This document shows positions 1 to 64,000 of a stretch of 64,000 nt of DNA, piece after piece. Numbering within the stretch: position 1 is the first letter of the stretch; each line of letters opens with the position of its first letter. This DNA is from Gammaproteobacteria bacterium (GTDB lineage: Bacteria > Pseudomonadota > Gammaproteobacteria > Steroidobacterales > Rariloculaceae). The notes below the pieces were generated by a model. It was not told the origin of the DNA and searched no databases. It was given only the letters and a program-made list of their open reading frames with translations. The position numbers and the translations under genes were made by a program. Location of the stretch: the NCBI GenBank assembly GCA_036396795.1, contig DASWKF010000084.1:71002-135001 (forward strand), written 5' to 3'.

Positions 1-788
1 CGGAAGTGGAAGACCTGCGCTCGATTGCGCAGCTGAGGTTCGCGGAAGAGCTGAGCCCGCAGGTTTTCGATGGCTACGTCGAGGTGGACGGGCGCGGCAT
101 TTACCAGCTCAGGCGTCTGCCCGCCGAAGACGACCCGCAGTATTTCCGCAGCCAGCGAGTCCGCGAGCGCGAGCACGTTTTCATCGATACGCTCAACCAG
201 CACTATGCCGACTTCTACCAGGACGCAGGTGATTCCTACGACGGTTGGCGCGAGTATGCCCGCGAGGAAGCCATCTCGATTCGCGAGCTGCAGCGTTCGT
301 CGCGCTGGCGAACGGGGATGGGTATTGCGACGATCGTCGCCTCGGTGTTGTATGGCGCCAATAGCGACGGTCAATTCAGCGACAGGATCGTTCGCGACAC
401 CTTGATGTACATGGGTATGGATCTCATCAGGACGGCGCGCGTGCGCCGCGAGGAGAAGCGGCTCCACGCCGAGGCGCTCGAGGAGTTGTCCGCGAGTTTC
501 GACGAAGAAGTCAGACCGTTGGTCGTGGAGATCGAAGGCACTCAGCACCGATTGACCGGCACGGCGGAAATTCAGTACGAGGAATGGCGCGAGCTTCTGC
601 GGCAGCTGTACGAGGCCGAAACCGGATTCACAACAGAGATCGACGTCTATACGGAGGAGCAGGCCGAGACGCTCGAGCCGGACGACGGTCTCGAGACGAC
701 CCCGATCGACGCCGAGGCCTTCGAGGCGGAAGGCGATGCCCAGCAAGCGCCCGCGGACAACTTTGCCGGAGCCACAGCCGGGATCTGA
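1..788 (+). CDS. hypothetical protein, 5' end probably outside the window
   Basis: The frame stays open leftward to position 3; the first listed start is a GTG at 6. No motif recognised. One short hydrophobic stretch (MGIATIVASVLYGA) and an acidic C-terminus. Same strand as the cluster downstream and directly upstream of it. Confidence 0.5.
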   Translation, partial: EVEDLRSIAQLRFAEELSPQVFDGYVEVDGRGIYQLRRLPAEDDPQYFRSQRVREREHVFIDTLNQHYADFYQDAGDSYDGWREYAREEAISIRELQRSSRWRTGMGIATIVASVLYGANSDGQFSDRIVRDTLMYMGMDLIRTARVRREEKRLHAEALEELSASFDEEVRPLVVEIEGTQHRLTGTAEIQYEEWRELLRQLYEAETGFTTEIDVYTEEQAETLEPDDGLETTPIDAEAFEAEGDAQQAPADNFAGATAGI

Positions 789-864
789 TCTCCGGCGGAA
801 ATTCGCGCTGACCGAAAGCTCCGCCCGGCGGCAGCCCGCGTCAGCCCCGCCGGCGCTGCCCCCG

Positions 865-1662
865 ATGATCCACGGCGAGCTGCGACTCACCTCCAAATTG
901 GGCGGCGGCGCGGTCACCGAGGTCTGGCACGCCGTTACGCCGGCAGGCAGCGGCGTCGCGGTAAAGCTGCCCTTGCCCGAATGGGCAGGCCACCCGGGCG
1001 CGGCGAAGCTGGTGGAGCGCGAATGGCGCCATTTGCTCGTGGCGGCGCACCCTGGTGTCGTCCGACCGCTGCATTTGGTCGCGACGGCGCGGGGCCCCGG
1101 GCTGGTCGCCGAGCTCCTCGACGGAGGCGATCTCGTCTCTCTCTGCGGCAGCCATCCGAGGCATTGGGCCAGGGCTTGCCGCCAAATCGCCGCAGCGCTG
1201 AACCATCTCCACGAGCGCGGCATCGTCCATCGAGACGTCAAGCCCGGCAATGTCCTTTTCGATTGCCGCGGTGACGCTAAGCTCATCGACTTGGCGCTAG
1301 CGCAAAGATCGGGCAGCGTCGCAAGCGCGGGCGGCGGCACACCGGCTTACCAGAGCCCGAGCCAGCGAAGCGGCGCTGCTGCCCGCGACGCGGACGACAC
1401 GCACGCTTTTGCGGTGCTGCTCTACGAGCTCTTGACGGGGCGCTTACCCTTCGGCCGGCAGCCGACCTTGGCGGACTTGGAAAGGCGGCCGCCGTCCCCA
1501 ATGAAACTGACGCCGCGGCACGCCGCGGACGCGATGCTGGCGGAGCTCACCAAGCGCGTCGTGGACCTGCTGACGGCTGCGGGGCACCTTGCGGCCGACG
1601 CGATGCCGGCGATCGAGCGGAGCTTAGACGCTATCATTGCCGCTCACGGCCAGGAAGCTTGA
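865..1662 (+). CDS. Hanks-type Ser/Thr protein kinase, catalytic domain only
   Basis: Ordered motifs: Gly-loop LGGGAVTEV, VAVK lysine, catalytic loop HRDVKPGN. DLA replaces DFG and there is no clean APE. ATG 865 lies 10 aa before the Gly-loop; the alternative ATG 736 would overlap the previous gene by 53 nt. Confidence 0.8.
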   Translation: MIHGELRLTSKLGGGAVTEVWHAVTPAGSGVAVKLPLPEWAGHPGAAKLVEREWRHLLVAAHPGVVRPLHLVATARGPGLVAELLDGGDLVSLCGSHPRHWARACRQIAAALNHLHERGIVHRDVKPGNVLFDCRGDAKLIDLALAQRSGSVASAGGGTPAYQSPSQRSGAAARDADDTHAFAVLLYELLTGRLPFGRQPTLADLERRPPSPMKLTPRHAADAMLAELTKRVVDLLTAAGHLAADAMPAIERSLDAIIAAHGQEA

Positions 1663-1666
1663 GAAG

Positions 1667-3181
1667 GTGGAAGAGCGACACGATCGGGATCCGGGGCACG
1701 AAGAAGTCATCGTGCCCGTAAAGGCATCGCAGGCGCCAGCTTCGCCGGCGCCCGTGCTCGAGGGACGGGCGCCGCGCGCGTCACGGTTGCCGCTCATTGC
1801 CGTCGGACTCCTGTTACTGACCCTGGCCGGCGGCGTCTTCTTCGTATTGCCGAATTGGGTGGCTGAGCAGTCTCCGTCTCCCGAGGTTCGCGCCGAGCTC
1901 GAGCCGCCAATCCCGAATGCGCCCGAGGCACCGGCTTTATCGCCGGAGGAGCTCGCGGCGCTGCAGCAGCAGGCCGAATCCCTGCTCGCGGAGCTGCTGA
2001 CGCAGCAGGCTCGTCTGGAAGCGTTTTCGGCTTCCGAATGGGGAGCGGGCGCGTGGACGGAGTATCGAGAATCGTCTCGAGCCGGGGACGATGCCTATCT
2101 CGCGAATGCTTTCCACGATGCCGTGCCGGCGTATTCGCGGGCGCTGGAGCTTGGCGCGCAGTTGCTCGAGAGGTCGACCACGATCGTCGACGCGGCGCTC
2201 GAGGCGGGCCGCGCCGCGCTGGAGGCCGGCAATGCAGCCGTGGCCGCCGAGCAATACGGCCTCGTGCTTGCGATAGACGCCGAGAACAGCGTGGCGCGAG
2301 AGGGTCTGGCGCGGGCGGAGAAGCTTCCCGAGGTGCTGGCTCTGGTGCGTCAGGCCCAAGACGCGCAGCGGGCGGGAGAGCTCGAGCAGGCCGCGCAGCA
2401 CTATCGAGAGGCGCTTGCGATCGATGCCGCTTGGCTACCCGCGAGCAGCGCGCTCGCGGATGTCGAGGAAATGCTTCGCGATCGAGGATTCGAGGCGCAG
2501 ATGTCCCATGGCTTGGCCGCGCTCGCGGCCGAGGACTACGACCGCGCCCACGAGTTCTTCAACGCCGCGCTCGTGATTCGTCCGGGTGCGACCGAGGCCC
2601 TGGACGGGAGCTTGCAGGCTGAGCAGGGGCAGCGGCTCGACCAGATAGCCCTGATCGAGGCGCGAGCGCTCGCGTTCGAACGGCGTGAGCTCTGGAGTCA
2701 GGCCATCGAGCAGTACGAACACGCATTGGAAACGGATACGACGCTGATCTTCGCCCAGCAGGGCCTCACGCGCACGCGAGCCAGGGCCGACTTGGACACG
2801 AAGCTCGGCCATTTGCTCGCGAACCCGAATCTGCTTTTCGACGACGGCGTTCTGGCGGACTCGCGCGAGCTGCTTGCAGAAGCTCGCGCGATCGAGGAAC
2901 GCGGTCAACGCCTCACCGGGCAGATCGAGGAGCTAGGGCGCCTTGTCACGCTCGCTTCGACGCCGGTCACGGTCGAGCTGCGGTCCGACCAGATGACCGA
3001 CGTCATGCTCTATCGCATCGGCGAGCTCGGTGCGTTCGCGGTGACCACCGTGGAGCTCAGGCCGGGAACCTACACCGCAGTCGGCAGCCGCAACGGCTAT
3101 CGGGACGTTCGCGAGACTTTCACCGTGTACCCCGGTCGCGAGCTCGCGCCGATTCGTGTGCAGTGCGTCGAGCCGATTTGA
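1667..3181 (+). CDS. single-pass membrane protein with TPR-like helical repeats and a C-terminal beta-rich (PEGA-like) module
   Basis: TM segment LPLIAVGLLLLTLAGGVFFVL, then Ala/Leu-rich repeat region. C-terminus VTVELRSD...YTAVGSRNGYRDVRETFTV. Start is GTG 1667 (AGGAAG 10 nt upstream) or TTG 1637, which overlaps the kinase stop. Confidence 0.6.
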   Translation: MEERHDRDPGHEEVIVPVKASQAPASPAPVLEGRAPRASRLPLIAVGLLLLTLAGGVFFVLPNWVAEQSPSPEVRAELEPPIPNAPEAPALSPEELAALQQQAESLLAELLTQQARLEAFSASEWGAGAWTEYRESSRAGDDAYLANAFHDAVPAYSRALELGAQLLERSTTIVDAALEAGRAALEAGNAAVAAEQYGLVLAIDAENSVAREGLARAEKLPEVLALVRQAQDAQRAGELEQAAQHYREALAIDAAWLPASSALADVEEMLRDRGFEAQMSHGLAALAAEDYDRAHEFFNAALVIRPGATEALDGSLQAEQGQRLDQIALIEARALAFERRELWSQAIEQYEHALETDTTLIFAQQGLTRTRARADLDTKLGHLLANPNLLFDDGVLADSRELLAEARAIEERGQRLTGQIEELGRLVTLASTPVTVELRSDQMTDVMLYRIGELGAFAVTTVELRPGTYTAVGSRNGYRDVRETFTVYPGRELAPIRVQCVEPI

Positions 3182-5616
3182 TGACGATGAACCCAGATTG
3201 GGTAATCAGGGCCGAGATCGGCGGTGAGTCGAGGTACTTCACGGCGGACTCGTTGCCGATCCTAGTGGGGGCCGATACCCAGGCCGATATTCGCTTGCAG
3301 GGCGTGTCGGGGTCGGTGCAGATCGGCGTGCTGGAAGGCGCATTCTTCGTGCAGGCGGGGCGTGAGACGCGCAACCTGCGCGTCGACGGCGAGCTCGTCC
3401 GCGGCTCCAGGCGCCTCAAGGGCAACGAGGCGATCGCGCTCGACAGCGCGCGGCTGGGCTGCCGTTTGGACGACGAACGGCTGGCCATCACGATCGAAGG
3501 CCAAATCACGGGGGGTGACACGGCCCCGCCCGATCTCGACGAGCTCGCTCGCGAGAGCGACGACTTCGGCGCCGTTGAAATCAAGCCGATCAGCTTTCGT
3601 CCGGCAGCGAGCGCCGCGCCTGGCGAGGGCCGGCGGCGCGCGAGTGCCGCCGGCGTCGGCGTGACGGCTGCTTTCGGCGTGCTCGCTGTGCTCGGCTGGT
3701 TCGCCTTCACCGCGAAGTCCGTCGAGATCATCGTGACGCCTGTGCCCGAGGAGCTTCGCCTGCCCGGCACGCTGTTGAAGCTCAAGCTCACCGACCGTTT
3801 CCTGCTCAGATCGGGGCAGCACCGCGTTGAAGCCGCGTTGGCCGGTTACTATCCGCTGGACACGACCATCGAGGTCGGCCCGGCGCCGGACCAGTCGATC
3901 GGGCTCGAGCTCGAGAGACTACCCGGGCTCGTCACGCTCGCGACGGAACCCGCCGTCGGCGCGGAGGTCCGGCTCGACGGCGATCGGCTCGGAACCACGC
4001 CGTTGCAGGACGTGGAAATCCGACCCGGGAGGCACCGGCTGGAATTCGTCGCCGAACGTTTTCTCGCCGAGGTTCGAGAGCTCGACGTCACTGGCGGCGG
4101 TGAGCGCCAGAGCCTCAACGTGGTGCTGACTCCGAGCTGGGCGCCCGTGAGTTTCAGCAGCGAGCCCGCGGGTGCCGAAGTGCTGGTCGACGGACGCGCG
4201 CTGGGCGTTACGCCGATCGAGCTCGAGCTGACGGCGGGTGAACGGGACGTCGAGCTTCGGCTGCCTGGCTACAACGCTTGGCGCGACACGCTCGTCGTTT
4301 ATGCCGACCAGCCCGAGGTCGTACCGCCGGTCCGCCTGACCCAAGCCGACGGGCGAGTCGAGCTGATTACCGACCCGGCCGGCGCTGTGGTGAGCGTCAA
4401 CGGCGAGTTTCGTGGGCAGACACCGTTGACCTTGCGCCTCGACCCTGGAAGGCAGCATTCGATCAACTTGAGCAAGCCCGGCTACGAGCCGGTCACCGAG
4501 ACACTTTCCGTCGCCGCCGATAGCGGCCGGCGACTGAGTCTGGACCTAGTCGCGCAGCTCGGTGTCGTGGATGTCTCGAGCGAGCCGCCGGGCGCGCAAG
4601 TTTGGGTGGACGGCGAGCGCGCCGGAACGACGCCGCAACAGCTGACGCTGACCGCTCTGCCGCATCGGCTGGAACTACGGCAGGACGGCTACGCGAGCGT
4701 GAGCACAGAGCTCACGCCCAGGCCGGGGTTTCCGCAGGCGTGGGCGGCCGTCCTCGAGCGGCAAGATTCGCTTTCGGGGTCGGGTTATCGCGCATCGATC
4801 GAGACGAGCCTGGGGCAGGCGCTCAGGCTCGTATTGCCGGGAGAGTTCACCATGGGTTCTTCGCGGCGCGAGCAGGGACGCCGCACCAACGAGGTGCTGA
4901 GACCCGTGCGGCTCAGCCGGGCGTTCTATCTGGGCGTGACGGAGGTCAGCAACGCGCAGTTTCGCGCCTTCAGGCCCGATCACGACTCCGGAGACTTTTC
5001 CGGCGTGAGCCTCAACGAGGACGAGCAACCCGTCGTGCGCGTCTCCTGGGAAGAGATCGCGGAGTACTTGAACTGGTTGAGCATCAGGGACGGCCTGCAG
5101 CCCGTCTACGAGGAAGCGAACGGCGCCTGGACCGCAGTGAGGCCTCTACGCAGCGGCTATCGGCTGCCGACCGAGGCGGAATGGGCCTGGGCCGCGCGTT
5201 TCGCCGAGCAGGACGAGCCCCTGGTCTTTCCCTGGGGCGCCGAGCTGCCCCCGCCGGACCGTTTCGGCAACTTCGCGGATCTGTCGGCCGCGCAGCTGCT
5301 GCCGACGACCCTGGTGACTTATAACGACGGTTTCGCGGTTTCCGCGCCCGTAGGCAGCTTCGCCGCCAACGCCGTCGGGATTTTCGATCTGGGCGGAAAT
5401 GTGGCCGAATGGGTTCAGGATTACTATGAGATCGGCCGAAGCGTGACGGACGAGGTCGCCGTCGACCCGCTCGGACCGGAAAGCGGCCGCTTCCGGGTGG
5501 TTCGGGGGTCGAGCTGGCGCAGCGCGACCGTCACGGATCTGCGCAGCGCCGCGAGGAACTACAGTGCCGAAGCGCGAGAAGACGTCGGTTTCAGAGTTGC
5601 CAGAAACCTGGAATGA
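3181..5616 (+). CDS. FHA-like / TM / 5x PEGA / formylglycine-generating-enzyme (SUMF1) domain protein
   Basis: Degenerate FHA-like N-terminus (ILVGADTQADIRLQG...FFVQAG...LRVDGELV). TM segment AAFGVLAVLGWFAFTA. Five PEGA-type repeats, e.g. PAGAEVLVDGRALGVTPIELEL, PAGAVVSVNGEFRGQTPLTL, PPGAQVWVDGERAGTTPQQL. C-terminal FGE-sulfatase motifs RVSWEEIAEYLNWLS, YRLPTEAEWAWAAR, GNVAEWVQDYY, RVVRGSSW. ATG 3181 overlaps the upstream stop (TGATG). Confidence 0.8.
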   Translation: MTMNPDWVIRAEIGGESRYFTADSLPILVGADTQADIRLQGVSGSVQIGVLEGAFFVQAGRETRNLRVDGELVRGSRRLKGNEAIALDSARLGCRLDDERLAITIEGQITGGDTAPPDLDELARESDDFGAVEIKPISFRPAASAAPGEGRRRASAAGVGVTAAFGVLAVLGWFAFTAKSVEIIVTPVPEELRLPGTLLKLKLTDRFLLRSGQHRVEAALAGYYPLDTTIEVGPAPDQSIGLELERLPGLVTLATEPAVGAEVRLDGDRLGTTPLQDVEIRPGRHRLEFVAERFLAEVRELDVTGGGERQSLNVVLTPSWAPVSFSSEPAGAEVLVDGRALGVTPIELELTAGERDVELRLPGYNAWRDTLVVYADQPEVVPPVRLTQADGRVELITDPAGAVVSVNGEFRGQTPLTLRLDPGRQHSINLSKPGYEPVTETLSVAADSGRRLSLDLVAQLGVVDVSSEPPGAQVWVDGERAGTTPQQLTLTALPHRLELRQDGYASVSTELTPRPGFPQAWAAVLERQDSLSGSGYRASIETSLGQALRLVLPGEFTMGSSRREQGRRTNEVLRPVRLSRAFYLGVTEVSNAQFRAFRPDHDSGDFSGVSLNEDEQPVVRVSWEEIAEYLNWLSIRDGLQPVYEEANGAWTAVRPLRSGYRLPTEAEWAWAARFAEQDEPLVFPWGAELPPPDRFGNFADLSAAQLLPTTLVTYNDGFAVSAPVGSFAANAVGIFDLGGNVAEWVQDYYEIGRSVTDEVAVDPLGPESGRFRVVRGSSWRSATVTDLRSAARNYSAEAREDVGFRVARNLE

Positions 5617-5667
5617 TCGGTTGCGAGAGGGGTCTAACATGACGATTTTTTGTCGGAGGCCGCTGGT

Positions 5668-5877
5668 ATGAAACTTACTCGATGGATCGTTGCGGGCGTG
5701 CTGTTCGCGGCCGCCGCGTTCGTTTCCGTGGGCCAGGAGCCCGGATCCGAAAACCCTCCCGCGCGGGATGATTCCACGGAAGCGCCGGCCGATGACGCGC
5801 GCACCTTGGAAGAGATCTTCATTCCCAGCGAGGAGATCGCTGCCGACGAGGAAGTCACCTTCCCGATCGATATTTAG
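5668..5877 (+). CDS. small secreted acidic protein (69 aa)
   Basis: GGAGG 8 nt upstream of ATG 5668. Signal-peptide-like N-terminus MKLTRWIVAGVLFAAAAFVSVG, followed by a Glu/Asp/Pro-rich tail. No family recognised. Confidence 0.5.
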   Translation: MKLTRWIVAGVLFAAAAFVSVGQEPGSENPPARDDSTEAPADDARTLEEIFIPSEEIAADEEVTFPIDI

Positions 5878-5908
5878 CCGGAGCCGACGCCGCGGAGCTC
5901 ACCAGCAC

Positions 5909-6715
5909 ATGAACCGTACGTTCCCAACGGAATTCCTCTATCAAGTGTTCGCCCTGATCATCGCGGTGATCATCGTGCACGCGGTCTATGTGACCGTGGT
6001 CCGCCCGCGAGCGACCGAAGCCCTTGCTGAGCAGACTCTCAGAATCCAGGAGGAGGAGAGCTATACGGTCGAACGCTCTTTGTGGGTGCTGCTCAGGGAC
6101 TATGAGCAGGAAGCCTGTTTCGTGCTGATGATTTGGGCATTCTCGATCATGGGCTTCAAGGGCAGGCAAGCTCTTTCGGAACGATCCCTGCTGCAGCGAG
6201 AGCTGATCCCGGTCCGCGGCGGGGTGAGAATTCTTCCCGAGGATACGCGCGAATACGCGCGCACTATCCAGGCGCTTCCCGATCGCATGCGGGAGATGCT
6301 GTTGCCCAGGGTGTTGCTGTCCTCACTGGAGCGGTTCGGCTCGACGCGCAACGTCCAGGACGTGTCCTCCGTCGCCAATACCCTGTGCGAATCCGAAGGC
6401 GAGAGGTTGGAGTCCGAGCTGTCGATGATCCGCTACATCGCGTGGGCAATTCCTTCCGTGGGGTTCATCGGGACGGTTCGCGGCATCGGCGATGCGCTCG
6501 GGCAGGCCCACCGGGCGGTTGACGGCGACATAACAGGCGTAACTCAGAGCTTGGGCACGGCGTTCAACTCGACCTTCATCGCGCTGCTCATCTCTATCGT
6601 CGTGATGTTCTTGGTGCACCAGCTGCAGTTGCTTCAAGAACGCTTGGTCTTCGACACGCAGACCTACATCGACCACAACCTGATCCGACACATGCAAGCG
6701 CGTGGCGGCCAGTAG
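5909..6715 (+). CDS. MotA/TolQ/ExbB-family proton-channel-like protein (268 aa, MotA-like 4-TM layout)
   Basis: C-terminal signature YIAWAIPSVGFIGTVRGIGDALGQ...LGTAFNSTFIALLISIVVMFLVHQL. N-terminal TM YQVFALIIAVIIVHAVYVTVV, a second TM ACFVLMIWAFSIMGF, and a roughly 90-aa loop before the signature TMs. ATG 5909 chosen; the listed 5690 start gives an Arg/Pro-rich out-of-frame-looking extension overlapping the previous gene. Confidence 0.75.
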   Translation: MNRTFPTEFLYQVFALIIAVIIVHAVYVTVVRPRATEALAEQTLRIQEEESYTVERSLWVLLRDYEQEACFVLMIWAFSIMGFKGRQALSERSLLQRELIPVRGGVRILPEDTREYARTIQALPDRMREMLLPRVLLSSLERFGSTRNVQDVSSVANTLCESEGERLESELSMIRYIAWAIPSVGFIGTVRGIGDALGQAHRAVDGDITGVTQSLGTAFNSTFIALLISIVVMFLVHQLQLLQERLVFDTQTYIDHNLIRHMQARGGQ

Positions 6716-6726
6716 CGGAACCCGCG

Positions 6727-8130
6727 ATGTCGACCATCGCCATCGATCTCAATGACGCAAGTATCGTGGTAGCCGATGCTGCCGGTGTGCGGCTCAGCGA
6801 GCCCGGCTACGCGTTCGTCGACGCTGGGCGGATCGTCACGGGACAGCAGGCGTATGCCAACGCCCGGCTGCATCCGCGACGGAGCGCGAATCGATACTGG
6901 GAACGTTTGAGCCTGGATGCAGGCAGCGCGGGGCTCGACGCCGTCGGAAGCGCGGCGGAGCTTGCGATCGCTCAGCTTCGCTCCCTGTGGGAGCGCGCCG
7001 GCGGCTCGAGCGAGGATGTGCTGGTGATGGCACCGGGCCATTACGACCGCAGCCAACTCGGCATCTTGCTGGGTCTGTTGCAGGAATGCGGTATCGGCGT
7101 GAGCTCGCTGGTCAATCCGGCAGTGGCCGCCGCGGTGCAGCCTTACCGAGGGTGTCAGCTCGTGCACGTCGATGCCGGGCTGCATAGAGTGTCGGTGACG
7201 CCTCTGGAGCAGGGCGACCAGGTCTCGGCTCTGACCGCCAGGTCGATCGACAGCATCGGCCTGGCCGCCATCAGAGACATGCTCGCGAAACGCGTTGCCG
7301 AGCTTTTCGTGCTGGAGACGCGCTTCGACCCGTTTCACAGCGCGGCCAGCGAGCAGCAGGTATACGAGCGTCTACCCGCCTGGCTGACCGAGCTTCGCAG
7401 CTCGAGCGGGAGGCTCGAGCTGCATTTGCCGCGAGAAGACGAGGACTTGAGCGTCGAGGTGGAGCGCGAGCAGTTGTTGGGCGTGACGGCGGGATTCCAC
7501 CGCGCGATCGTGCAGCTGATCGCGCAGGCGCGCGACCCCGGGGAGCGGCTCGTCATCTTGCTGTCCGATCGACTCGCCGAGCTTCCCGGATTGATCAATG
7601 AGCTCGAGCGCCTCGACGACTCCACGGTCGTGCCGCTGGAAGCGGGCGAAGCGGCCGTCGGGGTGGCTCGGCACGCCGCGGCGATCTCCAAGAGGGGCGG
7701 CGAGGTGAGGCTGCTAAAGCGATTGCCGTGGCGAGAGAGCGGCGCGACGGTCAGCCCGAGCCGGGCAGAATCAACCGCCAGGTCGGAGCCCGCGACGAAT
7801 CGCAACGGCCTGGACGACGCCAGCCATGTCGTCTATGGGGGGGTTGCCTACGCGGTGGACGGCACGGGTCTGTTGATCGGCAGAGAGCAATCGGGCGACC
7901 GCGCCACCATCGTCCTCAACGGAGGGCAGGGCGGCGTCTCGCGGGCTCATTGCGAGATCGTCAGGCGCGACGGTGAGCTCAAGCTCGTGGACTTGAGCCG
8001 CTTTGGAACTTTCGTCAACGAGAAGCGCGTCTCGGGCGAGACCGTGCTGCACGTCGCCGACGTGATTCGCATTGGATCCCCGGGAGAGCAGATTCAAGTA
8101 ATACGAATGAGGCACGCTCATGGCTCGTAA
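6727..8130 (+). CDS. Hsp70/actin-fold (ASKHA)-like protein with C-terminal FHA domain
   Basis: N-terminus IAIDLNDASIVVA (compare DnaK IGIDLGTTNS), LVNPAVAAAV (compare NEPTAAAL), VHVDAGLHRVSVT (compare DLGGGT). The C-terminal FHA is canonical: LLIGRE...VSRAHCEIVRRDGELKLVDLSRFGTFVNEKRV. Confidence 0.7.
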   Translation: MSTIAIDLNDASIVVADAAGVRLSEPGYAFVDAGRIVTGQQAYANARLHPRRSANRYWERLSLDAGSAGLDAVGSAAELAIAQLRSLWERAGGSSEDVLVMAPGHYDRSQLGILLGLLQECGIGVSSLVNPAVAAAVQPYRGCQLVHVDAGLHRVSVTPLEQGDQVSALTARSIDSIGLAAIRDMLAKRVAELFVLETRFDPFHSAASEQQVYERLPAWLTELRSSSGRLELHLPREDEDLSVEVEREQLLGVTAGFHRAIVQLIAQARDPGERLVILLSDRLAELPGLINELERLDDSTVVPLEAGEAAVGVARHAAAISKRGGEVRLLKRLPWRESGATVSPSRAESTARSEPATNRNGLDDASHVVYGGVAYAVDGTGLLIGREQSGDRATIVLNGGQGGVSRAHCEIVRRDGELKLVDLSRFGTFVNEKRVSGETVLHVADVIRIGSPGEQIQVIRMRHAHGS

Positions 8131-9211
8131 GCCCGTGAACGTGTTCTCCCTGTCGTTCCTCGACGCGATGACCTGCGGATTCGGCGCGGTGATCCTGTTC
8201 TTCATGATCATCAACGCGAATATCGAGCAACGACGGCTCGTCGTGGTTGACGATCTCGCCGCCGAAGTGGACCGAATGGAGCTCAAGGTGCTTACCGGCC
8301 GCAAGAATCTGGTGCAGCTCAAGGACGATCTGGCCAAGCTCATCGAGCAATGGGCGGTGCTCAGAGGCATGAGGCAGGAGATCATCAACGAGATCCAGCG
8401 CACGGAATCCGAATTCAGCGTCCTGAACGCGGATACCGAGGCACAGAGAGACGCCGTGCAGCAGTTGCGCGCAGACTTGGAGAGGCTCGAGCAGGAGACG
8501 CAGCGACTTCAAGCCGCCAGCATCACGCCGGAAGTCGCGGGGAACCGGATTCGCAGCTTTACCGGTGAGGGGAATCGCCAGTACCTCACGGGTCTGCGCA
8601 TGGGAGGAGAGCACGTCGTCATACTCGTGGATGCTTCCACGAGCATGCTCGACCGAACCATCGTCAACATCATTCGCCGACGCAACATGCCCGTGCAGGC
8701 GCAGATCGACGCGCCCAAGTGGCAACAGGCGGTCAATACGGTGGACTGGCTCACGACTCAGCTCCAACCCGGCACGCAGTTTCAGATCTACGCCTTCAAC
8801 GAAAAGGCGTGGTCCCTGATCGAAGGCACCGACGGTCAGTGGCTCCGCGTCACGGACGGCAGCGAGCTCGAGCAAGCCGTTCAGGCCTTGCGGCGCATGG
8901 CGCCGAAAGGGCCGACGAGCCTGCACGCGGCGTTTGCGAGCCTGAGACCGCTCAATCCGCCGCCTGACAACATCTATCTGCTCGTGGACGGTCTGCCGAC
9001 GATCGGCGAAGTCATGCCGGTAAGAGCGGGCGTGACCGGGCGTGAGCGGATGGGACATTTCAACCGCGCGGTGCGCGATTTGCCGTTCAACGTGCCCGTC
9101 AACATCATTCTGTATGCGATGGAAGGAGACCCGCAGGCGGCGCCGGCCTACTGGTGGCTCGCGCTTCGAACCGGAGGCTCGATGATGGCTCCATCGGAGG
9201 ATTGGCCATGA
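8120..9211 (+). CDS. ExbD/TolR/MotB-like N-terminal TM (buried Asp) + coiled-coil + vWA (MIDAS) protein, paralog 1
   Basis: N-terminus VNVFSLSFLDAMTCGFGAVILFFMII. Heptad-rich stretch (LKVLTGRKNLVQLKDDLAKLIEQ...LRADLERLEQETQRLQ). vWA motifs VVILVDASTSM (DxSxS), KGPTSL, YLLVDGLPT. GAGG 7 nt upstream of ATG 8120; overlaps the upstream gene by 11 nt. Confidence 0.75.
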   Translation: MARKPVNVFSLSFLDAMTCGFGAVILFFMIINANIEQRRLVVVDDLAAEVDRMELKVLTGRKNLVQLKDDLAKLIEQWAVLRGMRQEIINEIQRTESEFSVLNADTEAQRDAVQQLRADLERLEQETQRLQAASITPEVAGNRIRSFTGEGNRQYLTGLRMGGEHVVILVDASTSMLDRTIVNIIRRRNMPVQAQIDAPKWQQAVNTVDWLTTQLQPGTQFQIYAFNEKAWSLIEGTDGQWLRVTDGSELEQAVQALRRMAPKGPTSLHAAFASLRPLNPPPDNIYLLVDGLPTIGEVMPVRAGVTGRERMGHFNRAVRDLPFNVPVNIILYAMEGDPQAAPAYWWLALRTGGSMMAPSEDWP

Positions 9212-10212
9212 GCAAACGTCGCCGAGACCAAGAGAGCATGAACCTGTCGTTCCTCGACGTGATCACTTGCGGTTTCGGCGGAATCATCCTGTTGCTGGTG
9301 ATCATCAAGATCTTCGAGCCGATAAGGCTCGAAGAAAGCCACGACCAGCTCGAAGGTCTCATCGCCAGATATCAGCAGGAACTGAACGAGATCGTCGGAG
9401 AAACGGAGAGCATACGGCGCGAGAGGCTCGCGGCCGTCGAGAACGTGGAGGCCGACGAGGTCCAGGTCACGCAGCTGCAGCAGGAGCTCGTCAGGATCCG
9501 TTCCGAGGTTCTGACCAGTCAGGACAACTCGAGCGTTTCCTCGGAGCTCGTGGGGCGATTGGCGCAGGCCAAGCAGCGGCTCACGGAGGAGATGCAGCGC
9601 TTGCTGGCGAACTACAGGCCCGATCCCGACGACTACATGGTCGGAGGAATCCCCGTCGACAGCGAGTACATCATTTTCATCATCGACACCTCCGGCAGCA
9701 TGCAGCGCTACGCCTGGGACCGGGTACGCAGGCAGATTCGCGAGACCTTGGAGGTCTATCCGCAGGTCAAGGGCATCCAAGTCATGAACGACATGGGTGA
9801 ATACATGTTCAAGAGCTATCGGAACGAGTGGATTCCGGATACGCCCGGACGCAGAGAAGCGATCAACGACGCGCTAGCCGAGTGGAATGCGTTCTCCAAC
9901 TCCAGCCCGCGCGAAGGCATACTGGCCGCGATAGAGACGTTTTATGACCCCGCGAAGAAGATAAGCCTCTACGTCTACAGCGATGATTTCTCCTCCGGCT
10001 CGATCAACGCCGTAGTGCGCGAGGTCGATCGCCGCAACCGGGTCGGCGACGACGGCACGCGCCGTGTGCGGATTCACGCCGTCGCCTTTCCGGTCTACTA
10101 CGAGGTCGCCAACGGCGAGCTTCTCTCGTCGGCTCGTTTTGCGATATTGATGCGCGAGCTGTGTCAGCGCAACGGCGGCACCTTCGTCGCCCTGCCTTCG
10201 CTGCGCAGTTAG
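9208..10212 (+). CDS. ExbD/TolR/MotB-like N-terminal TM (buried Asp) + coiled-coil + vWA protein, paralog 2
   Basis: N-terminus MNLSFLDVITCGFGGIILLLVII, then a coiled-coil stretch (QLEGLIARYQQELNEIVGETESIRRERL...VTQLQQELVRIRSE). vWA motif IIFIIDTSGSM (DxSxS). ATG 9208 overlaps the upstream stop (ATGA). Confidence 0.75.
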   Translation: MSKRRRDQESMNLSFLDVITCGFGGIILLLVIIKIFEPIRLEESHDQLEGLIARYQQELNEIVGETESIRRERLAAVENVEADEVQVTQLQQELVRIRSEVLTSQDNSSVSSELVGRLAQAKQRLTEEMQRLLANYRPDPDDYMVGGIPVDSEYIIFIIDTSGSMQRYAWDRVRRQIRETLEVYPQVKGIQVMNDMGEYMFKSYRNEWIPDTPGRREAINDALAEWNAFSNSSPREGILAAIETFYDPAKKISLYVYSDDFSSGSINAVVREVDRRNRVGDDGTRRVRIHAVAFPVYYEVANGELLSSARFAILMRELCQRNGGTFVALPSLRS

Positions 10213-10329
10213 CCAGAATTCGTCATCTTTCATCCGCAATGGTGCCTGAATCCGCCACGGCCGCGGCTGGGTCGGCGGTTCTAATGACTTTCCGTGCAAT
10301 AGGGCACGGGAAATCAGAGGAGCTTGAAG

Positions 10330-11052
10330 ATGATCAAGAAAATCTTCGCCGTCGGCGTAGCGGGATTGGTACTGTCCAGCAGCGGCTGGACGGCCGAGGT
10401 GAGCCAGTCCTCGACTCAGGAGCGGATTGGTCTCAGCAGCGGAGCCGTCCTCGGCGGCTTGGCCGGTGGGCCGCTGGGGTTGGTCTTCGGCGCCGCTTTC
10501 GGCGGCTGGCTGGGTGACCAGTTTTCCGACGCGCGTCGCGAGCAGGCTGAATCCGAGGCGCGCTGGCGGCAGGCCAGCGAAGAAGCCGCCAATCTGAATG
10601 CGCTCGTGATCGGCGGTGAGCGTGCGCTCGAGCGGCAGAGCTCGGAATACCGCCGGAATCTTGTCGCGATGGAGAGTACCGTACGCGATGCCTTGGATGT
10701 CCAAGTCCTGTTCAAGACCGGAGAGAGCAGCCTGACCGATGAAACCAGGCAAAGGCTCACGCGGCTCGCTGAGCTGTTGTCACGTATGGACGGGATGCTG
10801 GTGCGAATCGAGGGTCACGCAGATGCTCGCGGCGCGCCGGAGCTCAACGAGCAGCTTTCCGTCGAGCGTGCGGTATCCGTCAGGGACATTCTCGTGCGGG
10901 CCGGCGTTCCTGCGGATCGGATCACGACCGATGCGCAAGGCGAGCGGCAAGCCAGCGCCGGCAGCGAGGATGCCGACGGCATGGCCTTCGAGCGCCGGGT
11001 GCAGCTCACGCTGCTGCCGACAGGTGCTGATCGCGCGGTCGCCCGAGAATAG
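10330..11052 (+). CDS. secreted Gly-zipper / coiled-coil / OmpA-family peptidoglycan-binding protein
   Basis: AGGAG 9 nt upstream of ATG 10330. Signal peptide MIKKIFAVGVAGLVLSSSGWTA. Gly-zipper GAVLGGLAGGPLGLVFGAAFGGWLG. OmpA_C motifs VLFKTGESSLTDETRQRL...RIEGHADARGAPELNEQLSVERAVSVRDIL. Confidence 0.85.
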   Translation: MIKKIFAVGVAGLVLSSSGWTAEVSQSSTQERIGLSSGAVLGGLAGGPLGLVFGAAFGGWLGDQFSDARREQAESEARWRQASEEAANLNALVIGGERALERQSSEYRRNLVAMESTVRDALDVQVLFKTGESSLTDETRQRLTRLAELLSRMDGMLVRIEGHADARGAPELNEQLSVERAVSVRDILVRAGVPADRITTDAQGERQASAGSEDADGMAFERRVQLTLLPTGADRAVARE

Positions 11053-11074
11053 ACGCGACTCGAGCGAGCAGCTG

Positions 11075-11104
11075 CGCCGTGCGGTGTTTGCGCGCCGCAC
11101 GGCG
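11075..11104. terminator. GC-rich hairpin between convergent genes (possible bidirectional terminator)
   Basis: CGCCGTGCGG (11075-11084) pairs with CCGCACGGCG (11095-11104) around a 10-nt loop. No clear U-tract. Confidence 0.35.
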
Positions 11105-11116
11105 TCGCGCCGCGGC

Positions 11117-11812
11117 TCAGCATCGTTGCGCTGGCGTCGTTGCCGGCTCGAGCAGCGACGACAAGTCCGGTGCTTCTTCCGCGGTGCCGACGCGGGGGAG
11201 CACGAGCAGCTTCGTACTACCGCAAAATCGCTCGAGCACGCCTGCGGTCTCCACTGCCGGCACGGCAGGGTCGACGGATTCGCTGACGACGATGGCGCGC
11301 AGCGGTATCCCTCTGAGCTCCAGAACCTCTCGCGCCGTGAGCGCATGACTGATGGCGCCCAGATAGCTGCCCGTCACGAGAACGGTCTCGACCTCGAGCA
11401 TGGCGATCCAATCGACAACCGTATGCCGCCGATCGAGCGGTACCATGACGCCGCCGACTCCCTCGATCAGCACGACGCCGGCATGCTCGCGTCCCGAGCT
11501 GAAGTCGAGTAGCGCGTCGAACGGGATCTCGCGATTTTCCCTGGCTGCCGCAAGATCCGGTGACAGCGGCGCCCCGAAGCGCCACGGACTGATGCGATCC
11601 AGATGCGCGTCGTCGATCGGCAGACCGAGGGCGCTCAGCAGTAGACCGGCGTCCGATTCGGCGACCTTGGCGGCGTCGAATCCGGTGATCACGGGTTTGA
11701 TGGCATCGACGCTCACGCCCTGTCGCCGCAATTGGGCAATCAGTGCCCTGGCGAGAAATGTCTTGCCGATGTCCGTGCCGGCGCCGGTAATGAATAGCCT
11801 AGAACCTATCAT
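11117..11812 (-). CDS. bioD: dethiobiotin synthetase
   Basis: FITGAGTDIGKT P-loop, KPV, and LIEGVGGVMVP, collinear with E. coli BioD. Start overlaps the bioF stop by 4 nt. Confidence 0.9.
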   Translation of the reverse strand: MIGSRLFITGAGTDIGKTFLARALIAQLRRQGVSVDAIKPVITGFDAAKVAESDAGLLLSALGLPIDDAHLDRISPWRFGAPLSPDLAAARENREIPFDALLDFSSGREHAGVVLIEGVGGVMVPLDRRHTVVDWIAMLEVETVLVTGSYLGAISHALTAREVLELRGIPLRAIVVSESVDPAVPAVETAGVLERFCGSTKLLVLPRVGTAEEAPDLSSLLEPATTPAQRC

Positions 11813-12996
11813 GCGGAATATTGAGACAGGTTCTGATCAAGGCTCGAGAGCACGCGGTCGATTGCGGCGGCGAGGTCCTCGACGTCGCTTTCGGCGTGCA
11901 TTGCAGAGAAGGCACATCGGAGCCGGGCGGTGCCCGCCGGAACCGTCGGCGGGCGGATCGCCACGACGAGGTAGCCGAGATCTTCGAGGTTCCTGCTGGC
12001 GCTCAGCGCCCGCTCGGGCGTACCGAGCAGAATCGGCACGATGGCGCTCTGCGCCTCGGGCTGACCACGTCGTTTCGCGAACAGCCGCGCATTCGCAAGC
12101 GGCTTGGCCACGAGCTCGGCATCTGAACCGATGATCTCCAGTGCCTTGCCGGCGGCGGCGAGCGTTCCCGGCGGCAGGCCCGTCGTGTAGATGAGGCTGC
12201 GCGCGCGATTGCGAATCAACTCTGCGACGCTATGGCTCGTGCATAGATAGCCCCCATAGGCGCCGACGGCCTTGGAGAGCGTGCCCATCTGCAGCGGAAT
12301 CTGCAGCGCAGCGCCGCCCTCGATCGCCGACCCACGGCCGTTGCCGAGCACTCCGAGCCCATGCGCGTCGTCCGTCATGAGCCAGGCATCGTGGGCAATT
12401 GCGCTTGCGAGCAGCTCGTCCAGCCGCGGCCGATCGCCGTCCATGCTGAAAACGCCCTCGGTGAGTACCAGGCAGTGACGGTGGCGTCGTCGCTCGCTTC
12501 GAAGCAGCTCGCCGGCTTGACCCACGTCGTTGTGCGCGAAGGTGAGGACGCGGCTACGCGCCAAGACCGTGCCGGCAAACAGACAGCTATGACAATGCTC
12601 GTCGATGATGATGAGGTCTTCCGGTCCGACCAACGCGGGTACCACGCCGATATTCGTGAGGTAGCCGCTGCCGAACACCACCGCATCCTCGGTCCCCTTA
12701 ATATCCGCCAAGCGCTCCTCGAGCTCGCGATGCAGGGGATGGTTCCCCGATACGAAGCGCGATGCACCGGCTCCGGCGCCGAAATCCCGGGTGGCGCGGC
12801 AGGCGGCCTCGATTACTTCCGGATGCAGTGACAGGCCGAGATAGTCGTTGCACGCAAAAGAAATCAGCTCTTTGCCGCCGCGCAGGATCTTTCCGCCGTC
12901 CGACCTCGTGGTCGGCGACAGCGTCCGGCGCAGGTTCTCGCTCTGCAACTTCTCGAGCTTGCTTGCAGCGAAAGCTTCCAAAGATCGTTGTCTCAA
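11809..12996 (-). CDS. bioF: 8-amino-7-oxononanoate synthase
   Basis: NDYLGLS, GSGYLTN, FSMDGD and the PLP-lysine context GTLSKAVG. Confidence 0.9.
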   Translation of the reverse strand: MRQRSLEAFAASKLEKLQSENLRRTLSPTTRSDGGKILRGGKELISFACNDYLGLSLHPEVIEAACRATRDFGAGAGASRFVSGNHPLHRELEERLADIKGTEDAVVFGSGYLTNIGVVPALVGPEDLIIIDEHCHSCLFAGTVLARSRVLTFAHNDVGQAGELLRSERRRHRHCLVLTEGVFSMDGDRPRLDELLASAIAHDAWLMTDDAHGLGVLGNGRGSAIEGGAALQIPLQMGTLSKAVGAYGGYLCTSHSVAELIRNRARSLIYTTGLPPGTLAAAGKALEIIGSDAELVAKPLANARLFAKRRGQPEAQSAIVPILLGTPERALSASRNLEDLGYLVVAIRPPTVPAGTARLRCAFSAMHAESDVEDLAAAIDRVLSSLDQNLSQYSA

Positions 12997-13154
12997 TACC
13001 GTGCTCCCAAACGAGCTTCAATCAAGCTAACCTATCCGCTGATGGGTAACGACAGTGATACCCGCGGATGACGAGTTGCATCAGTATATCGCTCTGACGA
13101 CCGCTACGAGCAGGGCCGGATTCGTCGCAACCGCCGTGGCGGGACGCTGACGCG

Positions 13155-14957
13155 ATGAGCCGGGCCGGATTCAGCTGCGCGCTTTCCGCGGACATCTGGC
13201 AGAGCAAGTATCGTTACCTCGACGGCGCCGTCCCGGAGGAGAGCGTCGCGGACTCTTGGACGAGGGTTGCGGGCGCGCTCAGCAAGCATGAGGCCCACCC
13301 CGAGATCTGGGAGAACCGATTCAGAGACATTCTGGACGCATTTCGATTTCTACCGGGCGGCCGGATACTGGCGGGCGCCGGCACGCATCACCGGACGACG
13401 CTTTGCAACTGCTTCGTGATGGGATTCATTCGTGACTCCATGGACGATATTTTCGAGCGGCTGAAGGAAAGCGCGCTGACCATGCAGTGGGGCGGCGGGA
13501 TCGGTTGTGACTTCTCGACCCTGAGGCCGCGTGGATCGTTGGCGCTGCAGCGTAATACGACGGCTTCCGGGCCCGTATCGTTCATGACGATCTGGGACGC
13601 GACCTGCGCCGCGCTCATGTCCACGGGCTCGAGACGCGGTGCGATGATGGGCACTCTTCGCTGCGATCATCCGGACGTTCTGGAGTTCATCGACGCCAAG
13701 CGTGTGGCCGGCGAGCTCACGAACTTCAATTTGTCGTTGCAGATCACCGATGAATTCATGACGGCTCTATCGGAGAACGGGGAATGGCCCCTCTGTTTTC
13801 CGGATGCCAAAGTCTCGAAGACGGATTCGCGTCTGCTGCAATGGCCCGGGGCGGACCGAAAGATTCCGTGCCGGATCTTCGAAAGGGTTCCGGCTCGAGA
13901 GATCTGGGCGGCCACGATGAGCGCCGCCTACGATTCGGCGGAGCCCGGCGTGTTGTTCGTCGATCAGATCAACCGCCACAACAATCTCCACTATCGAGAG
14001 CACATAACGACGACCAACCCTTGTGGCGAGATACCTTTGCCGCCGTATGGCGCCTGCGTGCTCGGCTCCCTCAATCTGACCGCATTCGTCCGGTTCGCCT
14101 TCTCCAGGCAGGCCTCGCTGGATTTACCGGAGATCGAGCGTGTTGCGATGACGGCAACCCGGCTTCTGGACAACGTGGTGGATTGCTCCGGCTTCCCGCT
14201 CGCCGCACAGAAAGCACAGGCAGCCGGAGCCCGGCGCATCGGCGTGGGAATTACCGGTCTCGCCGATGCTTTGATCATGCTGGGCCACCGCTATGATACC
14301 GATGCGGCAAGAGAGATCGCCCGAAGTGTCGTCGAGCGCGTGCGCGACGCGGCTTACCTCGCTTCGACCCAGCTCGCGGAAGACAAGGGCAGCTTTCCTT
14401 ACTTCGACAAAGACGCGTATCTCGACGGCGAGTACGTCAAGACCTTGCCCGTGTCCATCAGGGACGCCATCGCTCGGCGCGGAATTCGCAACAGCCATCT
14501 CCTGGCTATCGCACCGACGGGAACGATCAGCCTGCTGGCGAATAATATCTCTAGCGGGATCGAGCCGGTGTTCGCAATGCAAGGGCAACGAAGGATGGTG
14601 AATCGGTCCGGCGAGCTCGAGGTTCGAAAGGCCACGGACCATGCCTACCGGCTGTGGCGGGAATCCGCTGGCAGTGATGCCGCGTTGCCGTCGACGTTCG
14701 TCACGGCGAGGGAGATAACTCCGGACGCCCACCTTCAGATGCAGGCCGCGCTGCAACCGCTAGTCGACAACTCGATCTCCAAGACCATCAACGTCCCGGA
14801 GTCTATCTCGAAAGACGACTTCGAAACGATTTATCTCAAGGCTTACGAGTTGGGGCTCAAGGGTTGCACGGTCTTCCGTGACAATCCGGTGAGGGGGCGC
14901 ATACTCTCGGATCAAAATGAAGCAATGATTCCCGGCTGCCCGGTTGTTGCTCCATGA
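13155..14957 (+). CDS. nrdJ: class II (adenosylcobalamin-dependent) ribonucleotide reductase, possibly lacking the C-terminal Cys-rich tail
   Basis: [41 protein letters not shown]. The protein ends ...IPGCPVVAP directly against the broken M50 gene. Confidence 0.85.
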
Positions 14958-15764
14958 GCTCGCCCACTCGATCGTTGCGCAGCGGCATGGGGATTCGCGT
15001 GCCGCGCATCGTTCTGTTCGTCTTCGGAGGCGTTTCCGAGCTCGAGTCGGAACCTGAGACGCCGGCGGCGGAGTTCAGGATCGCGATCGTCGGCCCGGCG
15101 ATGAGCCTCGCGCTGGGGCTGTCGTTCTCCCTGCTCGGGGTGGGCCTGGCCGGCCCCGGCTTCGTCAACGAGCTCGGCACCGATCCCGGGGCGGCCATGG
15201 CCGAGCTCGGGCCGGCAGCGACACTGCTCCTGTGGCTCGGACCGGTGAACGTGGCGCTGGCGGTGTTCAATCTGGTTCCAGGATTCCCATTGGACGGCGG
15301 CCGCGTGCTTCGAGCGGCCCTATGGTATTCGGCGGCGATCTCAACTGCTGTTGACCCAAACGATGGTGACGCTACAGGTTGCGGACCTCATGCGAACGCG
15401 TTTCGAGCAGATTCAGGGCGACGTGCCGTTGCGCAGATTCATCGACGACAAATTGCTTCGAAGCGATCAAGTGTGCTGGCCGGTGCTTGAAGCAGATCGG
15501 CCGGTGGGTCTGATCAGTATCGAGTCGATCAGGGCTAAAGTCTCCGAGGACGCGAGCCGACTTTCCGTTGCCGACGCGATGGACGAATTAGGCGACGCGG
15601 TTCGGCCGGATCTGCGCGGCCGAGATGCGCTCAAATTTCTGCTCGCGTCCAAGCGCGATCCGATACCCGTAGTGGAGGCCGGCTATGTCGTCGGCTTGCT
15701 GCATCACGCCGATCTCATGCGATGGCTTGCGCTGCATCAGCTCGAAAACCAGCTGCGGATATGA
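14926..15764 (+). pseudogene. decayed site-2 protease (M50) with CBS pair: N-terminally truncated, frameshifted and internally deleted
   Basis: Frame 1 from 14926 reads [21 protein letters not shown] (HExxH). After a GGGG run at about 14988 the homology continues in frame 2 ([18 protein letters not shown]...[20 protein letters not shown]). At about 15330-15350 it jumps to frame 0 ([16 protein letters not shown]... CBS pair to 15764), with roughly 70 aa of expected TM region missing. No N-terminal TM or start codon. Confidence 0.7.
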
Positions 15765-15793
15765 GCTCGACCGGGAACGGAAACGACAGACAC

Positions 15794-17485
15794 TCACGGG
15801 TCCGAGCTCGCGAGGCGTGAACGAATCCGTCCAGCGAGCTTTTCTCCCGAGAATGGTTGCTCCGTATCGACGCGTATCGTTCGAGCAAGCTCAGCCGGGT
15901 CGAGCTCATCGCGCGCGCCGATCTGATGGTCGAGCACGTCCAGATCGGCCTCGGACGCATCGAGTTGCCCGGCGAGCCTGGCCCGAATCCGGTCGCGTAG
16001 CGTCCTATCCGAAGCGATGCAGTCGAGAATCGCGAAGGGGACATCCAGCGCCTCAGCAAGCCTCGCGATACGCCGTCTCTGGTCGGCTTGCAAGAACGCC
16101 GCATCGAGGATGATGTTGAACCCCGCTCCGATGGCGGCTCGAGCATGGTGCTCGAGCGCGGCATAGGTCGAGGCTGTCCGCCGTTCCGAGTAGAGTCCAG
16201 CGCCCAGCTTCGAGCAGCTGCGTTGACGCTCTTCCAGACCGGCGAGCCTTTTCCTTTCCAGGTCACTGCGCAGCCGGATCGCGGGGAGCGCAGAGATCAA
16301 CGCCGTGCTCACCGTCGTTTTGCCGCTTCCCGACAAGCCGTGAGTCATGACAATCGCCGGCCGCTTCGGCCCAAGAAGCTTGCTGGCCAACGCCAGGTAG
16401 GGTCGGGGCGACGAGCTGCCGCTTGCAGCATGATTTCGCATCGTTTTGATGGCGCGAACCTTGGCTCGAACGACGGCTCTATGCGCGAGGTAGCCGTCGA
16501 GAACCATCAACCCGTCATAGTCGCCGGTCACTTCCAGATAGCGGTTGAGGAACGCGCAGGCGAGATCGATGCGTTCATGCGCCATCAGGTCCATGGTGAG
16601 GAACGCCGCCTCGTCGATGACGTCGAGCCACCGAAGGCCGGGGTCGAACTCCAGGGCGTCGAACGGCAGGATATGCCCGTCGAAATAGACGAGGTTCTCG
16701 AGGTGCAGGTCGCCATGCCCCTCCTTGATCGCGCCGCCGCGTTTGCGTTGATCGAAGACTGGAGCTAGACGCTCTGCGAGCGAAACGAGGCCCCTGTAGA
16801 GCACGCTGTCGGGCGCGAGCGCATCGGGCAAGCAGGCCACGGTTTCATCGAGGTTCTTCACGATCGTCGCGACGACGCTTGCCGATGATCCGTACCGGGT
16901 CTCCGAGCCTGCGGCCGGCAAGCCGAGGTGAAAGCGGCCGATGAGCTCGCCGAGCTCTTCGATCTCACCGTCGAGGCCGACATGAGTCTTGAGATATTGG
17001 TCCAAGCGGGACTGCGACGGAAACTCGTGCATCTTCACGGCATATTCGATCGCAGGAAGCGTTCCGAGGTCGGGATGCTCGGGCGTGCCGCCTATGGGTA
17101 TGACCTCGACGTAGAGCTCCGGCGCGAGGCGCCGATTAATCCGCAGCTCCTCCTCGCAGAAATGGCGGCGCTGGCTCAAGCTCGTGAAGTCGAGAAACGG
17201 CAGGCGCACGGGTTTCTTGATCTTGTAGGCGACCGCGCCCGTGAGCAGCACCCAGGAGATGTGAGTCTCGACGAGCCGGACGGACGATACGCCTGTTCCA
17301 TGGACCTTGGGGTCCAGGAGCCGCTCGATGAGGAGCTCGGCGCTAGCTGCGTTCAGGCCGGCTCGCCTCCCATTGCAGCAAGAAGCTCGGCGGTTTTTTC
17401 GCGCATGAGATCGGTGTTGCTGCGACTTTCGACGTTGAGCCTCAGCAGCGGTTCGGTGTTCGACGCCCGAACGTTGAAACGCCAA
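15794..17485 (-). CDS. bifunctional phosphotransferase (APH-like) / P-loop kinase protein
   Basis: ETHISWVLLTG..AYKIKKPV, HGDLHLEN (HxDxxxxN), C-terminal P-loop MTHGLSGSGKTT. The ATG at 17485 would overlap the upstream gene by 133 nt, so the true start is uncertain. Confidence 0.75.
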   Translation of the reverse strand: MAFQRSGVEHRTAAEAQRRKSQQHRSHARKNRRASCCNGRRAGLNAASAELLIERLLDPKVHGTGVSSVRLVETHISWVLLTGAVAYKIKKPVRLPFLDFTSLSQRRHFCEEELRINRRLAPELYVEVIPIGGTPEHPDLGTLPAIEYAVKMHEFPSQSRLDQYLKTHVGLDGEIEELGELIGRFHLGLPAAGSETRYGSSASVVATIVKNLDETVACLPDALAPDSVLYRGLVSLAERLAPVFDQRKRGGAIKEGHGDLHLENLVYFDGHILPFDALEFDPGLRWLDVIDEAAFLTMDLMAHERIDLACAFLNRYLEVTGDYDGLMVLDGYLAHRAVVRAKVRAIKTMRNHAASGSSSPRPYLALASKLLGPKRPAIVMTHGLSGSGKTTVSTALISALPAIRLRSDLERKRLAGLEERQRSCSKLGAGLYSERRTASTYAALEHHARAAIGAGFNIILDAAFLQADQRRRIARLAEALDVPFAILDCIASDRTLRDRIRARLAGQLDASEADLDVLDHQIGARDELDPAELARTIRVDTEQPFSGEKLAGRIRSRLASSDP

Positions 17486-18711
17486 TCAACGAACGCGACG
17501 CTGAGCCCGTCGGCGTGCTCGACGGAAACGGCGCCGGCCGCGTATCGCCGCTCGATCCGATCCAGCACCGCAACGGCATCGCTCACTTTGCGGTTGATCT
17601 CGCCGCTCGCCGGAAACTTCGCCATTCTGTCGCGGACGAGACTGGAAAGCGGCAGATTGCGATCGCTCATGATCTCCGTGACCAGCAGCCAGGGAATCAT
17701 TCCGCTGTCGGCGTAAGAGAAGTCTCTGAAATAGTGGTGGGCGCTCATCTCTCCGCCGTAGATTGCGTTGCTGTCGCGCATTTTTTCCTTGATGAAGGCA
17801 TGCCCGGACTTGCTCTGAATCGCGCTACCGCCGTATTTCGCAACGATATCCAAGGTATTCCATGTCAGTCTGGGGTCGTGCACGATGCGCTCGCCGGGCG
17901 ACTTCTGAAGAAATGCCTCCGCGAGCAGGCCCACGATGTAGTATCCCTCGACGAACTCGCCGAGCTCGTCGAAGAAAAAGCAACGATCGAAGTCTCCGTC
18001 CCAGGCCAAGCCGAGATCGGCGCCGTGCTCGAGGACCGGCTTCGCAGTGGCTTCCCGGTTTTCCTCCAGCATGGGGTTCGGCACGCCGTTGGGAAAGGAA
18101 CCATCGGGCTCGTGATGAATCTTGACGAACTCGAAGGGCAGATGCGGCTCGAGCAGGTCGATGACCGGACCCGCGCCACCGTTGCCGGCGTTGACGACGA
18201 TCTTCATCGGCCGTTGTCTGTCGAGATGGATGTACGACAGCAGGTGCTCGACGTAGGCCTGTCGAATGTCCAGTTGGTCGACGCTGCCGGTTCCCGCGGG
18301 CTTCGAAAAGTCGTTTCGCTCCGCCAACGCACGGATATCGGCGAGCCCCGTGTCGGCGCTGATCGGGCGTGCCTGCTCGCGGACGAATTTCATGCCGTTA
18401 TAGTTCGGAGGATTGTGGCTGGCGGTGACCATGATTCCGCCGTCGAGGCCGGCGTGAGCGGTAGCAAAATAGACGAGCTCGGTTCCGCAGATGCCGATAT
18501 CGAGCACGTCCACTCCGGAGTCATTGAGGCCCCTGACGAGCGCCGCGGTCAACGATGGGCTGGTCTTGCGAATATCGCGGCCCACCGCGACCTTACGCGG
18601 CTCGACGAAGGCCGAATAGGCGCGTCCGATTCGATAGGTGATGTCCTCGTCGAGGTCCTCGGGCACTCGGCCTCGCACATCGTAGGCCTTGAAGCAATTG
18701 ATCGATGTCAT
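17353..18711 (-). CDS. algC: phosphomannomutase/phosphoglucomutase
   Basis: FKAYDVRG, active-site loop TASHNPPNYNGMK, and the four-domain length (452 aa). Confidence 0.9.
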   Translation of the reverse strand: MTSINCFKAYDVRGRVPEDLDEDITYRIGRAYSAFVEPRKVAVGRDIRKTSPSLTAALVRGLNDSGVDVLDIGICGTELVYFATAHAGLDGGIMVTASHNPPNYNGMKFVREQARPISADTGLADIRALAERNDFSKPAGTGSVDQLDIRQAYVEHLLSYIHLDRQRPMKIVVNAGNGGAGPVIDLLEPHLPFEFVKIHHEPDGSFPNGVPNPMLEENREATAKPVLEHGADLGLAWDGDFDRCFFFDELGEFVEGYYIVGLLAEAFLQKSPGERIVHDPRLTWNTLDIVAKYGGSAIQSKSGHAFIKEKMRDSNAIYGGEMSAHHYFRDFSYADSGMIPWLLVTEIMSDRNLPLSSLVRDRMAKFPASGEINRKVSDAVAVLDRIERRYAAGAVSVEHADGLSVAFVDWRFNVRASNTEPLLRLNVESRSNTDLMREKTAELLAAMGGEPA

Positions 18712-18817
18712 AATCGCGGGTGGTAGTGGAAAGCGGGCAGTATACCTATACTTTGGCGCTCACGATGAGCTCGGTATCGTGCGCCGAGCCATCGATCAGG
18801 GCATGTCCTGCAATGCG

Positions 18818-20071
18818 ATGAGCACTTCCAAGCTGTGGCTTCCGTACTGTCAGATGCAGACTGCGCCGAAGCCTGAGCGCGTCCTCGCGACGAGCGGGTC
18901 CAGGATCATGCTCGAGGGCGGCAGGAGCCTGATAGACGGCATCTCGTCTTGGTGGACGGCATGTCACGGCTACAATCATCCGGCGATCGCGGCGGCCGTG
19001 TCGTCGCAGCTCGAGCGGCTGCCCCATGTCATGCTGGGCGGCCTGGTTCACGACCAGGCCCTGCAACTCGCAGCGCGGCTCGCAAGCAAGCTTCCCGGCG
19101 ATCTCGAGCACGTATTCTTCTCGGAGTCCGGTTCCGTGTCGGTCGAGATCGGATTGAAGATGGCGCTGCAATTCTCGATCAATCGCGGGCAGCGCGAACG
19201 CAGGCGATTCTTGAGCTTCCGGCATGCGTATCACGGCGATACCTTCGCCGCGATGTCCATCTGCGATCCCGAAGAAGGCATGCACCGGCTTTTTGGGGAT
19301 CTCGTGTCCGGCCAGATCATCGTCGACTTGCCGCGGGACGAGGCCGAGCTCGCCGAGTTCGAGCGTATCGTCGTCGTGCACCGGCGGGAGCTCGCGGGCA
19401 TAGTTCTCGAGCCTTTGGTTCAGGCCGCGGGGGGCATGAAGTTTCATGAGCCCGAAACGCTCGCGGCGATCGCCGCGATCGCGTCCCGCAATGGGGTGTT
19501 GCTGCTCTTGGATGAGATCGCGACGGGTTTTGGGCGCACCGGAACGCTGTTCGCCTGCGAGCAGGCCGACGTCGTGCCCGACATCATCATGCTGTCGAAA
19601 GCGCTCACGGGCGGCACCTTGCCTTTGGCCGCGACCGTCGCCACGGAGGAAGTCTACCGGGCGTTTCTTTCCGATTCCGCCGACAAGGCCTTGATGCACG
19701 GGCCGACGTACATGGGCAACGCGTTGGCATGCGCCGCCGCCAACGCCTCATTGTCGCTGTTCGATACCGAGCCGCGACTCGAGCAGGTCGCCGCCATCGA
19801 AGCGCGGCTCCTGGAGGGACTAGGCCAATGCAGAGCGCTGCGTGGTGTCCACGACGTCAGAGTGAAAGGTGCGATCGGCGTCGTTCAGCTCGACCGCGCG
19901 CCGGATCACGACGCACTGCGGGCGCAATTTCTGGCCGAAGGTGTGTGGCTGAGACCGCTTCAGGACGTCGTCTACCTCATGCCGCCGTTCACGATCGAAG
20001 ACGACGAGCTCGAGGCGCTGATGGGGGCCGTTCGCCGCGTGGTAGCGCGATGGAGCGCAACGCCGCGCTAG
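18818..20071 (+). CDS. bioA: adenosylmethionine-8-amino-7-oxononanoate aminotransferase
   Basis: LWLPYCQM, SSWWTACHGYNHP, LLLDEIATGFGRTG, MLSKALTGG. Start is ATG 18818 or 18803; the listed 18689 start overlaps the divergent PMM gene. Confidence 0.9.
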   Translation: MSTSKLWLPYCQMQTAPKPERVLATSGSRIMLEGGRSLIDGISSWWTACHGYNHPAIAAAVSSQLERLPHVMLGGLVHDQALQLAARLASKLPGDLEHVFFSESGSVSVEIGLKMALQFSINRGQRERRRFLSFRHAYHGDTFAAMSICDPEEGMHRLFGDLVSGQIIVDLPRDEAELAEFERIVVVHRRELAGIVLEPLVQAAGGMKFHEPETLAAIAAIASRNGVLLLLDEIATGFGRTGTLFACEQADVVPDIIMLSKALTGGTLPLAATVATEEVYRAFLSDSADKALMHGPTYMGNALACAAANASLSLFDTEPRLEQVAAIEARLLEGLGQCRALRGVHDVRVKGAIGVVQLDRAPDHDALRAQFLAEGVWLRPLQDVVYLMPPFTIEDDELEALMGAVRRVVARWSATPR

Positions 20072-20083
20072 GCGGCGACGCGA

Positions 20084-21934
20084 TCAGAACATCTCGGAAG
20101 CGTCGGGCTGGCTCGCCGTGCCGCCATCGTATCGGTTCGGTATGAAGTCGCCCGTAACCATATCCCGGTAGGACAGGCCCGGGGGGACCATCGGATACAC
20201 ACTCGCTTCGGGGTCGATGATGACCTCGAGAAACGCGGGCCCCTCGAACGAGAGAAACTCCTCGATGACGGGCGCGACGTCGGCCTTGCGATCCAAGCGT
20301 TTCGCATAGCCGAAACCGTCGGCCTGAGCGGCTTTGACGAAGTCCTTCTTGCGCAGCGACTTATCGCTGCCCGAAAGCCGCCCCTTGAAGAACATTCGCT
20401 GCCATTGCATCACCATGCCGTCACCGTAATTGTTGAGAACCACGATCTTGACCGGCAAGTCATAAGTCGTGACCGTTTCGAGCTCACCGAGATTCATGCG
20501 GATGCTGGCGTCGCCGTCGAGGTCTATGACGAGCTTGTCGGGGCGAGCGAACTGGGCGCCGATAGCCGCCGGCAGCCCAAATCCCATCGTCCCCATGCTC
20601 CCGGACGTGAGCCATAGCCGCGGCTCGCGGAAGTCAAAGTACTGCGCGGCCCACATCTGATGCTGACCGACGCCGGTTGTAATGATCGCCTCGCCGCGAG
20701 TGATCTCGTTTATGGTTTCGATGACATAGTTGGGTTGAATCAAGGCGCTCCGCCGATCGTAGTTCAAGGTGTATGTCGCCTTGAGATCAGCGATCTCCTC
20801 GAGCCAGGCATCGTGCGGCGTCGACACGGCGTTTCGCCGGCCATAGGCAATCAGGTTTTCCAGCGCCCGTTGCAGCAGTCCGACGTAGTACCAATCCGCC
20901 GGCTTGACCTTGTGAATCTCGGACGGGTCGATATCGAAATGCAGTATCCGCTTGGCGCGAGGCGCGAATTTCGGCGGGTCACCAGCGACACGGTCGTCGA
21001 AACGGGCGCCGATGGCGATCAGCAGATCGCAGTCGTCCACGGCATAGTTGGCATACGCCGTGCCGTGCATTCCCAGCATGTGCATGCTCAACGAGTGTTT
21101 GGTATCGAAGCTTCCCAGCCCCATAAGGGTCATCGCCACGGGGATCTGGTAGTTGATCGCGAGCGTGCGCAGGGCATCGCTCGCCTGCGCGTTGATCACG
21201 CCGCCGCCGGCGTAAATCAGAGGCCGCTTGCTCTTGGCGAGCATGTCGAAGAATTCTTCGCAACGCGCCTCGCCCAACTCGTTCGACCGCATCATGCCCA
21301 GACGGTAGTGGTAGCCGGGCATGGACAACAGCCCTTCCCCCTGGAACGGTCCGACCCAGTTCTGCACGTCCTTGGGCACGTCGACGACAACCGGCCCGGG
21401 CCGCCCCGTTCTGGCGATGTCGAAGGCGGACCGCATGGTCGATTCCAAGCGCTCGGGCTCGGTGACCAGGAACACGTGCTTAGCGACCGAGCCCATGACG
21501 GCGCTCACCGGTGCCTCCTGAAACGCGTCGGTGCCGATGGCACCCGTGGCGACTTGGCCGCAGATGACGACGATCGGAATGGAGTCCGCCATGCAATCGC
21601 GGACCGGCGTCACGCTGTTCGTGGCTCCGGGACCGGAAGTGACGATTACGACTCCCACGCGACCGGTGGCTCGTGCGTAGCCGGAGGCCATGAACCCCGC
21701 GCCCTGCTCGTTCGCGGGAACGATCAGCGGCATCGGATCCCTGCCGTTCAGTTTATGGCGCTCGTTGTAGCGAAACACCGCGTCGTAGGTGGGTAAAATC
21801 GCGCCGCCGCTGTAGCCGAAGATCGTCTCGACGCCTTCGTCGGCCAACACTTGAACAATGGTATCGGCGCCGCTCATATGGGTGCCGGCGAGCGGATGGG
21901 ATCGAGCCATCTTGGCGTGGATCTGCGAGTCCAT
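20084..21934 (-). CDS. ilvI: acetolactate synthase (AHAS) large subunit
   Basis: SGADTIVQVLADEGVETIFGYSGGA, TSGPGATN, and ThDP motif GTMGFGLPAAIGA...GDASIRMN..VVLNN. The start could also be ATG 21877 (MSGAD...). Confidence 0.85.
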   Translation of the reverse strand: MDSQIHAKMARSHPLAGTHMSGADTIVQVLADEGVETIFGYSGGAILPTYDAVFRYNERHKLNGRDPMPLIVPANEQGAGFMASGYARATGRVGVVIVTSGPGATNSVTPVRDCMADSIPIVVICGQVATGAIGTDAFQEAPVSAVMGSVAKHVFLVTEPERLESTMRSAFDIARTGRPGPVVVDVPKDVQNWVGPFQGEGLLSMPGYHYRLGMMRSNELGEARCEEFFDMLAKSKRPLIYAGGGVINAQASDALRTLAINYQIPVAMTLMGLGSFDTKHSLSMHMLGMHGTAYANYAVDDCDLLIAIGARFDDRVAGDPPKFAPRAKRILHFDIDPSEIHKVKPADWYYVGLLQRALENLIAYGRRNAVSTPHDAWLEEIADLKATYTLNYDRRSALIQPNYVIETINEITRGEAIITTGVGQHQMWAAQYFDFREPRLWLTSGSMGTMGFGLPAAIGAQFARPDKLVIDLDGDASIRMNLGELETVTTYDLPVKIVVLNNYGDGMVMQWQRMFFKGRLSGSDKSLRKKDFVKAAQADGFGYAKRLDRKADVAPVIEEFLSFEGPAFLEVIIDPEASVYPMVPPGLSYRDMVTGDFIPNRYDGGTASQPDASEMF

Positions 21935-22130
21935 GTCACTTACCGCCAGGGTATGCTGCGCCCCGATTCCTGAGGTGTTTCACCGAGCCGCCGAGAGCCT
22001 TTGACGACGTATTCTGCTAGCTGCCTTCCCGAGTGTTGACGAAAAGTTTGTGCATTGCAATAGTTGTTGGTCTACGCCAACATTAAGCCGCTCCCGAGAC
22101 GGGGCGTATCCGCGGCCTCGAGCAGTTCCG

Positions 22131-22628
22131 ATGCGACACATAATATCGATTTTGCTGCAGAACGAGGCCGGCGCGCTGGCCCGTGTCGCAAACCTGTTTT
22201 CGAGCCGGGGCTTCAATATCGAGAGCCTCAACGTGGCTCCGACCAACCACGAAACCGTTTCCCGGCTCACGCTCGTGACGACGGGATCGGACGAGATTAT
22301 CGACCAGATTTCGAAGCAACTGGCGAAGCTCGTCGACGTCGTCAACATCGTCGATATGACCGACGACGACCATATCGAGCGGGAGCTGGCGTTATTCAAG
22401 CTTCAGGTCAGGCGTGCCAAGCGGGATAGGCTCGAAAAGCTGGTAAAGCAGTTCGGCGCGCGCATACTCGACGATCACGAGGGTCATTTTACGGTCGAGT
22501 TGATCGGAGGCCGGTCGGAGATCGATCGTTTCATGACCAAGGTCGGCGGCTCGGCGGACATTCTCACCGTCGTTCGCAGCGGCGCGATGGCCGTCGCGCG
22601 AGGAATGCCGATCCTCACGCCCACCTAG
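22131..22628 (+). CDS. ilvH: acetolactate synthase small (regulatory) subunit
   Basis: MRHIISILLQNEAGALARVANLFSSRGFNIESLNVAPT (ACT domain), 165 aa. Confidence 0.9.
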   Translation: MRHIISILLQNEAGALARVANLFSSRGFNIESLNVAPTNHETVSRLTLVTTGSDEIIDQISKQLAKLVDVVNIVDMTDDDHIERELALFKLQVRRAKRDRLEKLVKQFGARILDDHEGHFTVELIGGRSEIDRFMTKVGGSADILTVVRSGAMAVARGMPILTPT

Positions 22629-22663
22629 CCGCGACAGCCGCGTTTATTCTTCCGGGGGCGCAA

Positions 22664-23821
22664 GTGACAGCCGAACCTTCCAATGGGCAGCGTTTGCTTC
22701 AGGCACGGCGGGTCGTGTTGAAGATCGGCTCAGCTTTGCTCGTGGACCGCGGAAGCGGAACCCTGCACCGCGAATGGCTGGAGGGGCTGTGTGCCGACGT
22801 TACCGCGCTGCGCGAACGAGGTCAGGAAATCATCATTGTGTCGTCGGGCGCCGTCGCGCTCGGAATACGGCGGCTCGATATCGACTCCAGGCGCGCCCGC
22901 CTGCACGATCATCAGGCGGCAGCCGCCATCGGGCAGATACAACTCGCCCACGCCTACGAAGAGATGCTCGGGCGATTCGGGTTCACGGCCGCTCAAATAC
23001 TCTTGACGCTCGATGACAGCGAGAGCCGGCGCCGTTATTTGAACGCGGCCAGCACTTTGTTTGCGCTGCTCAAGTACGGCGCGATCCCGGTCGTCAACGA
23101 GAACGATACCGTGGCGACCCAAGAGCTGCGCTACGGCGACAACGACCGGCTTGCCGCCCGTGTCGCGCAGATGGTCAGCGCCGATTGTCTGATATTGCTA
23201 TCAGACGTCGACGGGCTCTACACCGCCGATCCGCAGCAGGATGCATCGGCTCGCCACGTTCCGGAAGTTCTGAAGCTGACCAAGAGCCATTGGGACATGG
23301 CGGGAGGACCGGGCTCGCGTGACGGGTCCGGCGGCATGCGCACCAAGCTCGACGCGGCGCGAATCGCAATGGGCGCCGGTTGCCAGATGATCATCACCTC
23401 GGGACGCGTGCTGCGCCCGATTCGCGCATTGCTGGATGGAGCTCGATCGACGTGGTTTCTTCCGGATTCGACGCCGAGGGCGGCTCGCAAACAGTGGATC
23501 GCCGGCACGCTGAAGCCAAAGGGCGCGGTATCGCTCGACCGGGGCGCGGCTACCGCACTTGCGAGCGGGCGAAGCCTGCTGCCGGCCGGCATCACTCGCG
23601 TGGAAGGGAGCTTCGAACGCGGTGACGCCGTTCGGGTGCTGGATTCCGACGGCAACGAGCTGGGCAGGGGGCTGATCGCGTATGCGGCCGATGAGGCGCG
23701 GGCGATCATCGGTAAGCGATCCACCGCGATCGTGGATATACTGGGTTATCGTGGTCGGGACGAAATGATCCATCGCGACGATTTGGTCCTCACGCAACAA
23801 CAGACCGGACGAATATCTTGA
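22664..23821 (+). CDS. proB: glutamate 5-kinase
   Basis: [29 protein letters not shown], and a C-terminal PUA-like region. GTG start. Confidence 0.9.
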
Positions 23822-25104
23822 GCCAGGCTCAGCAGGACATGGCCAACGATCTGCCGCATACGATGCAGCTGCTGGGCCGATCCGCCCGCGAAGCGTCGGC
23901 CGTCCTGGCTCGCAGTGATGCGGCGGCGAAGAACGCCGCGTTGAAGGAGGCCGCGGCGACCCTGCGTTCTCGGCAGGGCGAGATTCTTGCGGCCAACGCG
24001 CGCGATCTCGAACGCGCCAAGGCGCATCGCCCCGGGGCGGCGCTGCTCGATCGCCTGGCGTTGGACGCAAGTCGAATCGAAGCTATGGCACGCGGTCTCG
24101 AGGAGATCGCGGCTTTGAAAGACCCAGTGGGCGAGGTGATCGCCGAGTGGCAGCGTCCGAACGGGCTAAAGATTCAAAGGGTCAGAGTGCCGCTCGGTGT
24201 CATCGCGATCATCTACGAGAGCCGCCCCAACGTAACGGCGGACGCTGGAGGTCTCTGCCTCAAGAGCGGCAACGCTGTGATCCTGAGGGGAGGATCGGAG
24301 GCGGTTCGCTCCAACGAAATCATCCATGACTGCCTGCTGCGGGGTCTCGAAGCCGCCGGCCTGCCGCGGACCGCGATACAGCGCGTGCCGTCACAGGATC
24401 GCGAAGCCGTCGGCATACTCCTGCGGGACATGGCTCAATACATCGACGTCATCGTGCCGCGGGGAGGCAAGCGACTCATCGCTCGCGTTCAACAGGACGC
24501 GAGGGTACCGGTCATCGGCCATCTGGAAGGGGTCTGTCACACCTACATCCATCGGGCTGCGGAGCTCGCAATGGCGAAGCGCGTCTGCTTGAACGCGAAG
24601 ATGCGGCGTACCGGCGTCTGCGGAGCGACCGAGACCATCCTCGTCGACGGCGACATCGCGGACTCCCATCTCGGGCCTATCGTCAAGGACCTATTGGATG
24701 CGGGCTGTGAGGTTCGCGGCGACGTGCGCACGCTCGCCTGTGATTCCCGAGTCAAGGCGGCGGCCGCGGATGACTGGGGCCGGGAATTTCTCGACGCGGT
24801 GGTGGCCGTACGGGTCGTTGCCGGCATCGATGAAGCCATGGCGCACATTCGCCGCTACGGTTCTGGGCACACGGAGGCCATCGTCACCGCGGACGACGAG
24901 GCAGCCGAGCGTTTCTTGAACGAGCTCGACAGCGCCATTCTCATGCACAACACCTCCACCCAGTTCGCGGACGGCGGAGAATTCGGTCTCGGCGCCGAGA
25001 TCGGCATCGCCACGGGAAGGGTGCATGCGCGCGGACCCGTGGGCGCGGAGCAGCTCACGAGTTACAAATACGTGGTTCGTGGTGAGGGACAGATCCGAGC
25101 GTAA
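23818..25104 (+). CDS. proA: glutamate-5-semialdehyde dehydrogenase
   Basis: [25 protein letters not shown], catalytic Cys context [18 protein letters not shown] start overlaps the proB stop. Confidence 0.9.
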
Positions 25105-25113
25105 GCGGACGCG

Positions 25114-25365
25114 TTAGGCTCGTGTTCGCTCGACCGGCTCGAATACGAGCGTCGGACGGTCTCCTCGGCGGGAATAGAGATGCTCGCTGGCCATGTCGCG
25201 GAGCGCGCGGTCGCGCTCGCGTTCGGTTGAATACCAATGGAAGCGCTCCCAGTTCTTATCGATCAACGAGCTGAAAGTATCGCCCGGCGGAAGGCTGACC
25301 TTGATGCCGAAGAGGCGCTCGCGATCATGTCGGCGATTGAGATTGTGAGAGTGACATATTCTCAT
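25114..25365 (-). CDS. small hypothetical protein (83 aa)
   Basis: ORF only; no family recognised (contains WYSTERERDRALRDM). Confidence 0.35.
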   Translation of the reverse strand: MRICHSHNLNRRHDRERLFGIKVSLPPGDTFSSLIDKNWERFHWYSTERERDRALRDMASEHLYSRRGDRPTLVFEPVERTRA

Positions 25366-25573
25366 CGAACGGTCTCTATTGTGCGCGAGCGTCGGTGCTG
25401 CGAGCGTTTGAAAGCGGTGATCATAGCGAGCGCGGTCCCACGGGGGTAGCCGGCATTGTATCCCCGGGAATCAGGGCTTCTGAGAGCTGGGTCGCCCTCG
25501 GGCGCCATGACCGGCCTGCTACAATTCGATCCTAAATCAAGCTCGAAGCCGGCGGCGCCGTCGGCCGGCGCGA

Positions 25574-28500
25574 TTGGCCATGGGTAGAGGTTGCGATAAC
25601 GTGTCACGCATCGCTCAGACTGGAGAGTTCTTCGTCGTCGGTGGTCCGGTGCAGCCGGACCGTGCCTGCTACATCGAGCGACCTACTGACGAGATGCTCC
25701 GCCAGAGCATTCGGGATCAGCAATTCAGCTACGTCGTGGGCCCCAAGGCCAGCGGCAAGACGAGCTTGATGGCACGCACGATTCGCCGACTGCGCGCCGA
25801 GGGCCAATTGGCCGCAGTCGTCGATCTCACGCAAATAGGCGCACGCGGCGAGAGCGCCGAAGCCGGGCGCTGGTTCTACAGCATCGCCTATCGAATCGTC
25901 CGTGAGCTGAGGCTCAAGGTCGATCTGCAAACGTGGTGGCAAGACAAGAGCATCCTGATGAGCGAGCAGCGGCTCACGGAGTTCTTCTGGGAGATCGTGC
26001 TGGCGAACACCACCACGCCGGTGACTATCTTCTTCGACGAGGGAGAGCGCGCTTTGGAGTTGCCGTTCTCGCGCGAGCTTTTCGCGGCCCTGGGGGCCTG
26101 TTACGAAGGCCGGGCGACCGAGCCGGATTTCCTCAGGCTGAATTTCGTCGTGCTCGGCGTCGCGACCCCGCGCCAGCTCAGCCGCGGCCTCTCACTGCCG
26201 CTTTTCGAGGACGGGCGGGCGATCAGGCTTCAGGATTTCACCCTGGAAGAAACCCATCACCTGGCGCAGGGATTTGCGTCAGACGAGACCACAGCCAAGG
26301 ATGCGCTCGCTCGCATTCACTACTGGGTCAAGGGACACCCTTATTTGACGCAAAAGATCGCGCGCGCGGCCGCCAGACGCAACGGCACCGTCGAAAACGT
26401 CGACGCCGTCGTGCGTGAGCGATTCTTGAGCCAGGGGGCTCGCGACGAGGAGCCCTTGCTGAATCATATCTGCTCACTGTTAACCGAACGCGGGACCGTG
26501 AATCGCCGCGCGCTCGCCGAGCTGGGGAAGGTGGGCAAGGGCACCACGATCGTCGCCGACCCCGATTCTCAAGTGCACGAATTTCTCAACTTGGCGGGCG
26601 TCGTCACGACCATCGGCGACGGCTATTTGACGTATCGAAATCGCCTCTTCAAGGAAGCGTTCACGAGCCATTGGATCGGCAGCGCGCTGCCGTTCGACTG
26701 GCGTGGCTCAGCGATCGCAACCGCGGTGCTCGCCGTGATGATCCTGGTTCCTCTCTGGTATACGCAGTACTTCCCACGCCCCTACATCGACACGCTGTCG
26801 ACCGTCACCGACGATCTCGATCTCGCCTTGGAGACCCACGGCCGCTTGCGGCGTCTCCCCGGCTTTGCGGGCACTGCGGATGGCTTGCTGGCCGATGTCA
26901 TGCGCCGCCGAAGCGAGTCGGCGCAAAGCTATTCCGAGATACTCGCGGCCGACGAAGTCCTGCGCGCCCTTCCGGCTCAGACGGAGCTCGCTGATGAGAT
27001 CCTCGGGGCTTATTGGCTCAGGCGCGCGGGCGAAGCCGTGCACGGCGAGAGGCGGGACGAGGCTCTGGTGTACGCATCGCTCGCCAGCACGGGTCAAGCG
27101 GCGGCGGCGTCCGAGCTACTCAACGGCCTGATCGACGACGACTATCCCGCGTTGGCTCGGAGCTTCCGTTTCGCCGTGCGGCCGGCTCATTGGCGTGTGG
27201 ATTGGTCGATGCAGGAGCTCACGGTCGTCGATGAAGCGCAGCGCGGACAGCGTATCAGCGTCAGCGACGACGCAGCGGTGAAGAGCACGGCGAGACTGAC
27301 CGCTCTGCAGCATGTTCCCGTCAGCCGGGAGCTCGGCGTGGACGAGCCTGGATCAGCCGGCGCGTTTCTGTTCCAGATCGAGCTCGAGCACCCCGAGGAG
27401 CAGCAGATCATGATCAGCCTCGAAGCGCCGAGCGGCGCTCAAGTGAGCTTCCGCTTACCTCCGGGGGAGGCGGCCCGGCGGGAGATTCGCGTTACCGAAC
27501 GCTCCGAGCTGTCGGCGCTCGCGGACGAGGAGCGCCGCGGTGTTTGGCGGTTGACCCTCGTCGATCAGGCGGAAGGATCCGTCGGCCGCTTGTCGCGCTG
27601 GGGGCTGCTGTTCGCCGAGGAGCTGCGAGGCTGGGAGGACGTTCCGGAGCAGGGACTCGATATCCCGGATCCCGTCCGCACGGACCAGATTGACGTGGAG
27701 CTCAGCGACGACGGCCGGTTCGGCGCGGCTCGGCCCTCACGTCCGGGGGCGGTCGGGACGCTGACGCTGTGGGACCTGACGACCGGAACGCCGTTGGGCG
27801 ATATCCAGCTCGAGGCCGAGCCGAGCTTTCTCGCTTTCACTCGGGATGCACCGCGCCTGATCACGGTCGCGGGCTCGACCCTCAGGCTCTGGGACACCAA
27901 CTCCGGAGGCTCGGTCTCGCGCATCGTTACGCAGACGGAATACGTTTCCGAGCCGGCCGTCGGTCTGGACGGTGAGTACATCGCGATCGCCGAGCGACTC
28001 GAGACCGGGGGTATCCTCTACAGCCTGTTGCGGGCCGCGGACGGCGAGCTGGTTTCGAGCGTTGAAGGAATTTCCGGTGTTCGTGACTGGCTGCTGGGGC
28101 CGCGGGCGCGATACCTGATCGTGGTCGGCCCCTCCCGTCTGGTGCGCGTGATGGATCCGCGTCGTGGCGAGATGCTCTATGATCTCCCTCACCAACGCGA
28201 CACGGAGCGCATCCTGGCGTCGCCCCAAGGCGATCTCGTTCTGAGCGTCGATGCCGAGGGCGATATTTTTGTCTGGAACTTCGACGGCTCCGAAAACGGC
28301 GAGCTCGGCGGTAAGCGAGTCGGTACGACCGTGGATCCGCAAAGCGTCAGCGTGGCCGCTGACGGATCGACGATCGCCTATGAGGCGGCTCACGGACACG
28401 TCGTGGTTCGCAGCCTCATCAGCGACTCGATCCCGCTGAGCGCACGGATCCATCATGCCGATGACGGCTTGATGACGGCCGTATCGACGGACGGCCAGTC

Positions 28501-29563
28501 ATTGTTGACGGGGAGCGGATCGCTGCTACAGCTATGGCAGACGAGCGATGTTGCGCCGAGCGCCATCGTCGACGACGGCATATCGGTCATGGCGTTGGAC
28601 GCGTCTGGCCAGCTCGCCGCGCTCGGCTTTCGCGGAGGGCACGTGCAGTTGCGAACGACTGCGCAACTGCAGGAAGAAATCAATAGCGATCGTGGCATCG
28701 CCTATATCGGCCATCAAGGCGCGGTGGCGAGCATAGATGTCGACTCGGCCAACGGCGTAATCGCCAGCGGTGGGCGCGACGGATTGGTTCGCATCTGGAA
28801 TTTGGCGAGCGGCGTTCCGACTGCGCCGTTCATGCGTCACCCCGAAGGACCGATTCGCGATTTGGAGCTCAGCGGCGATGGCCGTTGGCTGGCAAGCGCT
28901 GCCGAATACAGCGCCCGCGTCTGGGGCACGGCAGACGGCGCCCTCGCGCTGGAGGTGCCGGTCAACGGCACGGCGCTTTCGGTCGGCATCGCCCCGAACT
29001 CCTCGACGATCGCGGTCGGCGACAGTGCCGGAAACTTGTTCATCGCGCCGATAGCGAGCGCCGCGCGCGCACGCTCCGGCAGGGCGCAGGATGCCGTGAC
29101 GGCATTGGCATTCACGCCGGACGGCGGGCGTCTCGCGACCGGCGACCGTTCCGGGCGCATACAGTTGTGGAACGCGTCGGCCGCGCGACCGATCGGCACT
29201 GCGCTGGTGCTGCCGCATCCGGTGCGTTGGATCGGCTTCAGCGCCGACGGCGAAGCCCTCATCGCGCAAACGGATCATTGGGTTCACCGCGTGGAGGTCG
29301 CGGCGGCGCGGCTCACCGTCACCGGCAGCCGGCTCACGCGCCTGAACGCGGCCACCGGCGCGGCCGTGCTGGGGTCCGCCGGCGAGGCGCTGAGGCTCGT
29401 CGGCGGCGGCGGTCTCGGGGCGGCCTATCTCGAAGAGGTCGACTGGCAGCAATCTTTCCAACGGCCTGGGGCGTTGAACGACGCCGTTCTCGAGCGCGAC
29501 TGGCCCCGCCTGCTCGGCCTCGAGCTCAACGAGCTGGCCGCGATCACCGGGCAAAGCTACTAG
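25574..29563 (+). CDS. AAA-like (STAND-type) NTPase / single TM / P-domain-like / WD40 beta-propeller protein, 1329 aa
   Basis: N-terminus FFVVGGPVQPDRACYIERPTDE..., then Walker A GPKASGKTS and Walker B TIFFDEGE. TM segment SAIATAVLAVMILVPLWY. GVWRLTLVDQAEGSVGRLSRWGLLF (proprotein-convertase P-domain-like). WD40 repeats GHQGAVASIDVD..GGRDGLVRIWN, AVTALAFTPDGGRLATGDRSGRIQLWN. Confidence 0.75.
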   Translation: MAMGRGCDNVSRIAQTGEFFVVGGPVQPDRACYIERPTDEMLRQSIRDQQFSYVVGPKASGKTSLMARTIRRLRAEGQLAAVVDLTQIGARGESAEAGRWFYSIAYRIVRELRLKVDLQTWWQDKSILMSEQRLTEFFWEIVLANTTTPVTIFFDEGERALELPFSRELFAALGACYEGRATEPDFLRLNFVVLGVATPRQLSRGLSLPLFEDGRAIRLQDFTLEETHHLAQGFASDETTAKDALARIHYWVKGHPYLTQKIARAAARRNGTVENVDAVVRERFLSQGARDEEPLLNHICSLLTERGTVNRRALAELGKVGKGTTIVADPDSQVHEFLNLAGVVTTIGDGYLTYRNRLFKEAFTSHWIGSALPFDWRGSAIATAVLAVMILVPLWYTQYFPRPYIDTLSTVTDDLDLALETHGRLRRLPGFAGTADGLLADVMRRRSESAQSYSEILAADEVLRALPAQTELADEILGAYWLRRAGEAVHGERRDEALVYASLASTGQAAAASELLNGLIDDDYPALARSFRFAVRPAHWRVDWSMQELTVVDEAQRGQRISVSDDAAVKSTARLTALQHVPVSRELGVDEPGSAGAFLFQIELEHPEEQQIMISLEAPSGAQVSFRLPPGEAARREIRVTERSELSALADEERRGVWRLTLVDQAEGSVGRLSRWGLLFAEELRGWEDVPEQGLDIPDPVRTDQIDVELSDDGRFGAARPSRPGAVGTLTLWDLTTGTPLGDIQLEAEPSFLAFTRDAPRLITVAGSTLRLWDTNSGGSVSRIVTQTEYVSEPAVGLDGEYIAIAERLETGGILYSLLRAADGELVSSVEGISGVRDWLLGPRARYLIVVGPSRLVRVMDPRRGEMLYDLPHQRDTERILASPQGDLVLSVDAEGDIFVWNFDGSENGELGGKRVGTTVDPQSVSVAADGSTIAYEAAHGHVVVRSLISDSIPLSARIHHADDGLMTAVSTDGQSLLTGSGSLLQLWQTSDVAPSAIVDDGISVMALDASGQLAALGFRGGHVQLRTTAQLQEEINSDRGIAYIGHQGAVASIDVDSANGVIASGGRDGLVRIWNLASGVPTAPFMRHPEGPIRDLELSGDGRWLASAAEYSARVWGTADGALALEVPVNGTALSVGIAPNSSTIAVGDSAGNLFIAPIASAARARSGRAQDAVTALAFTPDGGRLATGDRSGRIQLWNASAARPIGTALVLPHPVRWIGFSADGEALIAQTDHWVHRVEVAAARLTVTGSRLTRLNAATGAAVLGSAGEALRLVGGGGLGAAYLEEVDWQQSFQRPGALNDAVLERDWPRLLGLELNELAAITGQSY

Positions 29564-29704
29564 CGGCCTGCCGCGTCCCAGGCGCCTTCCCATGAGGGCT
29601 TTCGCTCAAATCTGTGAACTGGCGACACGGCACGCGCGTCGAAGCGCGCTATCTTTGTTGTTGTCCGGCGTTATGTCACGAGTCCTTCAAGCCAGAGGCC
29701 AGGT

Positions 29705-30286
29705 GTGGGTCGAGATTTGCCTGTTGGGAGTCTGCCGAGCTCCAAGCAAACGGTCGTTGCAATCCTTGCGGCGACGATATTTTGCGCCTTGGTCGCCTGT
29801 ATCGAGGAGCCGCCACCGCGTAGCTATGTGGAATTCATGGACGATCGTGTTGCCAGGGAAGGCACCCTCGTTCGCTGCAACGCGGTTCGCGATGCGACCG
29901 CGGACGACGCGGAGTGCATAAACGCTCGGCGCGCCGCCGCGACACTCGCGGCCAGAGCGGACGCCGCGCAGCGGGAGCAGCGCGAAGTCGAGTCGGAAAG
30001 CCGACGACTCGCGGCGCGGCAGTATCAAGAGGCCCAAGAGGCGGCGATGCGTCGCGCCGAGACCGCGGCGATCGAGGAGCAAGAGCTCGCCTACGAGGCC
30101 CAGTGGCATGATAGCGCCGCCACGAGCACGCCCGCCCCGGAGCTCGAATACATTACATTACCCCGGTCCGTGAATCCGCCGCTCACGGCCGTCACCCTTC
30201 CCCGGGGCGCGAAGCCCCTGGAGTACACTCCGCCGAAGCCGCGGCTCGAAGAGATCTCGCCGCCCGAAAGGCGCATGACACAATAG
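29705..30286 (+). CDS. lipoprotein with EexN-like Cys motif and coiled-coil
   Basis: Lipobox ALVAC. YVEFMDDRVAREGTLVRCNA...DDAECINARRAAA resembles the EexN-family pattern. Gln/Glu/Arg-rich helix. GTG start. Confidence 0.5.
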   Translation: MGRDLPVGSLPSSKQTVVAILAATIFCALVACIEEPPPRSYVEFMDDRVAREGTLVRCNAVRDATADDAECINARRAAATLAARADAAQREQREVESESRRLAARQYQEAQEAAMRRAETAAIEEQELAYEAQWHDSAATSTPAPELEYITLPRSVNPPLTAVTLPRGAKPLEYTPPKPRLEEISPPERRMTQ

Positions 30287-30303
30287 CAAGATCTCCGCGC
30301 AGC

Positions 30304-31065
30304 TCAGTCGGCGCCGTCGCCGAGCGGATAGGTGATCGCTTCCTCTGCCGGAACCTGTTGTGAGGCGGGCGGCGGCGTAGCTTGCGGCGATGAGCTTTCG
30401 GCCTGCACCAAGGTGAGCAGGAATCGCTGCGCCGCCGTTGGCGTCGAGGAACTCCTCGCGCGCAACGGTTCATCGGCGCCGCCTTGGGCATAGAAGCTTT
30501 GATTTGCCTCGGTGTCGATCGACAAGCGGGTCCCTTCCAAGGATGCACCCGCGAACAGACCTCGGCTGTCGGTGTAGATGTAGACTTCAGAGGTAAACGT
30601 CATGTCGGTCGCCGCGCGAGATGCGCGCCCCACGGGTCCGGCCGTCGCCGAAGCTTCTCCGCCGAGCGTGAACTTGCCGTCGTCGATATCGCGTACCGAG
30701 CGGGCGTTGCCGAAGACGAGAACGATATCGGCGGACTCGATGCCGATTTGAGCGCCGAAGCTGCCGCCCGTGAGGGTGATGAACGACGGGTTTGCCCAAT
30801 CGCCGCTCTCCGTGCGTATGGTGACGACGCCTCTGCCGCGTCGGCCGCCGAAGATCAGGCCGGCGCGTATGGTGCGTGGGATGACCGCGATGCCTTGCGC
30901 GCCCTGAAGCAACCACGGCGGAATCGCCGTCTCAGGGTCGCTGCCCAGCTCCTGAATGACCGCACCGGCATTCGTAAGCCGAGCTTCCTCCATGGTCTGG
31001 GCGTGGCCGAGCCCGGCGATCAGTAGGCTCGTCAGCGCGAGCCCGAAGTGCGAACGGTACATCAA
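30304..31065 (-). CDS. SYLF (Ysc84/DUF500) lipid-binding-domain protein, secreted
   Basis: Signal peptide. IAVIPRTIRAGLIFGGRRGRGVV, GGSFGAQIG, FTLGGEASATAGPVGR, GLFAGASLEG. Confidence 0.8.
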   Translation of the reverse strand: MMYRSHFGLALTSLLIAGLGHAQTMEEARLTNAGAVIQELGSDPETAIPPWLLQGAQGIAVIPRTIRAGLIFGGRRGRGVVTIRTESGDWANPSFITLTGGSFGAQIGIESADIVLVFGNARSVRDIDDGKFTLGGEASATAGPVGRASRAATDMTFTSEVYIYTDSRGLFAGASLEGTRLSIDTEANQSFYAQGGADEPLRARSSSTPTAAQRFLLTLVQAESSSPQATPPPASQQVPAEEAITYPLGDGAD

Positions 31066-31101
31066 GATGTCCTCAAGAAAGTCGACGTGCCTCCAATGTT
31101 A

Positions 31102-33042
31102 CTAGACATCGGCGGTGACGGCGCTGGCGGGCGGCATCGGGCATTCCAGAGTCGCCGCGACCGCACGAAACAGCTCGAGCTCCTCGATCCTGAGCTCGCG
31201 GTCGTGGCGAATACAGGCCAATACGCCCTTCAGCACGGCCCGTTTGGCCTTCGGCCGCGCGGCAGCCAGGCGAAGCAGCGCCGAGTCCAGAGTCCCGAGC
31301 GCGCGAGCCTCGCTGAGCGGGACGAATCGCGGCTCGGCCACGGCACCCCCCGTGTGCGTGACTGCGCTCATGCCGGCCTTGAAAGCCGCCAGCGCCGACC
31401 CGGCATCGTCGTGACCGAAAGCAGCGACGGCACGCAGCAAAGTCGAGAAAGCCTCGCCGACCGAGATGCGGCCCTGTCGGTGACCGATACCGATCTCGGC
31501 CGCCGGCGTCAGCCTCAGATAGCTCTCGAGGACGCGCACCAGCACGTAGTCGAACAAGTTCTCGGTTTCACTGAGCTCGCCGAGCCGGCGCAGGAGATCG
31601 GTGAGAAACTCGAGCTGCTCCGGCGGGCGAGCCCTCAGCGCGGGCATTGCCAGCTCCAAAACGGGAAGGCGAAAGCGGTCGTCGAGCGCGTCCAGCTCGG
31701 CGGCGAGAGCTCGGCAGCGGGACGTTCGGCTGCCGCCGAGCTTGAGGTCGAGAAACTCGAGTTGCCGCATCCGCGCCGAGCTTTCGCGACTCAGGCCCAA
31801 GGCCAGGATCAGCAGGAAGCTCACTTCCTTTGAATGCGCTGCATGCTCGATCTCTTCGGGAATGGATCGGCGCAGCGCGGCTGCGAAGGCCTGTGGCGCG
31901 ATATGCCCGGCCTGCTCGAGTAGCTGCGCCGCGCTGACTTGGGCGGTCTCGTCGGCGAGTGAAGCTCGCGTCGCGCGCTCGACCGCGCGTAAAGACTCCT
32001 CCGCCTCGGCGACTTCACTCGCGGTGTAGTCTCCCGGCTCGAAAGTCGGATCCAGCAAATGGATCCGCTCATCCAGAGGTGGATGCGTCGCGAACCAACC
32101 GCGGAACACGAGAGAGCCTCGTGAGAACAACATGTGTGCGACTTCTTCGCCGTTGCGGGCCACCAGCTGGCCGGTATGGCCGCCGATTTTCTTCAATGCG
32201 CCGGCGAGCCCCGATACGTCGCGCGTGAACTGCACCGCGGAGGCGTCGGCGAGCGTCTCTCGTTGCCGGGAAACGCCGGCTTTGATCAAGCGGCTGAAGA
32301 ACAAGCCGATCGAGCCGATGATGACCAGCATCGCGCCCAAGGCCATTGCAGCGACCATGGCGCCGCTGGATCGCCCTCTGCGTCTGACGCGCAGGCTGCG
32401 CAGCAGCCACTTCCCCATGAGCGAGAGCACGAGAATTCCAAACGAAAGCCCCATGAGTTGCTGGTTCAAGCGCATGTCGCCGTTGAGAATGTGACTGAAC
32501 TCGTGAGCGACGACGCCCTGCAGCTCGGAGCGCGTCAAGCGCTCCAAAGCGCCCCGCGTCACCGCCACGGCTGCGTTGGCGGGATTCAGCCCGGCGGCGA
32601 ATGCGTTGATGCCTTGCTCTTGCTCCAATACGAAGACCTCCGGCACCGGGATACCCGAAGCGATCGCCATCTCTTCGACGATATTCATCAGACGTCGCCG
32701 GAGAGGATCGTCGATTTTCCCGCTGAGCTCGGTGGCGCCGAGCAACCGCGCCACTTCGCCGCCGCCGCGCGAGAGCGATGCGCTCCGGTAAAGGCTCGCG
32801 AGCCCGATCAGTCCGGCCGTCAGCGCGGCGACCATGAGAAGCTCCAGGCCGTTGTCCGCAATCCAGGCCGAGAAGCTTCCGGCAACGGCGCCGCCAGGAG
32901 CGTAAGGCTGCCGATAGAGATTGATCACGAGCCCGGCCGCTATCGTGACCGCGGCCACGGTGCCCGCGACCGCGAGTAGAAACAGAATGATCAGAAGGCG
33001 AGTGGCGCGCCGGGATCGCTCTTGCTGCGTGAAGAAATCCAC
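31102..33042 (-). CDS. M48-family zinc metallopeptidase with long C-terminal helical extension
   Basis: N-terminal TMs, HEFSHILNGD (HExxH), later HPPLDERI. Immediately downstream of lemA on the same strand. Confidence 0.85.
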   Translation of the reverse strand: MDFFTQQERSRRATRLLIILFLLAVAGTVAAVTIAAGLVINLYRQPYAPGGAVAGSFSAWIADNGLELLMVAALTAGLIGLASLYRSASLSRGGGEVARLLGATELSGKIDDPLRRRLMNIVEEMAIASGIPVPEVFVLEQEQGINAFAAGLNPANAAVAVTRGALERLTRSELQGVVAHEFSHILNGDMRLNQQLMGLSFGILVLSLMGKWLLRSLRVRRRGRSSGAMVAAMALGAMLVIIGSIGLFFSRLIKAGVSRQRETLADASAVQFTRDVSGLAGALKKIGGHTGQLVARNGEEVAHMLFSRGSLVFRGWFATHPPLDERIHLLDPTFEPGDYTASEVAEAEESLRAVERATRASLADETAQVSAAQLLEQAGHIAPQAFAAALRRSIPEEIEHAAHSKEVSFLLILALGLSRESSARMRQLEFLDLKLGGSRTSRCRALAAELDALDDRFRLPVLELAMPALRARPPEQLEFLTDLLRRLGELSETENLFDYVLVRVLESYLRLTPAAEIGIGHRQGRISVGEAFSTLLRAVAAFGHDDAGSALAAFKAGMSAVTHTGGAVAEPRFVPLSEARALGTLDSALLRLAAARPKAKRAVLKGVLACIRHDRELRIEELELFRAVAATLECPMPPASAVTADV

Positions 33043-33076
33043 AGCAAGGCTTCAGTTCGGTTGCGAGTCGGGCACG

Positions 33077-33664
33077 TCAGCGAAACGCTACCTCGGGAAC
33101 CTCGCGTTTTTTCTCTTCGCCAATGTCGAGAAACTCCGCGTGCTTGAATTGAAAGGTGTTCGCGACCATGTTGCCGGGAAAATTCTCACAGCCGTTGTTG
33201 TAGCTCATGACCGCGTCGTTGAACGCCTGTCTCGCAAAGGCGACCTTGTTTTCCGTCGAGGCGAGCTCCTCTTGAAACTGCAGCATGTTCTGATTGGCTT
33301 TCAGATCCGGATAGTTTTCGACCAGCGCGAAAAGGCGGCCCAGAGTGCCACCGAGAACCGCTTCGGCGCTGCCGAGCGTCTTGATGGCCTCGGCATTCGC
33401 CGGATCTGCGGCCGCTTGCCTGAGCCCGGATACGGCCGAGTTCCTGGCCTCGATGACGGCGTTCAAGGTCCCGCGCTCATGAGCCATATAGCCCTTGACT
33501 GCTTCGATCAGGTTTGGAATTAGATCGTATCGGCGCGTAAGCTGGACATCGATCTGCGCGAAGGCGTTGCGTACGCGGTTGCGAAGATTGACGAGGTTGT
33601 TATAGATGGAGATAGCCCAAATCACGATGGCCGCTAAGATGCCCAGCACTATCAAGATTTCCAT
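33077..33664 (-). CDS. lemA: LemA family protein
   Basis: MEILIVLGILAAIVIWAISIYNNLVNLRNRVRNAFAQIDVQLTRRYDLIPNL. The listed start at 33934 adds a 90-aa Ser/Arg-rich extension with no support. Confidence 0.85.
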   Translation of the reverse strand: MEILIVLGILAAIVIWAISIYNNLVNLRNRVRNAFAQIDVQLTRRYDLIPNLIEAVKGYMAHERGTLNAVIEARNSAVSGLRQAAADPANAEAIKTLGSAEAVLGGTLGRLFALVENYPDLKANQNMLQFQEELASTENKVAFARQAFNDAVMSYNNGCENFPGNMVANTFQFKHAEFLDIGEEKKREVPEVAFR

Positions 33665-34712
33665 GAGGACGCTCCTAGACAGAAGTGCGAGCGGGAGCAT
33701 ACGCCGTTGCGACGGCGCTAGACAACGAACGCGCTCCCGTCGAGCAGCTGTGATTGCGTGCGCGATGACGGCGATAGCCCCCGCAACGGGTTTGGCAGGT
33801 TGGGTGGGCGAAGCGCAGGACCTCATGGGAACGCGAGTCTCGGTTGAGCTCTGGCACGACGACGAGCGGCGCGGGCGTGAGCTCGTCGAAGCGGTGCTCG
33901 AGGAGTATCGGCGCATCGACGATCGCATGAGCACCTACAAGCCCGACAGCGAAATCTCCATGATCAACCGTCTCGCGGTCTCGCAAGCCGTGCCTGTGGG
34001 CCCTGAGCTGTTCGGCCTCATCAACCGGGCGCTGATGCTGTCGAGAGACAGTAACGGCGCTTTCGACATCACCTACGAGAGCGTCGGCTATCTCTATGAT
34101 TTTCGCGCGCGCCGGCGTCCATCAGCCGCAGACTTGGCGGACCGCCTCGACGCGATCGATTATCGCAACGTGTTACTCGATCAGACTGCGAACACCATCG
34201 CATTTGCACTGCCGGCGGTGCGTATCAATCTCGGGGGCATAGCGAAGGGCTACGCCGTCGAAGCCGCCGCGGAGATCGTCCGTCGGGCCGGTGTGGGGCA
34301 CGCGATTCTCAATGCCGGCGGGGATTCCAGAGTGCTCGGTGATCGGCGCGGCCGGCCGTGGATCGTCGGCATTCGCCATCCCCGATTGCCCGGTCAGGTG
34401 GTCACGCGCGTGCCTCTCGAAGGCGAGGCGATTTCCACCTCCGGCGACTACGAGCGTTTCTTCGAAGACGACGGAAGGCGTTACCACCACATCATCAATC
34501 CGATGACTGGAGAGCCGACGCAAGAGCTCATGAGCGTCACCGTCGTCGGTCCCGACGCAACTTCGACCGACGGGCTCTCCACGGCTGTGTTCGTCATGGG
34601 CGCGGAGCGCGGTCTCGCGCTCATCGAGACGCTGCCGGAGTACGAGGCGATCATCGTCGATGCCGACGGCGGCCTGATCTACTCGAGCGGCTTCACACCC
34701 TCCGAGGAATGA
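33663..34712 (+). CDS. apbE: FAD:protein FMN transferase, probable Tat substrate
   Basis: MSTYKPDSEISMINR and GGIAKGYAV. Twin-arginine context RTRSRRAAVIACAMTAIAPATGLA requires a start at or before 33663. Confidence 0.8.
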   Translation: MRTLLDRSASGSIRRCDGARQRTRSRRAAVIACAMTAIAPATGLAGWVGEAQDLMGTRVSVELWHDDERRGRELVEAVLEEYRRIDDRMSTYKPDSEISMINRLAVSQAVPVGPELFGLINRALMLSRDSNGAFDITYESVGYLYDFRARRRPSAADLADRLDAIDYRNVLLDQTANTIAFALPAVRINLGGIAKGYAVEAAAEIVRRAGVGHAILNAGGDSRVLGDRRGRPWIVGIRHPRLPGQVVTRVPLEGEAISTSGDYERFFEDDGRRYHHIINPMTGEPTQELMSVTVVGPDATSTDGLSTAVFVMGAERGLALIETLPEYEAIIVDADGGLIYSSGFTPSEE

Positions 34713-34750
34713 GCTCACCGGGCTTTACGAGCGTAAGACCCCGATGTCTT

Positions 34751-34766
34751 GTCGCCAAACGGCGAC
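34751..34766 (+). terminator. short hairpin after apbE (weak terminator candidate)
   Basis: GTCGCC-AAAC-GGCGAC, 39 nt after the apbE stop. No U-tract. Confidence 0.25.
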
Positions 34767-34909
34767 CCAATATTCTATTGCATAATCAAAGTCTTACGTT
34801 CCGGCTCCGCCGCCCTGTAGTCGCCGACCGACAAGGATGGGGCTTGGCGGCCCGCAGCTGCTTCGCTTACTCATTGATCTAAATAGGTTAATCGCCGCCG
34901 CCGCCGCTC

Positions 34910-34925
34910 GGCACGGTTCCTGCTG
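34910..34925 (+). promoter_or_regulatory. candidate sigma-54 promoter upstream of the TPR/ExbBD/TonB-like operon
   Basis: cGGCACGgttcCTGCt has GG and GC at consensus spacing (TGGCACG-N4-TTGCW). It sits in a 414-bp ORF-free region of lower GC, 200 nt upstream of ATG 35127. A chance match is plausible in GC-rich DNA. Confidence 0.3.
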
Positions 34926-35126
34926 CCAGGAGCCCGGCGCGCGGCCGCTCACAAGAAAGATGAGACCTGGCTCATAGATCCCTTTCTCCGCTGGACATAA
35001 GGTTGTCCAGGGGTAGCGAGCCTTCACGTTCTCCGAGACTTTCCGCGCCCCGTCGCGCTCGGCGGCAGCGTGCGCGAGGCCGGCGCGTGGCCACGGAATC
35101 TAATGCTGTATGCGATTTGAGGACGA

Positions 35127-35660
35127 ATGAGAATGCGAAGGCCGAGGGCGGTGGTGACGACGACGACAATGGTGACGGTAGCGTTGATGCTGCTGCTTGG
35201 AAACGGCACAGCCTCCGTGTCGGTGGCCGCTGAATTGACGGGCGCGCCGGCTCCGGACTTCGTGCTCAAGAGTCTGTCCGGCCAGAACATGCGCTTGTCG
35301 GAGCTGCGGGGCGAAGTCGTGTTGTTGAGTTTTTGGGCGACGTGGTGCGGTGAGTGCCGCGCCCAGCTCGCCGAGCTCGGTGCATGGTACGGGCGGTATC
35401 ACGGCGCCGGTTTCGAGTTGCTCGCCATCAGCCTGGATCGCGATTGGTCCGACATCGGCGAGACGGCCGAAGCGTTGAGTCTGCCCTATCCGGTTCTTGC
35501 CGACGCGGATCTGACGGTCAGCAGGCTCTATGAGGTGACGTCGATGCCGGTGTCGATTCTGATCGATCGCGACGGCGTCGTTCGCGAAGTGATTCATGGC
35601 TTTCGGCGCGGCCGCGGGCAAAGTGACCTCGATCTCGTCAGGGAGTTGTTGAGGGAATGA
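35127..35660 (+). CDS. TlpA/redoxin-family periplasmic thiol:disulfide oxidoreductase
   Basis: Signal/anchor TMVTVALMLLLG, APDFVLKSL, FWATWCGECRAQ (CxxC). Confidence 0.85.
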   Translation: MRMRRPRAVVTTTTMVTVALMLLLGNGTASVSVAAELTGAPAPDFVLKSLSGQNMRLSELRGEVVLLSFWATWCGECRAQLAELGAWYGRYHGAGFELLAISLDRDWSDIGETAEALSLPYPVLADADLTVSRLYEVTSMPVSILIDRDGVVREVIHGFRRGRGQSDLDLVRELLRE

Positions 35661-35717
35661 TGCCGGCCGTGCCGGCGGCAATGCGGGTAGGCCCGCAAGC
35701 AAGATCTGGAGCAGTTT

Positions 35718-36308
35718 ATGCGAGGAAATAGCTACTTGACCCTACTGGCCGCGGTCGTGCTGAGCCCGGCGGCGATGGCACAGACCGACTCCGGTGACGC
35801 CTCGCTGCCGGAGTTCAACGCCTCGCAAGCGAGCACCGGCCGGGCCGGTGACGCCGCGGACTTCCGGACCTTGGATTCCGACATCCAAGACCTCAAGCAA
35901 CTGGTGTTGGAGTTGAATCGAGATCTATTTCTGCTCGAAGAAGAGCTGCTGTTCCCGGCGAATACTCAAGTCGCGATATTCGTTTCGATGGACGTCGGTG
36001 ATTTCTTCCAGCTCGATTCGGTGCAGATAAAGGTCGATGAGAAAGACGTATCCAACTATCTGTACACCGAGCGCGAAGTGAGTGCCCTGATTCGTGGAGG
36101 CGTGCACCAGATCTATCTTGGGAACCTCCGAGCCGGCGAGCACGAGCTCGTTGCGATTTTCACGGGGGAGGGTCCTCACGAAAGGGACTATCGCCGCGGC
36201 GCGACGATCGTCTTCGAGAAGGGGATTGGGCCCAAGTATATCGAGCTGACGATCTCCGATCGTGAGCAGGCGCTGCAGCCGGAGTTCGTGGTCAAGGAGT
36301 GGGAGTAG
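35718..36308 (+). CDS. secreted hypothetical protein (196 aa)
   Basis: Signal peptide LTLLAAVVLSPAAMAQ. Beta-rich body; no family recognised. Confidence 0.6.
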   Translation: MRGNSYLTLLAAVVLSPAAMAQTDSGDASLPEFNASQASTGRAGDAADFRTLDSDIQDLKQLVLELNRDLFLLEEELLFPANTQVAIFVSMDVGDFFQLDSVQIKVDEKDVSNYLYTEREVSALIRGGVHQIYLGNLRAGEHELVAIFTGEGPHERDYRRGATIVFEKGIGPKYIELTISDREQALQPEFVVKEWE

Positions 36309-36311
36309 CCG

Positions 36312-38231
36312 GTGCAGATGCCACTCCGTCGCCGTTCTCTCGGTCTCGTCGTCGTTTGCGCCCTGAAGTTGAGCACATTCGGGGCCGCATACGGCCAAGC
36401 CGACGAGCATGCGTCGCCGGGCACGGTGCAGGATCTCGCCTACGGCAAGGTGCTGTTCCACTATTTTCAAGAGGACTACTTTGCGGCACTGACCCAATTG
36501 CTCACCGCGCAATCGCGCGACGAGTTTCAGCATCATGAGAACGACGCCGAGTTGTTGCTGGGCGGCCTGCATCTGTCCTACGGTCAGCATAGACGTGCCG
36601 GCGAAATCTTCGATCGTTTGCTGGCGGAGTCCGTGGATTCGACCGTGCATGACCGCGCGTGGTTTTTCCTCGCGAAGATCTGGTACCAGCGCGGCTACCT
36701 CGTCGAGTCCGAGCGCGCGCTGAGCCGGATCAGCGGCCATTTGCCCTCCGAGTTGGAGGCCGAACGCCACATTCTCCAAGCGCGCGTGCTCATGGATCAG
36801 CAGCGCTTCGAAGAAGCGCTGGCGTTGCTCAACGCCTGGAGCGCGCCTGCCGATGAATGGGTCGGCTACGCGAAATACAACATCGGCGTCGCGCTGGTTC
36901 GTCTGGATCGCATCGACGAGGGGGCCCGCGTGCTGGACGAAGTCGGCCAAATCGCCTCGGCGAGCGAGAACGTTCGGGGCTTGAGAGATAAGGCCAACGT
37001 CGCCCTGGGCTACGCTTGGCTTCAGGCCCGCAAGCCGGATCAGGCGCGCCCGTCACTGCAACGCGTGCGCCTGCACGGCCCATATTCCAACAAAGCCCTG
37101 CTCGGTGTCGGTTGGTCGGACGCGGAGCTCGGCGACTACCAGGCGGCGTTGACGCCGTGGCTGGAACTGCGGCAGCGAAACGTTCTCGACGCCGCCGTGC
37201 AGGAGTCGCTGCTCGCGGTTCCGTATGCATTCAGCCAGCTAGGAGCGAACAGCCAGGCGGCGGATTACTATTTGAGCGCGATTGAATCGTTCAACAACGA
37301 AATCGCGCGAATGGATGTCGCCATCGCCTCGGTGCACGAAGGGGTATTCGTCGACGACCTGCTCGCCAACCGGGCTACGGATGCCTCGGGCTGGTATTGG
37401 CGGCTCGATCAGATGCCGAATTCCATCGAGAGCCACTACCTCTACGAGCTCGTCGCATCTCACGAGTTTCAGGAAGGCCTGAAGAATTATCGCGATCTAC
37501 TCTACATGCGCGAGAATCTCGATCGCTGGTCGGACAGCCTCGACGCGTTCGACGATATTCTGGACACGCGCCAGCGTGCCTACGTACAGCGGCTTCCGGT
37601 GATCGAGAGAAGCCTGGACGGCGTCGACCTGGGAGAGTTGGCATCGCGTCGCGTTGCCTACGAATCGCGGCTGATGGCGGTCGAGAGTGACGAGAACGTC
37701 TGGGCACTGGGCACGGAGGGCGAGCAGCAGGCTTCGCGCACGCTCGACGAGATGCAGAACAAGTTGGCGCTGCTCGGCGAGCATCCGGCGGCGGCGGAGC
37801 TTCGCGACAAGCATCGTTTTTTGAGGGGGGTTCTGTTGTGGAATCTCCATCGGGACTACAAAGCCCGGCTCTGGCAGGCGAAGAGGAATCTGCAGGTGCT
37901 CGAGCGGGACTTTCGTTCCGCTCAGAGGTCGTACCATCAGGTCGACCAGGCACGGGAAGAGTGGCCTGAGAAGTTCGCCGCGCTCAGCCGTCGGATCGGG
38001 GATCTCGCCCCCAGAGTCCGGACGCTCGAGGCCCGTCTTGGAACGGCTCTGGAGCAGCAGTCGCTGTACCTGAAAGCCCTGGCGAGGCGGGAGTTGCAGG
38101 CGCAACGTGACCGCTTGTCGACCTATCTCGTGCAGGCGCGGTTCGCACTGGCGTCGGTCTACGATCGCTCCACCGCCCTGTCCTCGAGTAGCGCGCCCGC
38201 GAATCGGACGCTCATCGAGGAGCTGCCGTGA
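36312..38231 (+). CDS. secreted TPR plus coiled-coil protein (639 aa)
   Basis: Signal peptide LGLVVVCALKLSTFGAAYG, TPR-like helices in the N-terminal half, and a long heptad-rich C-terminal half. Confidence 0.7.
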   Translation: MQMPLRRRSLGLVVVCALKLSTFGAAYGQADEHASPGTVQDLAYGKVLFHYFQEDYFAALTQLLTAQSRDEFQHHENDAELLLGGLHLSYGQHRRAGEIFDRLLAESVDSTVHDRAWFFLAKIWYQRGYLVESERALSRISGHLPSELEAERHILQARVLMDQQRFEEALALLNAWSAPADEWVGYAKYNIGVALVRLDRIDEGARVLDEVGQIASASENVRGLRDKANVALGYAWLQARKPDQARPSLQRVRLHGPYSNKALLGVGWSDAELGDYQAALTPWLELRQRNVLDAAVQESLLAVPYAFSQLGANSQAADYYLSAIESFNNEIARMDVAIASVHEGVFVDDLLANRATDASGWYWRLDQMPNSIESHYLYELVASHEFQEGLKNYRDLLYMRENLDRWSDSLDAFDDILDTRQRAYVQRLPVIERSLDGVDLGELASRRVAYESRLMAVESDENVWALGTEGEQQASRTLDEMQNKLALLGEHPAAAELRDKHRFLRGVLLWNLHRDYKARLWQAKRNLQVLERDFRSAQRSYHQVDQAREEWPEKFAALSRRIGDLAPRVRTLEARLGTALEQQSLYLKALARRELQAQRDRLSTYLVQARFALASVYDRSTALSSSSAPANRTLIEELP

Positions 38232-41056
38232 GCGCCGCGTCTGCGCTGATCGCCGCCGTCGCAGCGGCCGCGCTCTGGCCGCCGTGGCCCTTCGGCCGCG
38301 ATGCGGCCCGCGACCAGGAGCGGGCTCCGACGATCGAGGATCTCCCGGCACAGAGCATCGCCGTCGATACGCAGGCGCCGATCTCCGAGGCGCAAGCCAA
38401 GGCCATGGAAAGCTATCAGCTATTCATCGACTTGGCTGGAGACGATCCCGTGCTGCAGGCGGAGGCGATGCGCCGTCTCGCAGATTTGCAGCTCGAAACC
38501 AGCGAGCTCGAGCAACTGCAGCGGAATCTGGATTCGGTGCAGAATCAAGCGGCGGATGCGATCCAGCTCTATGAGGCTCTGCTGACGACCTATCCGGCCT
38601 ATGAGAAGAACGACCTCGTGCTCTACCAGTTGGCGCGGGCGTATGAGCTGGGTGGCGATCCCGATCGCGCGCTGAGCACCTTGGATCACCTCGTCTTTGA
38701 GTACCCGGATACTCCGCATTTCGCCGAGGCGCAGTTCAGGCGCGGCGAGATCCTGTTCGTGCAACGCCGCTACTTCGATGCCGAGGCCGCCTATGCGGCG
38801 GTATTGAGCACCGCGGAGCCCCAGTTCCGCGAGCAGTCGCTGTACAAGCACGCATGGTCGCTGTTCAAGCAGCTCCAGCACCGCGAGAGTCTCGACTCCT
38901 TCTTCGAGCTTCTGGATCGGAAGCTGACGGACACGCAGGCATCGGCAGGCGCTTCCGTCGAGGAGCTCTACGATGCCATGGGCCGAGCCGACCAGGAGCT
39001 CGTCGACGATACGATTCGGGTGCTTTCGATCAATTTTTCCTATATCGACGGCCCTCGATCCGTAACCGAATATTTCGAGAGCACGGGCGTACCTCCGTAC
39101 GCCTATGTCATCTACCAAAGCCTCGGATCTCTGTATCTGGAGAAGGAGCGATATCAGGATGCCGCGGCGGCATATCAAGCATTCGGCGAGCTCGACCCCC
39201 ATCATCCCCGTGCGCCGTTGCTTCAGGCTCAAGTCATCGAGGCGTATCAGGCCGGCGGGTTCGCAGGTCTGGTGCTCGAAGCGAAACAGGTTTTCGTCGA
39301 GCGCTACGGGGCGAGCAGCCCGTATTGGGAAGCTTTCAGCTATGAGGATCAGCCGGAGATCACCGGGTATCTCCAGGCCAACCTCATGGACCTTGCAGCG
39401 TACTACCACGCGCAGGCGCAAGGCTCGGGAGATCCGGAAAGCTACGCACTCGCAGCGCGCTGGTACCGGGACTACCTCGCGGCGTTTCCGAACGACACGG
39501 GCTCCGCCCACACGAACTTTCTGCTTGCGGAGGTACTGTACGAAAGCGGCGACCATCTTTCCGCGGTCACGGAGTACGAGCGTACCGCCTACGCCTACCC
39601 CGATCACGCAGCAAGCGCCGAAGCCGGGTATGCGGCGCTGCTCGCTTACAGTGCCGTCGAGCCGGGTCTGAACGAATCCCAGCGTGAGCCGTGGCAGAGA
39701 CGTCAGATAGACAGCGCCTTGCGCTTCGCGGCGACCTTCCCGCAGCATCCGGAGGCGGATGCCGTGCTGACGAACGCGGCCGAGAAACTATTTTCGTTCA
39801 ATGAGTTATATCGTGCCAACGAGGTCGCGCGCGAGCTTCTGGCGCGGACTCCAGCGGCGGAAGCAGCATTGCAAAGAACTGCCTGGACCGTCGTTGCGCA
39901 TTCGGAGTTCGAGCTTCAGAACTTTGCCGATGCCGAGGCGGCCTACCTGCGACTGATGGCGTTTCTGCCCGCGGACGATGCGCAGCGAAGCGAGATTACC
40001 GAGCGCATCGCGTCTTCGATATACCGTCAAGGCGAGCAACAGCGAAGCGCGGGAGACTATCTCGGATCCGTGGCGCACTTTCTGCGCGTGGCGGAAGCCG
40101 CGCCGGGCTCGCGTATCGCCGCGACGGCGCGCTACGACGCCGCCGCGGACCTGATGGCCTTGGAAGATTGGCCGCGGGCGGCGCAGGTGCTCGAGGATTT
40201 TCGCCGCGACTATCCGGAGCACGAGTATTCCGCGGACGTTACCGGGAAGCTCGCGGTCACGTATCTCAATTCGGGCAACTCGGTCAAAGCAGCGGCGGAA
40301 TTCGAGCAGATTGCCGACGCCGATCCATCTGACGAAGTGCGCAAGGAAGCGCTATGGCGCGCGGCGGAGCTGTACCGGGAATCGGAGCTGCTCGGCGACG
40401 CGGCCGTGACCTTGGAGCGCTATGTCGAACGCTATCCGCGCCCGGCACCGATGGCCATTGAAGCCCAGCAGCAGCTCGTGGACCTTTCGGAGCAGTCGGA
40501 CAACTACCCGGCGCGCATGCGTTGGCTGCGAGCGATCGTCGACACCGACGCAGGAGCCGGCGCGGGGCGCACGGACAGAACGCGCTTTCTCGCGGCGCAC
40601 GCCGCGCTCGAGCTCGCCATGCCGTCCCGGGACGCGTTTACCGCCGTCAAGCTGGCTGCGCCCCTGCAACAGAGCCTGGAGCTAAAGAAACAGCGCATGG
40701 AAGACGCGCTCAGCGCCTTCGGCCGGGCCGTCGATTACGCTGTCGGCGACGTGACGACTGCCGCCACCTATGAGATCGCAGAGCTCTACAACCAGCTCAG
40801 CCGAGATCTCATGGACTCCGAGCGGCCTGCGGAGCTCAGCGAGCTGGAGCTCAGCCAATACGAAATCCTGCTCGAGGAGCAGGCGTTCCCGTTCGAGGAG
40901 CAGGCAATCGACGTGCACGAGGTGAATGCCGCGCGCACGGCCGACGGCGTCTACGACGACGCGGTGCGCGCGAGCCTCGATGCATTGGCCGCGCTCCTGC
41001 CCGTGCGTTATGCGAAAAACGAGCAAGGGGAGGTTTATGTTGCAACGATTCAATGA
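38228..41056 (+). CDS. large TPR-repeat protein (942 aa)
   Basis: Repeated A..Y..A/L TPR pattern throughout, e.g. LYQLARAYELGGDPDRALSTLDHLVFEYPDTPHFAEAQFRRGEILF. GTG start overlaps the upstream stop (GTGA). Confidence 0.75.
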   Translation: MSAASALIAAVAAAALWPPWPFGRDAARDQERAPTIEDLPAQSIAVDTQAPISEAQAKAMESYQLFIDLAGDDPVLQAEAMRRLADLQLETSELEQLQRNLDSVQNQAADAIQLYEALLTTYPAYEKNDLVLYQLARAYELGGDPDRALSTLDHLVFEYPDTPHFAEAQFRRGEILFVQRRYFDAEAAYAAVLSTAEPQFREQSLYKHAWSLFKQLQHRESLDSFFELLDRKLTDTQASAGASVEELYDAMGRADQELVDDTIRVLSINFSYIDGPRSVTEYFESTGVPPYAYVIYQSLGSLYLEKERYQDAAAAYQAFGELDPHHPRAPLLQAQVIEAYQAGGFAGLVLEAKQVFVERYGASSPYWEAFSYEDQPEITGYLQANLMDLAAYYHAQAQGSGDPESYALAARWYRDYLAAFPNDTGSAHTNFLLAEVLYESGDHLSAVTEYERTAYAYPDHAASAEAGYAALLAYSAVEPGLNESQREPWQRRQIDSALRFAATFPQHPEADAVLTNAAEKLFSFNELYRANEVARELLARTPAAEAALQRTAWTVVAHSEFELQNFADAEAAYLRLMAFLPADDAQRSEITERIASSIYRQGEQQRSAGDYLGSVAHFLRVAEAAPGSRIAATARYDAAADLMALEDWPRAAQVLEDFRRDYPEHEYSADVTGKLAVTYLNSGNSVKAAAEFEQIADADPSDEVRKEALWRAAELYRESELLGDAAVTLERYVERYPRPAPMAIEAQQQLVDLSEQSDNYPARMRWLRAIVDTDAGAGAGRTDRTRFLAAHAALELAMPSRDAFTAVKLAAPLQQSLELKKQRMEDALSAFGRAVDYAVGDVTTAATYEIAELYNQLSRDLMDSERPAELSELELSQYEILLEEQAFPFEEQAIDVHEVNAARTADGVYDDAVRASLDALAALLPVRYAKNEQGEVYVATIQ

Positions 41057-41723
41057 CCCCCCGGATATCGGGTGGACGTCAGCGGCGGCTTACCGCGCCG
41101 CGCTGCTCGTGCTGGTGCTCGCCGCCAGCGCATGCTCGTCGCCGGGTCCCGTTCGTCCCGACTCGCCGAACGCGGGGGTGGGCGAGGGCGACGGCTTGGC
41201 GACCGTGGTTCCCGCACCCACGCAGGCGGCGTACGACCGCGCGCTGCAAGCGATGATCGAGGGCGATCTGGTCGAAGCGGAGCTCCAGCTCGAGCAGTTC
41301 GTGTTGGAGTACCCGGCTTTCGCGGGGCCTCACGTCAATCTTGCGATTCTCTACGCTCAAAGCGGCAGAAGCGACGAGGCGGAAGCGGCACTGGGGCGAG
41401 CGCTGGCGATCGATCCGGAGCATCCCGCCGCCAACAACCGGCTCGGCATGCTGCTGCGGCAACAGGGGCGCTTCGCCGAGGCGGAGGCCGCGTACCTCAA
41501 CGCGCTCGAGGTCGACCCCGAGTATGCGCTGGCACATTTGAACCTGGCGATTCTGCTCGACCTCTATCTGCACCGGCCTAGCGAGGCCCTGACGCACTAT
41601 CGGGCGTATCAGGATTCGCTGGCGGAACCCGACACCACCGTCGGGCTATGGATCATCGATTTGCAGCGCCGCCTCGGCGCCAGTGACAGTGAAGCGCGCG
41701 TCGCTCGAGGAGAGGAGCCATGA
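41037..41723 (+). CDS. TPR lipoprotein
   Basis: Lipobox LAASAC. TPR repeats (NLAILYAQSGRSDEAEAALGRALAIDPEHPAANNRLGMLLRQQGRFAEAEAAYLNALEVDPEY). Confidence 0.75.
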   Translation: MLQRFNDPPDIGWTSAAAYRAALLVLVLAASACSSPGPVRPDSPNAGVGEGDGLATVVPAPTQAAYDRALQAMIEGDLVEAELQLEQFVLEYPAFAGPHVNLAILYAQSGRSDEAEAALGRALAIDPEHPAANNRLGMLLRQQGRFAEAEAAYLNALEVDPEYALAHLNLAILLDLYLHRPSEALTHYRAYQDSLAEPDTTVGLWIIDLQRRLGASDSEARVARGEEP

Positions 41724-42154
41724 TTTCCAAGGCCGGTTGCATCGTTTCCGGAATCGTTTCGTTGAGCTTCGGCGCGGCTTTCGCGCAGCCGCCTCAGGGC
41801 GGCGAGACCGCCGCGCCGACGTTGAGCTTCGAGGAGCTCGCGTCGCTGGAGCCCGCCGTCGACACGGCCAACCTGAGCCCGCGCGGGGATGCGCCGCAGG
41901 GCAGCGCTCCGACGTCGGTTGCTTCGAGCCGAGTCGTGGACTCGTTGGATCTGGGAACCACGTCAATAACCGGAAACCAGGAATTGCCTAAGGTTCTATA
42001 TATCGTGCCCTGGAAGCAAGCGGATCTCGGTGATCTCGTCGGCCGTCCAGTGAACACCCTGCTCGACGAGGTGTTGGCGCCGGTGGATCCGGAAGTATTT
42101 GAACGTCAGCTGGGGTACTACGAAGCCCTGCACGCAAAGGATGAAGAGGAGTAA
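41720..42154 (+). CDS. small periplasmic protein (144 aa)
   Basis: Signal peptide IVSGIVSLSFGAAFAQ; conserved-looking ELPKVLYIVPWK. ATGA overlap with the upstream gene. Confidence 0.6.
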   Translation: MISKAGCIVSGIVSLSFGAAFAQPPQGGETAAPTLSFEELASLEPAVDTANLSPRGDAPQGSAPTSVASSRVVDSLDLGTTSITGNQELPKVLYIVPWKQADLGDLVGRPVNTLLDEVLAPVDPEVFERQLGYYEALHAKDEEE

Positions 42155-42159
42155 ATCCA

Positions 42160-42804
42160 ATGGAGCTCTATTCCACGATCGTGAGGTTCTTCCAGGAGGG
42201 TGGGGTGTTCATGTATCCCATCGTGCTCGTGTTCGCGCTGGGCTTGGCTATCGCGATCGAGCGGTGGCTGTACCTGACGATGACGACGGCGAAGAACAAG
42301 GCCCTGTGGAGCAAGATCACGCCCCATCTCAAGGCCGGGAATTTTTCCGCGGCGGCGCAGATGGCCAGCAAGTCGAAAGCGGCGATCGCGACCATCATGA
42401 CCTACGGATTGAACCGCGTGCGCTCCGCGCGCCAGCGTGAGGATATCGAGAAGGCCATGGAGGAAAGCCTCATGGAGGTCGTCCCGCGGCTGGAGCGGCG
42501 CACGCACTATCTGGCGATTTTCGCCAATATCGCCACCTTGCTGGGCCTGTTGGGCACGATCATCGGCTTGATACGCGCGTTCACTGCGGTGTCGAACGCG
42601 AACCCCGCGGAAAAGGCGGACCTGTTGTCGGCCAGCATATCCGTCGCGATGAACACGACCGCATTCGGCCTGATGGTTGCGATTCCGTTGCTGCTGGTAC
42701 ATACGCTGCTGCAGACCAAGACGACGGAAATCGTCGACAGCCTCGAGATGGCGTCGGTGAAGTTTCTGAACTCCATTAGCGACCGCTCCGAAGCGAACGT
42801 GTAA
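42160..42804 (+). CDS. MotA/TolQ/ExbB proton-channel protein
   Basis: FANIATLLGLLGTIIGLIRAF...SISVAMNTTAFGLMVAIPLLLVH, 214 aa. Confidence 0.9.
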   Translation: MELYSTIVRFFQEGGVFMYPIVLVFALGLAIAIERWLYLTMTTAKNKALWSKITPHLKAGNFSAAAQMASKSKAAIATIMTYGLNRVRSARQREDIEKAMEESLMEVVPRLERRTHYLAIFANIATLLGLLGTIIGLIRAFTAVSNANPAEKADLLSASISVAMNTTAFGLMVAIPLLLVHTLLQTKTTEIVDSLEMASVKFLNSISDRSEANV

Positions 42805-42822
42805 TCACGGGTTATAGCCAGC

Positions 42823-43329
42823 ATGAGTCTTCGCCGCTCGAGAGGTCAACGCCATAAGGAAACCGTGGAGCTGAACATCACGGCTTTCATGAATCTCATG
42901 GTGATTTTGGTGCCGTTCTTGCTGATCACGGCCGTGTTTTCGCAGGTCGCGATACTGGAGCTGAATCTGCCCACGGGCGAGACCGGTCCAGTCGAGCCGA
43001 CCGAGCCGGAGCTGTATCTCGAGATCACGGTTCGAGAGAGCGCCATCGCCGTCGGCGACCGCAACGCCGGCGTGCTGACCGTGATCGGCAAAGGCGCCGA
43101 CGGTTACGATCTCGAGAAGCTCGGTGAGTATCTACAGCAGGTCAAGCAGAGATTTCCCGATAAGGCGGATGCGACCTTGTTGCTCGAGCCGGACATCTCC
43201 TATGAGACGCTGGTGGCCGTCATGGACACGGTGCGTCTCCACGAGAGACTCGATCCGAGCTCCAAGCGGGTGATCAGCTACGAGTTGTTTCCAGAGATTG
43301 CGATCGGAGATGCGCCTGCGCGCAACTAA
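42823..43329 (+). CDS. ExbD/TolR-family protein (Asn at the TM Asp position)
   Basis: ELNITAFMNLMVILVPFLLITAVF, then a periplasmic ExbD-like domain. Confidence 0.85.
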   Translation: MSLRRSRGQRHKETVELNITAFMNLMVILVPFLLITAVFSQVAILELNLPTGETGPVEPTEPELYLEITVRESAIAVGDRNAGVLTVIGKGADGYDLEKLGEYLQQVKQRFPDKADATLLLEPDISYETLVAVMDTVRLHERLDPSSKRVISYELFPEIAIGDAPARN

Positions 43330-43343
43330 GGGGGGGAGCACGA

Positions 43344-43871
43344 ATGCGATCCAGCGGACGAGCAGCGCGCATGGAGCGGCACCACCAACGCCACAAGCGT
43401 ACCGTGGCGCTCAACCTCGTGTCGCTCATGGATATTTTCACGATCCTCGTGTTCTTCCTCCTCGTCAACTCCAGCGAGGTGCAAACGCTGCCGAACGCCA
43501 AGGACATGTCCTTGCCCGAGTCCGTGGCGGAGCAGCGCCCGCGGGAGACGGTCGTGATCATGGTCACCGAGCAGGACTTGCTCGTGCAGGGCAGGGCCGT
43601 AGCTCGAATAGACGAGCTGATGGCTCAGGACGGTCTCATCATCCCGGAGCTCAAGGCCGCGCTCCAAGGCCAAGCCGAACGCCTGCTGCGTCAGGACGCT
43701 CAGGACGAGCCGGAGCAGTGGGAAGTGACGATCATGGGTGATCGAGAGGTGCCGTACAGCCTGCTCAAGCGCGTCATGGCTACCTGCACCGACGCCGACT
43801 ACGGCCGTCTGTCGCTCGCCGTGCTGCAGAAAACTTCAGAGCTTCAGCTCGCGGCTGCGGCGGCCAACTAG
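43344..43871 (+). CDS. ExbD/TolR-family protein (TM Asp present)
   Basis: ALNLVSLMDIFTILVFFLLVNS, then a periplasmic ExbD-like domain. Confidence 0.85.
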   Translation: MRSSGRAARMERHHQRHKRTVALNLVSLMDIFTILVFFLLVNSSEVQTLPNAKDMSLPESVAEQRPRETVVIMVTEQDLLVQGRAVARIDELMAQDGLIIPELKAALQGQAERLLRQDAQDEPEQWEVTIMGDREVPYSLLKRVMATCTDADYGRLSLAVLQKTSELQLAAAAAN

Positions 43872-43883
43872 GAGCTCGATCTC

Positions 43884-44855
43884 GTGAACGACGCCGTGGT
43901 CATCCATCGGATCTACGAGCTTCCCTGGTCCACCGGGGCGGAGCAGGAGCAGAAGTTTCGCCGCCTGGTGCTGCAATGCCTGGGGGCACTGCTACTGTTG
44001 AGCATCGTTTTTTCCGTGCTGCCGGTCGCGGAGCGGGATCCACTGGCGACTCAGGAGATTCCTCAACGATTCGCGCGGCTCGTGCTCGAGCGCGAACCGC
44101 CGCCGCCGCCGGTCATCGAGCAACAGCCCGAGCCGGAGCCGATCGTCGAGCCCGAGCCCGTCGTGGAGCAGACGGTGACGGAACCCGAGCCGGAGCCCGT
44201 GATCGAGCCGGAGCCGGAGCTGACGCCGCAACCCGACGTCACGGAGCAGGCACGGGAGCGCGCGGCCGTCGCCGGCTTACTGCCGTTCGCGCAGGATCTT
44301 GCGGCGCTCAGGAGCAACGACACGCTGGAGCGGCTCGGAACGAGCGATACGCTCGGCACGGTCGAGGGCGAGGCGCCGGTGGTCGAACGTTCGCTGATCA
44401 CCTCGCGCGCCGGCTCCCGCAGCACCGGCATCAGAACGTCCGACCTGAGCCGGTCGACCGGCGGTGAGGAGCTTGCGGGCAGGACGACGACACAGATAGA
44501 AAGCCCGATAGAGGGCATCGGCCCCGCCGGAGGCGACGTCTCACGGTCCGGGGCGAGCTCGCGGCCCTCCCGCAGCCGCGAGGAGATCGAAATCGTGTTC
44601 GATCGCAACAAGGGCGCGATCTTCGCGCTTTACAACCGTGCGCTGCGCGAGAACCCAGCCCTCGTCGGCAAGGTCGTCCTGCGCCTCACGATCGAGCCCG
44701 GTGGCCGCGTGACGTTCTGCGAGATCGTGTCGTCGGAGCTCGGGGATCCCAGCCTCGAACAGAGACTGGTGCAGCGCGTGTTGCTGTTTCAGTTTGAAGC
44801 CAAGGACGTGGAACCGATCACGACCACGAAGCCGATAGATTTCTTCCCGGCTTGA
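43884..44855 (+). CDS. TonB-like energy-transducer protein with AgmX/PglI-type C-terminal domain
   Basis: N-terminal TM LGALLLLSIVFSVLPV and a Pro/Glu-rich spacer. C-terminus IFALYNRALRENPALVGKVVLRLTIEPGGRVTFCEIVSSELGDPSLEQRLVQRVLLFQFE. GTG start. Confidence 0.8.
   Translation: MNDAVVIHRIYELPWSTGAEQEQKFRRLVLQCLGALLLLSIVFSVLPVAERDPLATQEIPQRFARLVLEREPPPPPVIEQQPEPEPIVEPEPVVEQTVTEPEPEPVIEPEPELTPQPDVTEQARERAAVAGLLPFAQDLAALRSNDTLERLGTSDTLGTVEGEAPVVERSLITSRAGSRSTGIRTSDLSRSTGGEELAGRTTTQIESPIEGIGPAGGDVSRSGASSRPSRSREEIEIVFDRNKGAIFALYNRALRENPALVGKVVLRLTIEPGGRVTFCEIVSSELGDPSLEQRLVQRVLLFQFEAKDVEPITTTKPIDFFPA
44097..44234 (+). repeat. Pro/Glu-rich low-complexity (EP)n coding repeat inside the TonB-like gene
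   Basis: PPPPPVIEQQPEPEPIVEPEPVVEQTVTEPEPEPVIEPEPELTPQP. At DNA level these are reiterated GAGCCSGAGCCS units. Confidence 0.7.
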
Positions 44856-44861
44856 GCGGGT

Positions 44862-45806
44862 CTAACCGTTTCGATCATCGGTGGCGTCTCGGCGCTTGTC
44901 GATCTCGCTGCAGGACGAGCCGAAAGCGAAACAGCTGTAGCACCGATGATGGCGCATCATGACGCGCTTGCCCAGGCTTTCGGCGAGCGTGGAGCCGAGG
45001 TCGTAGGACTCGTCGTCGTCGACCAGCGTGCAGGCGTATACGCGCATTCTGCCGGCTTTCTTGACGACCATCCTCGAGAACGCGCACATGAAGGCGCGGC
45101 GCGATTCCTCGGTCTGGTAAGTCGTCATGCAGTTTTCCGTGATGTACGGTACAGTGGGCCTGGCGCCCGGTGTCAGGAAGTCCGGAAACGGCACGATGGT
45201 GGTGCTCACAGGGAGCCCGTGCGTTTCGAGAAGCGCTCTATATTTCTCGTCCACGTCGACGCGGGTTTCGTGCTTCGACATCTGTCGCGCGATGGACACC
45301 TTGAATCCCAGGTCGAGCAGCGCACGCAGGCTCATCCACGATTTCTCGAAGCTGCCGGCGCCGCGTCCCGCATCGTGCCGAGCCTGGTCCGGGTAGTCGA
45401 CGCTGATTCTGAATGCCACGGGGTAGGGCTGCGTGCGCAGCGTCTTGATCTGGTGGAGTCGCCTCAAAACGGGGTCCGTGCCGTTGGTCAGCACCAGACA
45501 CGGCTTGCGCGCCGAGGCGTAGCGCAAGATGTTGACGAAATCCTTGACGATGAACGGCTCCCCGCCGGTGAACGAGAATTGCTCCACATCCAGGGAAATG
45601 GCTTCCTGGATGAGCGGCTCGATGTCCTCGAGCGTGATCCGCTCGAGCCGCCCGTCTCCGGGCTTGGAGCCTTCGAGACAGAAGGGGCAGGCGAGGTTGC
45701 ATGCAGTGCCCGTGTGGAACCAGAGCTCGCGCAGCGCATGCGTTTGTATGTAACCCCGCGGCTCGCCATCCGGCGTGAGGTCGATTCGGCCAGCAGCGAC
45801 GCTCAT
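44862..45806 (-). CDS. radical SAM / Cys-rich-domain protein (ArsS-like, TIGR04167-type)
   Basis: CNLACPFC (CxxxCxxC). C-terminal Cys cluster HHRCYSCFAFGSSCSE. ATG 45806 overlaps the upstream stop (ATGA). Confidence 0.75.
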   Translation of the reverse strand: MSVAAGRIDLTPDGEPRGYIQTHALRELWFHTGTACNLACPFCLEGSKPGDGRLERITLEDIEPLIQEAISLDVEQFSFTGGEPFIVKDFVNILRYASARKPCLVLTNGTDPVLRRLHQIKTLRTQPYPVAFRISVDYPDQARHDAGRGAGSFEKSWMSLRALLDLGFKVSIARQMSKHETRVDVDEKYRALLETHGLPVSTTIVPFPDFLTPGARPTVPYITENCMTTYQTEESRRAFMCAFSRMVVKKAGRMRVYACTLVDDDESYDLGSTLAESLGKRVMMRHHRCYSCFAFGSSCSEIDKRRDATDDRNG

Positions 45807-46522
45807 CGCTGCAGATCCTTGCGCGGCAACGGCGCGGCATAGTACCGCGGCGCGAGCCGCCGCGCGGGCACGCCGGCGGCATGCGCGAGCGCGAGCCAGC
45901 GGTTTGCGAAGCTCCGGCGCCACCAGCCGTCACGCTCCCAGCGTCGCGTCGCGACGCCTATCGGCAACCGCAGGGCCTCGAATCGCCCGCGCATTCTGAG
46001 TTTCCTGACGAGCATCGCGTCCTCGAACAATGGCTCATGAGCGAAGCCACCACAAGCGGCGTAGGCGTCGCGCCGGACGAACAAGCCCTGGTCGCCGTAA
46101 GGGATGCCGCCGAGCCGCGTGCGCAGCCGGATGAGCCCTTGAAGGATCGTCTTTTGCCAGCGCGGCGGCCCTTGGAACTTGAACTGAAAATAGCCGCCTT
46201 TGGCTCCGCCGGCGATAGCCGCGCCGATGGCCTCGAGACTCGAGGCTTCAGGCTCGGCGTCTGCGTGCAGGAACCACAATATGGTCGATCCGCAAGCTCC
46301 GGCGCCGAGGTCGAGCTGAGCGCCGCGGCAGGGTGTCGTCAGCAGCAATCGGCAGTCGTGCTCGCGGCACAAGGACTCGAGGCTTTCGTCCGCCTTGCCT
46401 GCGACGACGACGATCTCGGCAGGCTGCGCCGCCCAGGCGCGAACCGAACCGAGCAGGATGCCGAGGGCCGGGCTGTCGCTTAGAACCGGTATGACGATGG
46501 AAACGTCTCGCGTAGACATCAC
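45803..46522 (-). CDS. family-2 glycosyltransferase, rSAM/selenodomain-associated type (TIGR04283-like)
   Basis: VSIVIPVLSDSP, LWFLHADAEP, IPYGDQGLFVRRDAY. Family assignment is by recollection of the family pattern and the gene context. Confidence 0.7.
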   Translation of the reverse strand: MMSTRDVSIVIPVLSDSPALGILLGSVRAWAAQPAEIVVVAGKADESLESLCREHDCRLLLTTPCRGAQLDLGAGACGSTILWFLHADAEPEASSLEAIGAAIAGGAKGGYFQFKFQGPPRWQKTILQGLIRLRTRLGGIPYGDQGLFVRRDAYAACGGFAHEPLFEDAMLVRKLRMRGRFEALRLPIGVATRRWERDGWWRRSFANRWLALAHAAGVPARRLAPRYYAAPLPRKDLQR

Positions 46523-47988
46523 GCGCGCAACTGAAACCAGGCGTTCAACAGTTTTCTGACCATCGGCGTAAGGCGGGTTCGATTATAGCGGTCGGTCAGA
46601 AGCCGCAAGTATTCTGCATGCGTGGGATAGGGAAGAACGGTCTTCCCGAGGTCTCGCAGCGTGAGACGGTTGCTCATGGCTATGCACAGCGGCGCGATCA
46701 GATCGCCCGCGTTCTCTCCGACGATCGTCGCGCCCAGCAGCTCATCGGTCTTGCGCTTCGTCAGTACTTCGGCGAAGTGATCGACGTTGCCGGCCGCTCG
46801 ACCTCTATCCAGCTCGGAAAAGTCCAGATGCTGGAGATCGAAATCGATGTCCGCGCGTTCGAGCTCGTCTTGTGTTTTCCCGATTTGAGCGACCTCGGGC
46901 GTGGTGAACGTGCAATGCGGGATCAGCAGCTTGCGAGTGCTCGCTGTCGGCGCGAACAGCGCGTTTTGGATCACGATGCGCGCTTGCGCGTCGGCGTGGT
47001 GGGTATATTGACGCGACGTGCAAACGTCGCCGGCCGCGAAAACTCGCGGCGCCGTGGTTCGCAGTCGATGGTCGACCTCGATCAAGCCGTCCGGCGTCAG
47101 CTCGACGCCGACGGTATCGAGCTCGAGCCCGCTCGTGTTCGCCCGTCGGCCCGCCGCGACGAGCACGCGCTCGGCGCCGACCTCGCCGTCGGCAAGCTTC
47201 AATACGGTCGAGGAGCCCCGGCGGCGGACCTCCACGAGCTTCGCGTTCAAATGTAGCGAGACGCCCGCACGCTGCAAGGCGCTCGCCACGGCGGCACTCG
47301 CGCCCGGCGATTCCGTCGGCAGCACCCGGCCGGCGCTATCGAGAAGGTGCATCTTCACGCCGAGCGCCGCCAAGGCCTGAGCGAGCTCGCAGCCCACCGG
47401 CCCGGCGCCGAGAATCGCGAGGGAGGCGGGCGCTCGCGGAATCTCGAAGACGGTCTCGTTCGTCAGCGGCTCGGCCGCGCTCAGTCCCGGGACGTCTGGG
47501 ATATGTGGCCGCGCGCCGGTCGCGATGACGATGCGGCGAGCCGAAAGGCAAAGATCATGAACCTGCACGGTCGAGCGATCGAGAAACCGAGCGGTGCCGA
47601 GGAACACGTCGACGCCCGCACGCGTGTAGCGCTCGACGGAGTCGTGCTCCGCTATTGCCGCGCGGACCTCGCGCATCCAGCCGAAGGCTTCATCGAAGCC
47701 GGGGCGCTCGGGGTGGTGCCTGACGTACTCGAGCAGCGCCTTCGACGGCACGCAACCGACGTTCAGGCAGTCGCCGCCCATCGCGCGGTGCTCGACCAGC
47801 GCCACGCGGGCGCCGAGACCTGCGGCGCCGAGGGCACAGATGAGCCCGGCCGGTCCGGCGCCGATGACGACCATGTGGTAGCGAGGCCTGGGCGCCGGAT
47901 TGCCGTAGGACGGCGGAAACGTCAGCGTCCGCCAACGCGCGTCGTGAGCGGCGCCGGGGTAAGCGCCGGCGAAAGCGCTGCCGATCAC
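46519..47988 (-). CDS. FAD-dependent pyridine nucleotide-disulfide oxidoreductase (mercuric-reductase-like)
   Basis: VVIGAGPAG and the redox-active GGDCLNVGCVPSK. A second Rossmann motif LAILGAGPVGCE and a C-terminal dimerisation region. GTG 47988 overlaps the upstream stop (GTGA); the listed start at 48210 is an Arg-rich overlap artefact. Confidence 0.85.
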   Translation of the reverse strand: MIGSAFAGAYPGAAHDARWRTLTFPPSYGNPAPRPRYHMVVIGAGPAGLICALGAAGLGARVALVEHRAMGGDCLNVGCVPSKALLEYVRHHPERPGFDEAFGWMREVRAAIAEHDSVERYTRAGVDVFLGTARFLDRSTVQVHDLCLSARRIVIATGARPHIPDVPGLSAAEPLTNETVFEIPRAPASLAILGAGPVGCELAQALAALGVKMHLLDSAGRVLPTESPGASAAVASALQRAGVSLHLNAKLVEVRRRGSSTVLKLADGEVGAERVLVAAGRRANTSGLELDTVGVELTPDGLIEVDHRLRTTAPRVFAAGDVCTSRQYTHHADAQARIVIQNALFAPTASTRKLLIPHCTFTTPEVAQIGKTQDELERADIDFDLQHLDFSELDRGRAAGNVDHFAEVLTKRKTDELLGATIVGENAGDLIAPLCIAMSNRLTLRDLGKTVLPYPTHAEYLRLLTDRYNRTRLTPMVRKLLNAWFQLRA

Positions 47989-48713
47989 GGCAAGCCTCCG
48001 GGCGACTCGGGCTTCAGCCGCCGCCGCAGGACCGCCGTCGCGCGGCGGGCGATCAATACGGTCAGCACCGCCGTCGCCGCGAGCCCGCCGAGCACCAAGA
48101 CCCGGCCCGCGGCGCCAGTTTGAACCTCGCCGCCGGTGATTTGTGTGAGGTCGTTTGCCACAGTTCCGATGTAAACGTAGAGCACGGTCGCTGGCAGCAT
48201 TCCCATCCATGAGGCGAGCACATAGTGCTCGAGGCGCACGGCGGTCAACGCCAGGCCGTAGTTCAGCAGATTAAACGGAAACAGCGGCGACAGACGAGCG
48301 AGGATCACGATCGCGAATCCGGAACGGCGCGTTGCCCTGTCCAGGGCTTGAAAAACCTCGTGCCGTTCGAGGCGCCGTTCGATCCAATTTCTGGCGAGGT
48401 AGCGCCCGATGAGAAAAGCGGCGGTGGCGCCGAGCGTGCTGCCCGCGGAGACCAGGACCACGCCGAGCGGCAGGCCGAAGACGAAACCCGCCGCGAGCGT
48501 CAGTATCGATCCCGGCATCACGAGCACGGTGGCGACGACATAGGCGGCGACGAATAGTAGCCAAGCCAGCCCGCGGTACGCGCGGATCCACTCCACGCCG
48601 AGCGCAAGCGCTTCCGCCAAGGGCAGCCAGATGAGACAGGTCGTGACGACCGCGAGCAAGGCGGCAAGCGCGAGCGGTCGCCGCCATCTCATGACGCGGA
48701 AGGCGTTGCGCAA
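47985..48713 (-). CDS. TVP38/TMEM64 (DedA-related) membrane protein
   Basis: VMPGSILTLAAGFVFGLPLGVVLVSAGSTLGATAAFLIGRYLAR and multiple TMs. Confidence 0.85.
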   Translation of the reverse strand: MRNAFRVMRWRRPLALAALLAVVTTCLIWLPLAEALALGVEWIRAYRGLAWLLFVAAYVVATVLVMPGSILTLAAGFVFGLPLGVVLVSAGSTLGATAAFLIGRYLARNWIERRLERHEVFQALDRATRRSGFAIVILARLSPLFPFNLLNYGLALTAVRLEHYVLASWMGMLPATVLYVYIGTVANDLTQITGGEVQTGAAGRVLVLGGLAATAVLTVLIARRATAVLRRRLKPESPGGLP

Positions 48714-49396
48714 GGCGCGCGCTCGAGGACCCAGCGGCGCAGCGCCTGACGAGCCGGCCGCGAATCGCCGGTCAGCGCGTCGGCGGCTCGCAGCAGATCG
48801 TCGAGAGTATCGACGTCATGCCTTTGGGCGAGCGTCGCGACGCTCCAGCACTGTTGCACGAGCAGCGCCCTGAGGGCCTCGGCCAACCGGTCGCTGCTCC
48901 ACGGGAGCTTCCCCAGGGCCGGCCACGGGCGCCGTGATCCCATCACCACGACGCCGCCGTCTCCGGCGGGGCCGAGAACCGCGTCGTCGCGTTCGAGAGC
49001 CGCCGCGGCTGCGTGCAGGTAGCGATCATCCATCTGCGGGCAGTCGGATCCGATATATAGCGCCCGTTGCATACCGTTGCGTCGCAGCGCCTCGTCCACG
49101 TGGCTGATGCGCTCCCCAAGTGAGCGGCCACGCTGCAAGACGACGTTCAGGTCATCGCCCAACTCCGATTCGAGCCACTGCGCATCCTGCTTCTCGGCGG
49201 CGGCGAGCACGCGGTCGCCGGGCCAGGCCCGAAGGTCCTCGAGCGCGCAACAAAGGAGATGCGCTGCCGCGTCCGAGCTCGCGTCGCCGAGCTGCACCGC
49301 AAGCCGGCGCTTCGCTGTCGCCGGCGCCTTGAAAAACAGCACCAGGCAGACCGAGGCGGGTGAATGGTGAACGCTTTCTGTCTGCGGCATGTCCAT
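48689..49396 (-). CDS. DUF2064-type nucleotidyl/glycosyl-transferase-like protein (TIGR04282-like, rSAM/selenodomain-associated)
   Basis: VCLVLFFKAPATAKRRLAVQLG...ALEDL and YIGSDCPQM. Start ATG 49396 chosen. Confidence 0.65.
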   Translation of the reverse strand: MDMPQTESVHHSPASVCLVLFFKAPATAKRRLAVQLGDASSDAAAHLLCCALEDLRAWPGDRVLAAAEKQDAQWLESELGDDLNVVLQRGRSLGERISHVDEALRRNGMQRALYIGSDCPQMDDRYLHAAAAALERDDAVLGPAGDGGVVVMGSRRPWPALGKLPWSSDRLAEALRALLVQQCWSVATLAQRHDVDTLDDLLRAADALTGDSRPARQALRRWVLERAPCATPSAS

Positions 49397-49611
49397 TGAG
49401 ACCCGGGCTGCGTGACCGTTGTTACGTTTCGGCCCCGCCAATCGGCGCTCCGGCGCCCCCGCCGGGCCCGCCGCTCGGCGGGATTATGGAAAAAAGGCCG
49501 GCTGAGCGCACGCTTCCGAGCCACGGAATAACGTGAACGTGTCCATGGTAGGCTGTATGTGGGCTCTGTAAACTGTTAGCATTTTCACGGCGAACGAGCT
49601 CTTTATCGGCT

Positions 49612-49944
49612 ATGTCCGACAAGAAGTACACCAGCATCAACCGCGAGAAGGCTGCCGGCCGCGTCGAGTTCCGCAGCGGCAAAGCCGTCTGGCAATGGGC
49701 CGGGGAACAGGGCGAGAGCACCTCGATCCTGCTGAAGCGTCTCGAGAACCCGGAGCTGGAGCTCGAGCGGACCCGCCGGATGGCCGTGGCAAAAAAGAAG
49801 CTTGCTGCGCCCAGCAAGGCGGCCGGTAAGCCCGCGGCGCGCGAAAGGCCTAAGCCGGGCTCCGCAGAGCCGCTCGACTTCGATACCGACGACACTAGCG
49901 CCGGCCCCGGGCATTCCGGCTTCGATCCCTACAACAACGGCTGA
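49612..49944 (+). CDS. small basic hypothetical protein (110 aa)
   Basis: ORF in an otherwise empty region; ends GFDPYNNG. No family recognised. Confidence 0.45.
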   Translation: MSDKKYTSINREKAAGRVEFRSGKAVWQWAGEQGESTSILLKRLENPELELERTRRMAVAKKKLAAPSKAAGKPAARERPKPGSAEPLDFDTDDTSAGPGHSGFDPYNNG

Positions 49945-50243
49945 CGACTTCCTCATATCCACTCGTGGGCGGCGCGTGATCGTTCACCGCCGGACGCTGG
50001 CGCCTGCCTGAAGCCTTCCACCACCGCGGCAGGCACGCGGGGGCCGGTTTCTGGGGCCGACGCGGTGTTCAGCCCCGCCCGATCGGCATTCGTGCGTGGA
50101 CGTCGCGGCCCCTCCAAAAATGTCATTTCGCCGGCTGTTCCGCCCCATGCTTGTGCAAGACTTGCCTCAATATGGTGCACGTCGCCGCGAATACGTGCTG
50201 GCACTCCCCAGCTAACACGCTGAATTTAAAAAGAGTTACGAAC

Positions 50244-50259
50244 TGGCACGGATGCTGCA
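50244..50259 (+). promoter_or_regulatory. sigma-54 (-24/-12) promoter for porin-glnK-amtB
   Basis: TGGCACGgatgCTGCA versus consensus TGGCACG-N4-TTGCW. It lies 47 nt upstream of ATG 50306 with an AT-rich tract (tgaatttaaaaagagtta) just upstream. The nitrogen-regulated gene context fits. Confidence 0.65.
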
Positions 50260-50305
50260 CTGTGCTCGCGTGGCATGACAAACACTATTCAGGAGGATGA
50301 CGGTC

Positions 50306-50938
50306 ATGAAACTTAGGCTTGGACCGATTTTAGGAATGTTGGGCTTGGCCCCAGCGGTCTCGATGGCGCAATTCTCGGGCAACGTCGGCTATATGAGCGA
50401 CTACATCTTCCGGGGTGTGTTTCAAGAAGACTCGTCGGCCATGGGCGGGCTCGATTACGAGCACGACAGCGGATTCTACATCGGCACCTGGGCCGCGGAC
50501 GTCGGCGACGGACTGGAAACGGACCTGTACTTCGGCTATGGCGGCAGTTCCGGGGACTTCAGCTACAGCATCGGCTTCACCGGGTATTTTTACACGGACG
50601 ATTTCGATGACACCTACCAGGAAATCAATCTCGGTGTCGGCTGGGCGGGCTTGAGCTTGGATTTCGCCGCGGGCGAGTGGGACGGATTCGGCGCCTCGCA
50701 GGATTACACGTTCACGTCGCTCGGTTACGAGTTCCCGGCCGGCTTCTATATCACTCTCGGAAGCTGGGGCGATGACTTCGACGGTGACTACGCGGAGCTC
50801 GGCTACGGCTTCTCGTGGGAAGAGATCGATTTCTCGATCGCCTGGGTAAACAGCAGCGACTTTTTCGTCAGCGAAGACACATTCGCCGACAACGCGCTTA
50901 CATTCTCCATCAGCAAGTCGTTCGCGATAGGAGAGTAA
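50306..50938 (+). CDS. TorF-family putative outer-membrane porin
   Basis: AGGAGG 9 nt upstream of ATG 50306 and a signal peptide. FSGNVGYMSDYIFRGVFQEDSSAMGGLDYEHDSGFYIGTWAADV, with alternating beta-strand pattern throughout. Confidence 0.75.
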   Translation: MKLRLGPILGMLGLAPAVSMAQFSGNVGYMSDYIFRGVFQEDSSAMGGLDYEHDSGFYIGTWAADVGDGLETDLYFGYGGSSGDFSYSIGFTGYFYTDDFDDTYQEINLGVGWAGLSLDFAAGEWDGFGASQDYTFTSLGYEFPAGFYITLGSWGDDFDGDYAELGYGFSWEEIDFSIAWVNSSDFFVSEDTFADNALTFSISKSFAIGE

Positions 50939-51304
<366 letters not shown>

Positions 51305-51324
51305 GGCGGGAGGAGTAAAGCAAA

Positions 51325-52572
51325 ATGGATATCTTAGAACTCAGCTACGCACTCGATACGTTCTACTTCCTCGTGATGGGAGCGCTCGTGATGTGGATGG
51401 CTGCGGGCTTCACGATGCTCGAGGCGGGTTTGGTGCGGGCGAAAAATACCGCAGAAATCCTGACGAAGAACGTGGGGCTCTATTCGATCGCTTGCATCAT
51501 GTACATGATCTGCGGCTACGGCATCATGTATGGAGATGGTAACGGCGTCATCCCGGGAATCAGCATGCTGACTTCCGCCGATAACGCCACCGCCGACGTG
51601 CTCGCCGGCGGCGACGATGCTCCATATTATTCGAGCCTGTCGGACTTCTTCTTTCAGGTCGTGTTCGTGGCAACCGCGATGTCGATCGTGTCCGGCGCCG
51701 TCGCCGAGCGCATGAAGCTGTTCTCGTTCTTGTTGTTCGCCGTCGTCCTGACCGGAGTGATCTATCCCGTGCAGGGCTACTGGAAATGGGGCGGCGGCTG
51801 GCTCAACGAGGCCGGCTTTCTGGACTTCGCGGGCTCAGGCGTCGTGCATTTGTGCGGCGGCGCAGCGGCATTGGCCGGAGTGCTCCTGCTCGGCGCGCGC
51901 AAGGGTAAATACGGCCCGGGCGGCGAGGTTCGGGCGATTCCCGGCGCCAACCTGCCGTTGTCGGCCCTCGGCACGCTGATCCTCTGGCTGGGGTGGTTCG
52001 GCTTCAACGGGGGCTCCGAGCTCAAGATCGCCAACGTCGAGGAAGCGAACGCGGTGTCGCTGGTCATCGTCAACACCAACATGGCGGCAGCCGGCGGACT
52101 GGTCGCGGCGCTGCTGTTGGCGCGCGCCTGGTTCGGCAAGGCCGATTTGACGATGGCGTTGAACGGCGCGCTCGCGGGTCTGGTGGCGATCACGGCGGAG
52201 CCGCTCACCCCCACACCGGTGCTCGCGACGATCATCGGAGCGATCGGTGGCCTGATTGTGGTTCCGTCCATCGTTTTCCTCGACAAGGCCCTGAAGATCG
52301 ACGATCCGGTCGGCGCAATCTCCGTGCACGGCGTCGTCGGTATGTGGGGTCTATTGGCCGTGTGCCTGTCCAATCCCGATTCTTCGATCGGCGCACAGCT
52401 GCTCGGTCTGGCAACGATCTTCGCGTGGGTGTTTCTGACGAGCTTCGTGGTCTGGCTGATCATCAAGGTCATCATCGGGATCCGAGTATCCGAAGAGGAA
52501 GAATACGAAGGGGTCGATATCGGCGAGTGTGGGCTCGAGGCTTACCCCGAGTTCGCTCCCAAACCCGAATAG
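51325..52572 (+). CDS. amtB: ammonium transporter
   Basis: About 11 TMs. DFAGSGVVHLCGG, LGWFGFNGGS, DDPVGAISVHGVVG. Confidence 0.95.
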   Translation: MDILELSYALDTFYFLVMGALVMWMAAGFTMLEAGLVRAKNTAEILTKNVGLYSIACIMYMICGYGIMYGDGNGVIPGISMLTSADNATADVLAGGDDAPYYSSLSDFFFQVVFVATAMSIVSGAVAERMKLFSFLLFAVVLTGVIYPVQGYWKWGGGWLNEAGFLDFAGSGVVHLCGGAAALAGVLLLGARKGKYGPGGEVRAIPGANLPLSALGTLILWLGWFGFNGGSELKIANVEEANAVSLVIVNTNMAAAGGLVAALLLARAWFGKADLTMALNGALAGLVAITAEPLTPTPVLATIIGAIGGLIVVPSIVFLDKALKIDDPVGAISVHGVVGMWGLLAVCLSNPDSSIGAQLLGLATIFAWVFLTSFVVWLIIKVIIGIRVSEEEEYEGVDIGECGLEAYPEFAPKPE

Positions 52573-52596
52573 AGCCCGAGGGCTCATAAGACGGAG

Positions 52597-52630
52597 CGCC
52601 GCGTGCCGAAAGGCACGCGGCGTTTCCTTT
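52597..52630 (+). terminator. rho-independent terminator after amtB
   Basis: 11-bp perfect stem CGCCGCGTGCC / GGCACGCGGCG with a GAAA loop, followed by TTTCCTTT. The T-tract overlaps the stop of the convergent gene. Confidence 0.75.
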
Positions 52631-53507
52631 ACTGGGACGAGACCTGCTCCAGCCTCATGCGCGCGTCGGCGGCGAGCTCATCCATGAGCCGCCGGATCTC
52701 GTCGGGTCGTACCCACGGATGCGGCTCGCCGGGTCGCCGGTTCTTGAGCAGCTCCGCGCGCGCGAACAGATCGGGAGCGCCGGAAGGAGCGATATCGTAG
52801 TGATTGACGATCTGCACCTGGATGTCCGGGAGCGCCTTGATCCGCTCACAGTCGGCGATGAACTCGCGAATGATGGCCGGATCCTCGGACCGCAACGCGG
52901 TGCCGCCGTGGAAGTAGGCTTCATAGCGCGTGCCGTTGTCGTAAACGGGGAAGCGCATTGACGTTGTGCCCGGCGTATGCCCGGGAGTGATCTCGAAGTG
53001 GATGGTCTGATCGCCGAGCGTGAGCGTGTCGCCTTCCTCGATGACGATATCCCTGGGCGGGGCGTACTCGCCCAGATCCTCCTCGATCAACTTCCAATCT
53101 TCTTCCGCCGCGCCCCACTGCGCGTCGAGGATGTCTTTCAACGCCACCGCGCCCATGTAGTGATCGCGGTGCCCCTGGAGGATCAGGACATATCGGATGT
53201 CCGCCGGATCCAGGCCGACCTTGCGGATGTTGCCGAGCAGATATTCGGTGTAGCCGGGCAGATCCCACATCGTATCGATGAGTATGAGGCCCTCGCTCGT
53301 GGTCATGACGTGGGCCGCCACCTCGCCCTGGCCGACGAAATACAGATTGTCGAAGATCTGAAACGGCTCGCGCGCCATCTGCGACAGGTCGTTTCTGGGG
53401 CTGACACGGCTCGCCTCATACGGCGGGTCGTACTGCGAGGCGGCGACACCGGCCCACAGCAGCAGGCTGAGGCCCGTTAGCATGGTCAGTTTTCGTTGTG
53501 TGTGCAT
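52629..53507 (-). CDS. secreted metallo-beta-lactamase-fold hydrolase, subclass-B3-like with QxHxDH
   Basis: Signal peptide. NLYFVGQGEVAAHVMTTSEGLILIDT, ILQGHRDH (Gln in place of the first His of HxHxDH), GHTPGTTS. Confidence 0.7.
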   Translation of the reverse strand: MHTQRKLTMLTGLSLLLWAGVAASQYDPPYEASRVSPRNDLSQMAREPFQIFDNLYFVGQGEVAAHVMTTSEGLILIDTMWDLPGYTEYLLGNIRKVGLDPADIRYVLILQGHRDHYMGAVALKDILDAQWGAAEEDWKLIEEDLGEYAPPRDIVIEEGDTLTLGDQTIHFEITPGHTPGTTSMRFPVYDNGTRYEAYFHGGTALRSEDPAIIREFIADCERIKALPDIQVQIVNHYDIAPSGAPDLFARAELLKNRRPGEPHPWVRPDEIRRLMDELAADARMRLEQVSSQ

Positions 53508-53532
53508 GTTTTTTCTACTCTTGAATAAGGTT

Positions 53533-54177
53533 CTAGTCGTCGTCGATTTCGCGGATTAGTCTGTCGTTTTCATCCCAATCATAGCGGATCGGGCGCCCGT
53601 TCTCGTCGATGAATCGCAGCGCCTGCTGGAACATGCCTTGCGGAGCCGAGCCCGCGGGCACGGTGGCTTCAATGATAAATAGTTGATCTCCATGCAGATA
53701 GATGCCCGCATAGGTTCTCGACCGATCCGCGTTGGTGATCTGCAGCTGATGGCCCGGGACGCGGTCGACGTGGTGCCAGGCGTCATAGGTCACTTCCCCG
53801 CCTCGCTGACGAAACTGCCAGGCGGCGTAGTCGACCGAGGCCAGCTTGTCGATTCTCCAATATTCGTAGTTGGTGGGTGAGTCCGCCTCGGTCGTGTTCG
53901 TGCGCGCCTCATGAATTGCTCTGGCGTCGCTGTAGTCGATTACGGTGACCGAGTAGTGACGTCCATCGAGGTCGATGGAATGAACCCGCCCCGGGAATAC
54001 GGCGCCGTACTCCGAATCCCAGCTGATCTTGCGAACTTCGGGCTCGCCAGGGAAGATCGTTCTGAACCGGTCTTCATCGCTGACATATTCAGCCCAGGAC
54101 TGCGCCATCGTGGCGCCGATCGGAGCTGTCGCGCCCACACCGAGAGCCAACACGGAAAGCGTCCAGCGTCTTGCCAT
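53533..54177 (-). CDS. secreted hypothetical protein
   Basis: ATG 54177 gives the signal peptide MARRWTLSVLALGVGATAPIGATMA. No family recognised. Confidence 0.55.
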   Translation of the reverse strand: MARRWTLSVLALGVGATAPIGATMAQSWAEYVSDEDRFRTIFPGEPEVRKISWDSEYGAVFPGRVHSIDLDGRHYSVTVIDYSDARAIHEARTNTTEADSPTNYEYWRIDKLASVDYAAWQFRQRGGEVTYDAWHHVDRVPGHQLQITNADRSRTYAGIYLHGDQLFIIEATVPAGSAPQGMFQQALRFIDENGRPIRYDWDENDRLIREIDDD

Positions 54178-54240
54178 CTCATCCCCCCAAATCTCTAGCA
54201 GCTTTGGCGCGGATTCTAGCAAAGAGTTCCAGGACCGGCG

Positions 54241-55773
54241 TCAGGCGTGCTCCATGCCCGGCGCTTCCTCGACGAGCCGGCCGGCCTCGATGCGCATGTA
54301 GCGGTTGAAATGCGCGCCGTTGACGGCGAGGTGAGTGGCGCAGACCAGCTGACTGCCGCGCGCGATGATCTGGTTGAGCTCCCGGGATACCAGCTCCAGG
54401 TTTCTCGGATCCAGGCCCTCCCACGGCTCGTCCAGCAGCAGCACTCTCGGTGAGCGCACGACGGCGCGGGCGATCAGAACTCGGCGGAATTGGCCGTAAG
54501 ACAATGCCTTGACGTTCCGCTCCGCCAGCGCCTGCAGATCGAAGGTTTCCAAAAGCTCTTCGACGGTGCGCTTTTCCTCGGGCTTGAGGCGTCGGGTCTG
54601 GCCGATGCTCGAATCGAAGCCCGAGGCGATGCATTGACGCACGTTGGTCGGGTACCAATAGCCGGCTTGGAGCTCGGGTGAAACCCAGGCAACCTGCTTG
54701 CGAAGCGACCAAACGTTCTCGGGGTTCGCGATACCCGGATAGCGCAGCGACCCCCCTTTGGCCGGGCGTAGCTGTCCGTGGAGAAGTCGAAGAAACGTGC
54801 TCTTGCCGGCGCCGTTCGGCCCCGTCAGCTGCCAATGCTCGCCCTCTCGTAATGTCCAGCTGACGTCGGCGAGCGCGCGGCGATGGTCCAACCACACGTC
54901 GGCGTGCTCGATCACGATGAGGGCCGGGGTGTCGCCCGCCGAGTTGCGCTTCGCAGGCGGCGTTTCTTTCAGCGGCGATGGAGCCGGCGTGAGCATCGCG
55001 ACCGTCGACGGCGCCCGCGCCTCGGCTGGAACGGGCCCGCGCTCGACGATACGGCCGTGCTCCAGGCGCAGCATGGTGTTCAGCGATGACGGTAGCCCCA
55101 CGGGCTCGTGAAACGAGCAGATGATTGTCGTCTGCCGGCTGAGCTGGTCGATCGTCTCGTCGAGCGCGCGGCGAGAACGCGGATCGAGACCCGCCGCGGG
55201 CTCGTCCAGGATCAGCACGGTCGGCTTGAACGCCAGCCCGCGCGCGATCAATACTCGCCGCTGCTCGCCGCGTGAAAGCTCGAGAAACGGCCGCTCCGCA
55301 AGATGCAGGAGCTTCAGTTGTCTTAACAGCCCGCGAGCGCGGATCCGGTCCGCCGCATTCGTTTGGCGCCGCGGCACGTCCGTTCTCGCCAGACCCGACA
55401 TCACCACGTCGACGGCATCGAAGTTCCATCCCAGGCGCGTGTACCGATCTTGCAGCTCGTGGCCGACGAGCGTGATTCTCCCGAGTGCTTCGATGGCGTC
55501 GGTCTGCGGCTCGCCGCCGAAGCGGTAGCGGCGTTTCCCTGCACCCGGCGCCGGCCAAAGCGTACCGGCAAGCAACCTCAGAAAACTCGTCTTGCCGCTG
55601 CCGTTGGGCCCTATGACGGCCCAGTGCTCACCGAGCCGCAACTCCCAATTGAGGTCGTGCAGCACCGTCTGTCCGGCAAGCGCGACGTCCACGTGCTCCA
55701 GCGTGATCAGCGGTTGGTCGGTGATGCTTGCGAGGGCCGGCGAGCCCGGGGTTGAGTCGGTCATCGCGGCCAT
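54241..55773 (-). CDS. tandem-ABC ATPase without membrane domain (ModF-like)
   Basis: Two cassettes: GPNGSGKTS...LSRGEQRRVLIARGL...LILDEP and GPNGAGKST...LSYGQFRRVLIARAV...LLLDEP. Confidence 0.8.
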   Translation of the reverse strand: MAAMTDSTPGSPALASITDQPLITLEHVDVALAGQTVLHDLNWELRLGEHWAVIGPNGSGKTSFLRLLAGTLWPAPGAGKRRYRFGGEPQTDAIEALGRITLVGHELQDRYTRLGWNFDAVDVVMSGLARTDVPRRQTNAADRIRARGLLRQLKLLHLAERPFLELSRGEQRRVLIARGLAFKPTVLILDEPAAGLDPRSRRALDETIDQLSRQTTIICSFHEPVGLPSSLNTMLRLEHGRIVERGPVPAEARAPSTVAMLTPAPSPLKETPPAKRNSAGDTPALIVIEHADVWLDHRRALADVSWTLREGEHWQLTGPNGAGKSTFLRLLHGQLRPAKGGSLRYPGIANPENVWSLRKQVAWVSPELQAGYWYPTNVRQCIASGFDSSIGQTRRLKPEEKRTVEELLETFDLQALAERNVKALSYGQFRRVLIARAVVRSPRVLLLDEPWEGLDPRNLELVSRELNQIIARGSQLVCATHLAVNGAHFNRYMRIEAGRLVEEAPGMEHA

Positions 55774-55807
55774 TATACCGGCGCCGGTCGGCAGCCACCT
55801 GCGGTTC

Positions 55808-57409
55808 TCAGGGTTGGACAGTCGCGGCGGCGCTCGCGAGCCGCTCGGCGGAGAACGCTGCGTTCTCGCTGTAGTAGCGCACGAACCGCCGGGGCTCTGC
55901 GGCATCGTAGACCTTGAGGTTCTCCGCCCAACGAAACCCTATGCTCTGATAGTTGAGCTCGACGCGAACCTCCAAGGCCGTGCGCGCCTCGCCGAGCGGT
56001 ATTCGGTAGCCGATGAGATCCCCGGGTGCCGCGAAATCCTCGTCCGCGGAGGCGTCGCCGTGGACGGCGATATCGACGGCAGCCGTGGCTTTGTCGAAAC
56101 CGCGAGGCAACAGGCGATTGTCCTTGACGTAGCCTACGCCGCTCAGCAGGCCGGTCGTGACGCGGCCGTGCTGATCGACCATGATCGGCTCGAAGATCTG
56201 CACCTGGCTCGAGTCCGAAATCTCCAAATGATGCGGCTCGAAGCGCGCGGCGTCGTCGTCGTTGTCGTTGCCGACGATGGATCCGTCGCTGCGCATCGCG
56301 CCGGACTCGAAAATTACGCCGCCCCGGGCATCGCTGACGGTGACGTGCAGCCAGGCGCGCCGTGACGGGTAGGCGGTGGGCAGCTTGTGGCCCGCGAGGT
56401 TCTCGACGCTGACGGCGAACTCCAGCGTATCGCCCGAGACGCGCATCGCGCCTATCGAGATGCGGGCGCTCTGCGATCCGAGAAATTCACGCGCCTGCTG
56501 GGCCGCTGCCGTAAGCTCCTGCGGAAGCGCCGTGACCCCGAGCTCGGCGCGATACTTGTTGAGCATGCGCAACATGAACGCGTTGGCGCCACGGAATGCG
56601 TGCTGCGAAAAGCCGGGGCGCGGCACGCCGAGCACAGAGCTGATAGGCGTGTCCTGCGGCAGCTCCGGCATATGACAATCCTGGCAGCTTTGCGTCGACC
56701 GAAAGTCGCTGTGCTGCCATTCCTGATACGGCATTTGCTCCGCGAGCTCGCCGATTACCTCGCCATTGTCGCCGAGGGCCTGCGTATACAGCGTATGACA
56801 GGTTGCGCAGAACTCCGATTCCTTGAGATGGTCCGCCTGAGTCGGCACGAACTGAGCTGCGGAACGCATGAGCTCGCGATGTCCGAATGCGACGTCGTGC
56901 GGCCCGTAGATTTGCCGCTGTTGCGGCGGCGCTAGGGTGTCGATCCGGAAGCCGCCGTCGAAGCTGTCGTGCTCGCCGAAATTGTCGCTGCGAACCTGGT
57001 GGCATACCGTGCAGGAGACGCCGTCCAACGCCAGCCCGTCGGCGAGACTCTCGAACACCCGCCCTTGTCCGCCGGTGGCCGCGGCGCTGAAGCGCGCCAT
57101 GGGCATGTGACAAGTCGAGCACTTGTCCTCGATGGCAGCTTGCGCTTGCGGGTGATCGAGGATCTCGCGTCTGACGCCGGCCTGCCAATACGGGTCGCGG
57201 GCGGCGTTGGCCATCATCGACGCGCGCCAAGCGTAACCGATCGAGACGTCCTCGCCCGCCGGACTCGTGAGGTTGCTGTGACACGCGATGCATTCCGACG
57301 ATGCGGCGAACAGCGCGACGCCTGCTGCCGGCGCGTCAACGGTTTGCGCGGCGGCGTTGGCGCACAATAGCGTAGCCCAGATCGCCGAGGTCGGCGCCGC
57401 GGCGCGCAT
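55808..57409 (-). CDS. periplasmic pentaheme c-type cytochrome (533 aa)
   Basis: Signal peptide MRAAAPTSAIWATLLCANAAAQ. Five CxxCH motifs: CIACH, CSTCH, CTVCH, CATCH, CQDCH. The C-terminal half is beta-rich (GHKLPTAYPSRRAWLHVTV). ATG 57409 overlaps the upstream stop (TGATG). Confidence 0.8.
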   Translation of the reverse strand: MRAAAPTSAIWATLLCANAAAQTVDAPAAGVALFAASSECIACHSNLTSPAGEDVSIGYAWRASMMANAARDPYWQAGVRREILDHPQAQAAIEDKCSTCHMPMARFSAAATGGQGRVFESLADGLALDGVSCTVCHQVRSDNFGEHDSFDGGFRIDTLAPPQQRQIYGPHDVAFGHRELMRSAAQFVPTQADHLKESEFCATCHTLYTQALGDNGEVIGELAEQMPYQEWQHSDFRSTQSCQDCHMPELPQDTPISSVLGVPRPGFSQHAFRGANAFMLRMLNKYRAELGVTALPQELTAAAQQAREFLGSQSARISIGAMRVSGDTLEFAVSVENLAGHKLPTAYPSRRAWLHVTVSDARGGVIFESGAMRSDGSIVGNDNDDDAARFEPHHLEISDSSQVQIFEPIMVDQHGRVTTGLLSGVGYVKDNRLLPRGFDKATAAVDIAVHGDASADEDFAAPGDLIGYRIPLGEARTALEVRVELNYQSIGFRWAENLKVYDAAEPRRFVRYYSENAAFSAERLASAAATVQP

Positions 57410-58557
57410 CACCAGCCCTCCGTCAGGCCGCCGTCGAACCAATCCCAAAGCAGGTAGAACACGAGCTGCTTGTCTCTGACCGAGGTGTCGGTGACAGGAA
57501 CGCGAACTCCGAAGTTCGCCATGACGTGTTGGCGGACATTGAGGGTGACCTGAAACTGCGGCACGAGATCCCATTGGGCAGCACCGCCGCCGCTCAAGGT
57601 CTTCGCCCCGAGCACTTCGACGATCGGTGTCCAGGCGCGACCGAAGCGTCCCCCGCTGGTCCAGGTTCTGCCGAAGGCAGCCCTGAGCACGAGCTCCTCG
57701 TCGAAACCGGACTCGACTGGGAGCTCCAGCTTGCCTTGGAACTGGACGAACGAATCTTGTGGCAGCAGCTTCGCGTACAACAGATAGGGCTCGAGCACGG
57801 CGGTGCCTTTGCCGAAGCCGCGGTCCTCGTCTCCGGTTGGGAGCACCAGCTCGCCACCTATGCTCAAGATCGATTGCGTCTCGAGGCTGTGACGTATGGC
57901 GTGTTTCAAGGCGAGGGTCAGGTCGCCGATGCCGGATTCCGTGCCGGCGGGCTCCCCGAGATCCGCGCGGGTCCAGGGTAGGCTGATCTCGATCTGGCTG
58001 CGCGGGCCGAAGCGTTGTTCCCAGGTGAAGCGCTGCGTGATCGCGTCGGCGCCCTCGGTGTCGATGGAGGTTCGAACGATGGCCTCGTCCTCGGGGAAGG
58101 CCTTTTCCGTGAACAGTGCTTTGGGAACGTTGAGCTCGCCGCGCGGCCAGTTCGTGTCCGCGCACTGGGTCCGCACATGGTCCAGGGTCCGCTGAATCTC
58201 GTCATCCGACAAGGCTTCGCCGAAAGCCGGCATCTTGCGGTCGAAGCCTCGAGCAGGCCCGCCTTCGTGAATGACGGCGAGCCAGTCGGAATCGGGCTCG
58301 CGCGCGGCGAAGTCGCAGTCGGTGAAATCGGGGACCGCCAGCTCGAAGCCGAGCTGACTGGCTGTCAAGCCGCGACCGTCGGCGCCGTGACAGGCGGCGC
58401 AGGCGGCTTCATAGAGATCATCGCCGTCGGTGCCGAATGACGTTGTGATGCTCGCCTGGGGCGGCTGTCCGTTCGTTTGCGATACCGCCAGCGCGATGCA
58501 GGAAAAAAAGGCGGCAATGAATCCATTCCGCAGAGATACGATCCGCTGGCTAGGCAT
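57409..58557 (-). CDS. class-I cytochrome c domain fused to a putative outer-membrane beta-barrel
   Basis: Signal peptide FIAAFFSCIALAVSQ. DDLYEAACAACHGADG (CxxCH) with a distal Met context RKMPAFGEALSDDEI. About 270 aa of alternating amphipathic strands follow, ending ...LVFYLLWDWFDGGLTEGW (aromatic terminus). Confidence 0.65.
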   Translation of the reverse strand: MPSQRIVSLRNGFIAAFFSCIALAVSQTNGQPPQASITTSFGTDGDDLYEAACAACHGADGRGLTASQLGFELAVPDFTDCDFAAREPDSDWLAVIHEGGPARGFDRKMPAFGEALSDDEIQRTLDHVRTQCADTNWPRGELNVPKALFTEKAFPEDEAIVRTSIDTEGADAITQRFTWEQRFGPRSQIEISLPWTRADLGEPAGTESGIGDLTLALKHAIRHSLETQSILSIGGELVLPTGDEDRGFGKGTAVLEPYLLYAKLLPQDSFVQFQGKLELPVESGFDEELVLRAAFGRTWTSGGRFGRAWTPIVEVLGAKTLSGGGAAQWDLVPQFQVTLNVRQHVMANFGVRVPVTDTSVRDKQLVFYLLWDWFDGGLTEGW

Positions 58558-58651
58558 GCGCCGGGCTTGCGATGTTCATTGCGCGGATAGTCTAGCATCG
58601 TCGCCTGACCCCGGTTATTGCGGAATGCCGTAGTGTGGAGGCGAAGCGCTA

Positions 58652-59425
58652 TCAGGTCAGCCGTGACCACGGGAGCAGATAGTCGAGATCGCCGACCATG
58701 CCGTGCACGGCCGAGATGCGATAGACCTGTTCGAGATTCCGTCGTGTCAAGACGTCTCTCGGAGGACCGTCGGCAATGACCTCGCCCTCACAGAGAAGCA
58801 CCAGGCGATCCGGGTATCGCATCGCGAGGCTCAGGTCGTGAAGCACGGCCAGTACGCCGGTGCCCAGGCGCGCAGTATCTCGCAGGATCTCCATGACGTG
58901 CAACTGGTGATACGGATCCAGGCCTGCAACGGGCTCGTCGGCGAGCAGCAGCGGCGCTTCGACCGCTAGCGCCCGGGCGAGCAGCACCCGGGTTCGCTCA
59001 CCGCCCGAGAGCACCGTGACATTGCGGTCCGCGAGAACGTCCGCGTCGACGGCGTGCATCGCCTTGTCGACCGCACGCATGCTGGATTCCGCCGGCGGGG
59101 AGAATCCGTTGTGGTGAGGATAGCGGCCGAGCGTGACGACCGATCGTGAGGTCAACGGCCACTCGATTCTTCGGTCCTGCGGCAGATAGGCCAGCGCCCG
59201 CGCGCGTTGTCTGCCGCTCATGCGCGAAATCGGCCGGCCGTCGAGCAGCACGCGACCGGCATCCTGCTTTTGCACGCCGACCGCCACCCGCAGCAGCGTC
59301 GACTTGCCGGCGCCGTTGGGTCCAACCAGCCCCACGAGCTCGCCCGGCCGCAGCGTCAACGATACGCGATCGAGTATCGGCCGGGTCGGCCCCGCTACGC
59401 TGATCGCCTCGATCTCGAGATTCAT
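58652..59425 (-). CDS. Fe-siderophore/heme/cobalamin-type ABC transporter ATP-binding protein
   Basis: GPNGAGKSTLL, LSGGERTRVLLARAL, LLADEP. Confidence 0.9.
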   Translation of the reverse strand: MNLEIEAISVAGPTRPILDRVSLTLRPGELVGLVGPNGAGKSTLLRVAVGVQKQDAGRVLLDGRPISRMSGRQRARALAYLPQDRRIEWPLTSRSVVTLGRYPHHNGFSPPAESSMRAVDKAMHAVDADVLADRNVTVLSGGERTRVLLARALAVEAPLLLADEPVAGLDPYHQLHVMEILRDTARLGTGVLAVLHDLSLAMRYPDRLVLLCEGEVIADGPPRDVLTRRNLEQVYRISAVHGMVGDLDYLLPWSRLT

Positions 59426-59432
59426 CCCGGCC

Positions 59433-60431
59433 CTAAGAGATATACGCGGTCTTGCTGCGCGTCACCAGATAGAAGAAAAACGGAACTCCGATCAAAGCCG
59501 TTACGACGCCGAGCCTGAGCTCGCTTTGCGTCGCAATCACGCGCACGAGCACGTCGGCGGTCAACAGCAGCGCCGCGCCCCCGAGCGCGCTTGCCGGCAG
59601 CAGGCGGCTCGGCTGATAGCCGACGAGGGGGCGCAACAGATGCGGCACGACCAGGCCGACGAAGCCGATGACGCCGCTGACCGCCGTCGCCGCGCCGACG
59701 CTGCCGGCGGTGCCCAGCGTGACCAGCCAGCGCAACCGTGACATGTCGATACCGAGGCTGATGGCGGTCTCCGCGCCGAGGCTCAGCGCGTCCAGCGGTC
59801 GTGCGCTCAGCGCCAGCAGGCTCCAGCCGACGACGGTGAACGGAAGCATCAGCCACAAGTGCGTCATGCTGCGGTCGGTGATCGATCCGAGCAGCCAAAA
59901 GACGATCTCCAAGGAAGCGAATGGATTTGGCGACAAAGAAAGTGCCAACGACGTCAACGCTCCGCAGAGGCTCGATATGGCAACGCCCGCAAGAATCAAA
60001 GTCAAGGAGCGGCCCGCATGGGCAAGCGATTGCAGGATCAGCACCGCGATCAGCGACGCGGCGATTGCGAACAGTGGCAGGGTCAGCGGGTAACGCAACG
60101 ACAAGCCGGTATAGATGGCGATGACCGCGCCGAGGGCAGAGGCATTGGAAACGCCGATGATGCCGGGCTCCGCGAGCGGATTGCGCAGATAACCCTGCAA
60201 GCTCGCGCCTGACAGCGCCAGGCTCGCGCCGATCAGCGTCCCCAGCAAGGCTCTCGGTAGCCTGATCTCCCAGAGTATCAGCGAGACCGTGCTCGTCTCG
60301 CCGGATCGCAGCACGGCGATCAATTCGCCGAGACCGATCCCTGAAGGGCCGACCAGCAGCGAGCAAGCGAAAGCGAGCAGCGTCGCCAAGCTCAGACCGG
60401 CAAGTAGGCTCGGGTAAGACCACGCTCTCAC
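59433..60431 (-). CDS. FecCD/BtuC-family ABC transporter permease
   Basis: About 9-10 TMs. LWEIRLPRALLGTLIGASLALSGASLQGYLRNPLAEPGIIGVS. GTG 60431 overlaps the upstream stop (GTGA). Confidence 0.85.
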   Translation of the reverse strand: MRAWSYPSLLAGLSLATLLAFACSLLVGPSGIGLGELIAVLRSGETSTVSLILWEIRLPRALLGTLIGASLALSGASLQGYLRNPLAEPGIIGVSNASALGAVIAIYTGLSLRYPLTLPLFAIAASLIAVLILQSLAHAGRSLTLILAGVAISSLCGALTSLALSLSPNPFASLEIVFWLLGSITDRSMTHLWLMLPFTVVGWSLLALSARPLDALSLGAETAISLGIDMSRLRWLVTLGTAGSVGAATAVSGVIGFVGLVVPHLLRPLVGYQPSRLLPASALGGAALLLTADVLVRVIATQSELRLGVVTALIGVPFFFYLVTRSKTAYIS

Positions 60432-61354
60432 CACCGCGGCTCTTGCCGCGATTCGACGAGCGCCTCGCGGGCGCCGCGCAGCTGCTCGAGCGCGTCGAGA
60501 CTGTGCGGACCGCCGCATAGCCATGCGCTGTCCGGAATGTCTATCTTTGGGGTGTGCTGTAACACCGCGCGAACCGCCGGGTGACGGTGCTGCTCCGAAG
60601 CCAACGCGGGTGGATCGTCCCAAGCGTAGCCCAGATCGACCAGGTCTGGCGCGAGCAGCAATAAGGTCTCCACGCTGATGCGATTCGAAGATTCGAACCC
60701 GAGCCTGTCGCCGGACGTCGATAAGCCGGCGCGGTGAACGATGTCGGCGAGCAGGCCGGTTTGCCCCGTCGTCCAGCCGTTGGCGTCGTAGTTGACGAAC
60801 AACGGCCGCGGTCCGTCGCCGCCATAGGTCAAGCGGCCGAGCTCTTGCTCGAAGTGCCGGGTCAGCGCTTCAGCTCTAGAGGGCTCCTGCAAGACCTCCC
60901 CGAGATGCGCGATGCTCGCGATGACGTCCGTGAGCTGCTCGGCCATGGGCAGCTCGACGACGGCATAACCCAGGCGCCGCAGCACCGCCACGGTCGGGCG
61001 AAAGCCGAAGGCCCCTGTCACGATGAGGTCGGGGTTCAGCGACAGCACCTCCTCGGCGATGCCGTGGTTGAGATGCAGCTCGCCGATCTCATGCGCGATC
61101 GCCGAGGTTCTGGGATCGGCGGCGATGAACGACAAGGACGCGATGCGCGAGCGACGCGCAATCCGCCACACGAGCTGGTCGGTGCAGACGTTCATCGAAA
61201 CGATGCGTTGCGGCGGCGACGCCGCAAACGCAGAAAGCGAAGCGGTTGCGAGCAATGCGACGCCCGCGATGCGAGCGACCATCGATATCGACGAGAGCCG
61301 TGCGGCGCGTGCCGTCGAGGCTCCGCGTATTGCGATTGGGTCCGCGGCGTCCAC
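60428..61354 (-). CDS. periplasmic substrate-binding protein of the BtuF/heme-binding (class III) type
   Basis: GGAGG 7 nt upstream of GTG 61354. Signal peptide IAGVALLATASLSAFA; RIVSMNVCTDQLV and PDLIVTG. Confidence 0.8.
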   Translation of the reverse strand: MDAADPIAIRGASTARAARLSSISMVARIAGVALLATASLSAFAASPPQRIVSMNVCTDQLVWRIARRSRIASLSFIAADPRTSAIAHEIGELHLNHGIAEEVLSLNPDLIVTGAFGFRPTVAVLRRLGYAVVELPMAEQLTDVIASIAHLGEVLQEPSRAEALTRHFEQELGRLTYGGDGPRPLFVNYDANGWTTGQTGLLADIVHRAGLSTSGDRLGFESSNRISVETLLLLAPDLVDLGYAWDDPPALASEQHRHPAVRAVLQHTPKIDIPDSAWLCGGPHSLDALEQLRGAREALVESRQEPRW

Positions 61355-61504
61355 CGATACACCTCCAGTTCTTCGAGACTGGCGGCTGTCGGGTGAATGC
61401 GGCGGTTTTTCCTAAAGCGATCGCATATCGCACACCGACAGCGCTGCCGGTGTCGCCACTGCGGTGTGACCGCTCCGATGAGGTGGCCCGCCCCCCGGAT
61501 GGAC

Positions 61505-61700
61505 GACTCGACGGCAGGTCTCCTGGCTTGCGGCTCGCTGCTCGGCCCTTCGCCTTCCCAGGCGCAAACGCCCAGTGGCAGAGATTGAACGGCGAGCTAG
61601 CCGCATACAGTTGCGGGTACAGCCACGGCTTTGAGCGGTCGACGCTTGAACCGTGTTCCCTTTCAAACCCCGAAGGGGTACCGTCACGATTGACTATAGA
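61505..61700 (-). promoter_or_regulatory. cobalamin (B12) riboswitch
   Basis: The minus strand reads ...GACGGTACCCCTTCGGGGTTTGAAAGGGAACACGGTTCAAGCGTCGACCGCTCAAAGCCGTGGCTGTACCCGCAACTGTATGCGG...TCTGCCACTGGGCGTTTGCGCCTGGGAAGGCGAAGG...AAGCCAGGAGACCTGCCGTC. It contains the AAAGGGAA, CCCGCAACTGTA, GCCACTG (B12 box), GGGAAGGC and CAGGAGACCTGCC elements in canonical order, about 150 nt upstream of the transporter start. Confidence 0.9.
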
Positions 61701-61819
61701 CGGCGCTATCGGCGCCAGCAAGTATGACGATTGGAACCTATCTCATGGTCCGACATGGCCGCGACAGCGGCTTTGCGGGACGCCCGACGAGCAGCGCGGC
61801 CGCTCGGTGCCGTTAGCTG

Positions 61820-62809
61820 ATGAACGCCTTGCTGCCGACGGTGGCGGATGTCGAAGAAGCTGACGCGCGGCTTTCCGATTGGTTGATAGCCACGCCGGTG
61901 CTCGAGAGCGAGACCCTCAACGCGCGCGTCGGATGTCGCGTGCTCGTCAAGGCCGAATCCCTGCAGCACGGCGGCAGTTTCAAGATCCGCGGCGCTCTTC
62001 ATCGCCTGCTTCGCTTGAGTCGCACGGAACGGGAAGCAGGCGTGGTCGCTTCTTCTTCCGGCAACCATGCGCAGGGAGTCGCGATGGCGGCAAAGTGGCT
62101 CGACGTCCCGGCCACGATCGTAATGCCGCGGGACGCGCCGAAGATCAAACAATTCAACACGCGCGCGCTGGGAGCCGAGATCGTCCTATATGATCGCTAC
62201 AAGGAGGATCGTGAGCGGATAGCCGCGAGCATCGCCGAGGAGCGCGGCGCGGCTCTGGTGCCCGCATTCGATCATGCCGACATCATTGCGGGCCAGGGCA
62301 CCGTCGGCTTGGAGCTCGCGGCGTTCGCGCGCCGCCGGCGTCTGCCGCTCGACGGTTTGTTCGTGCCCTGCGGCGGTGGAGGATTGGTTGCCGGGTCGGG
62401 CACCGCCGTGACTGCCGCGTTTCCGGAATGCCGGGTCTATGCCGTCGAGCCGCAAGCCTATAACGATACCGCGCTGTCGCTGGCCGCCGGCACCCGGCAA
62501 GTGATCCTGAATCACGCCAAGACGACATGCGACGCGCTCATGACGCCGTCGCCCGGCGCGATCACGTTCGCCATCAATCGCGAGCTCCTCACCGCCGCGC
62601 TCCCCGTCACCGATGCTCAGGTCGCGCACGCGATGGCGTTTGCGGCACGCTACTTGAAGCTCGCGCTGGAGCCGTCCGGCGCGACCGCATTGGCGGCGGT
62701 TCTGGCCGGCGTTCCGCCGGACCACGTCTGTATCGGCGTGGTACTGAGCGGCGCCAACGTCGATCGCGATCTGTTTGTGAGATCGCTGAACGACTATCCG
62801 GATCCATGA
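61820..62809 (+). CDS. PLP-dependent threonine/serine dehydratase family enzyme (no ACT regulatory domain)
   Basis: ESLQHGGSFKIRGA (PLP Lys), SSGNHAQG, GGGGLVAG, 329 aa. Confidence 0.85.
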   Translation: MNALLPTVADVEEADARLSDWLIATPVLESETLNARVGCRVLVKAESLQHGGSFKIRGALHRLLRLSRTEREAGVVASSSGNHAQGVAMAAKWLDVPATIVMPRDAPKIKQFNTRALGAEIVLYDRYKEDRERIAASIAEERGAALVPAFDHADIIAGQGTVGLELAAFARRRRLPLDGLFVPCGGGGLVAGSGTAVTAAFPECRVYAVEPQAYNDTALSLAAGTRQVILNHAKTTCDALMTPSPGAITFAINRELLTAALPVTDAQVAHAMAFAARYLKLALEPSGATALAAVLAGVPPDHVCIGVVLSGANVDRDLFVRSLNDYPDP

Positions 62810-64000
62810 CGGCCGGCGCCCACAAGACCACGTTGCGCGAGCTCGAGCCGCTTGGCGCCTACGAGCGATTCGACGCTGAGCCCGTGTTGCTAACGGGCTT
62901 GCAGGCGCTGGTGAGGTTACTGCTGTTGCAGAGTCGCCGGGATCGCGCTGCCGGCTTGCGCACGGCGGGTTTCGTTTCGGGATACCGCGGCTCTCCGCTC
63001 GGCGGGCTCGATCGAGAGCTGTGGCGCGCGGGCAAGCAGCTCGGCTCGGCGAATATTCACTTCGAGCCCGGCCTCAACGAGGAGCTTGCCGCCACGTCGG
63101 TTTGGGGGTCGCAGCAAGCCGGTCTCTTCGGCGATGCTCGCTTCGACGGAGTATTCAGCTTGTGGTACGGCAAGGGCCCCGGAGTCGATCGTTCCGGCGA
63201 TGCGTTCAAGCATGGGAATGCCGCAGGCTCGGCGCGCTACGGCGGAGTGCTCGTAGCGGCTGGAGACGATCACGCCTGCAAGTCTTCGACGCTGCCGCAG
63301 CAAAGCGAGTACAGCTTCATCGACGCGATGATGCCCGTGTTGAACCCGGCGGACGTGCGCGAGCTCATCGAGCTCGGCCTCGCCGGCTTCGCGTTGTCTC
63401 GCTTCAGCGGCTGTTGGGTCGGTTTCAAGGTCATTCAGGAAACCGCGGACGCCTCACAGACGGTAAGGCTCACCGATGCGGGCTCGACGTTCATCACGCC
63501 GGATCTGGAGCTCCCGGAGGATGGACTCAACATTCGCTGGCCCGATCCGCCGTTGGCGCAGGAGCGGCGGCTGCATACTCACAAATTGGCCGCGGCGCTG
63601 GCATTCGCGAAAGCGAATCGGCTGAACCGTGTCGTCATCGAGCCGAAGCAACCTCGTCTCGGCATAGTCGCGACGGGTAAGGCCTACTGTGACGTCATGG
63701 AAGCCTTGAGCATGCTCGGCATGGAGCATGACCACGCCGCCGAGATCGGACTGCGCGTTTTCAAGCTTGGAATGAGCTGGCCGCTCGAGCCGGAAGGATT
63801 GAAGGGTTTTGCCGCGGGGCTCGAGGAGATTCTCGTCGTCGAGGAGAAGCGCGGCGTCGTCGAGGCTCAGATCAAGGAGCAGCTGTACGATTGGCCTGCT
63901 ACGCGCAGGCCGCTCGTCATCGGAAAGTGCGATGAGCACGGCGTGCCGATGCTGCCCTCAACGGGCGAGCTCGGCGCGGGCCTTGTGGCCCGTGTGATGG
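62806..64000 (+). CDS. indolepyruvate/2-oxoacid:ferredoxin oxidoreductase family protein, 3' end beyond the window
   Basis: Not in the ORF track because it has no stop in the window. My translation from ATG 62806 (ATGA overlap with the upstream stop) reads MTAGAHKTTLRELEPLGAYERFDAEPVLLTGLQALVRLLLLQSRRDRAAGLRTAGFVSGYRGSPLGG...WYGKGPGVDRSGDAFKHGN...AGDDHACKSSTLPQQSE, and stays open to position 64000. Confidence 0.85.
   Translation, partial: MTAGAHKTTLRELEPLGAYERFDAEPVLLTGLQALVRLLLLQSRRDRAAGLRTAGFVSGYRGSPLGGLDRELWRAGKQLGSANIHFEPGLNEELAATSVWGSQQAGLFGDARFDGVFSLWYGKGPGVDRSGDAFKHGNAAGSARYGGVLVAAGDDHACKSSTLPQQSEYSFIDAMMPVLNPADVRELIELGLAGFALSRFSGCWVGFKVIQETADASQTVRLTDAGSTFITPDLELPEDGLNIRWPDPPLAQERRLHTHKLAAALAFAKANRLNRVVIEPKQPRLGIVATGKAYCDVMEALSMLGMEHDHAAEIGLRVFKLGMSWPLEPEGLKGFAAGLEEILVVEEKRGVVEAQIKEQLYDWPATRRPLVIGKCDEHGVPMLPSTGELGAGLVARVM

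Follow-up and report, generated by a model that had tools for sequence, protein, structure and literature searches.

Does the operon at the left end of the window (the whole 64,000-nucleotide stretch of DNA analyzed here) encode an envelope machine in which vWA proteins take the place of the usual inner subunits of an ion-driven motor? The operon at 736–11052 is real and widely conserved, and it encodes a putative cell-envelope machine. The sequence-only reading had counted ten genes in this interval. Nine are complete there, all on the plus strand and joined by overlapping or short junctions, while the tenth is a truncated lipoprotein gene (g0) at 6–788. That reading had also suspected that the cluster continues past the left edge; indeed, a further lipoprotein gene lies outside the window beyond g0, and the operon comprises 11 genes in source-identical contigs. 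g0 overlaps the kinase gene by 53 nucleotides, the kinase gene overlaps the TPR gene by 26 (given a TPR start at TTG 1637), and the TPR and PEGA-FGE genes share a single nucleotide (TGATG). Gaps of 51, 31 and 11 nucleotides then separate the PEGA-FGE, small peptide, MotA-like and Hsp70-like/FHA genes. The last of these overlaps vWA1 by 11 nucleotides, vWA1 overlaps vWA2 by 4 (ATGA), and the OmpA gene follows after 117.

The gene order is found in other genomes: it is shared by 61 loci from genomes and by 25 from metagenomes that have good flanks, down to ∼37% identity. Because the order repeats across these loci, the arrangement is not due to chance. Two Methylophaga genomes also retain both the strict gene order and the overlapping junctions. 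In many genomes the locus adjoins bioF/bioD, a conserved chromosomal context, and the GC content of the operon is in line with that of its surroundings.

The channel subunit (268 amino acids; 5909–6715, +) belongs to the MotA/TolQ/ExbB family. Its match to PF01618 (8.9e-14; 51.8 bits, cutoff 22.9) bears out the MotA/ExbB signature originally noted. The protein has four hydrophobic segments, corresponding to an extra N-terminal TM helix. The threonines of the GTVRGIG and AFNST motifs align with the pore threonines of ExbB/TolQ and are at least 95% conserved among 57 sequences. Across the loci compared, the MotA-like gene always neighbors the vWA genes.

The two vWA proteins, vWA1 (8120–9211, +) and vWA2 (9208–10212, +), each have a short basic cytoplasmic N-terminus followed by a single N-in TM helix. 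In both, a long helical stalk of ∼95 residues (∼14 nm), a single helix in vWA2, leads to the vWA head. Orthologue N-termini favor the ATG at 9208 as the vWA2 start, not the GTG at 9154. The TM helix of vWA1 contains a buried aspartate, Asp15 (SLSFLDAMTCGFGAV), and that of vWA2 contains Asp17 (NLSFLDVITCGFGG). Both heads carry an intact MIDAS motif, D171-x-S173-x-S175 in vWA1 and D160-x-S162-x-S164 in vWA2. Among 116 unique vWA1 orthologues, D15, C19, G20, G22 and the three MIDAS residues are at least 98% conserved, and the same holds for the TM aspartate and DxSxS motif of vWA2 in 131 orthologues. When sequences are clustered at 50% identity, 101 of the 102 representatives with an intact N-terminus retain the TM aspartate, as expected from the sequence-only reading. 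Conservation peaks in the TM helix, with a mean top-residue frequency of 0.71 versus 0.54 for the vWA head and 0.27 for the stalk.

Pfam matches to vWA fell under the gathering score (22.4 and 21.4 bits; VWA_2 at 2e-4 for vWA1). An AF2 model of vWA2 (pLDDT 87) contains a 95-residue single helix (residues 41–135, ∼14 nm) and a vWA head (145–330), and its top Foldseek matches in the PDB were all vWA/I-domains with a probability of 1.00. The predicted vWA fold was confirmed by this modeling despite the sub-cutoff Pfam scores. Elsewhere, heads of the vWA1 and vWA2 types are joined in single polypeptides, in both orders, which supports the view that vWA1 and vWA2 may form a heterodimer.

An ExbD match had been expected for the vWA N-termini, and Pfam returned none for either protein. 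Alignment of a vWA N-terminus to a four-sequence ExbD/TolR alignment with hhalign placed Asp on Asp at just 14% probability. This absence of detectable ExbD homology would suit ordinary membrane-anchored periplasmic scaffold or adhesion proteins similar to BatA/BatB, whose TM helices contact something other than the channel lumen, leaving the MotA-like protein to act with an unlinked ExbD/TolR or as a mere channel. The Bat operon provides a model, combining TPR and vWA proteins without a motor, and the window does contain other ExbD genes (42823–43871). However, those genes belong to their own ExbB-ExbD-ExbD-TonB operon 32 kb away, no exbD/tolR gene was found in 144 related loci, and no MoxR or DUF58 genes occur at the locus. 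Moreover, a passive anchor would not be expected to bury an acidic residue in its TM helix, beside an invariant CGFGA face, and to keep it in 98% or more of over 240 sequences, and the MotA-like gene is constantly adjacent to the vWA genes. We regard the scaffold explanation as unlikely. The sequence-only reading is thus partly supported, in that a MotA/TolQ-type channel goes together with two paralogous single-TM vWA proteins.

The central idea, that vWA proteins replace TolR/ExbD, is not new, having been proposed in silico in 2025 (PMC12204202, Mol Biol Evol). That work described heterologous pairs of vWA proteins, tethered by a TM helix and encoded beside tolQ-like genes where tolR/exbD is lacking (section 8, Fig. 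4c–d). It presented AF3 models and a conserved aspartate in the trans-pore helix, and predicted that these proteins replace TolR/ExbD inside a TolQ-like pentamer. The novelty claimed by the sequence-only reading is thereby largely removed, and an independent published AF3 model of the same architecture counts in favor of a motor. The published family, seeded from Idiomarina loihiensis, resembles the present one in architecture: both are proteobacterial, have heterologous vWA pairs beside a tolQ-like gene without tolR/exbD, conserve the trans-pore-helix aspartate and the threonine ring, and lack an SHLS/His motif. The earlier study was purely in silico, covers the motor and vWA genes only, and says nothing of the other six conserved partners or of the kinase, Hsp70-FHA and OmpA accessories. 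New here are the eight-gene core, the accessory status of the kinase, Hsp70-like/FHA and OmpA proteins, and the fused vWA1/vWA2-type heads.

We consider it probable that the locus encodes a trans-envelope machine built on a MotA/ExbB/TolQ-class proton motor in which a vWA1/vWA2 heterodimer replaces inner subunits of the ExbD/TolR/MotB type. Both vWA TM helices would sit within the MotA-like pentamer, and their aspartates would carry the proton. Ion flow may turn or piston the coiled-coil stalk. Close to the peptidoglycan or the outer membrane, the paired MIDAS heads may hold on to an acidic ligand, for which the leading candidates are the co-conserved small secreted peptide with its invariant C-terminus, the two lipoproteins or the FGE-like head.

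Comparison across loci separates a strict core from its accessories. The core is eight genes, encoding two lipoproteins, a TM-TPR protein, a TM-PEGA-FGE protein, the small secreted peptide, the MotA-like protein, vWA1 and vWA2, and it is also found in Methylophaga, which can be cultivated. By contrast with these defining parts, the kinase, Hsp70-like/FHA and OmpA proteins are clade-specific accessories. The sequence-only reading had missed the lipoproteins, the small peptide and the TPR and PEGA-FGE proteins as obligate core partners.

The window holds the C-terminal 260 of the 448 residues of the g0 lipoprotein (6–788, +), which is cut by the left edge; the fragment is 100% identical to P0409 (448 amino acids). 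Full-length g0 orthologues have a lipobox (LAGC), and all but one of the 25 well-flanked metagenome loci carry the gene (24 of 25), as does Methylophaga. g0 had no Pfam or PDB match, and its AF2 model was unusable (pLDDT 52). Both lipoproteins have serine at +2 after the lipid-modified cysteine, which by the E. coli sorting rule suggests outer-membrane localization. The TM-TPR protein (1637–3181, +; start at TTG 1637 or 1667), encoded in 25 of 25 metagenome loci, has a short cytoplasmic N-terminus, a TM helix at 53–71, a periplasmic TPR/helical region and a C-terminal PEGA-like β-sandwich. It matches TPR_1 (1.6e-8) and TPR_2 in Pfam, and the orthologue in L040 matches TPR_2 (7e-11) with a weak C-terminal PEGA match.

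The TM-PEGA-FGE protein (3181–5616, +) consists of a degenerate FHA-like cytoplasmic domain, a TM helix (approximately residues 164–186 of the 817-residue ORF numbered from 3163), four PEGA stretches (1.4e-49) and an FGE-sulfatase-like head (3.3e-41). The call of a degenerate FHA domain held up: the N-terminal profile matches PDB FHA domains (Ki-67 FHA, 7.5e-4), and the GR/SxxH motifs are absent. The head is non-catalytic, its C-terminal RGSSWRSATVTDLRSAARN lacking the Cys pair. The small secreted peptide (5668–5877, +; 69 amino acids) has a signal peptide and an acidic linker of low complexity, and it ends in the conserved motif F[IV]PSExIxADxxVxFPxDI-COOH. In 93 of 102 loci, an ORF with a C-terminal [FL]P.[DNS][IF] ends at most 120 nucleotides before the MotA-like gene, and the peptide gene was called in L062, L063, L064 and L145.

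Among NCBIfam models, the FGE-like domain matches GldK/PorK best (2e-29). In type IX secretion, a 5:2 motor (GldLM/PorLM) is coupled to an FGE-fold ring. The locus might then encode a related secretion or gliding apparatus in which the FGE-like protein takes the ring role of PorK/GldK and the motor drives surface movement or export, for instance of the strictly co-conserved small peptide. The GldK score of 103 bits is, however, far under the cutoff of 350, homologues of GldL/M/N and Sov are absent, and none of the core genes encodes an outer-membrane barrel. A T1SS and an adhesin adjoin the M. frappieri copy, an adjacency that is incidental because both are absent in M. thiooxydans. A type IX-related apparatus is thus quite improbable. 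Under the motor reading, the TM-PEGA-FGE and TM-TPR proteins would be side-mounted periplasmic partners, similar to TolA/TonB/GltG and CpoB.

Among the accessories, the small soluble Hanks-type Ser/Thr kinase (736–1662, +; Pkinase 8.5e-27) carries the VAVK lysine, an HRDVKPGN loop and a DFG-like DLA motif, all conserved across 21 orthologues. The Hsp70-like/FHA protein (6727–8130, +), common in the clade of the window, has a cytoplasmic Hsp70-NBD-like region (approximately 1–340; SSB1 9e-5 and DnaK 0.019 in a PDB profile search) and a C-terminal canonical FHA domain (GR...SRAH; Pfam 1.1e-13) with a weak match to the TagH model. Because its phosphate-binding motif is divergent, ATPase activity is uncertain. 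The OmpA-family peptidoglycan-binding protein (10330–11052, +; OmpA 5e-17) is secreted, is not a lipoprotein, and has a Gly-zipper whose Pfam matches lie below cutoff; its closest NCBIfam model is PdsO (118.6 bits; cutoff 152). Pfam agreed with the initial domain calls for the kinase, OmpA, PEGA and FGE-sulfatase, and the Hsp70-like and FHA assignments were also upheld.

The general roles proposed for these proteins are not supported. The OmpA gene, proposed to supply peptidoglycan anchoring, occurs in only 28 of 61 genome and 6 of 25 metagenome loci and is absent from Methylophaga. Similarly, gating by kinase and FHA proteins is not supported as a general feature: the kinase is found in 24 of 61 genome and 8 of 25 metagenome loci, and several lineages (L029, L030 and Methylophaga, as well as 5 of the 25 metagenome loci) lack the Hsp70-like/FHA protein. 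Kinase presence co-varies with the canonical FHA domain, which is confined to the kinase-bearing clade; wherever the kinase is absent, the FHA domain is degenerate. In the clade of the window, the kinase and the canonical-FHA Hsp70-like protein may add cytoplasmic phospho-Thr-dependent control, and the OmpA-family protein may add a peptidoglycan anchor.

Kinase/FHA modules are also found in defense systems, and PADLOC matched the kinase to PD-T4-6 and MADS6 kinase models, as would suit a Zorya-type anti-phage system, where a MotAB-like motor detects disturbance of the envelope and activates effectors. ZorAB is itself a 5:2 motor whose periplasmic or tail architecture is non-canonical. However, the kinase matches are generic, the OmpA protein matches only the peptidoglycan-binding domain of ZorB, and PADLOC was negative for the MotA-like, vWA, PEGA-FGE, TPR and Hsp70-FHA proteins. 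The locus has no nuclease or other effector gene, and its bioF/bioD context, stable core order and unremarkable GC content are unlike a defense island. We consider a defense role very improbable. Similar to MotAB/PomAB and ZorAB, the present system has a MotA-family channel (5:2 assumed here), a B-type N-terminal TM aspartate and, in the system as a whole, peptidoglycan anchoring via an OmpA-like domain. Here that domain is a separate, dispensable protein, and flagellar genes, a ZorA tail and ZorC/D effectors are absent.

We read the machine as a candidate trans-envelope force transducer that, like the Tol, Ton and Agl systems, would be driven by the PMF. Tol-Pal (TolQRA-TolB-Pal-CpoB) shares a TolQ-family channel with conserved pore threonines, inner subunits with a TM aspartate, a helical element that spans the periplasm, a TPR companion protein (CpoB) and, in some members, an OmpA/Pal-type peptidoglycan binder. 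Unlike Tol-Pal, the present system lacks the TolR periplasmic domain, TolA (no SHLS TM motif) and the TolB propeller, places a stalk and distal binding head on the Asp-bearing subunits, and has an extra N-terminal TM helix in the channel. The Myxococcus AglRQS-Glt machinery (PMC11761067, PMC9946355), compared by architecture, has TPR proteins and a MIDAS-bearing vWA protein (CglB) as terminal binder, and its AglQ/AglS pair is a precedent for an inner-subunit heterodimer (PMC11761067). The GltG FHA domain, which in a model docks to the AglR pentamer from the cytoplasmic side (PMC11761067), directly precedes a TM helix and a long periplasmic extension; the FHA-like domain of the PEGA-FGE protein likewise precedes its TM helix. 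In Glt, however, the vWA domain is on an outer-membrane lipoprotein and not on motor subunits, and the Glt outer-membrane barrels, GltI and MglA are absent here. Candidate outputs are outer-membrane tethering, lipoprotein handling, adhesion and surface movement, and a Tol/Agl-like force-transducing role at the outer membrane is favored.

Lastly, the accessory module recalls the T6SS Thr-phosphorylation pathway (PpkA-Fha1-PppA; TagH), where a Hanks kinase and an FHA protein regulate a membrane machine and PpkA has a periplasmic vWA domain. Here T6SS genes are absent, and a single-probe tblastn search of limited sensitivity turned up no PP2C phosphatase. The FHA domain is fused to an Hsp70-like domain, and the kinase/FHA module is confined to one clade.

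The left 11 kb of the window is filled by an uninterrupted run of plus-strand genes. It begins with an ORF for the C-terminal 260 residues of a lipoprotein, g0, which is cut by the window edge (6-788), and continues with a kinase (736-1662), a single-pass TPR protein (1637-3181), a protein joining an FHA-like domain, a TM helix, four PEGA stretches and an FGE-sulfatase-like domain (3181-5616), a secreted peptide of 69 residues (5668-5877, an ORF with a conserved C-terminus), a MotA/TolQ/ExbB-family protein (5909-6715) and an Hsp70-like protein with an FHA domain (6727-8130). Two paralogous TM/helix/vWA proteins, vWA1 (8120-9211) and vWA2 (9208-10212), and a Gly-zipper/OmpA protein (10330-11052) complete the run. 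Neighboring genes overlap by 1 to 53 nt or are separated by 51 nt or less, the exception being 117 nt before the OmpA gene. All gene overlaps quoted in the sequence-only reading are present, as is the co-oriented run that it described at 736-11052, but this interval holds nine complete genes and not ten. Three starts are over-extended in the mechanical ORF list (9154 vs 9208, 1637 vs 1667, and 10324 vs 10330). Orthologue N-termini and independent gene calls favor ATG 9208 for vWA2 and ATG 10330 for OmpA, while the start of the TPR gene is ambiguous between 1637 and 1667.

The complete operon has 11 genes, as seen in two related loci, L063 and L064, whose contigs are sequence-identical over the region. 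Upstream of the kinase, both carry the gene for a 291-residue lipoprotein (fam5) and then that of the full 448-residue lipoprotein (P0409), which is 100% identical to the 6-788 product. Thus, the cluster does continue past the left edge of the window, as had been suspected, and its left boundary is a minus-strand DUF4399 gene. The operon is flanked by bioF/bioD in the nearer clade and by other housekeeping genes elsewhere, and its GC content is unremarkable; it is a chromosomal operon passed on vertically, not an island. A perfect 10-bp inverted repeat with a 10-nt loop (window 11075-11104; CGCCGTGCGG ... CCGCACGGCG) sits where the OmpA gene and bioD (11117-11812, minus strand) converge, and is probably the terminator shared by both. 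A consensus scan for promoters and terminators was uninformative in this high-GC sequence and missed the repeat.

Gene order across lineages is fam5, g0, (kinase), TM-TPR, TM-PEGA-FGE, small peptide, MotA-like, (Hsp70-FHA), vWA1, vWA2, (OmpA), with parentheses marking genes missing from some lineages. This order is kept down to ~37% vWA1 identity, as expected if the gene set is syntenic in other genomes, and the vWA pair adjoins the MotA-like gene throughout the surveyed genome and metagenome loci. Among 25 metagenome loci with enough upstream sequence, the TPR, PEGA-FGE, MotA-like, vWA1 and vWA2 genes were each found in 25/25 and g0 in 24/25. Hsp70-FHA was found in 20/25, the kinase in 8/25 and OmpA in 6/25; in the genome set, the kinase occurs at 24/61 loci and OmpA at 28/61. 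Methylophaga frappieri JAM7 (CP003380.1) has exactly the 8-gene core and zero of the three accessories, and M. thiooxydans (JRQD01000001.1) likewise carries the core without accessories. The survey shows that the MotA-like and vWA proteins are obligately co-inherited with a pair of lipoproteins, with two more periplasmic proteins of the single-pass type and with the secreted peptide. The sequence-only reading was right in its central idea but wrong to take OmpA and the kinase/FHA module as defining parts. The metagenome scan returned only relatives of at least 46% identity, so the contexts it gave do not extend to other phyla, such as the Verrucomicrobia mentioned in PMC12204202. A T1SS and giant adhesin beside the M. 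frappieri copy were set aside as incidental, being missing in M. thiooxydans. In the clade of loci L034-L054, a DUF6174 protein and a reprolysin-like M12 metalloprotease with fn3 lie on the same strand 3' of vWA2, about 130-250 bp beyond it, at 16 loci (e.g. L045 12234-14941) and are absent elsewhere; this pair is either a clade-specific neighbor or an add-on.

The channel gene encodes a member of PF01618, with a score of 51.8 bits where the cutoff is 22.9, and E 8.9e-14; the true ExbB of the window scores 103.6 bits. Its 'GTVRGIG' and 'AFNST' segments line up with 'GTIIGL'/'AMNTT' of ExbB and with E. coli TolQ, and both pore-lining Thr are at least 95% conserved among 57 sequences. We show here that the protein is a TolQ-family channel with pore Thr. 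At locus L002, a MAG, the MotA-like and Hsp70-FHA frames are joined in a single 743-aa ORF (7780-10011), which is either a natural fusion or the product of a lost stop or assembly error.

vWA1 and vWA2 supply the Asp-bearing helices. The motif [SN]L[SA]FLDxxxCGFGA is near-invariant in both paralogues across 61 genome and 80 metagenome loci, and among unique orthologues (116 of vWA1, 131 of vWA2) the TM Asp and the MIDAS DxSxS of the head each reach at least 98% conservation. HMMER, run exhaustively over 1.8 billion cluster representatives (clusters at 50% identity), returned 1154 clusters of the family at E <=1e-3, and 101 of the 102 representatives with an intact N-terminus keep the Asp. Conservation of this residue, on which the sequence-only reading had staked its motor, is thus well borne out. 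The TM sequences, SLSFLDAMTCGFGAVILFF and NLSFLDVITCGFGGIILLL, keep the Asp and have no His and no SHLS motif. Because the Pfam vWA matches of both paralogues fall under the gathering score, we modeled vWA2 with AF2 (46-sequence alignment; pLDDT 87). In the model, a TM helix (8-35) is followed by an unbroken helix of 95 residues or ~14 nm (41-135) and then by a globular domain (145-330), for which the best PDB matches by Foldseek are all vWA/I-domains at probability 1.00 (ITIH1, integrin alpha2 I domain, VWF A3 and anthrax toxin receptor). The fold was established in this way since a family profile searched against PDB sequences gave only coiled-coil noise. Both proteins are N-in, single-TM proteins with an Asp in the membrane, a ~14 nm stalk and MIDAS heads.

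Outside the TM helix, the proteins are vWA and not ExbD in fold, as judged by Foldseek. The Pfam ExbD match that had been predicted for their N-termini did not appear, even at E up to 10 with 60-residue N-termini. With hhalign, the vWA TM profile places Asp on Asp against ExbD/TolR (P 0.0019, probability 14%), the ExbD/TolR alignment consisting of four sequences. The missing ExbD match and the low hhalign probability would suit vWA proteins that are a passive scaffold, yet the TM helix is their most conserved segment (mean top-residue frequency 0.71; head 0.54, stalk 0.27), which is not expected of a mere anchor, and we judge a scaffold improbable. No separate ExbD/TolR gene was found by tblastn at any of 144 loci, with flanks up to 10 kb on each side; using the window ExbD proteins and E. 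coli ExbD and TolR as probes, the sole matches were to the window's own ExbB-ExbD-ExbD-TonB operon at 42-45 kb.

A motor of this kind was recently predicted in 'Origin and Evolution of Bacterial Periplasmic Force Transducers' (Mol Biol Evol 2025; PMC12204202). There, TM-tethered vWA homologues co-occur tightly with tolQ homologues without tolR/exbD (section 8, Fig. 4c-d), mostly in heterologous pairs, and carry a TolR/ExbD-like trans-pore helix with conserved Asp; AF3 models place the vWA helices inside a TolQ-like pentamer beside the Thr ring. The window operon has the same paired TM-vWA genes by a tolQ-like gene without tolR/exbD, and its vWA pair has the same trans-pore-helix Asp and absent SHLS/His. 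Equating the two families rests on this matching description, not on alignment with the Idiomarina loihiensis seeds of that study. The central idea of a vWA pair inside a TolQ-like pentamer, put forward in the sequence-only reading as possibly new, is therefore already published; our literature search found no other paper that joins vWA proteins and a MotA/TolQ motor in such a manner. The text of PMC12204202 is silent on PEGA, FGE, FHA, kinase, Hsp70, OmpA, lipoproteins and the small peptide. The locus adds a kinase, Hsp70-FHA and OmpA to a recently predicted, uncharacterized kind of system. The present analysis contributes the 8-gene core, the fused chains that speak for a head heterodimer, the co-variation of kinase and FHA, and hosts that can be cultured for experiments.

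The fusion evidence comes from single chains that contain one vWA1-type and one vWA2-type head, in both orders and 30-59% identical to the window's heads. These lie either behind a signal peptide (P0166, P0188, P0204, P0207 and P0211; about 400-470 aa) or behind a BlaR1/M56 membrane domain (P0171, P0219, P0220 and P0227; about 740-760 aa), and have no Asp-bearing TM helix. Joining of both types in one chain argues that vWA1 and vWA2 heads would act as an obligate pair, which would agree with a heterodimer sharing one stalk and with the '2' of a 5:2 motor. Paired inner subunits have a precedent in the Myxococcus gliding motor, where AglQ and AglS form a heterodimer (PMC11761067). Additionally, because the fused heads follow other N-terminal parts and do without the Asp helix, the pair looks like a portable module that may serve drivers besides the MotA-like channel.

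The remaining domains largely agree with the original predictions, with MotA_ExbB and the following all above the Pfam cutoff: Pkinase (8.5e-27), FHA (1.1e-13), OmpA (5e-17), PEGA (1.4e-49 over four stretches) and FGE-sulfatase (3.3e-41). TPR_1 is likewise above cutoff (1.6e-8). Pfam gave no match for the N-terminal 340 residues of the Hsp70-FHA protein; a profile of 19 orthologues matched Hsp70 nucleotide-binding domains in PDB (SSB1, 9e-5; DnaK, 0.019), which upholds the Hsp70-like label, and the phosphate-binding motifs are divergent. The FHA-like domain of the PEGA-FGE protein had been called degenerate; indeed, its N-terminal profile matches FHA (Ki-67, 7.5e-4), and this cytoplasmic domain lacks the GR and SxxH phospho-Thr-binding residues. 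The Hsp70-linked FHA is canonical (SxxH; GR in most) in the kinase-bearing clade, whereas in the kinase-less clade each of the 24 loci has a degenerate version, a pattern that ties kinase and FHA together in function. No PP2C phosphatase was found by tblastn with one probe of limited sensitivity, matching the earlier impression. Co-occurrence of the PEGA-FGE FHA-like domain with the Hsp70-FHA gene was rejected because ORF lengths run contrary to it: the PEGA-FGE ORFs are ~800 aa in six loci without the gene and 684-725 aa in twelve loci with it.

The operon differs from the following known systems. Tol-Pal brings together TolR, TolA (with its SHLS TM), TolB and the Pal lipoprotein, whereas ExbD/TolR domains, TolB and His-bearing TM helices are all absent from the operon partners, and the OmpA protein, unlike Pal, is accessory and without a lipobox. 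In MoxR-vWA/Bat aerotolerance operons, a MoxR AAA+ ATPase and DUF58 accompany the TM-vWA protein; both are absent among the 11 operon genes and their neighbors. A T9SS-like secretion or gliding device would draw on the FGE-like domain, which lacks the catalytic Cys pair by inspection and has the T9SS ring protein GldK/PorK as its best NCBIfam match. We hold such a device to be quite unlikely, as the score is far under cutoff (103 vs 350 bits) and the operon has no other Gld or Por domains, whereas T9SS has a GldK/PorK equivalog with GldL/M/N. Zorya joins ZorA/ZorB to ZorC/D or other effectors. PADLOC assigned no defense system to the operon, leaving the MotA-like and vWA proteins unmatched and recognizing a generic kinase and an OmpA domain; with only the latter resembling the ZorB C-terminus, a Zorya-like defense role is very improbable.

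5:2 ion-driven motors power flagella, nutrient import, outer-membrane integrity, gliding, type IX secretion and phage defense. For the present operon we consider the motor model as a whole probable, and favor a Tol/Agl-like role in force transduction at the outer membrane. Proton flow through a pentamer holding one vWA1 and one vWA2 would drive the coiled-coil axle, and the paired MIDAS heads would hold on to an acidic ligand close to the peptidoglycan or the outer membrane. PEGA-FGE and TPR may sit at the sides of the motor, as partners of the TolA/GltG and CpoB kind; in GltG, too, an FHA domain lies directly before the TM helix, and modeling docks it on the AglR pentamer from the cytoplasmic side (PMC11761067). 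In the window's clade, kinase-dependent phospho-Thr could recruit the Hsp70-like/FHA protein and so regulate the motor, with OmpA as a putative extra cell-wall anchor.

Candidate MIDAS ligands are the small peptide through its invariant C-terminus, fam5 through its C-terminal domain, which is acidic and conserved, g0 and the FGE-like head. In 93 of 102 loci, the small ORF stops at most 120 nt short of the MotA-like gene. Its product has no family match (window 5668-5877) and ends in a conserved motif, ...F[IV]PSExIxADxxVxFP.[DNS][IF]. Its acidic linker is variable, and its C-terminal 20-mer is near-invariant and ends FPxDI-COOH. MIDAS ligand, plug and substrate are candidate roles for this peptide. 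The g0 lipoprotein had zero Pfam or PDB matches, and its AF2 model has a pLDDT of 52. The first gene of the operon (L064 9111-9986), directly upstream of window position 1, encodes a mostly low-complexity lipoprotein with MPSPSGG-type repeats, Q/S/G-rich in relatives, and a conserved C-terminal domain of ~40 residues (DKVARQLCEAATEExDPFLRAALWDEYNEYK); it resembles the long disordered tether of LpoA/LpoB.

Taken jointly, these features allow a bolder proposal, which we advance tentatively and with some doubt: a separate class of 8 to 11-protein trans-envelope machine in which a PMF-driven TolQ-like pentamer would rotate a heterodimeric coiled-coil axle with two MIDAS heads at its tip. The heads would engage lipoproteins, possibly of the outer membrane, or the dedicated secreted peptide, and in one clade a module of kinase, FHA and Hsp70-like ATPase would switch the motor from the cytoplasmic face. 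If so, the machine would stand beside Tol-Pal, Ton, Agl-Glt and T9SS as a new functional relative, and its cellular output would differ from theirs. Each new 5:2 coupling partner so far has shown a new route for energy across the periplasm, and marine Gammaproteobacteria that are abundant but mostly uncultured conserve this large vWA family. With core genes told apart from accessories and candidate ligands named, what was a two-gene in-silico prediction is now a core of eight defined genes, and the two Methylophaga species are cultivable hosts amenable to Asp-to-Asn and MIDAS mutants.

Lastly, a separate TonB-type operon lies at 38228-44855 of the window. It comprises a large TPR protein (38228-41056), a TPR lipoprotein-like protein (40926-41723), a small secreted protein (41720-42154), ExbB (42160-42804), two ExbD paralogues (42823-43329 and 43344-43871) and TonB (43884-44855). 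At the usual position of the TM Asp, the first of these ExbD proteins carries Asn (AFMNLMVIL) and the second retains Asp (SLMDIFTIL), and the two are possibly another heterodimeric inner pair.

What the first reader, a model, noticed from the sequence alone, without database searches (positions are those of the whole stretch)
8120..10212. Tandem paralogs fusing an ExbD/MotB-type proton-plug helix to periplasmic coiled-coil and vWA/MIDAS domains
Both proteins start with a short basic tail and a TM helix carrying Asp at the same relative position. The helix is followed by roughly 120 aa of heptad-rich sequence and a vWA fold (DASTS / DTSGS, later T and D ligands in paralog 1). The genes are joined by an ATGA overlap. 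Two distinct B-type subunits next to one A-type gene suggest a heterodimeric plug, as inferred for AglQ/AglS or paired ExbD genes. Paralog 2 has a less complete MIDAS (SNSSPREG instead of a GxT loop), so the two may have diverged in function. A vWA domain on a proton-driven lever arm would be an unusual output module: force-dependent capture or release of a periplasmic or outer-membrane ligand.
Basis: partly seen in the sequence, partly recalled or inferred. Interest (0 to 1): 0.75.

Follow-up and report, generated by a model that had tools for sequence, protein, structure and literature searches.

The report
Paired vWA-tipped plug subunits of a proton motor
Two neighbouring genes encode membrane proteins that join an ExbD/TolR-like, aspartate-bearing channel helix to a long periplasmic stalk and a von Willebrand A binding head. 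They most likely form the two-part inner subunit of a proton-driven envelope motor, a design first proposed from genome comparison in 2025 and still untested in the laboratory.

Summary
Genes 8120-9211 (P1, 363 aa) and 9208-10212 (P2, 334 aa) overlap by ATGA. Both proteins have a basic N-tail, one TM helix with the motif SFLDxxxCGFG, a roughly 100-aa helical stalk and a C-terminal vWA fold.

- **Aspartate:** conserved in 60/60 P1 orthologs, 57/58 P2 orthologs and 111/112 family representatives clustered at 50% identity.
- **Helix:** its profile aligns Asp-on-Asp with ExbD/TolR (hhalign P 1.9e-5). It scores above 250 composition-matched shuffles and 7 natural TM decoys. It does not match MotB.
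- **Partner:** the operon holds an orphan TolQ/ExbB-like gene with both pore threonines and no ExbD/TolR/MotB gene.
- **Pairing and location:** natural fusions carry the P1-type and P2-type vWA domains in one secreted or BlaR1-like polypeptide. This supports pairing of the two heads and a periplasmic location.

PMC12204202 (Mol Biol Evol 2025) already describes paired "TPH-vWA" genes next to tolQ-like genes.

That paper does not mention a conserved 8-10 gene operon around the pair. The operon adds a Ser/Thr kinase, a TPR protein, a PEGA/FGE-sulfatase protein and an Hsp70-like FHA protein. The ligand and the function remain unknown.

The parts
8120..9211 (+). P1: TPH-vWA paralog 1 (363 aa). Basic tail, ExbD/TolR-like transpore helix, helical stalk, and a vWA head with a complete MIDAS.
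8150..8215 (+). P1 TM/transpore helix (residues 11-32). The Asp15 codon GAC is at 8162-8164.
8216..8524 (+). P1 Pro-free helical (coiled-coil-like) stalk, residues about 33-135.
8597..9208 (+). P1 vWA domain (residues about 160-363). MIDAS residues are D171-A-S173-T-S175 (8630-8644), T266 and D290.
9208..10212 (+). P2: TPH-vWA paralog 2 (334 aa). Its start overlaps the P1 stop (ATGA).
9244..9312 (+). P2 TM/transpore helix (residues 13-35). The Asp17 codon GAC is at 9256-9258.
9313..9612 (+). P2 helical stalk, residues about 36-135.
9655..10209 (+). P2 vWA domain. It carries D160-T-S162-G-S164 (9685-9699) and D259. The canonical Thr is replaced by the conserved loop S230-N-S-S-P234.
5903..6715 (+). 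TolQ/ExbB/MotA-family A subunit (270 aa), the presumed pentameric partner. T191 (GFIGTVRGIG) and T224 (AFNST) are conserved.
6727..8130 (+). Cytoplasmic protein of 467 aa: a degenerate Hsp70/actin-like nucleotide-binding-fold domain plus a C-terminal FHA domain. Its end overlaps the P1 start by 11 nt.
3163..5616 (+). Bitopic protein of 817 aa: an N-terminal cytoplasmic domain of unknown family, a TM helix (residues 164-182), four PEGA domains and an FGE-sulfatase (GldK/PorK-like) domain. It is conserved in the operon.
1637..3181 (+). Bitopic TPR protein (514 aa, TM at residues 53-71). It is fused to the kinase in a distant locus (L142).
736..1662 (+). Ser/Thr protein kinase (308 aa).
6..788 (+). 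C-terminal part of a conserved lipoprotein. It is cut by the window edge; the full-length ortholog is 465 aa with a lipobox.
5650..5877 (+). Small secreted acidic protein (75 aa). It is conserved in position in the closer relatives only.
10324..11052 (+). OmpA-family peptidoglycan-binding protein with a glycine zipper (242 aa). It is detected downstream in 31 of the 61 genome loci.

Best explanation
P1 and P2 most likely form the heterodimeric inner ('B') subunit of an ion-driven motor of the MotAB/ExbBD/TolQR class. The outer ring would be the operon's orphan TolQ/ExbB-like protein.

Each paralog contributes one ExbD/TolR-type transpore helix. Its near-invariant Asp would sit among the ring's conserved threonines and carry the proton. 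Beyond the membrane, the two roughly 100-residue helices would pair into a stalk about 15 nm long. The stalk would hold a vWA1/vWA2 head in the outer periplasm.

The head, with a complete MIDAS in P1 and a variant one in P2, binds a still unknown envelope ligand. Proton flow is thereby coupled to pulling, turning or releasing that ligand.

A Ser/Thr kinase with a TPR partner and an Hsp70-like FHA protein probably gate assembly or activity from the cytoplasmic side.

Shown here:
- the domain architecture and topology;
- Asp conservation;
- the ExbD/TolR-like helix profile;
- the orphan A subunit;
- the obligate P1/P2 pair;
- the conserved operon.

Inferred, not shown:
- 5:2 stoichiometry;
- proton conduction;
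- the P1:P2 heterodimer;
- force output;
- phospho-regulation.
For: - Architecture and vWA folds.
- Asp conserved in 60/60 P1 orthologs, 57/58 P2 orthologs and 111/112 representatives.
- The helix is the most conserved part of the protein (F, L, D, C, G, F, G at 90% or more).
- hhalign against ExbD/TolR N-termini gives score 23.6, P 1.9e-5, with D aligned on D. TM-core shuffles give mean 11.5, sd 2.2, maximum 20 (0/250 reach the real score). Decoys score 7-11.
- The A subunit matches Pfam MotA_ExbB at 9e-14, and its Thr residues align with those of the window's own ExbB.
- No ExbD/TolR/MotB gene lies in the operon. A separate canonical ExbB-ExbD-ExbD set lies 32 kb away.
- The gene order MotA-like, Hsp70-like/FHA gene, P1, P2 is conserved in more than 90 loci, down to 37% P1 identity, and in distant relatives.
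- P1-type and P2-type vWA domains are fused in one chain, in both orders.
- The ATGA overlap implies translational coupling.
- An independent published AF3 model of this family reaches the same conclusion: PMC12204202.
Against: - HMMER finds no ExbD/TolR/MotB match for the helix in Pfam or PDB. However, a genuine ExbD from this window also fails to find PDB ExbD by phmmer, so this negative result is weak.
- The hhalign alignment needs a 5-residue gap at CGFGA. The ExbD/TolR profile was shallow, with effectively four sequence types.
- The ExbD/TolR periplasmic domain is absent.
- Rare P2 orthologs carry Ser in place of Asp (L057, P0381).
- The Hsp70-like/FHA gene is missing in a few lineages, so it is not essential to the core.
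Confidence: 0.7

Rival explanations
1. The motor works as a sensor rather than a force generator, as in Zorya. Ligand binding, or its loss, at the periplasmic vWA heads would unplug or anchor the P1/P2 dimer. The resulting rotation of the TolQ-like ring would be read in the cytoplasm by the Hsp70-like FHA protein and the kinase, producing a signal rather than mechanical work on the envelope.
For: The same vWA1-vWA2 pair serves as the extracytoplasmic module of BlaR1-type signalling proteases encoded next to a BlaI-like repressor. It also occurs as a soluble periplasmic protein. Cytoplasmic signalling parts, a kinase and an FHA domain, are conserved in the operon.
Against: PADLOC finds no defence-type effector in the operon. 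The core proteins are highly conserved and chromosomal, next to housekeeping genes. The Hsp70-like/FHA gene is absent or lacks a recognisable FHA domain in some lineages. No output gene such as a transcription factor was found.
Confidence: 0.2
2. P1 and P2 are ordinary signal-anchored periplasmic vWA scaffold or adhesion proteins. The Asp-bearing helix serves only for membrane anchoring or TM-TM dimerisation. The TolQ-like protein works with some other partner.
For: HMMER-level searches give no ExbD/TolR match. vWA proteins with N-terminal anchors are common, for example BatA/BatB.
Against: - Signal anchors do not keep about 8 near-invariant positions, including a membrane-buried Asp, across clusters at 50% identity.
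- The helix profile is specifically ExbD/TolR-like.
- The TolQ-like gene has no other B-type partner in more than 90 loci.
- No MoxR/DUF58 genes are present, as a Bat-type system would require.
Confidence: 0.08

Closest known systems
[quoted passage not shown] 4c-d; reference organism Idiomarina loihiensis)
   Same: TM-tethered vWA proteins occur in heterologous pairs. They lie next to a tolQ-like gene with no tolR/exbD/motB gene. [quoted passage not shown]
   Different: Sequence relatedness to the Idiomarina reference could not be tested here. The paper does not mention the kinase, FHA/Hsp70-like, TPR or PEGA/FGE-sulfatase genes. It also does not mention the vWA1-vWA2 fusions to BlaR1-like proteins or the secreted form.
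ExbB-ExbD and TolQ-TolR
   Same: The A subunit belongs to the same Pfam family and has both pore Thr residues. The B-type helix has its Asp near the cytoplasmic end, and the helix profile is most similar to ExbD/TolR. N-in topology.
   Different: The ExbD/TolR periplasmic domain is absent, and no TonB/TolA-like third subunit with an SHLS motif is present. Output would go directly through the B subunits' own stalk and vWA heads. There are two different B subunits.
AglR-AglQ-AglS gliding motor of Myxococcus xanthus, and paired ExbD genes
   Same: One A-type gene is paired with two different TolR-like B-type genes, which implies a heteromeric plug. The window itself has an ExbB-ExbD1-ExbD2 set.
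   Different: AglQ and AglS are short TolR-like proteins. In that system force is passed on by separate GltG/J proteins, and the vWA adhesin CglB is a separate outer-membrane lipoprotein.
GldL-GldM / PorL-PorM of type IX secretion and gliding
   Same: The inner dimeric subunit carries a long periplasmic arm that reaches a distal envelope complex. An FGE-sulfatase-fold protein (GldK/PorK-like; NCBIfam 2e-29, below the cut-off) is encoded alongside.
   Different: No sequence relation between P1/P2 and GldM was found. GldM has Ig-like domains and no vWA. GldK is an outer-membrane lipoprotein, whereas the FGE-domain protein here is anchored in the inner membrane through PEGA domains.
MotA-MotB / PomAB and ZorA-ZorB
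   Same: Ion-driven A/B complexes with an Asp in the B helix.
   Different: The B subunits here lack an OmpA-like peptidoglycan-binding domain; a separate OmpA-family gene follows in some lineages. The helix profile does not match MotB. No Zorya effectors are present.

Membership tests
B subunit (transpore helix) of MotA/ExbB/TolQ-class ion-driven motors | Single N-terminal TM helix, N-in, with a conserved acidic residue near its cytoplasmic end. | tested here: met
   D15 in P1 and D17 in P2. Asp is present in 60/60 P1 orthologs, 57/58 P2 orthologs and 111/112 representatives. The N-tails are basic.
B subunit (transpore helix) of MotA/ExbB/TolQ-class ion-driven motors | Helix sequence related to ExbD/TolR/MotB helices beyond what composition explains. 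| tested here: met
   hhalign against ExbD/TolR gives score 23.6, P 1.9e-5, with D on D. The score exceeds 250 of 250 TM-core shuffles (z 5.4) and 7 natural decoys. It is not met for MotB (10.8). HMMER searches were negative but uninformative.
B subunit (transpore helix) of MotA/ExbB/TolQ-class ion-driven motors | Encoded with an A subunit of the MotA/ExbB/TolQ family that has the pore-lining Thr residues. | tested here: met
   PF01618 matches at 9e-14, above the cut-off. T191 and T224 are conserved in 57 sequences and align with the Thr residues of the window's ExbB. Synteny holds in more than 90 loci.
B subunit (transpore helix) of MotA/ExbB/TolQ-class ion-driven motors | Physical A5:B2 complex that conducts protons. 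| not testable with these tools
   No multimer modelling or experiment was available. An AF3 model is reported in PMC12204202 for the family's reference.
Pfam ExbD (PF02472) / TolR proteins | ExbD/TolR periplasmic alpha/beta domain after the helix. | tested here: not met
   No PF02472 hit was found. The periplasmic part is a helical stalk plus a vWA domain.
MotB/PomB/ZorB stator subunits | C-terminal OmpA-like peptidoglycan-binding domain in the same chain. | tested here: not met
   P1 and P2 have no OmpA domain. An OmpA-family protein is a separate gene at 10324-11052, detected in 31 of 61 genome loci.
von Willebrand factor A (vWA) domain | Rossmann-like vWA fold. | tested here: met
   The top Foldseek hits are all vWA domains: P1 at 1e-7 with TM-score 0.72 to CLCA1 VWA, and P2 at 1e-5. 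Pfam scores are below the gathering cut-off: 22.4 against 27 for P1 and 21.4 against 23.8 for P2.
von Willebrand factor A (vWA) domain | Complete MIDAS, DxSxS...T...D. | tested here: met
   P1 has all five residues, conserved in 58-60 of 60 sequences. P2 has DxSxS and D in 58/58, but the Thr is replaced by a conserved SNSSP loop, so it is met only in part for P2.
TPH-vWA family of PMC12204202 | TM-tethered vWA proteins in heterologous pairs next to a tolQ-like gene, with no tolR/exbD gene, and with a conserved Asp in the helix. | tested here: met
   All the described features are present.
TPH-vWA family of PMC12204202 | Sequence homology to the Idiomarina loihiensis reference proteins. | not testable with these tools
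BatA/BatB-MoxR aerotolerance-type vWA systems | MoxR AAA+ ATPase and DUF58 genes in the operon. | tested here: not met
   Neither gene is present in the window operon or in the distant loci.
Zorya anti-phage system | ZorA with a long cytoplasmic tail, plus ZorC/ZorD-type effectors. | tested here: not met
   PADLOC gives only weak MotA/OmpA-level hits (E 0.019 for ZorA) and finds no effectors.

The most novel reading that the evidence does not exclude
The vWA1/vWA2 pair may be a portable periplasmic ligand-recognition module that evolution has wired to three different outputs: a proton-driven motor (this operon), a BlaR1-type signalling protease, and a free periplasmic protein. In the motor version, binding of the ligand would switch the motor on or off. 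The kinase and the Hsp70-like FHA protein would couple that state to the cytoplasm. The operon would then be a phospho-regulated, ligand-gated rotary machine of a kind not yet described, not merely a TonB-like puller.
Probability: 0.2. Interest if true: 0.8.

Novelty: new member of a known kind. Interest (0 to 1): 0.5.

Why it matters
Motors of the MotAB/ExbBD/TolQR class power flagella, nutrient import, envelope integrity, gliding, secretion and phage defence. A version whose inner subunits carry their own metal-dependent binding heads would be a new way to deliver proton energy to the outer envelope.

The family is widespread in uncultured marine and sediment Gammaproteobacteria: thousands of homologs, and 464 clusters at 50% identity with E up to 1e-30. 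It has no assigned function.

The conserved kinase/FHA/Hsp70-like partners, the PEGA/FGE-sulfatase protein and the BlaR1-type fusions found here give concrete leads to its ligand and its regulation.

Tried and rejected
- **HMMER profile of the N-terminal 38-44 residues against PDB sequences and Pfam.** Nothing was found. I do not count this as evidence, because the window's genuine ExbD2 also finds no PDB ExbD/TolR by phmmer.
- **Last large protein search, used to deepen the ExbD/TolR profile.** It returned almost only enterobacterial ExbD/TolR, so the profile stayed shallow, with four sequence types.
- **PDB searches with the TolQ-like and Hsp70-like/FHA proteins as single sequences.** Uninformative. 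A 13-sequence profile of the Hsp70-like N-domain gave weak but consistent Hsp70 nucleotide-binding-domain hits (E 0.008-0.05).
- **FHA domain at the N-terminus of the PEGA/FGE protein.** I suspected one by eye; Pfam does not detect it even at E 10, so I dropped the label.
- **Defence-system reading.** PADLOC gives no meaningful hit.
- **Plasmid-borne relatives.** None were found.
- **Supplements of PMC12204202.** They do not contain the reference TPH-vWA sequences.
- **Taxonomy of distant representatives through cluster names.** Only 'Gammaproteobacteria bacterium' or no name at all.


Full report
**1. What is in the sequence**

The + strand carries a tight operon:
- a lipoprotein fragment (6-788, cut by the window edge);
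- a Ser/Thr kinase (736-1662);
- a bitopic TPR protein (1637-3181);
- a bitopic protein with four PEGA domains and an FGE-sulfatase domain (3163-5616);
- a small secreted protein (5650-5877);
- a MotA/ExbB/TolQ-family protein (5903-6715; PF01618, 9e-14);
- a 467-aa protein with a C-terminal FHA domain (6727-8130);
- the two genes of the finding, P1 (8120-9211) and P2 (9208-10212);
- an OmpA-family protein (10324-11052).

P2's ATG overlaps P1's TGA as ATGA. A 100% identical 334-aa database entry uses the same start. The FHA gene overlaps the P1 start by 11 nt.

Both P1 and P2 begin with a basic tail and one hydrophobic helix carrying Asp (D15 in P1, D17 in P2) inside the shared motif LSFLDxxxCGFG.

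**2. Periplasmic parts**

AF2 models each protein as one long helix running out of the membrane, followed by an alpha/beta domain. In P1 the helix spans 12-100 and 106-133; in P2 it spans 2-104 and 108-135. Helix confidence is low, as expected for a monomer model of a stalk that pairs. The alpha/beta domains have pLDDT 75-93.

Foldseek matches both domains only to vWA domains. For P1 these include 4fx5 at 1e-7 and CLCA1 VWA at TM-score 0.72. For P2 they include ITIH1, alpha2delta and CMG2. Pfam vWA hits are just under the gathering score.

The stalks are Pro-free, and their heptad a/d positions are more hydrophobic than in shuffles (3/500 for P1, 7/500 for P2). About 100 helical residues would span roughly 15 nm (my estimate at 1.5 Å per residue).

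P1 has a full MIDAS: D171, S173, S175 and D290 are conserved in 60/60 sequences, and T266 in 58/60. P2 keeps DxSxS and the distal Asp in 58/58 but replaces the Thr with a conserved S-N-S-S-P loop. Because the loop is conserved, it looks like a functional variant rather than decay.

**3. Is the helix an ExbD/TolR-type plug?**

The Asp is present in:
- 60/60 P1 orthologs and 57/58 P2 orthologs from 61 genomes;
- 111/112 family representatives clustered at 50% identity.

The helix is the most conserved part of the protein.

HMMER searches of the helix profile against Pfam and PDB found nothing. A genuine ExbD from this same window also fails to find PDB ExbD by phmmer, so that test has no power.

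Profile-profile comparison with ExbD/TolR N-termini used two ExbD from the window plus enterobacterial ExbD and TolR. It aligned Asp on Asp with score 23.6, P 1.9e-5 and probability 77%.

| Comparison | Score |
|---|---|
| ExbD/TolR N-termini (real) | 23.6 |
| All-column shuffles | maximum 13.9 (0/300 reach 23.6) |
| TM-core shuffles | mean 11.5, sd 2.2, maximum 20.0 (0/250; z 5.4) |
| Seven natural TM segments from the same operon families | 7.1-10.7 |

The helix is therefore ExbD/TolR-like, not MotB-like. There are two weaknesses. The ExbD/TolR profile is shallow, and the alignment places a 5-residue gap at CGFGA.

**4. The partner**

The A-type protein keeps the two threonines of the ExbB/TolQ pore, T191 in GFIGTVRGIG and T224 in AFNST. 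Both are conserved in 57 sequences. They align with the corresponding Thr residues of the window's own ExbB (BLASTP E 1e-4).

tblastn with E. coli ExbD, TolR and MotB queries found no match anywhere in the operon or in the 61 genome loci. The same query set did find the window's canonical ExbD1, and that canonical ExbB-ExbD1-ExbD2-TonB-like set sits 32 kb away. The A subunit is therefore an orphan unless P1 and P2 are its B subunits.

**5. Topology**

The N-tails are basic throughout the family, with consensus MxRRR.

Independently, the same two vWA domain types occur behind Sec signal peptides (P0246, P0304, P0357). They also occur as the C-terminal, extracytoplasmic part of BlaR1-like M56 proteins (P0279, P0288, P0296, P0297). 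These domains are 41-59% identical to the window's domains. The heads are periplasmic.

**6. Heterodimer**

- Both paralogs are present in every complete locus examined.
- They are only about 25% identical to each other, yet each is 45-87% identical to its orthologs. The duplication is therefore old and both copies are kept.
- The genes are translationally coupled.
- In the fused proteins, one P1-type and one P2-type head always come together. The order is P1-then-P2 in the M56 fusions and P2-then-P1 in the secreted forms.

This is Rosetta-stone evidence that the two heads work as a pair. It is indirect evidence for a P1:P2 dimer.

**7. The wider system**

The gene order lipoprotein, (kinase), TPR, PEGA/FGE, TolQ-like, Hsp70-like/FHA, P1, P2 holds in 61 genome loci and in the longer metagenome loci, down to 37-45% P1 identity. 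All named genomes are uncultured Gammaproteobacteria, for example Ca. Rariloculaceae.

A distant relative (L142) has the same set with the kinase and the TPR protein fused. Another (L143) keeps only the TolQ-like gene, a 495-aa gene, P1 and P2. That set is the minimal core.

The N-domain of the 467-aa protein gives weak, consistent hits to Hsp70 nucleotide-binding domains: SSB1 at 0.008, Arp8 at 0.03 and DnaK at 0.05. Its FHA domain has the canonical GR, SxxH and N residues in this clade. No FHA domain is recognisable in a Thiotrichales-like clade (my reading of the sequences, not tested by a domain search), and the gene is absent in a few loci.

The motor core evolves slowly: the TolQ-like protein is 56-92% identical across loci, while the accessory genes range from 20% to 74%.

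**8. Comparison with what is known**

A full-text search found one paper that describes this design. PMC12204202 (Mol Biol Evol 2025) reports TM-tethered vWA proteins in heterologous pairs that co-occur tightly with tolQ homologs and lack tolR/exbD. [quoted passage not shown] The reference organism is Idiomarina loihiensis, and the function is stated to be unknown.

That paper does not mention the kinase. The FHA/Hsp70-like gene, the PEGA/FGE gene and the BlaR1-type and secreted vWA1-vWA2 fusions do not appear in the passages I read either. These points may be new, but they are context, not a new kind of system.

**9. Verdict**

- Observation: confirmed.
- Mechanism: I put 0.7 on P1/P2 being the heteromeric B subunit of a proton motor built with the TolQ-like protein. 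What the vWA heads bind, and whether the machine pulls or senses, is open.
- Novelty: a new member of a recently described kind.
- Interest: moderate (0.5). The family is widespread, uncharacterised and mechanistically unusual, but the central idea is already in the literature.

Noticed in passing
window 42160-44855: A canonical ExbB (PF01618, 8e-30), ExbD1, ExbD2 and TonB-like cluster. ExbD1 (42823-43329) has Asn where ExbD/TolR have the essential Asp (FMNLM). ExbD2 (43344-43871) keeps the Asp (LMDIF). This is a paired-ExbD set in which one copy lacks the proton-binding residue.
   Followed up: partly
L145 6001-7245: In one metagenome locus, an extra gene sits between P1 and P2. It encodes a secreted protein (P0304) made of a P2-type vWA domain followed by a P1-type vWA domain, with no TM helix or stalk.
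   Followed up: partly
L144 3022-5609: A BlaR1-like M56 protease is fused to a P1-type plus P2-type vWA pair (P0279, 736 aa), next to a BlaI/Penicillinase_R-like repressor. The motor's head pair is reused here as the sensor of a signalling protease. Similar proteins are P0288, P0296 and P0297.
   Followed up: partly
L057 11062-12048; protein P0381: Rare P2-type proteins have Ser in place of the helix Asp (AFLSVITCGFG), while the P1 partner in L057 keeps the Asp. This suggests that one proton-binding site may suffice in some lineages.
   Followed up: no
L142 1834-4410 versus window 736-3181: The kinase and the TPR membrane protein are two ORFs overlapping by 26 nt in the window. In a distant locus they are one 858-aa gene, which suggests that together they act as a receptor kinase.
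   Followed up: no
L074, L110, L029/L030 (TolQ-like gene directly upstream of P1); L034-L059 clade: The Hsp70-like/FHA gene is missing in a few lineages. In a Thiotrichales-like clade its C-terminal domain has lost the canonical FHA residues.
   Followed up: no
window 8001-10000: GC content drops to 0.60, against 0.65 on either side, and AT skew rises to 0.12 over P1 and P2. This probably reflects the Glu/Gln/Arg-rich stalk codons rather than foreign origin, since orthologs are syntenic everywhere.
   Followed up: no
window 3163-3650: The N-terminal ~160-residue cytoplasmic region of the PEGA/FGE-sulfatase protein looks FHA-like by eye, but no Pfam model matches it even at E 10. Its family is unknown.
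   Followed up: partly
window 11117-14957: The downstream neighbours are ordinary housekeeping genes: a dethiobiotin-synthase-like gene (AAA_26) and an aminotransferase class I/II (BioF-like) gene on the minus strand, and a ribonucleotide reductase large subunit on the plus strand.
   Followed up: no

Follow-up and report, generated by a model that had tools for sequence, protein, structure and literature searches.

According to our analysis, the 64-kb window, i.e., the whole stretch of DNA analysed, which derives from an uncultured gammaproteobacterium, harbors an operon of ten genes at positions 35127 to 44855 of the plus strand, preceded by candidate regulatory elements (Table 1). The first-pass annotation had counted eleven genes, a number corrected here to ten, as in the public gene calls for the operon on the source contig; no open reading frame (ORF) is present between 34910 and 35127. 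The tight layout that it described, with all genes on a single strand and gaps of at most 60 nt, was found as claimed, with overlaps at 38228 (GTGA), 41037 to 41056 (20 nt), and 41720 (ATGA) and with remaining gaps of at most 57 nt. The proteins encoded between 36312 and 44855 measure, in order, 639, 942, 228, 144, 214, 168, 175, and 323 aa. Protein families were confirmed with Pfam and NCBIfam, in agreement with the content previously proposed, namely, one MotA/TolQ/ExbB protein, two ExbD/TolR proteins, a TonB-like protein, and three TPR proteins, one of them a lipoprotein.

Table 1. Coordinates of the operon genes and upstream elements in the window
Feature	Position	Strand	Description	Remarks
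Distal activator-type inverted repeat	34750..34767	+	TGTCGCCAAACGGCGACc	TGTC-N10-GACA, one mismatch in this window
Proximal activator-type inverted repeat	34816..34833	+	TGTAGTCGCCGACCGACA	TGTA-N10-GACA; 33/36 loci
Sigma-54 (-24/-12) promoter element	34909..34924	+	cGGCACGgttccTGCT	GG at 34910-11, GC at 34922-23
Gene 1	35127..35660	+	TlpA/ResA/DsbE-family periplasmic thiol:disulfide oxidoreductase, 177 aa	
Gene 2	35718..36308	+	Secreted protein of no known family, 196 aa	
Gene 3	36312..38231	+	Periplasmic TPR protein, 639 aa	GltC-like position; weak TPR matches
Gene 4	38228..41056	+	TPR protein, 942 aa	GltD homologue
Gene 5	41037..41723	+	TPR outer-membrane lipoprotein, 228 aa	GltE-like position
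Gene 6	41720..42154	+	Secreted protein, 144 aa	"Additional gene" of the core complex
Gene 7	42160..42804	+	MotA/TolQ/ExbB-family proton-channel subunit, 214 aa	AglR-like position
Gene 8	42823..43329	+	First ExbD/TolR-family subunit, 168 aa	AglQ-like position; PF02472
Gene 9	43344..43871	+	Second ExbD/TolR-family subunit, 175 aa	AglS-like position; PF02472
Gene 10	43884..44855	+	TonB-like transducer, 323 aa	GltG-like

The ten genes follow each other in identical order in all of the approximately 35 related loci, from metagenomes or MAGs, whose length suffices to show it, at 50 to 94% protein identity and with differing flanking genes, which indicates, on comparative grounds, that the arrangement is not due to chance. 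This collinearity, together with the overlapping start and stop codons and with internal promoter and terminator signals that do not exceed background, argues that the ten genes form one functional unit. Conservation of the three TPR genes strictly parallels that of the motor genes, and the TlpA-like and 196-aa genes, which had been regarded as extras, are, as judged by synteny, fixed operon members in this clade, the former being the first operon gene in all related loci. The reported absence of TonB-dependent receptor, TolB, and Pal genes holds for the operon throughout these loci and, in the window, for the immediate flanks and the 30 other ORFs scanned.

The TlpA-like protein has a signal peptide and a CxxC motif (WCGEC) at C74 and C77 that is invariant among relatives; it matches the Pfam families AhpC-TSA, Redoxin, and Thioredoxin_8 and scores 99 bits with the NCBIfam ResA subfamily, under the equivalog cut-off. 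The highly conserved 196-aa protein, which had no match among Pfam, NCBIfam, and PDB sequences, belongs to a family of 1263 clusters at 50% identity and consists of a signal peptide, a variable linker, a long helix (residues 46 to 78), and an eight-stranded beta-sandwich (84 to 195), with an invariant EWE at its C terminus. Its AlphaFold2 model (pLDDT 85 overall, >90 for residues 50 to 196) gave no Foldseek match with an E value of <1e-3. The gene for this protein is always followed directly by the GltC-like one, also in relatives with 44% identity, where the pair adjoins genes for predicted outer-membrane beta-barrels (OMP_b-brl/SH3 and DUF3570), which suggests an outer-membrane-proximal role for the pair.

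Among the TPR proteins, the product of gene 3 equals in size and position Mpe_A1224, Maqu_1814, and TERTU_3747, which are listed as homologues of MXAN_2541 in Table S3 of Luciano et al. 2011 (PMC3169522), and it is by position and size only that we deem it orthologous to GltC; hhalign detected no similarity to the C-terminal GltC fragment (a partial GltC). For the 942-aa protein, profile comparison points to a full-length and specific homology to GltD, since its family profile matches Myxococcales GltD (hhalign, 98.4%, E value of 8e-15, 778 columns; blastp, E value of 3e-11) and not GltC or GltE. This protein, which has more than 6000 homologues, mostly of about 940 aa, is probably the central periplasmic scaffold. 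The lipoprotein assignment of the 228-aa protein is borne out by its lipobox, AASAC followed by Ser, the Cys of which is conserved; the protein has TPR matches in Pfam and scores 39 bits with the GltE model NF033758, under its cut-off, and its hhalign match to GltE (96%) covers the TPR region only, a similarity at the level of generic TPR repeats. In some relatives it is fused to the gene 4 product (1138 to 1145 aa). The 144-aa protein, without matches in Pfam or NCBIfam, has a Pro/Ala-rich disordered linker followed by 65 C-terminal residues (LDLGTTSITGNQELPKVLYIVPWK...) that are near-invariant in an alignment of 35 homologues, and its position is that of a locus tag skipped between the gltE-like and aglR-like genes in Table S3 of Luciano et al. 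2011.

The channel protein is the most conserved of the operon (74 to 94% identity) and matches PF01618 with 104 bits, its closest solved structures being TolQ (E value of 5e-7) and ExbB. In the first ExbD/TolR-type subunit, Asn replaces the canonical transmembrane Asp; the resulting FMNLMV motif is conserved across nine subclade loci, with Asp in a more distant subclade. A subunit without the proton-carrying Asp is unusual for this class of motors and could have an altered or regulatory function. The second subunit retains the Asp (LMDIF), which is conserved in 16 of 16 sequences. The TolQ, ExbB, ExbD, and TolR equivalog cut-offs are all missed by far (TolQ, 64 bits versus 221, and ExbB, 40 versus 206, for the channel protein; TolR, 25 versus 127; every equivalog score of the gene 8 product under its cut-off), and the likening of the motor proteins to AglR, AglQ, and AglS is supported by gene order and size. 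The outcome that the first-pass annotation had named as refuting its reading, ordinary TolQRA or ExbBD-TonB paralogs near a receptor regulon or TPR genes conserved independently of the motor genes, was not observed. The transducer comprises a short, conserved cytoplasmic YRIYELPWSTG motif, a single transmembrane helix in which the SHLS-motif His of TonB and TolA is missing, a Pro/Glu-rich spacer, and a C-terminal domain with a single invariant Cys279. The assignment of this domain to the AgmX/PglI type agrees with its score of 60.0 bits in the NF033768 model (cut-off, 40), and hhalign matches it to the GltG C terminus (94.7%).

The candidate sigma-54 promoter that had been noted about 200 nt upstream proved real in the comparative sense. 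The site is conserved as TGGCA[CT]G-N4-[CG]TGCT in 43 of 48 non-identical related loci, where it scores at least 20 of 23 and lies 100 to 255 nt 5' of the first gene; as background, a score of 21 or more is reached by about 3% of random 400-nt windows. A search of the plus strand gave no sigma-70-like site. The proximal inverted repeat lies 83 to 95 nt (mostly 93) 5' of the -24 element in the loci counted in Table 1; in a further locus the distance is 71. The 64-kb window contains a single copy, and 2.5% of random 300-nt windows have such a site. The distal block (TGTCG..GCGAC) is conserved in an alignment of 36 upstream regions, half of which (18/36) have an exact TGT[CA]-N10-GACA about 160 nt 5' of the -24 element. 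These enhancer-type repeats match the GlrR/QseF consensus TGTCN10GACA (PMC3045617), this short consensus being the only basis of the link. Like the window operon, the glmY and rpoE promoters of Enterobacteriaceae, activated by GlrK/GlrR (QseE/QseF), combine a sigma-54 promoter with multiple repeats, and their TGTC-N10-GACA sites lie about 100 bp or further upstream; however, the target genes are unrelated, the site consensus alone is common to both, and the sites number three at GlrR-activated promoters versus two here. A scan of 30 window ORFs outside the operon revealed no activator gene; the operon would be on only while a sigma-54 activator recognising TGTN-N10-GACA is active.

Luciano et al. 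2011 (PMC3169522) described a single-locus "core complex" made of GltC, GltD, GltE, an extra gene, AglR, AglQ, AglS, and GltG, from which the Myxococcus gliding machine evolved. They reported it, without a known function, from Geobacter, Fibrobacter, several gammaproteobacteria, and a single betaproteobacterium, in line with the first-pass annotation. The sizes in their Table S3 are 550 to 692, 933 to 1016, and 162 to 263 aa, followed by the skipped locus tag and by 205 to 272, 169 to 188, 162 to 185, and 321 to 334 aa. Genes 3 to 10 of the window match this series in order and size, sharing eight genes, near-equal protein lengths, a small extra gene between the gltE-like and aglR-like genes, and a single-locus organization with the clusters of Methylibium petroleiphilum (Mpe_A1224-1231), Marinobacter aquaeolei (Maqu_1807-1814), Thioalkalivibrio (Tgr7_0536-0543), and others. 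Because of this correspondence, of the full-length and specific GltD homology, of the NF033768 match, and of the presence of one TolQ-type gene next to two unlike TolR-type genes, we consider it likely that the locus encodes a stand-alone Agl-Glt-type core complex, as first proposed, i.e., a Tol/Ton-like envelope machine driven by the proton gradient to perform mechanical work. This kind of complex is already published, and the window operon adds another member. Its clade appears to differ from the clusters of Luciano et al., compared here by gene table, in adding upstream the TlpA-like and 196-aa genes, which are outside the paper's listed seven to eight core genes, and in having a conserved sigma-54 promoter and TGTN-N10-GACA repeats in front of all ten genes; in the published accounts of the Agl-Glt core complex consulted, we found neither of these two members, nor such a promoter, nor enhancer-type repeats described.

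Among the alternatives, an extra Tol-Pal-like system, in which the outer membrane would be stabilised or constricted by a TolQRA paralogue with TPR partners of the CpoB/YbgF kind, appears improbable. The operon does share with Tol-Pal (TolQ-TolR-TolA-TolB-Pal-CpoB) a TolQ/TolR-family inner-membrane motor, an elongated transducer, YbgF/CpoB-like TPR repeats, and a probable outer-membrane role; relatives are publicly annotated as "TolA-binding protein", TolQ is both the nearest solved structure and the best equivalog of the channel protein, and the 942-aa protein reaches the cut-off of TIGR02795 (YbgF/CpoB; 101 versus 90.1 bits, summed over four repeat stretches). However, that protein is far larger than CpoB (263 aa) and aligns with GltD end to end, the TolQ and TolR scores given above fall far short, TolB and Pal are missing from the operon in all of the approximately 35 loci, two different TolR-type genes, predicted to form a heterodimeric pair, are found instead of one, and both the AgmX/PglI subfamily of the transducer C-terminal domain and the sigma-54 control set the operon apart.

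An ordinary additional TonB-ExbB-ExbD system powering TonB-dependent receptors for nutrient import is a still poorer candidate, already largely refuted. The MotA_ExbB and ExbD Pfam domains, the TonB-like Pro/Glu-rich spacer, and a narrow pass in the TIGR01352 tonB_Cterm model (29.3 versus 27.1) speak in its favor, but the Pfam TonB_C score of 19 stays under the gathering cut-off, the ExbB and ExbD equivalog scores are far too low, no locus has a linked receptor gene, three TPR proteins and two secreted proteins of unknown family are strictly conserved together, and the promoter carries sigma-54 and enhancer-type elements. Furthermore, Teredinibacter turnerae devoid of its four canonical tonB genes fails to grow on cellulose or when iron is limiting (PMC10734418), although its genome has GltG-like genes (Luciano et al. 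2011, Table S3, PMC3169522), which argues that the core complex is not a TonB substitute.

Equally hard to sustain is a complete gliding-motility machine, with a host that glides like Myxococcus, despite the homology to GltD, GltG, and Agl-type parts of that machine. With the Agl-Glt system of M. xanthus and its Nfs sporulation paralogue, the operon shares a full-length GltD homologue, a proline-rich inner-membrane protein that spans the membrane once and ends in an AgmX/PglI (GltG-type) C-terminal domain, one TolQ-like and two TolR-like motor genes, and TPR lipoprotein partners. However, the locus lacks GltF, GltI, GltJ, GltK, CglB, and the GltA/B/H barrel genes, and GltA, B, F, H, I, J, and K are restricted to gliders and needed for gliding, whereas the core genes are insufficient for motility and most of their carriers are not known gliders (Luciano et al. 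2011, PMC3169522). The transducer is shorter (323 versus about 650 to 700 aa) and without the cytoplasmic FHA domain of GltG, the GltD-like protein has 942 aa versus about 1220, all genes lie in one operon versus three clusters in M. xanthus, and the scores stay below the NCBIfam equivalog cut-offs for GltE, GltG, and GltJ. An anti-phage defence system with a MotAB-type motor, whether Zorya-like or of another kind, can practically be dismissed, the weak match of the channel protein to ZorA (18 bits, E value of 2e-4) being at family level only, with no PADLOC match for the other nine proteins, chromosomal synteny stable within the clade, and nuclease or effector genes absent.

If the operon encodes an Agl-Glt-type core complex, its working can be outlined by analogy with TolQR, ExbBD, AglRQS, and the published structural model of the Myxococcus machine, where the GltG helix is an interaction partner of AglR5QS, GltD is wrapped by the GltG arm and bears GltE on its C terminus, and GltC provides the link to outer-membrane barrels (PMC11761067); an AglR-GltG interaction was also seen by two-hybrid analysis (PMC3169522). 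In the inner membrane, the two TolR-like proteins would form a heterodimer enclosed by five copies of the channel protein, a motor that proton flow would drive. The TonB-like protein would ride on this motor with its transmembrane helix, span the peptidoglycan with its proline-rich arm, and grip the 942-aa GltD-like scaffold with the arm and the C-terminal domain. The scaffold would be tied to the outer membrane by the GltE-like lipoprotein and by the GltC-like protein, which the 196-aa beta-sandwich protein constantly accompanies. The machine would deliver force or movement to a target on the inner side of the outer membrane. By this analogy, the complex most likely transmits force, in a Tol/Ton-like manner, to a periplasmic TPR scaffold beneath the outer membrane, and its role is most likely a cell-envelope or cell-surface process, such as the movement or assembly of a surface polymer or outer-membrane maintenance, with output and cargo being conjectural; a role in nutrient import or in motility is less likely. 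We further speculate that the TlpA-like enzyme probably holds Cys279 of the TonB-like protein in the right redox state.

According to our analysis, the operon comprises ten open reading frames on the + strand at 35127-44855, with intergenic gaps of at most 57 nt and with overlaps at 38228 (GTGA), 41037-41056 (20 nt), and 41720 (ATGA), a close packing that the first-pass annotation had described correctly. The eleven genes counted there have to be reduced to ten, since the public gene calls for the source contig give the identical ten genes; the stretch from the candidate promoter (34910) to the start codon of gene 1 contains no coding sequence.

Features of the operon, of its upstream region, and of other parts of the window (families of the operon products according to Pfam/NCBIfam)
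Feature	Position	Strand	Description
Second cluster	736-1662	+	Ser/Thr kinase
Second cluster	1637-3181	+	TPR protein
Second cluster	3163-5616	+	PEGA x4 + FGE-sulfatase protein
Second cluster	5690-6715	+	MotA_ExbB protein, 341 aa
Second cluster	6727-8130	+	467-aa protein, C-terminal FHA domain
EexN-like gene	29705-30286		193-aa protein
apbE	33606-34712		ApbE (FAD:protein FMN transferase)
Distal repeat	34750-34767		second repeat, one mismatch
Proximal repeat	34816-34833		inverted repeat TGT[CA]-N10-GACA
Sigma-54 site	34909-34924		predicted promoter
Gene 1	35127-35660	+	periplasmic thiol:disulfide oxidoreductase, TlpA/ResA family
Gene 2	35718-36308	+	secreted, 196 aa; no Pfam/NCBIfam family
Gene 3	36312-38231	+	TPR protein, 639 aa
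Gene 4	38228-41056	+	TPR protein, 942 aa
Gene 5	41037-41723	+	TPR lipoprotein, 228 aa
Gene 6	41720-42154	+	secreted, 144 aa; no Pfam/NCBIfam family
Gene 7	42160-42804	+	MotA/TolQ/ExbB channel protein; PF01618
Gene 8	42823-43329	+	ExbD/TolR protein, PF02472; clearly unlike gene 9 product
Gene 9	43344-43871	+	ExbD/TolR protein, PF02472; clearly unlike gene 8 product
Gene 10	43884-44855	+	TonB-like protein, 323 aa; C-terminus passes NF033768
Gcw_chp, glnK, amtB	50297-52572		Gcw_chp protein gene, then glnK (P-II) and amtB
Cytochrome gene	55808-58165	-	785-aa protein, MtrC/MtrF-like outer-membrane multihaem cytochrome domain
Cytochrome c gene	57409-58557	-	cytochrome c protein

Related loci, about 35 in number and each 6 kb or longer, were collected from metagenome-assembled genomes (MAGs) and metagenomes. 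As far as the contig ends, all ten genes occur in the same order and orientation in each of them, with protein identities of 50 to 94%. The flanks of the operon vary, with purL-type genes and an inositol phosphatase gene in the related locus L008 and apbE and a radical-SAM gene in the window. Since the ten-gene order is kept despite these differing flanks, the TPR genes, the two genes of no known family, and the reductase gene are deemed co-conserved with the motor genes; for the TPR genes this had been set as a test of the assignment. Downstream of the operon, a Gcw_chp protein gene followed by glnK and amtB lies at a distance of 5 to 7 kb in the window and of 2 to 4 kb in L008 (18887-21238), with different genes in between, and this shared group may be either a remnant of synteny or a sign that nitrogen control and sigma-54 are linked.

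The core complex to which we compared the operon consists of GltC, GltD, GltE, an additional gene without myxobacterial homologue, AglR, AglQ, AglS, and GltG, encoded in a single locus, and was described by Luciano et al. (2011, PMC3169522), who found it, without a known function, in several gammaproteobacteria and one betaproteobacterium as well as in Geobacter and Fibrobacter. Table S3 of that work lists protein lengths, in this order, of 550-692, 933-1016, 162-263, (skipped tag), 205-272, 169-188, 162-185, and 321-334 aa, and the corresponding products of the window measure 639, 942, 228, 144, 214, 168, 175, and 323 aa. The operon also presents a single TolQ/ExbB-like gene (gene 7) with two unlike TolR/ExbD-like genes after it (genes 8 and 9), as well as a small gene, encoding the 144-aa protein, between the gltE-like and aglR-like genes of a single locus, both of which are features of the core complex.

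As Glt reference we used L003, a locus of a Myxococcales MAG and one of three obtained from a genome scan with one protein query, in which NCBIfam models identify GltC (partial), a GltD-like protein of 1225 aa, GltE, and GltG; family profiles from the related loci were run against its proteins with hhalign. The profile of the 942-aa protein matched the Myxococcales GltD (98.4%, E = 8e-15) over 778 aligned columns (110-931 vs 208-1191) and did not match GltC or GltE of the same MAG. The C-terminus of the gene 10 product, a TonB-like protein of single-pass type, reaches 60 bits with NF033768 (AgmX/PglI C-terminal domain; cut-off of 40), the check that the first-pass annotation had proposed for it, and aligns with the C-terminal domain of Myxococcales GltG (hhalign 94.7%, E = 6e-8). 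The gene 5 product harbors a lipobox and occupies the position of GltE, with 39 bits against the cut-off of 225 of NF033758 and an hhalign value of 96% versus GltE that is no better than the one versus another TPR protein. Gene 3 agrees in size and in its position at the cluster head with the GltC-like entries of Table S3, and its product matched neither NF033756 nor, by hhalign, the C-terminal GltC fragment of L003. From gene order, sizes, GltD homology, the NF033768 match, and the failed Tol/Exb cut-offs, we assign the locus to the published core complex, in support of the initial proposal of an Agl-Glt core complex outside myxobacteria; it does not represent a new class. By position and size, the GltC-like protein and the motor proteins are putative orthologues of their Myxococcus counterparts.

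The core complex is widespread, with over 6000 relatives of the GltD-like protein alone in public data. In some relatives (P0049, P0079, P0082, and P0116) the GltD-like and GltE-like parts are fused in one protein of 1138-1145 aa, which fits both a physical GltD-GltE contact and the overlap of the two genes by 20 nt in the window. When the literature was searched for functional studies of the complex in organisms other than myxobacteria, only the 2011 and 2013 papers emerged, and no papers were found by full-text search for the locus tags of the published core clusters.

We weighed this assignment against four other systems. An extra Tol-Pal-like system, i.e., a TolQRA paralogue, is improbable: its summed repeats formally bring the 942-aa protein to the YbgF/CpoB cut-off, and it is often annotated as 'TolA-binding protein', but it is a full-length GltD homologue, neither tolB nor pal is present in about 35 loci, and the equivalog scores for TolQ (64 of 221 bits) and TolR (25 of 127 bits) are far below the cut-offs. 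The same applies to ExbB (40 of 206 bits), ExbD (30 of 216 bits), and TonB (26 of 377 bits), and no receptor gene is linked to the operon in the window flanks or in about 35 loci, which makes an ordinary TonB-ExbB-ExbD uptake system highly improbable. Ordinary TolQRA or ExbBD-TonB paralogues accompanied by a receptor, the outcome named beforehand as fatal to the core-complex proposal, were thus looked for and did not emerge, and the reported absence of a TonB-dependent receptor and of Pal/TolB was confirmed for the operon in about 35 loci and for the window flanks. Relative to the solved TolQ and ExbB structures, the channel protein encoded by gene 7 is distant (E = 5e-7 and 8e-6, respectively), and only core helices are matched. 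Core clusters are also listed (Table S3, PMC3169522) for Teredinibacter turnerae, which does not grow under iron limitation or on cellulose once its four canonical tonB genes are deleted (PMC10734418), and this phenotype despite core clusters speaks against a replacement of TonB by GltG-like proteins. A true Myxococcus-type gliding machine has just as slim a chance as an uptake system, since the glider-specific genes of Group A (gltA, B, F, H, I, J, and K) and the CglB adhesin were not found in the operon or its flanks and the transducer is without an FHA domain. An anti-phage defence system is extremely improbable, as PADLOC gives only a family-level ZorA match of 18 bits.

Within the motor of the core complex identified here, the first TolR-like protein (gene 8) has an Asn (FMNLMV) instead of the essential transmembrane proton-carrying Asp of TolR/ExbD, while the second (gene 9) keeps the Asp. 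The Asn is shared by the window and the loci L001, L010, L013, L014, L045, L053, L077, and L087, and a more distant subclade (L028, L029, L043, L055, and L057) has Asp in both proteins. In the C-terminal domain of the TonB-like protein, Cys279 is the sole invariant Cys of the exported proteins besides the CxxC of the reductase and the lipobox Cys (11 sequences), and it is therefore a candidate substrate of the TlpA-like reductase.

The TlpA-like gene and the gene encoding the 196-aa protein are fixed members of the operon in the window's clade. The 196-aa protein is among the best-conserved products (62-82% identity vs 56-71% for the GltD-like protein), and its family comprises 1263 clusters at 50% identity. 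Its AlphaFold2 model, confident when 63 diverse representatives were used (pLDDT 85, above 90 for residues 50-196; pLDDT 47 with 36 close homologues), predicts a 33-residue helix followed by an eight-stranded beta-sandwich. Foldseek comparison of this model with the PDB returned no structure with E below 1e-3 and only generic beta-sandwich matches (best E 2.4e-3, TM of 0.35 or less), profiles searched against PDB sequences hit nothing but coiled-coil noise, and tblastn against plasmids gave no match. Some members of the family are labelled 'AraC family transcriptional regulator' in NCBI records (P0164, P0221), which looks like an annotation error since the protein has a signal peptide and no helix-turn-helix.

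The 196-aa gene is always found directly upstream of the GltC-like gene, and in the distant relatives L091 and L092 (44% identity) this pair adjoins predicted outer-membrane barrel genes. In L091 (634-7310), genes for OMP_b-brl/SH3, a 214-aa barrel ending in YFF, TlpA, DUF4266, and DUF3570 precede the pair, downstream of which no GltD-like or motor genes occur on the same strand, the next gene being ssb on the opposite strand; in L092 (8161-13800), genes for OMP_b-brl/SH3 and a 216-aa barrel precede the pair, and the GltD-like gene follows. These neighbors suggest that the outer membrane may be where the 196-aa/GltC-like pair acts, in the manner of GltC and the GltA/B outer-membrane barrels of the Myxococcus model (PMC11761067), and the occurrence of the pair without GltD-like or motor genes in L091 suggests a separable outer-membrane module. 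The apbE gene of the window ends 38 nt before the distal repeat, and the same neighbor is found in the closest relatives. Genes for DUF4266 and DUF3570 often accompany apbE, and the TlpA-DUF4266-DUF3570 group of L091 together with apbE in the window hints at a shared ancestry of the neighborhood of the TlpA gene.

The 144-aa protein is composed of a signal peptide, a Pro/Ala-rich linker that is disordered, and a C-terminal stretch of 65 residues (LDLGTTSITGNQELPKVLYIVPWK...) that hardly varies and whose TTSITG segment would loosely resemble a TonB box. As a candidate for a diverged GltF it was rejected, because hhalign against the open reading frame at the GltF position of L003 aligned the signal peptide only, and the analogy is positional. 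The homologue P0284 has a precomputed match to Pfam PF27998, a family absent from the Pfam copy searched here, and the family of the 'additional gene' may be a recent Pfam entry.

The predicted sigma-54 site (cGGCACGgttccTGCT) has GG and GC 12 nt apart and is TGGCAC-N5-TTGCW-like, so that sequence and spacing both fit. Comparison bears out this candidate promoter, which had been proposed at about 200 nt upstream: the site is conserved as TGGCA[CT]G-N4-[CG]TGCT, 100-255 nt upstream of gene 1, in 43 of 48 non-identical loci, against a background of about 3% of random windows that score comparably. Two further conserved blocks appear when 36 upstream regions are aligned, namely, an inverted repeat TGT[CA]-N10-GACA nearly fixed at 93 nt upstream of the -24 element (34 of 36 loci) and a second repeat about 160 nt upstream of it (18 of 36 loci). 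Within the 64-kb window, the TGT[CA]-N10-GACA pattern has a single occurrence. The GlrR/QseF site at the sigma-54 promoters of glmY is TGTCN10GACA (PMC3045617), and the repeats of the window agree in consensus and placement with sites of this type (repeated, about 100 bp or more upstream), the match being to a short consensus; judged from sequence, they may be a lead to the kind of activator, not its identification. No activator gene was detected among the 30 window open reading frames scanned outside the operon, and the 200-nt leader showed no RNA element when it was scanned against Rfam and folded. Neither the sigma-54 element nor the repeats are present in L091 and L092, the two distant loci, and the regulation is thus deemed clade-specific. 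Taken together, a conserved sigma-54 promoter with candidate activator sites suggests that the operon is expressed conditionally, with envelope signals as a possible trigger.

Beyond the established composition, homologies, operon unity, and promoter elements, a stoichiometry, contacts, and an output can be proposed if TolQR, ExbBD, and the structure modelled for the Myxococcus machine (PMC11761067) are taken as analogues. The channel protein would form a pentamer around a heterodimer of the two TolR-like proteins and turn proton flow into movement, and the helix of the TonB-like protein would be coupled to this motor; in Myxococcus, AglR and GltG interact in a two-hybrid assay (PMC3169522). 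The proline-rich arm of the TonB-like protein would span the wall and, with the C-terminal domain, hold the GltD-like scaffold, which would be anchored to the outer membrane via the GltE-like lipoprotein and the GltC-like/196-aa pair. A basal transport machine was proposed by the authors of the 2013 paper (PMC3858216). With low confidence, we favor an envelope or surface-polymer role, in light of the outer-membrane-proximal partners and of the envelope-signal-type enhancer sites.

When all these elements are joined, the operon would encode a ten-protein machine made only on demand through sigma-54 and a GlrR/QseF-type envelope-signal activator, a combination that we regard as unlikely as a whole. 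The 196-aa protein and the TlpA-like reductase would be hitherto unrecognised parts of this machine. Here, the 196-aa/GltC-like pair would form a minimal outer-membrane platform, its position beside barrel genes in distant relatives echoing GltA/B/C of Myxococcus; the TlpA-like reductase would be dedicated to Cys279, the single invariant periplasmic Cys of the TonB-like arm, and thereby allow redox-gated force transmission; and the invariant TTSITG strand of the 144-aa protein would be a TonB-box-like handle for the arm, as has been proposed for Myxococcus GltF. The core complex is regarded as ancestral to both the Myxococcus gliding motor and the spore-coat machine, and this locus contributes its constant set of ten genes, a pair of conserved but uncharacterised subunits, and a conserved sigma-54/enhancer architecture, with a testable cysteine-reductase pair among the concrete handles.

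Elsewhere in the window, a second, unrelated cluster is built around a MotA/TolQ/ExbB-like protein (736-8130), and no ExbD/TolR gene was seen adjoining it. The 193-aa protein barely meets the model of EexN-family (entry exclusion) lipoproteins (34.2 bits vs 33), and its context is chromosomal. Finally, the gene for the multihaem cytochrome, which adjoins that of a cytochrome c protein, suggests that the host may be capable of extracellular electron transfer.
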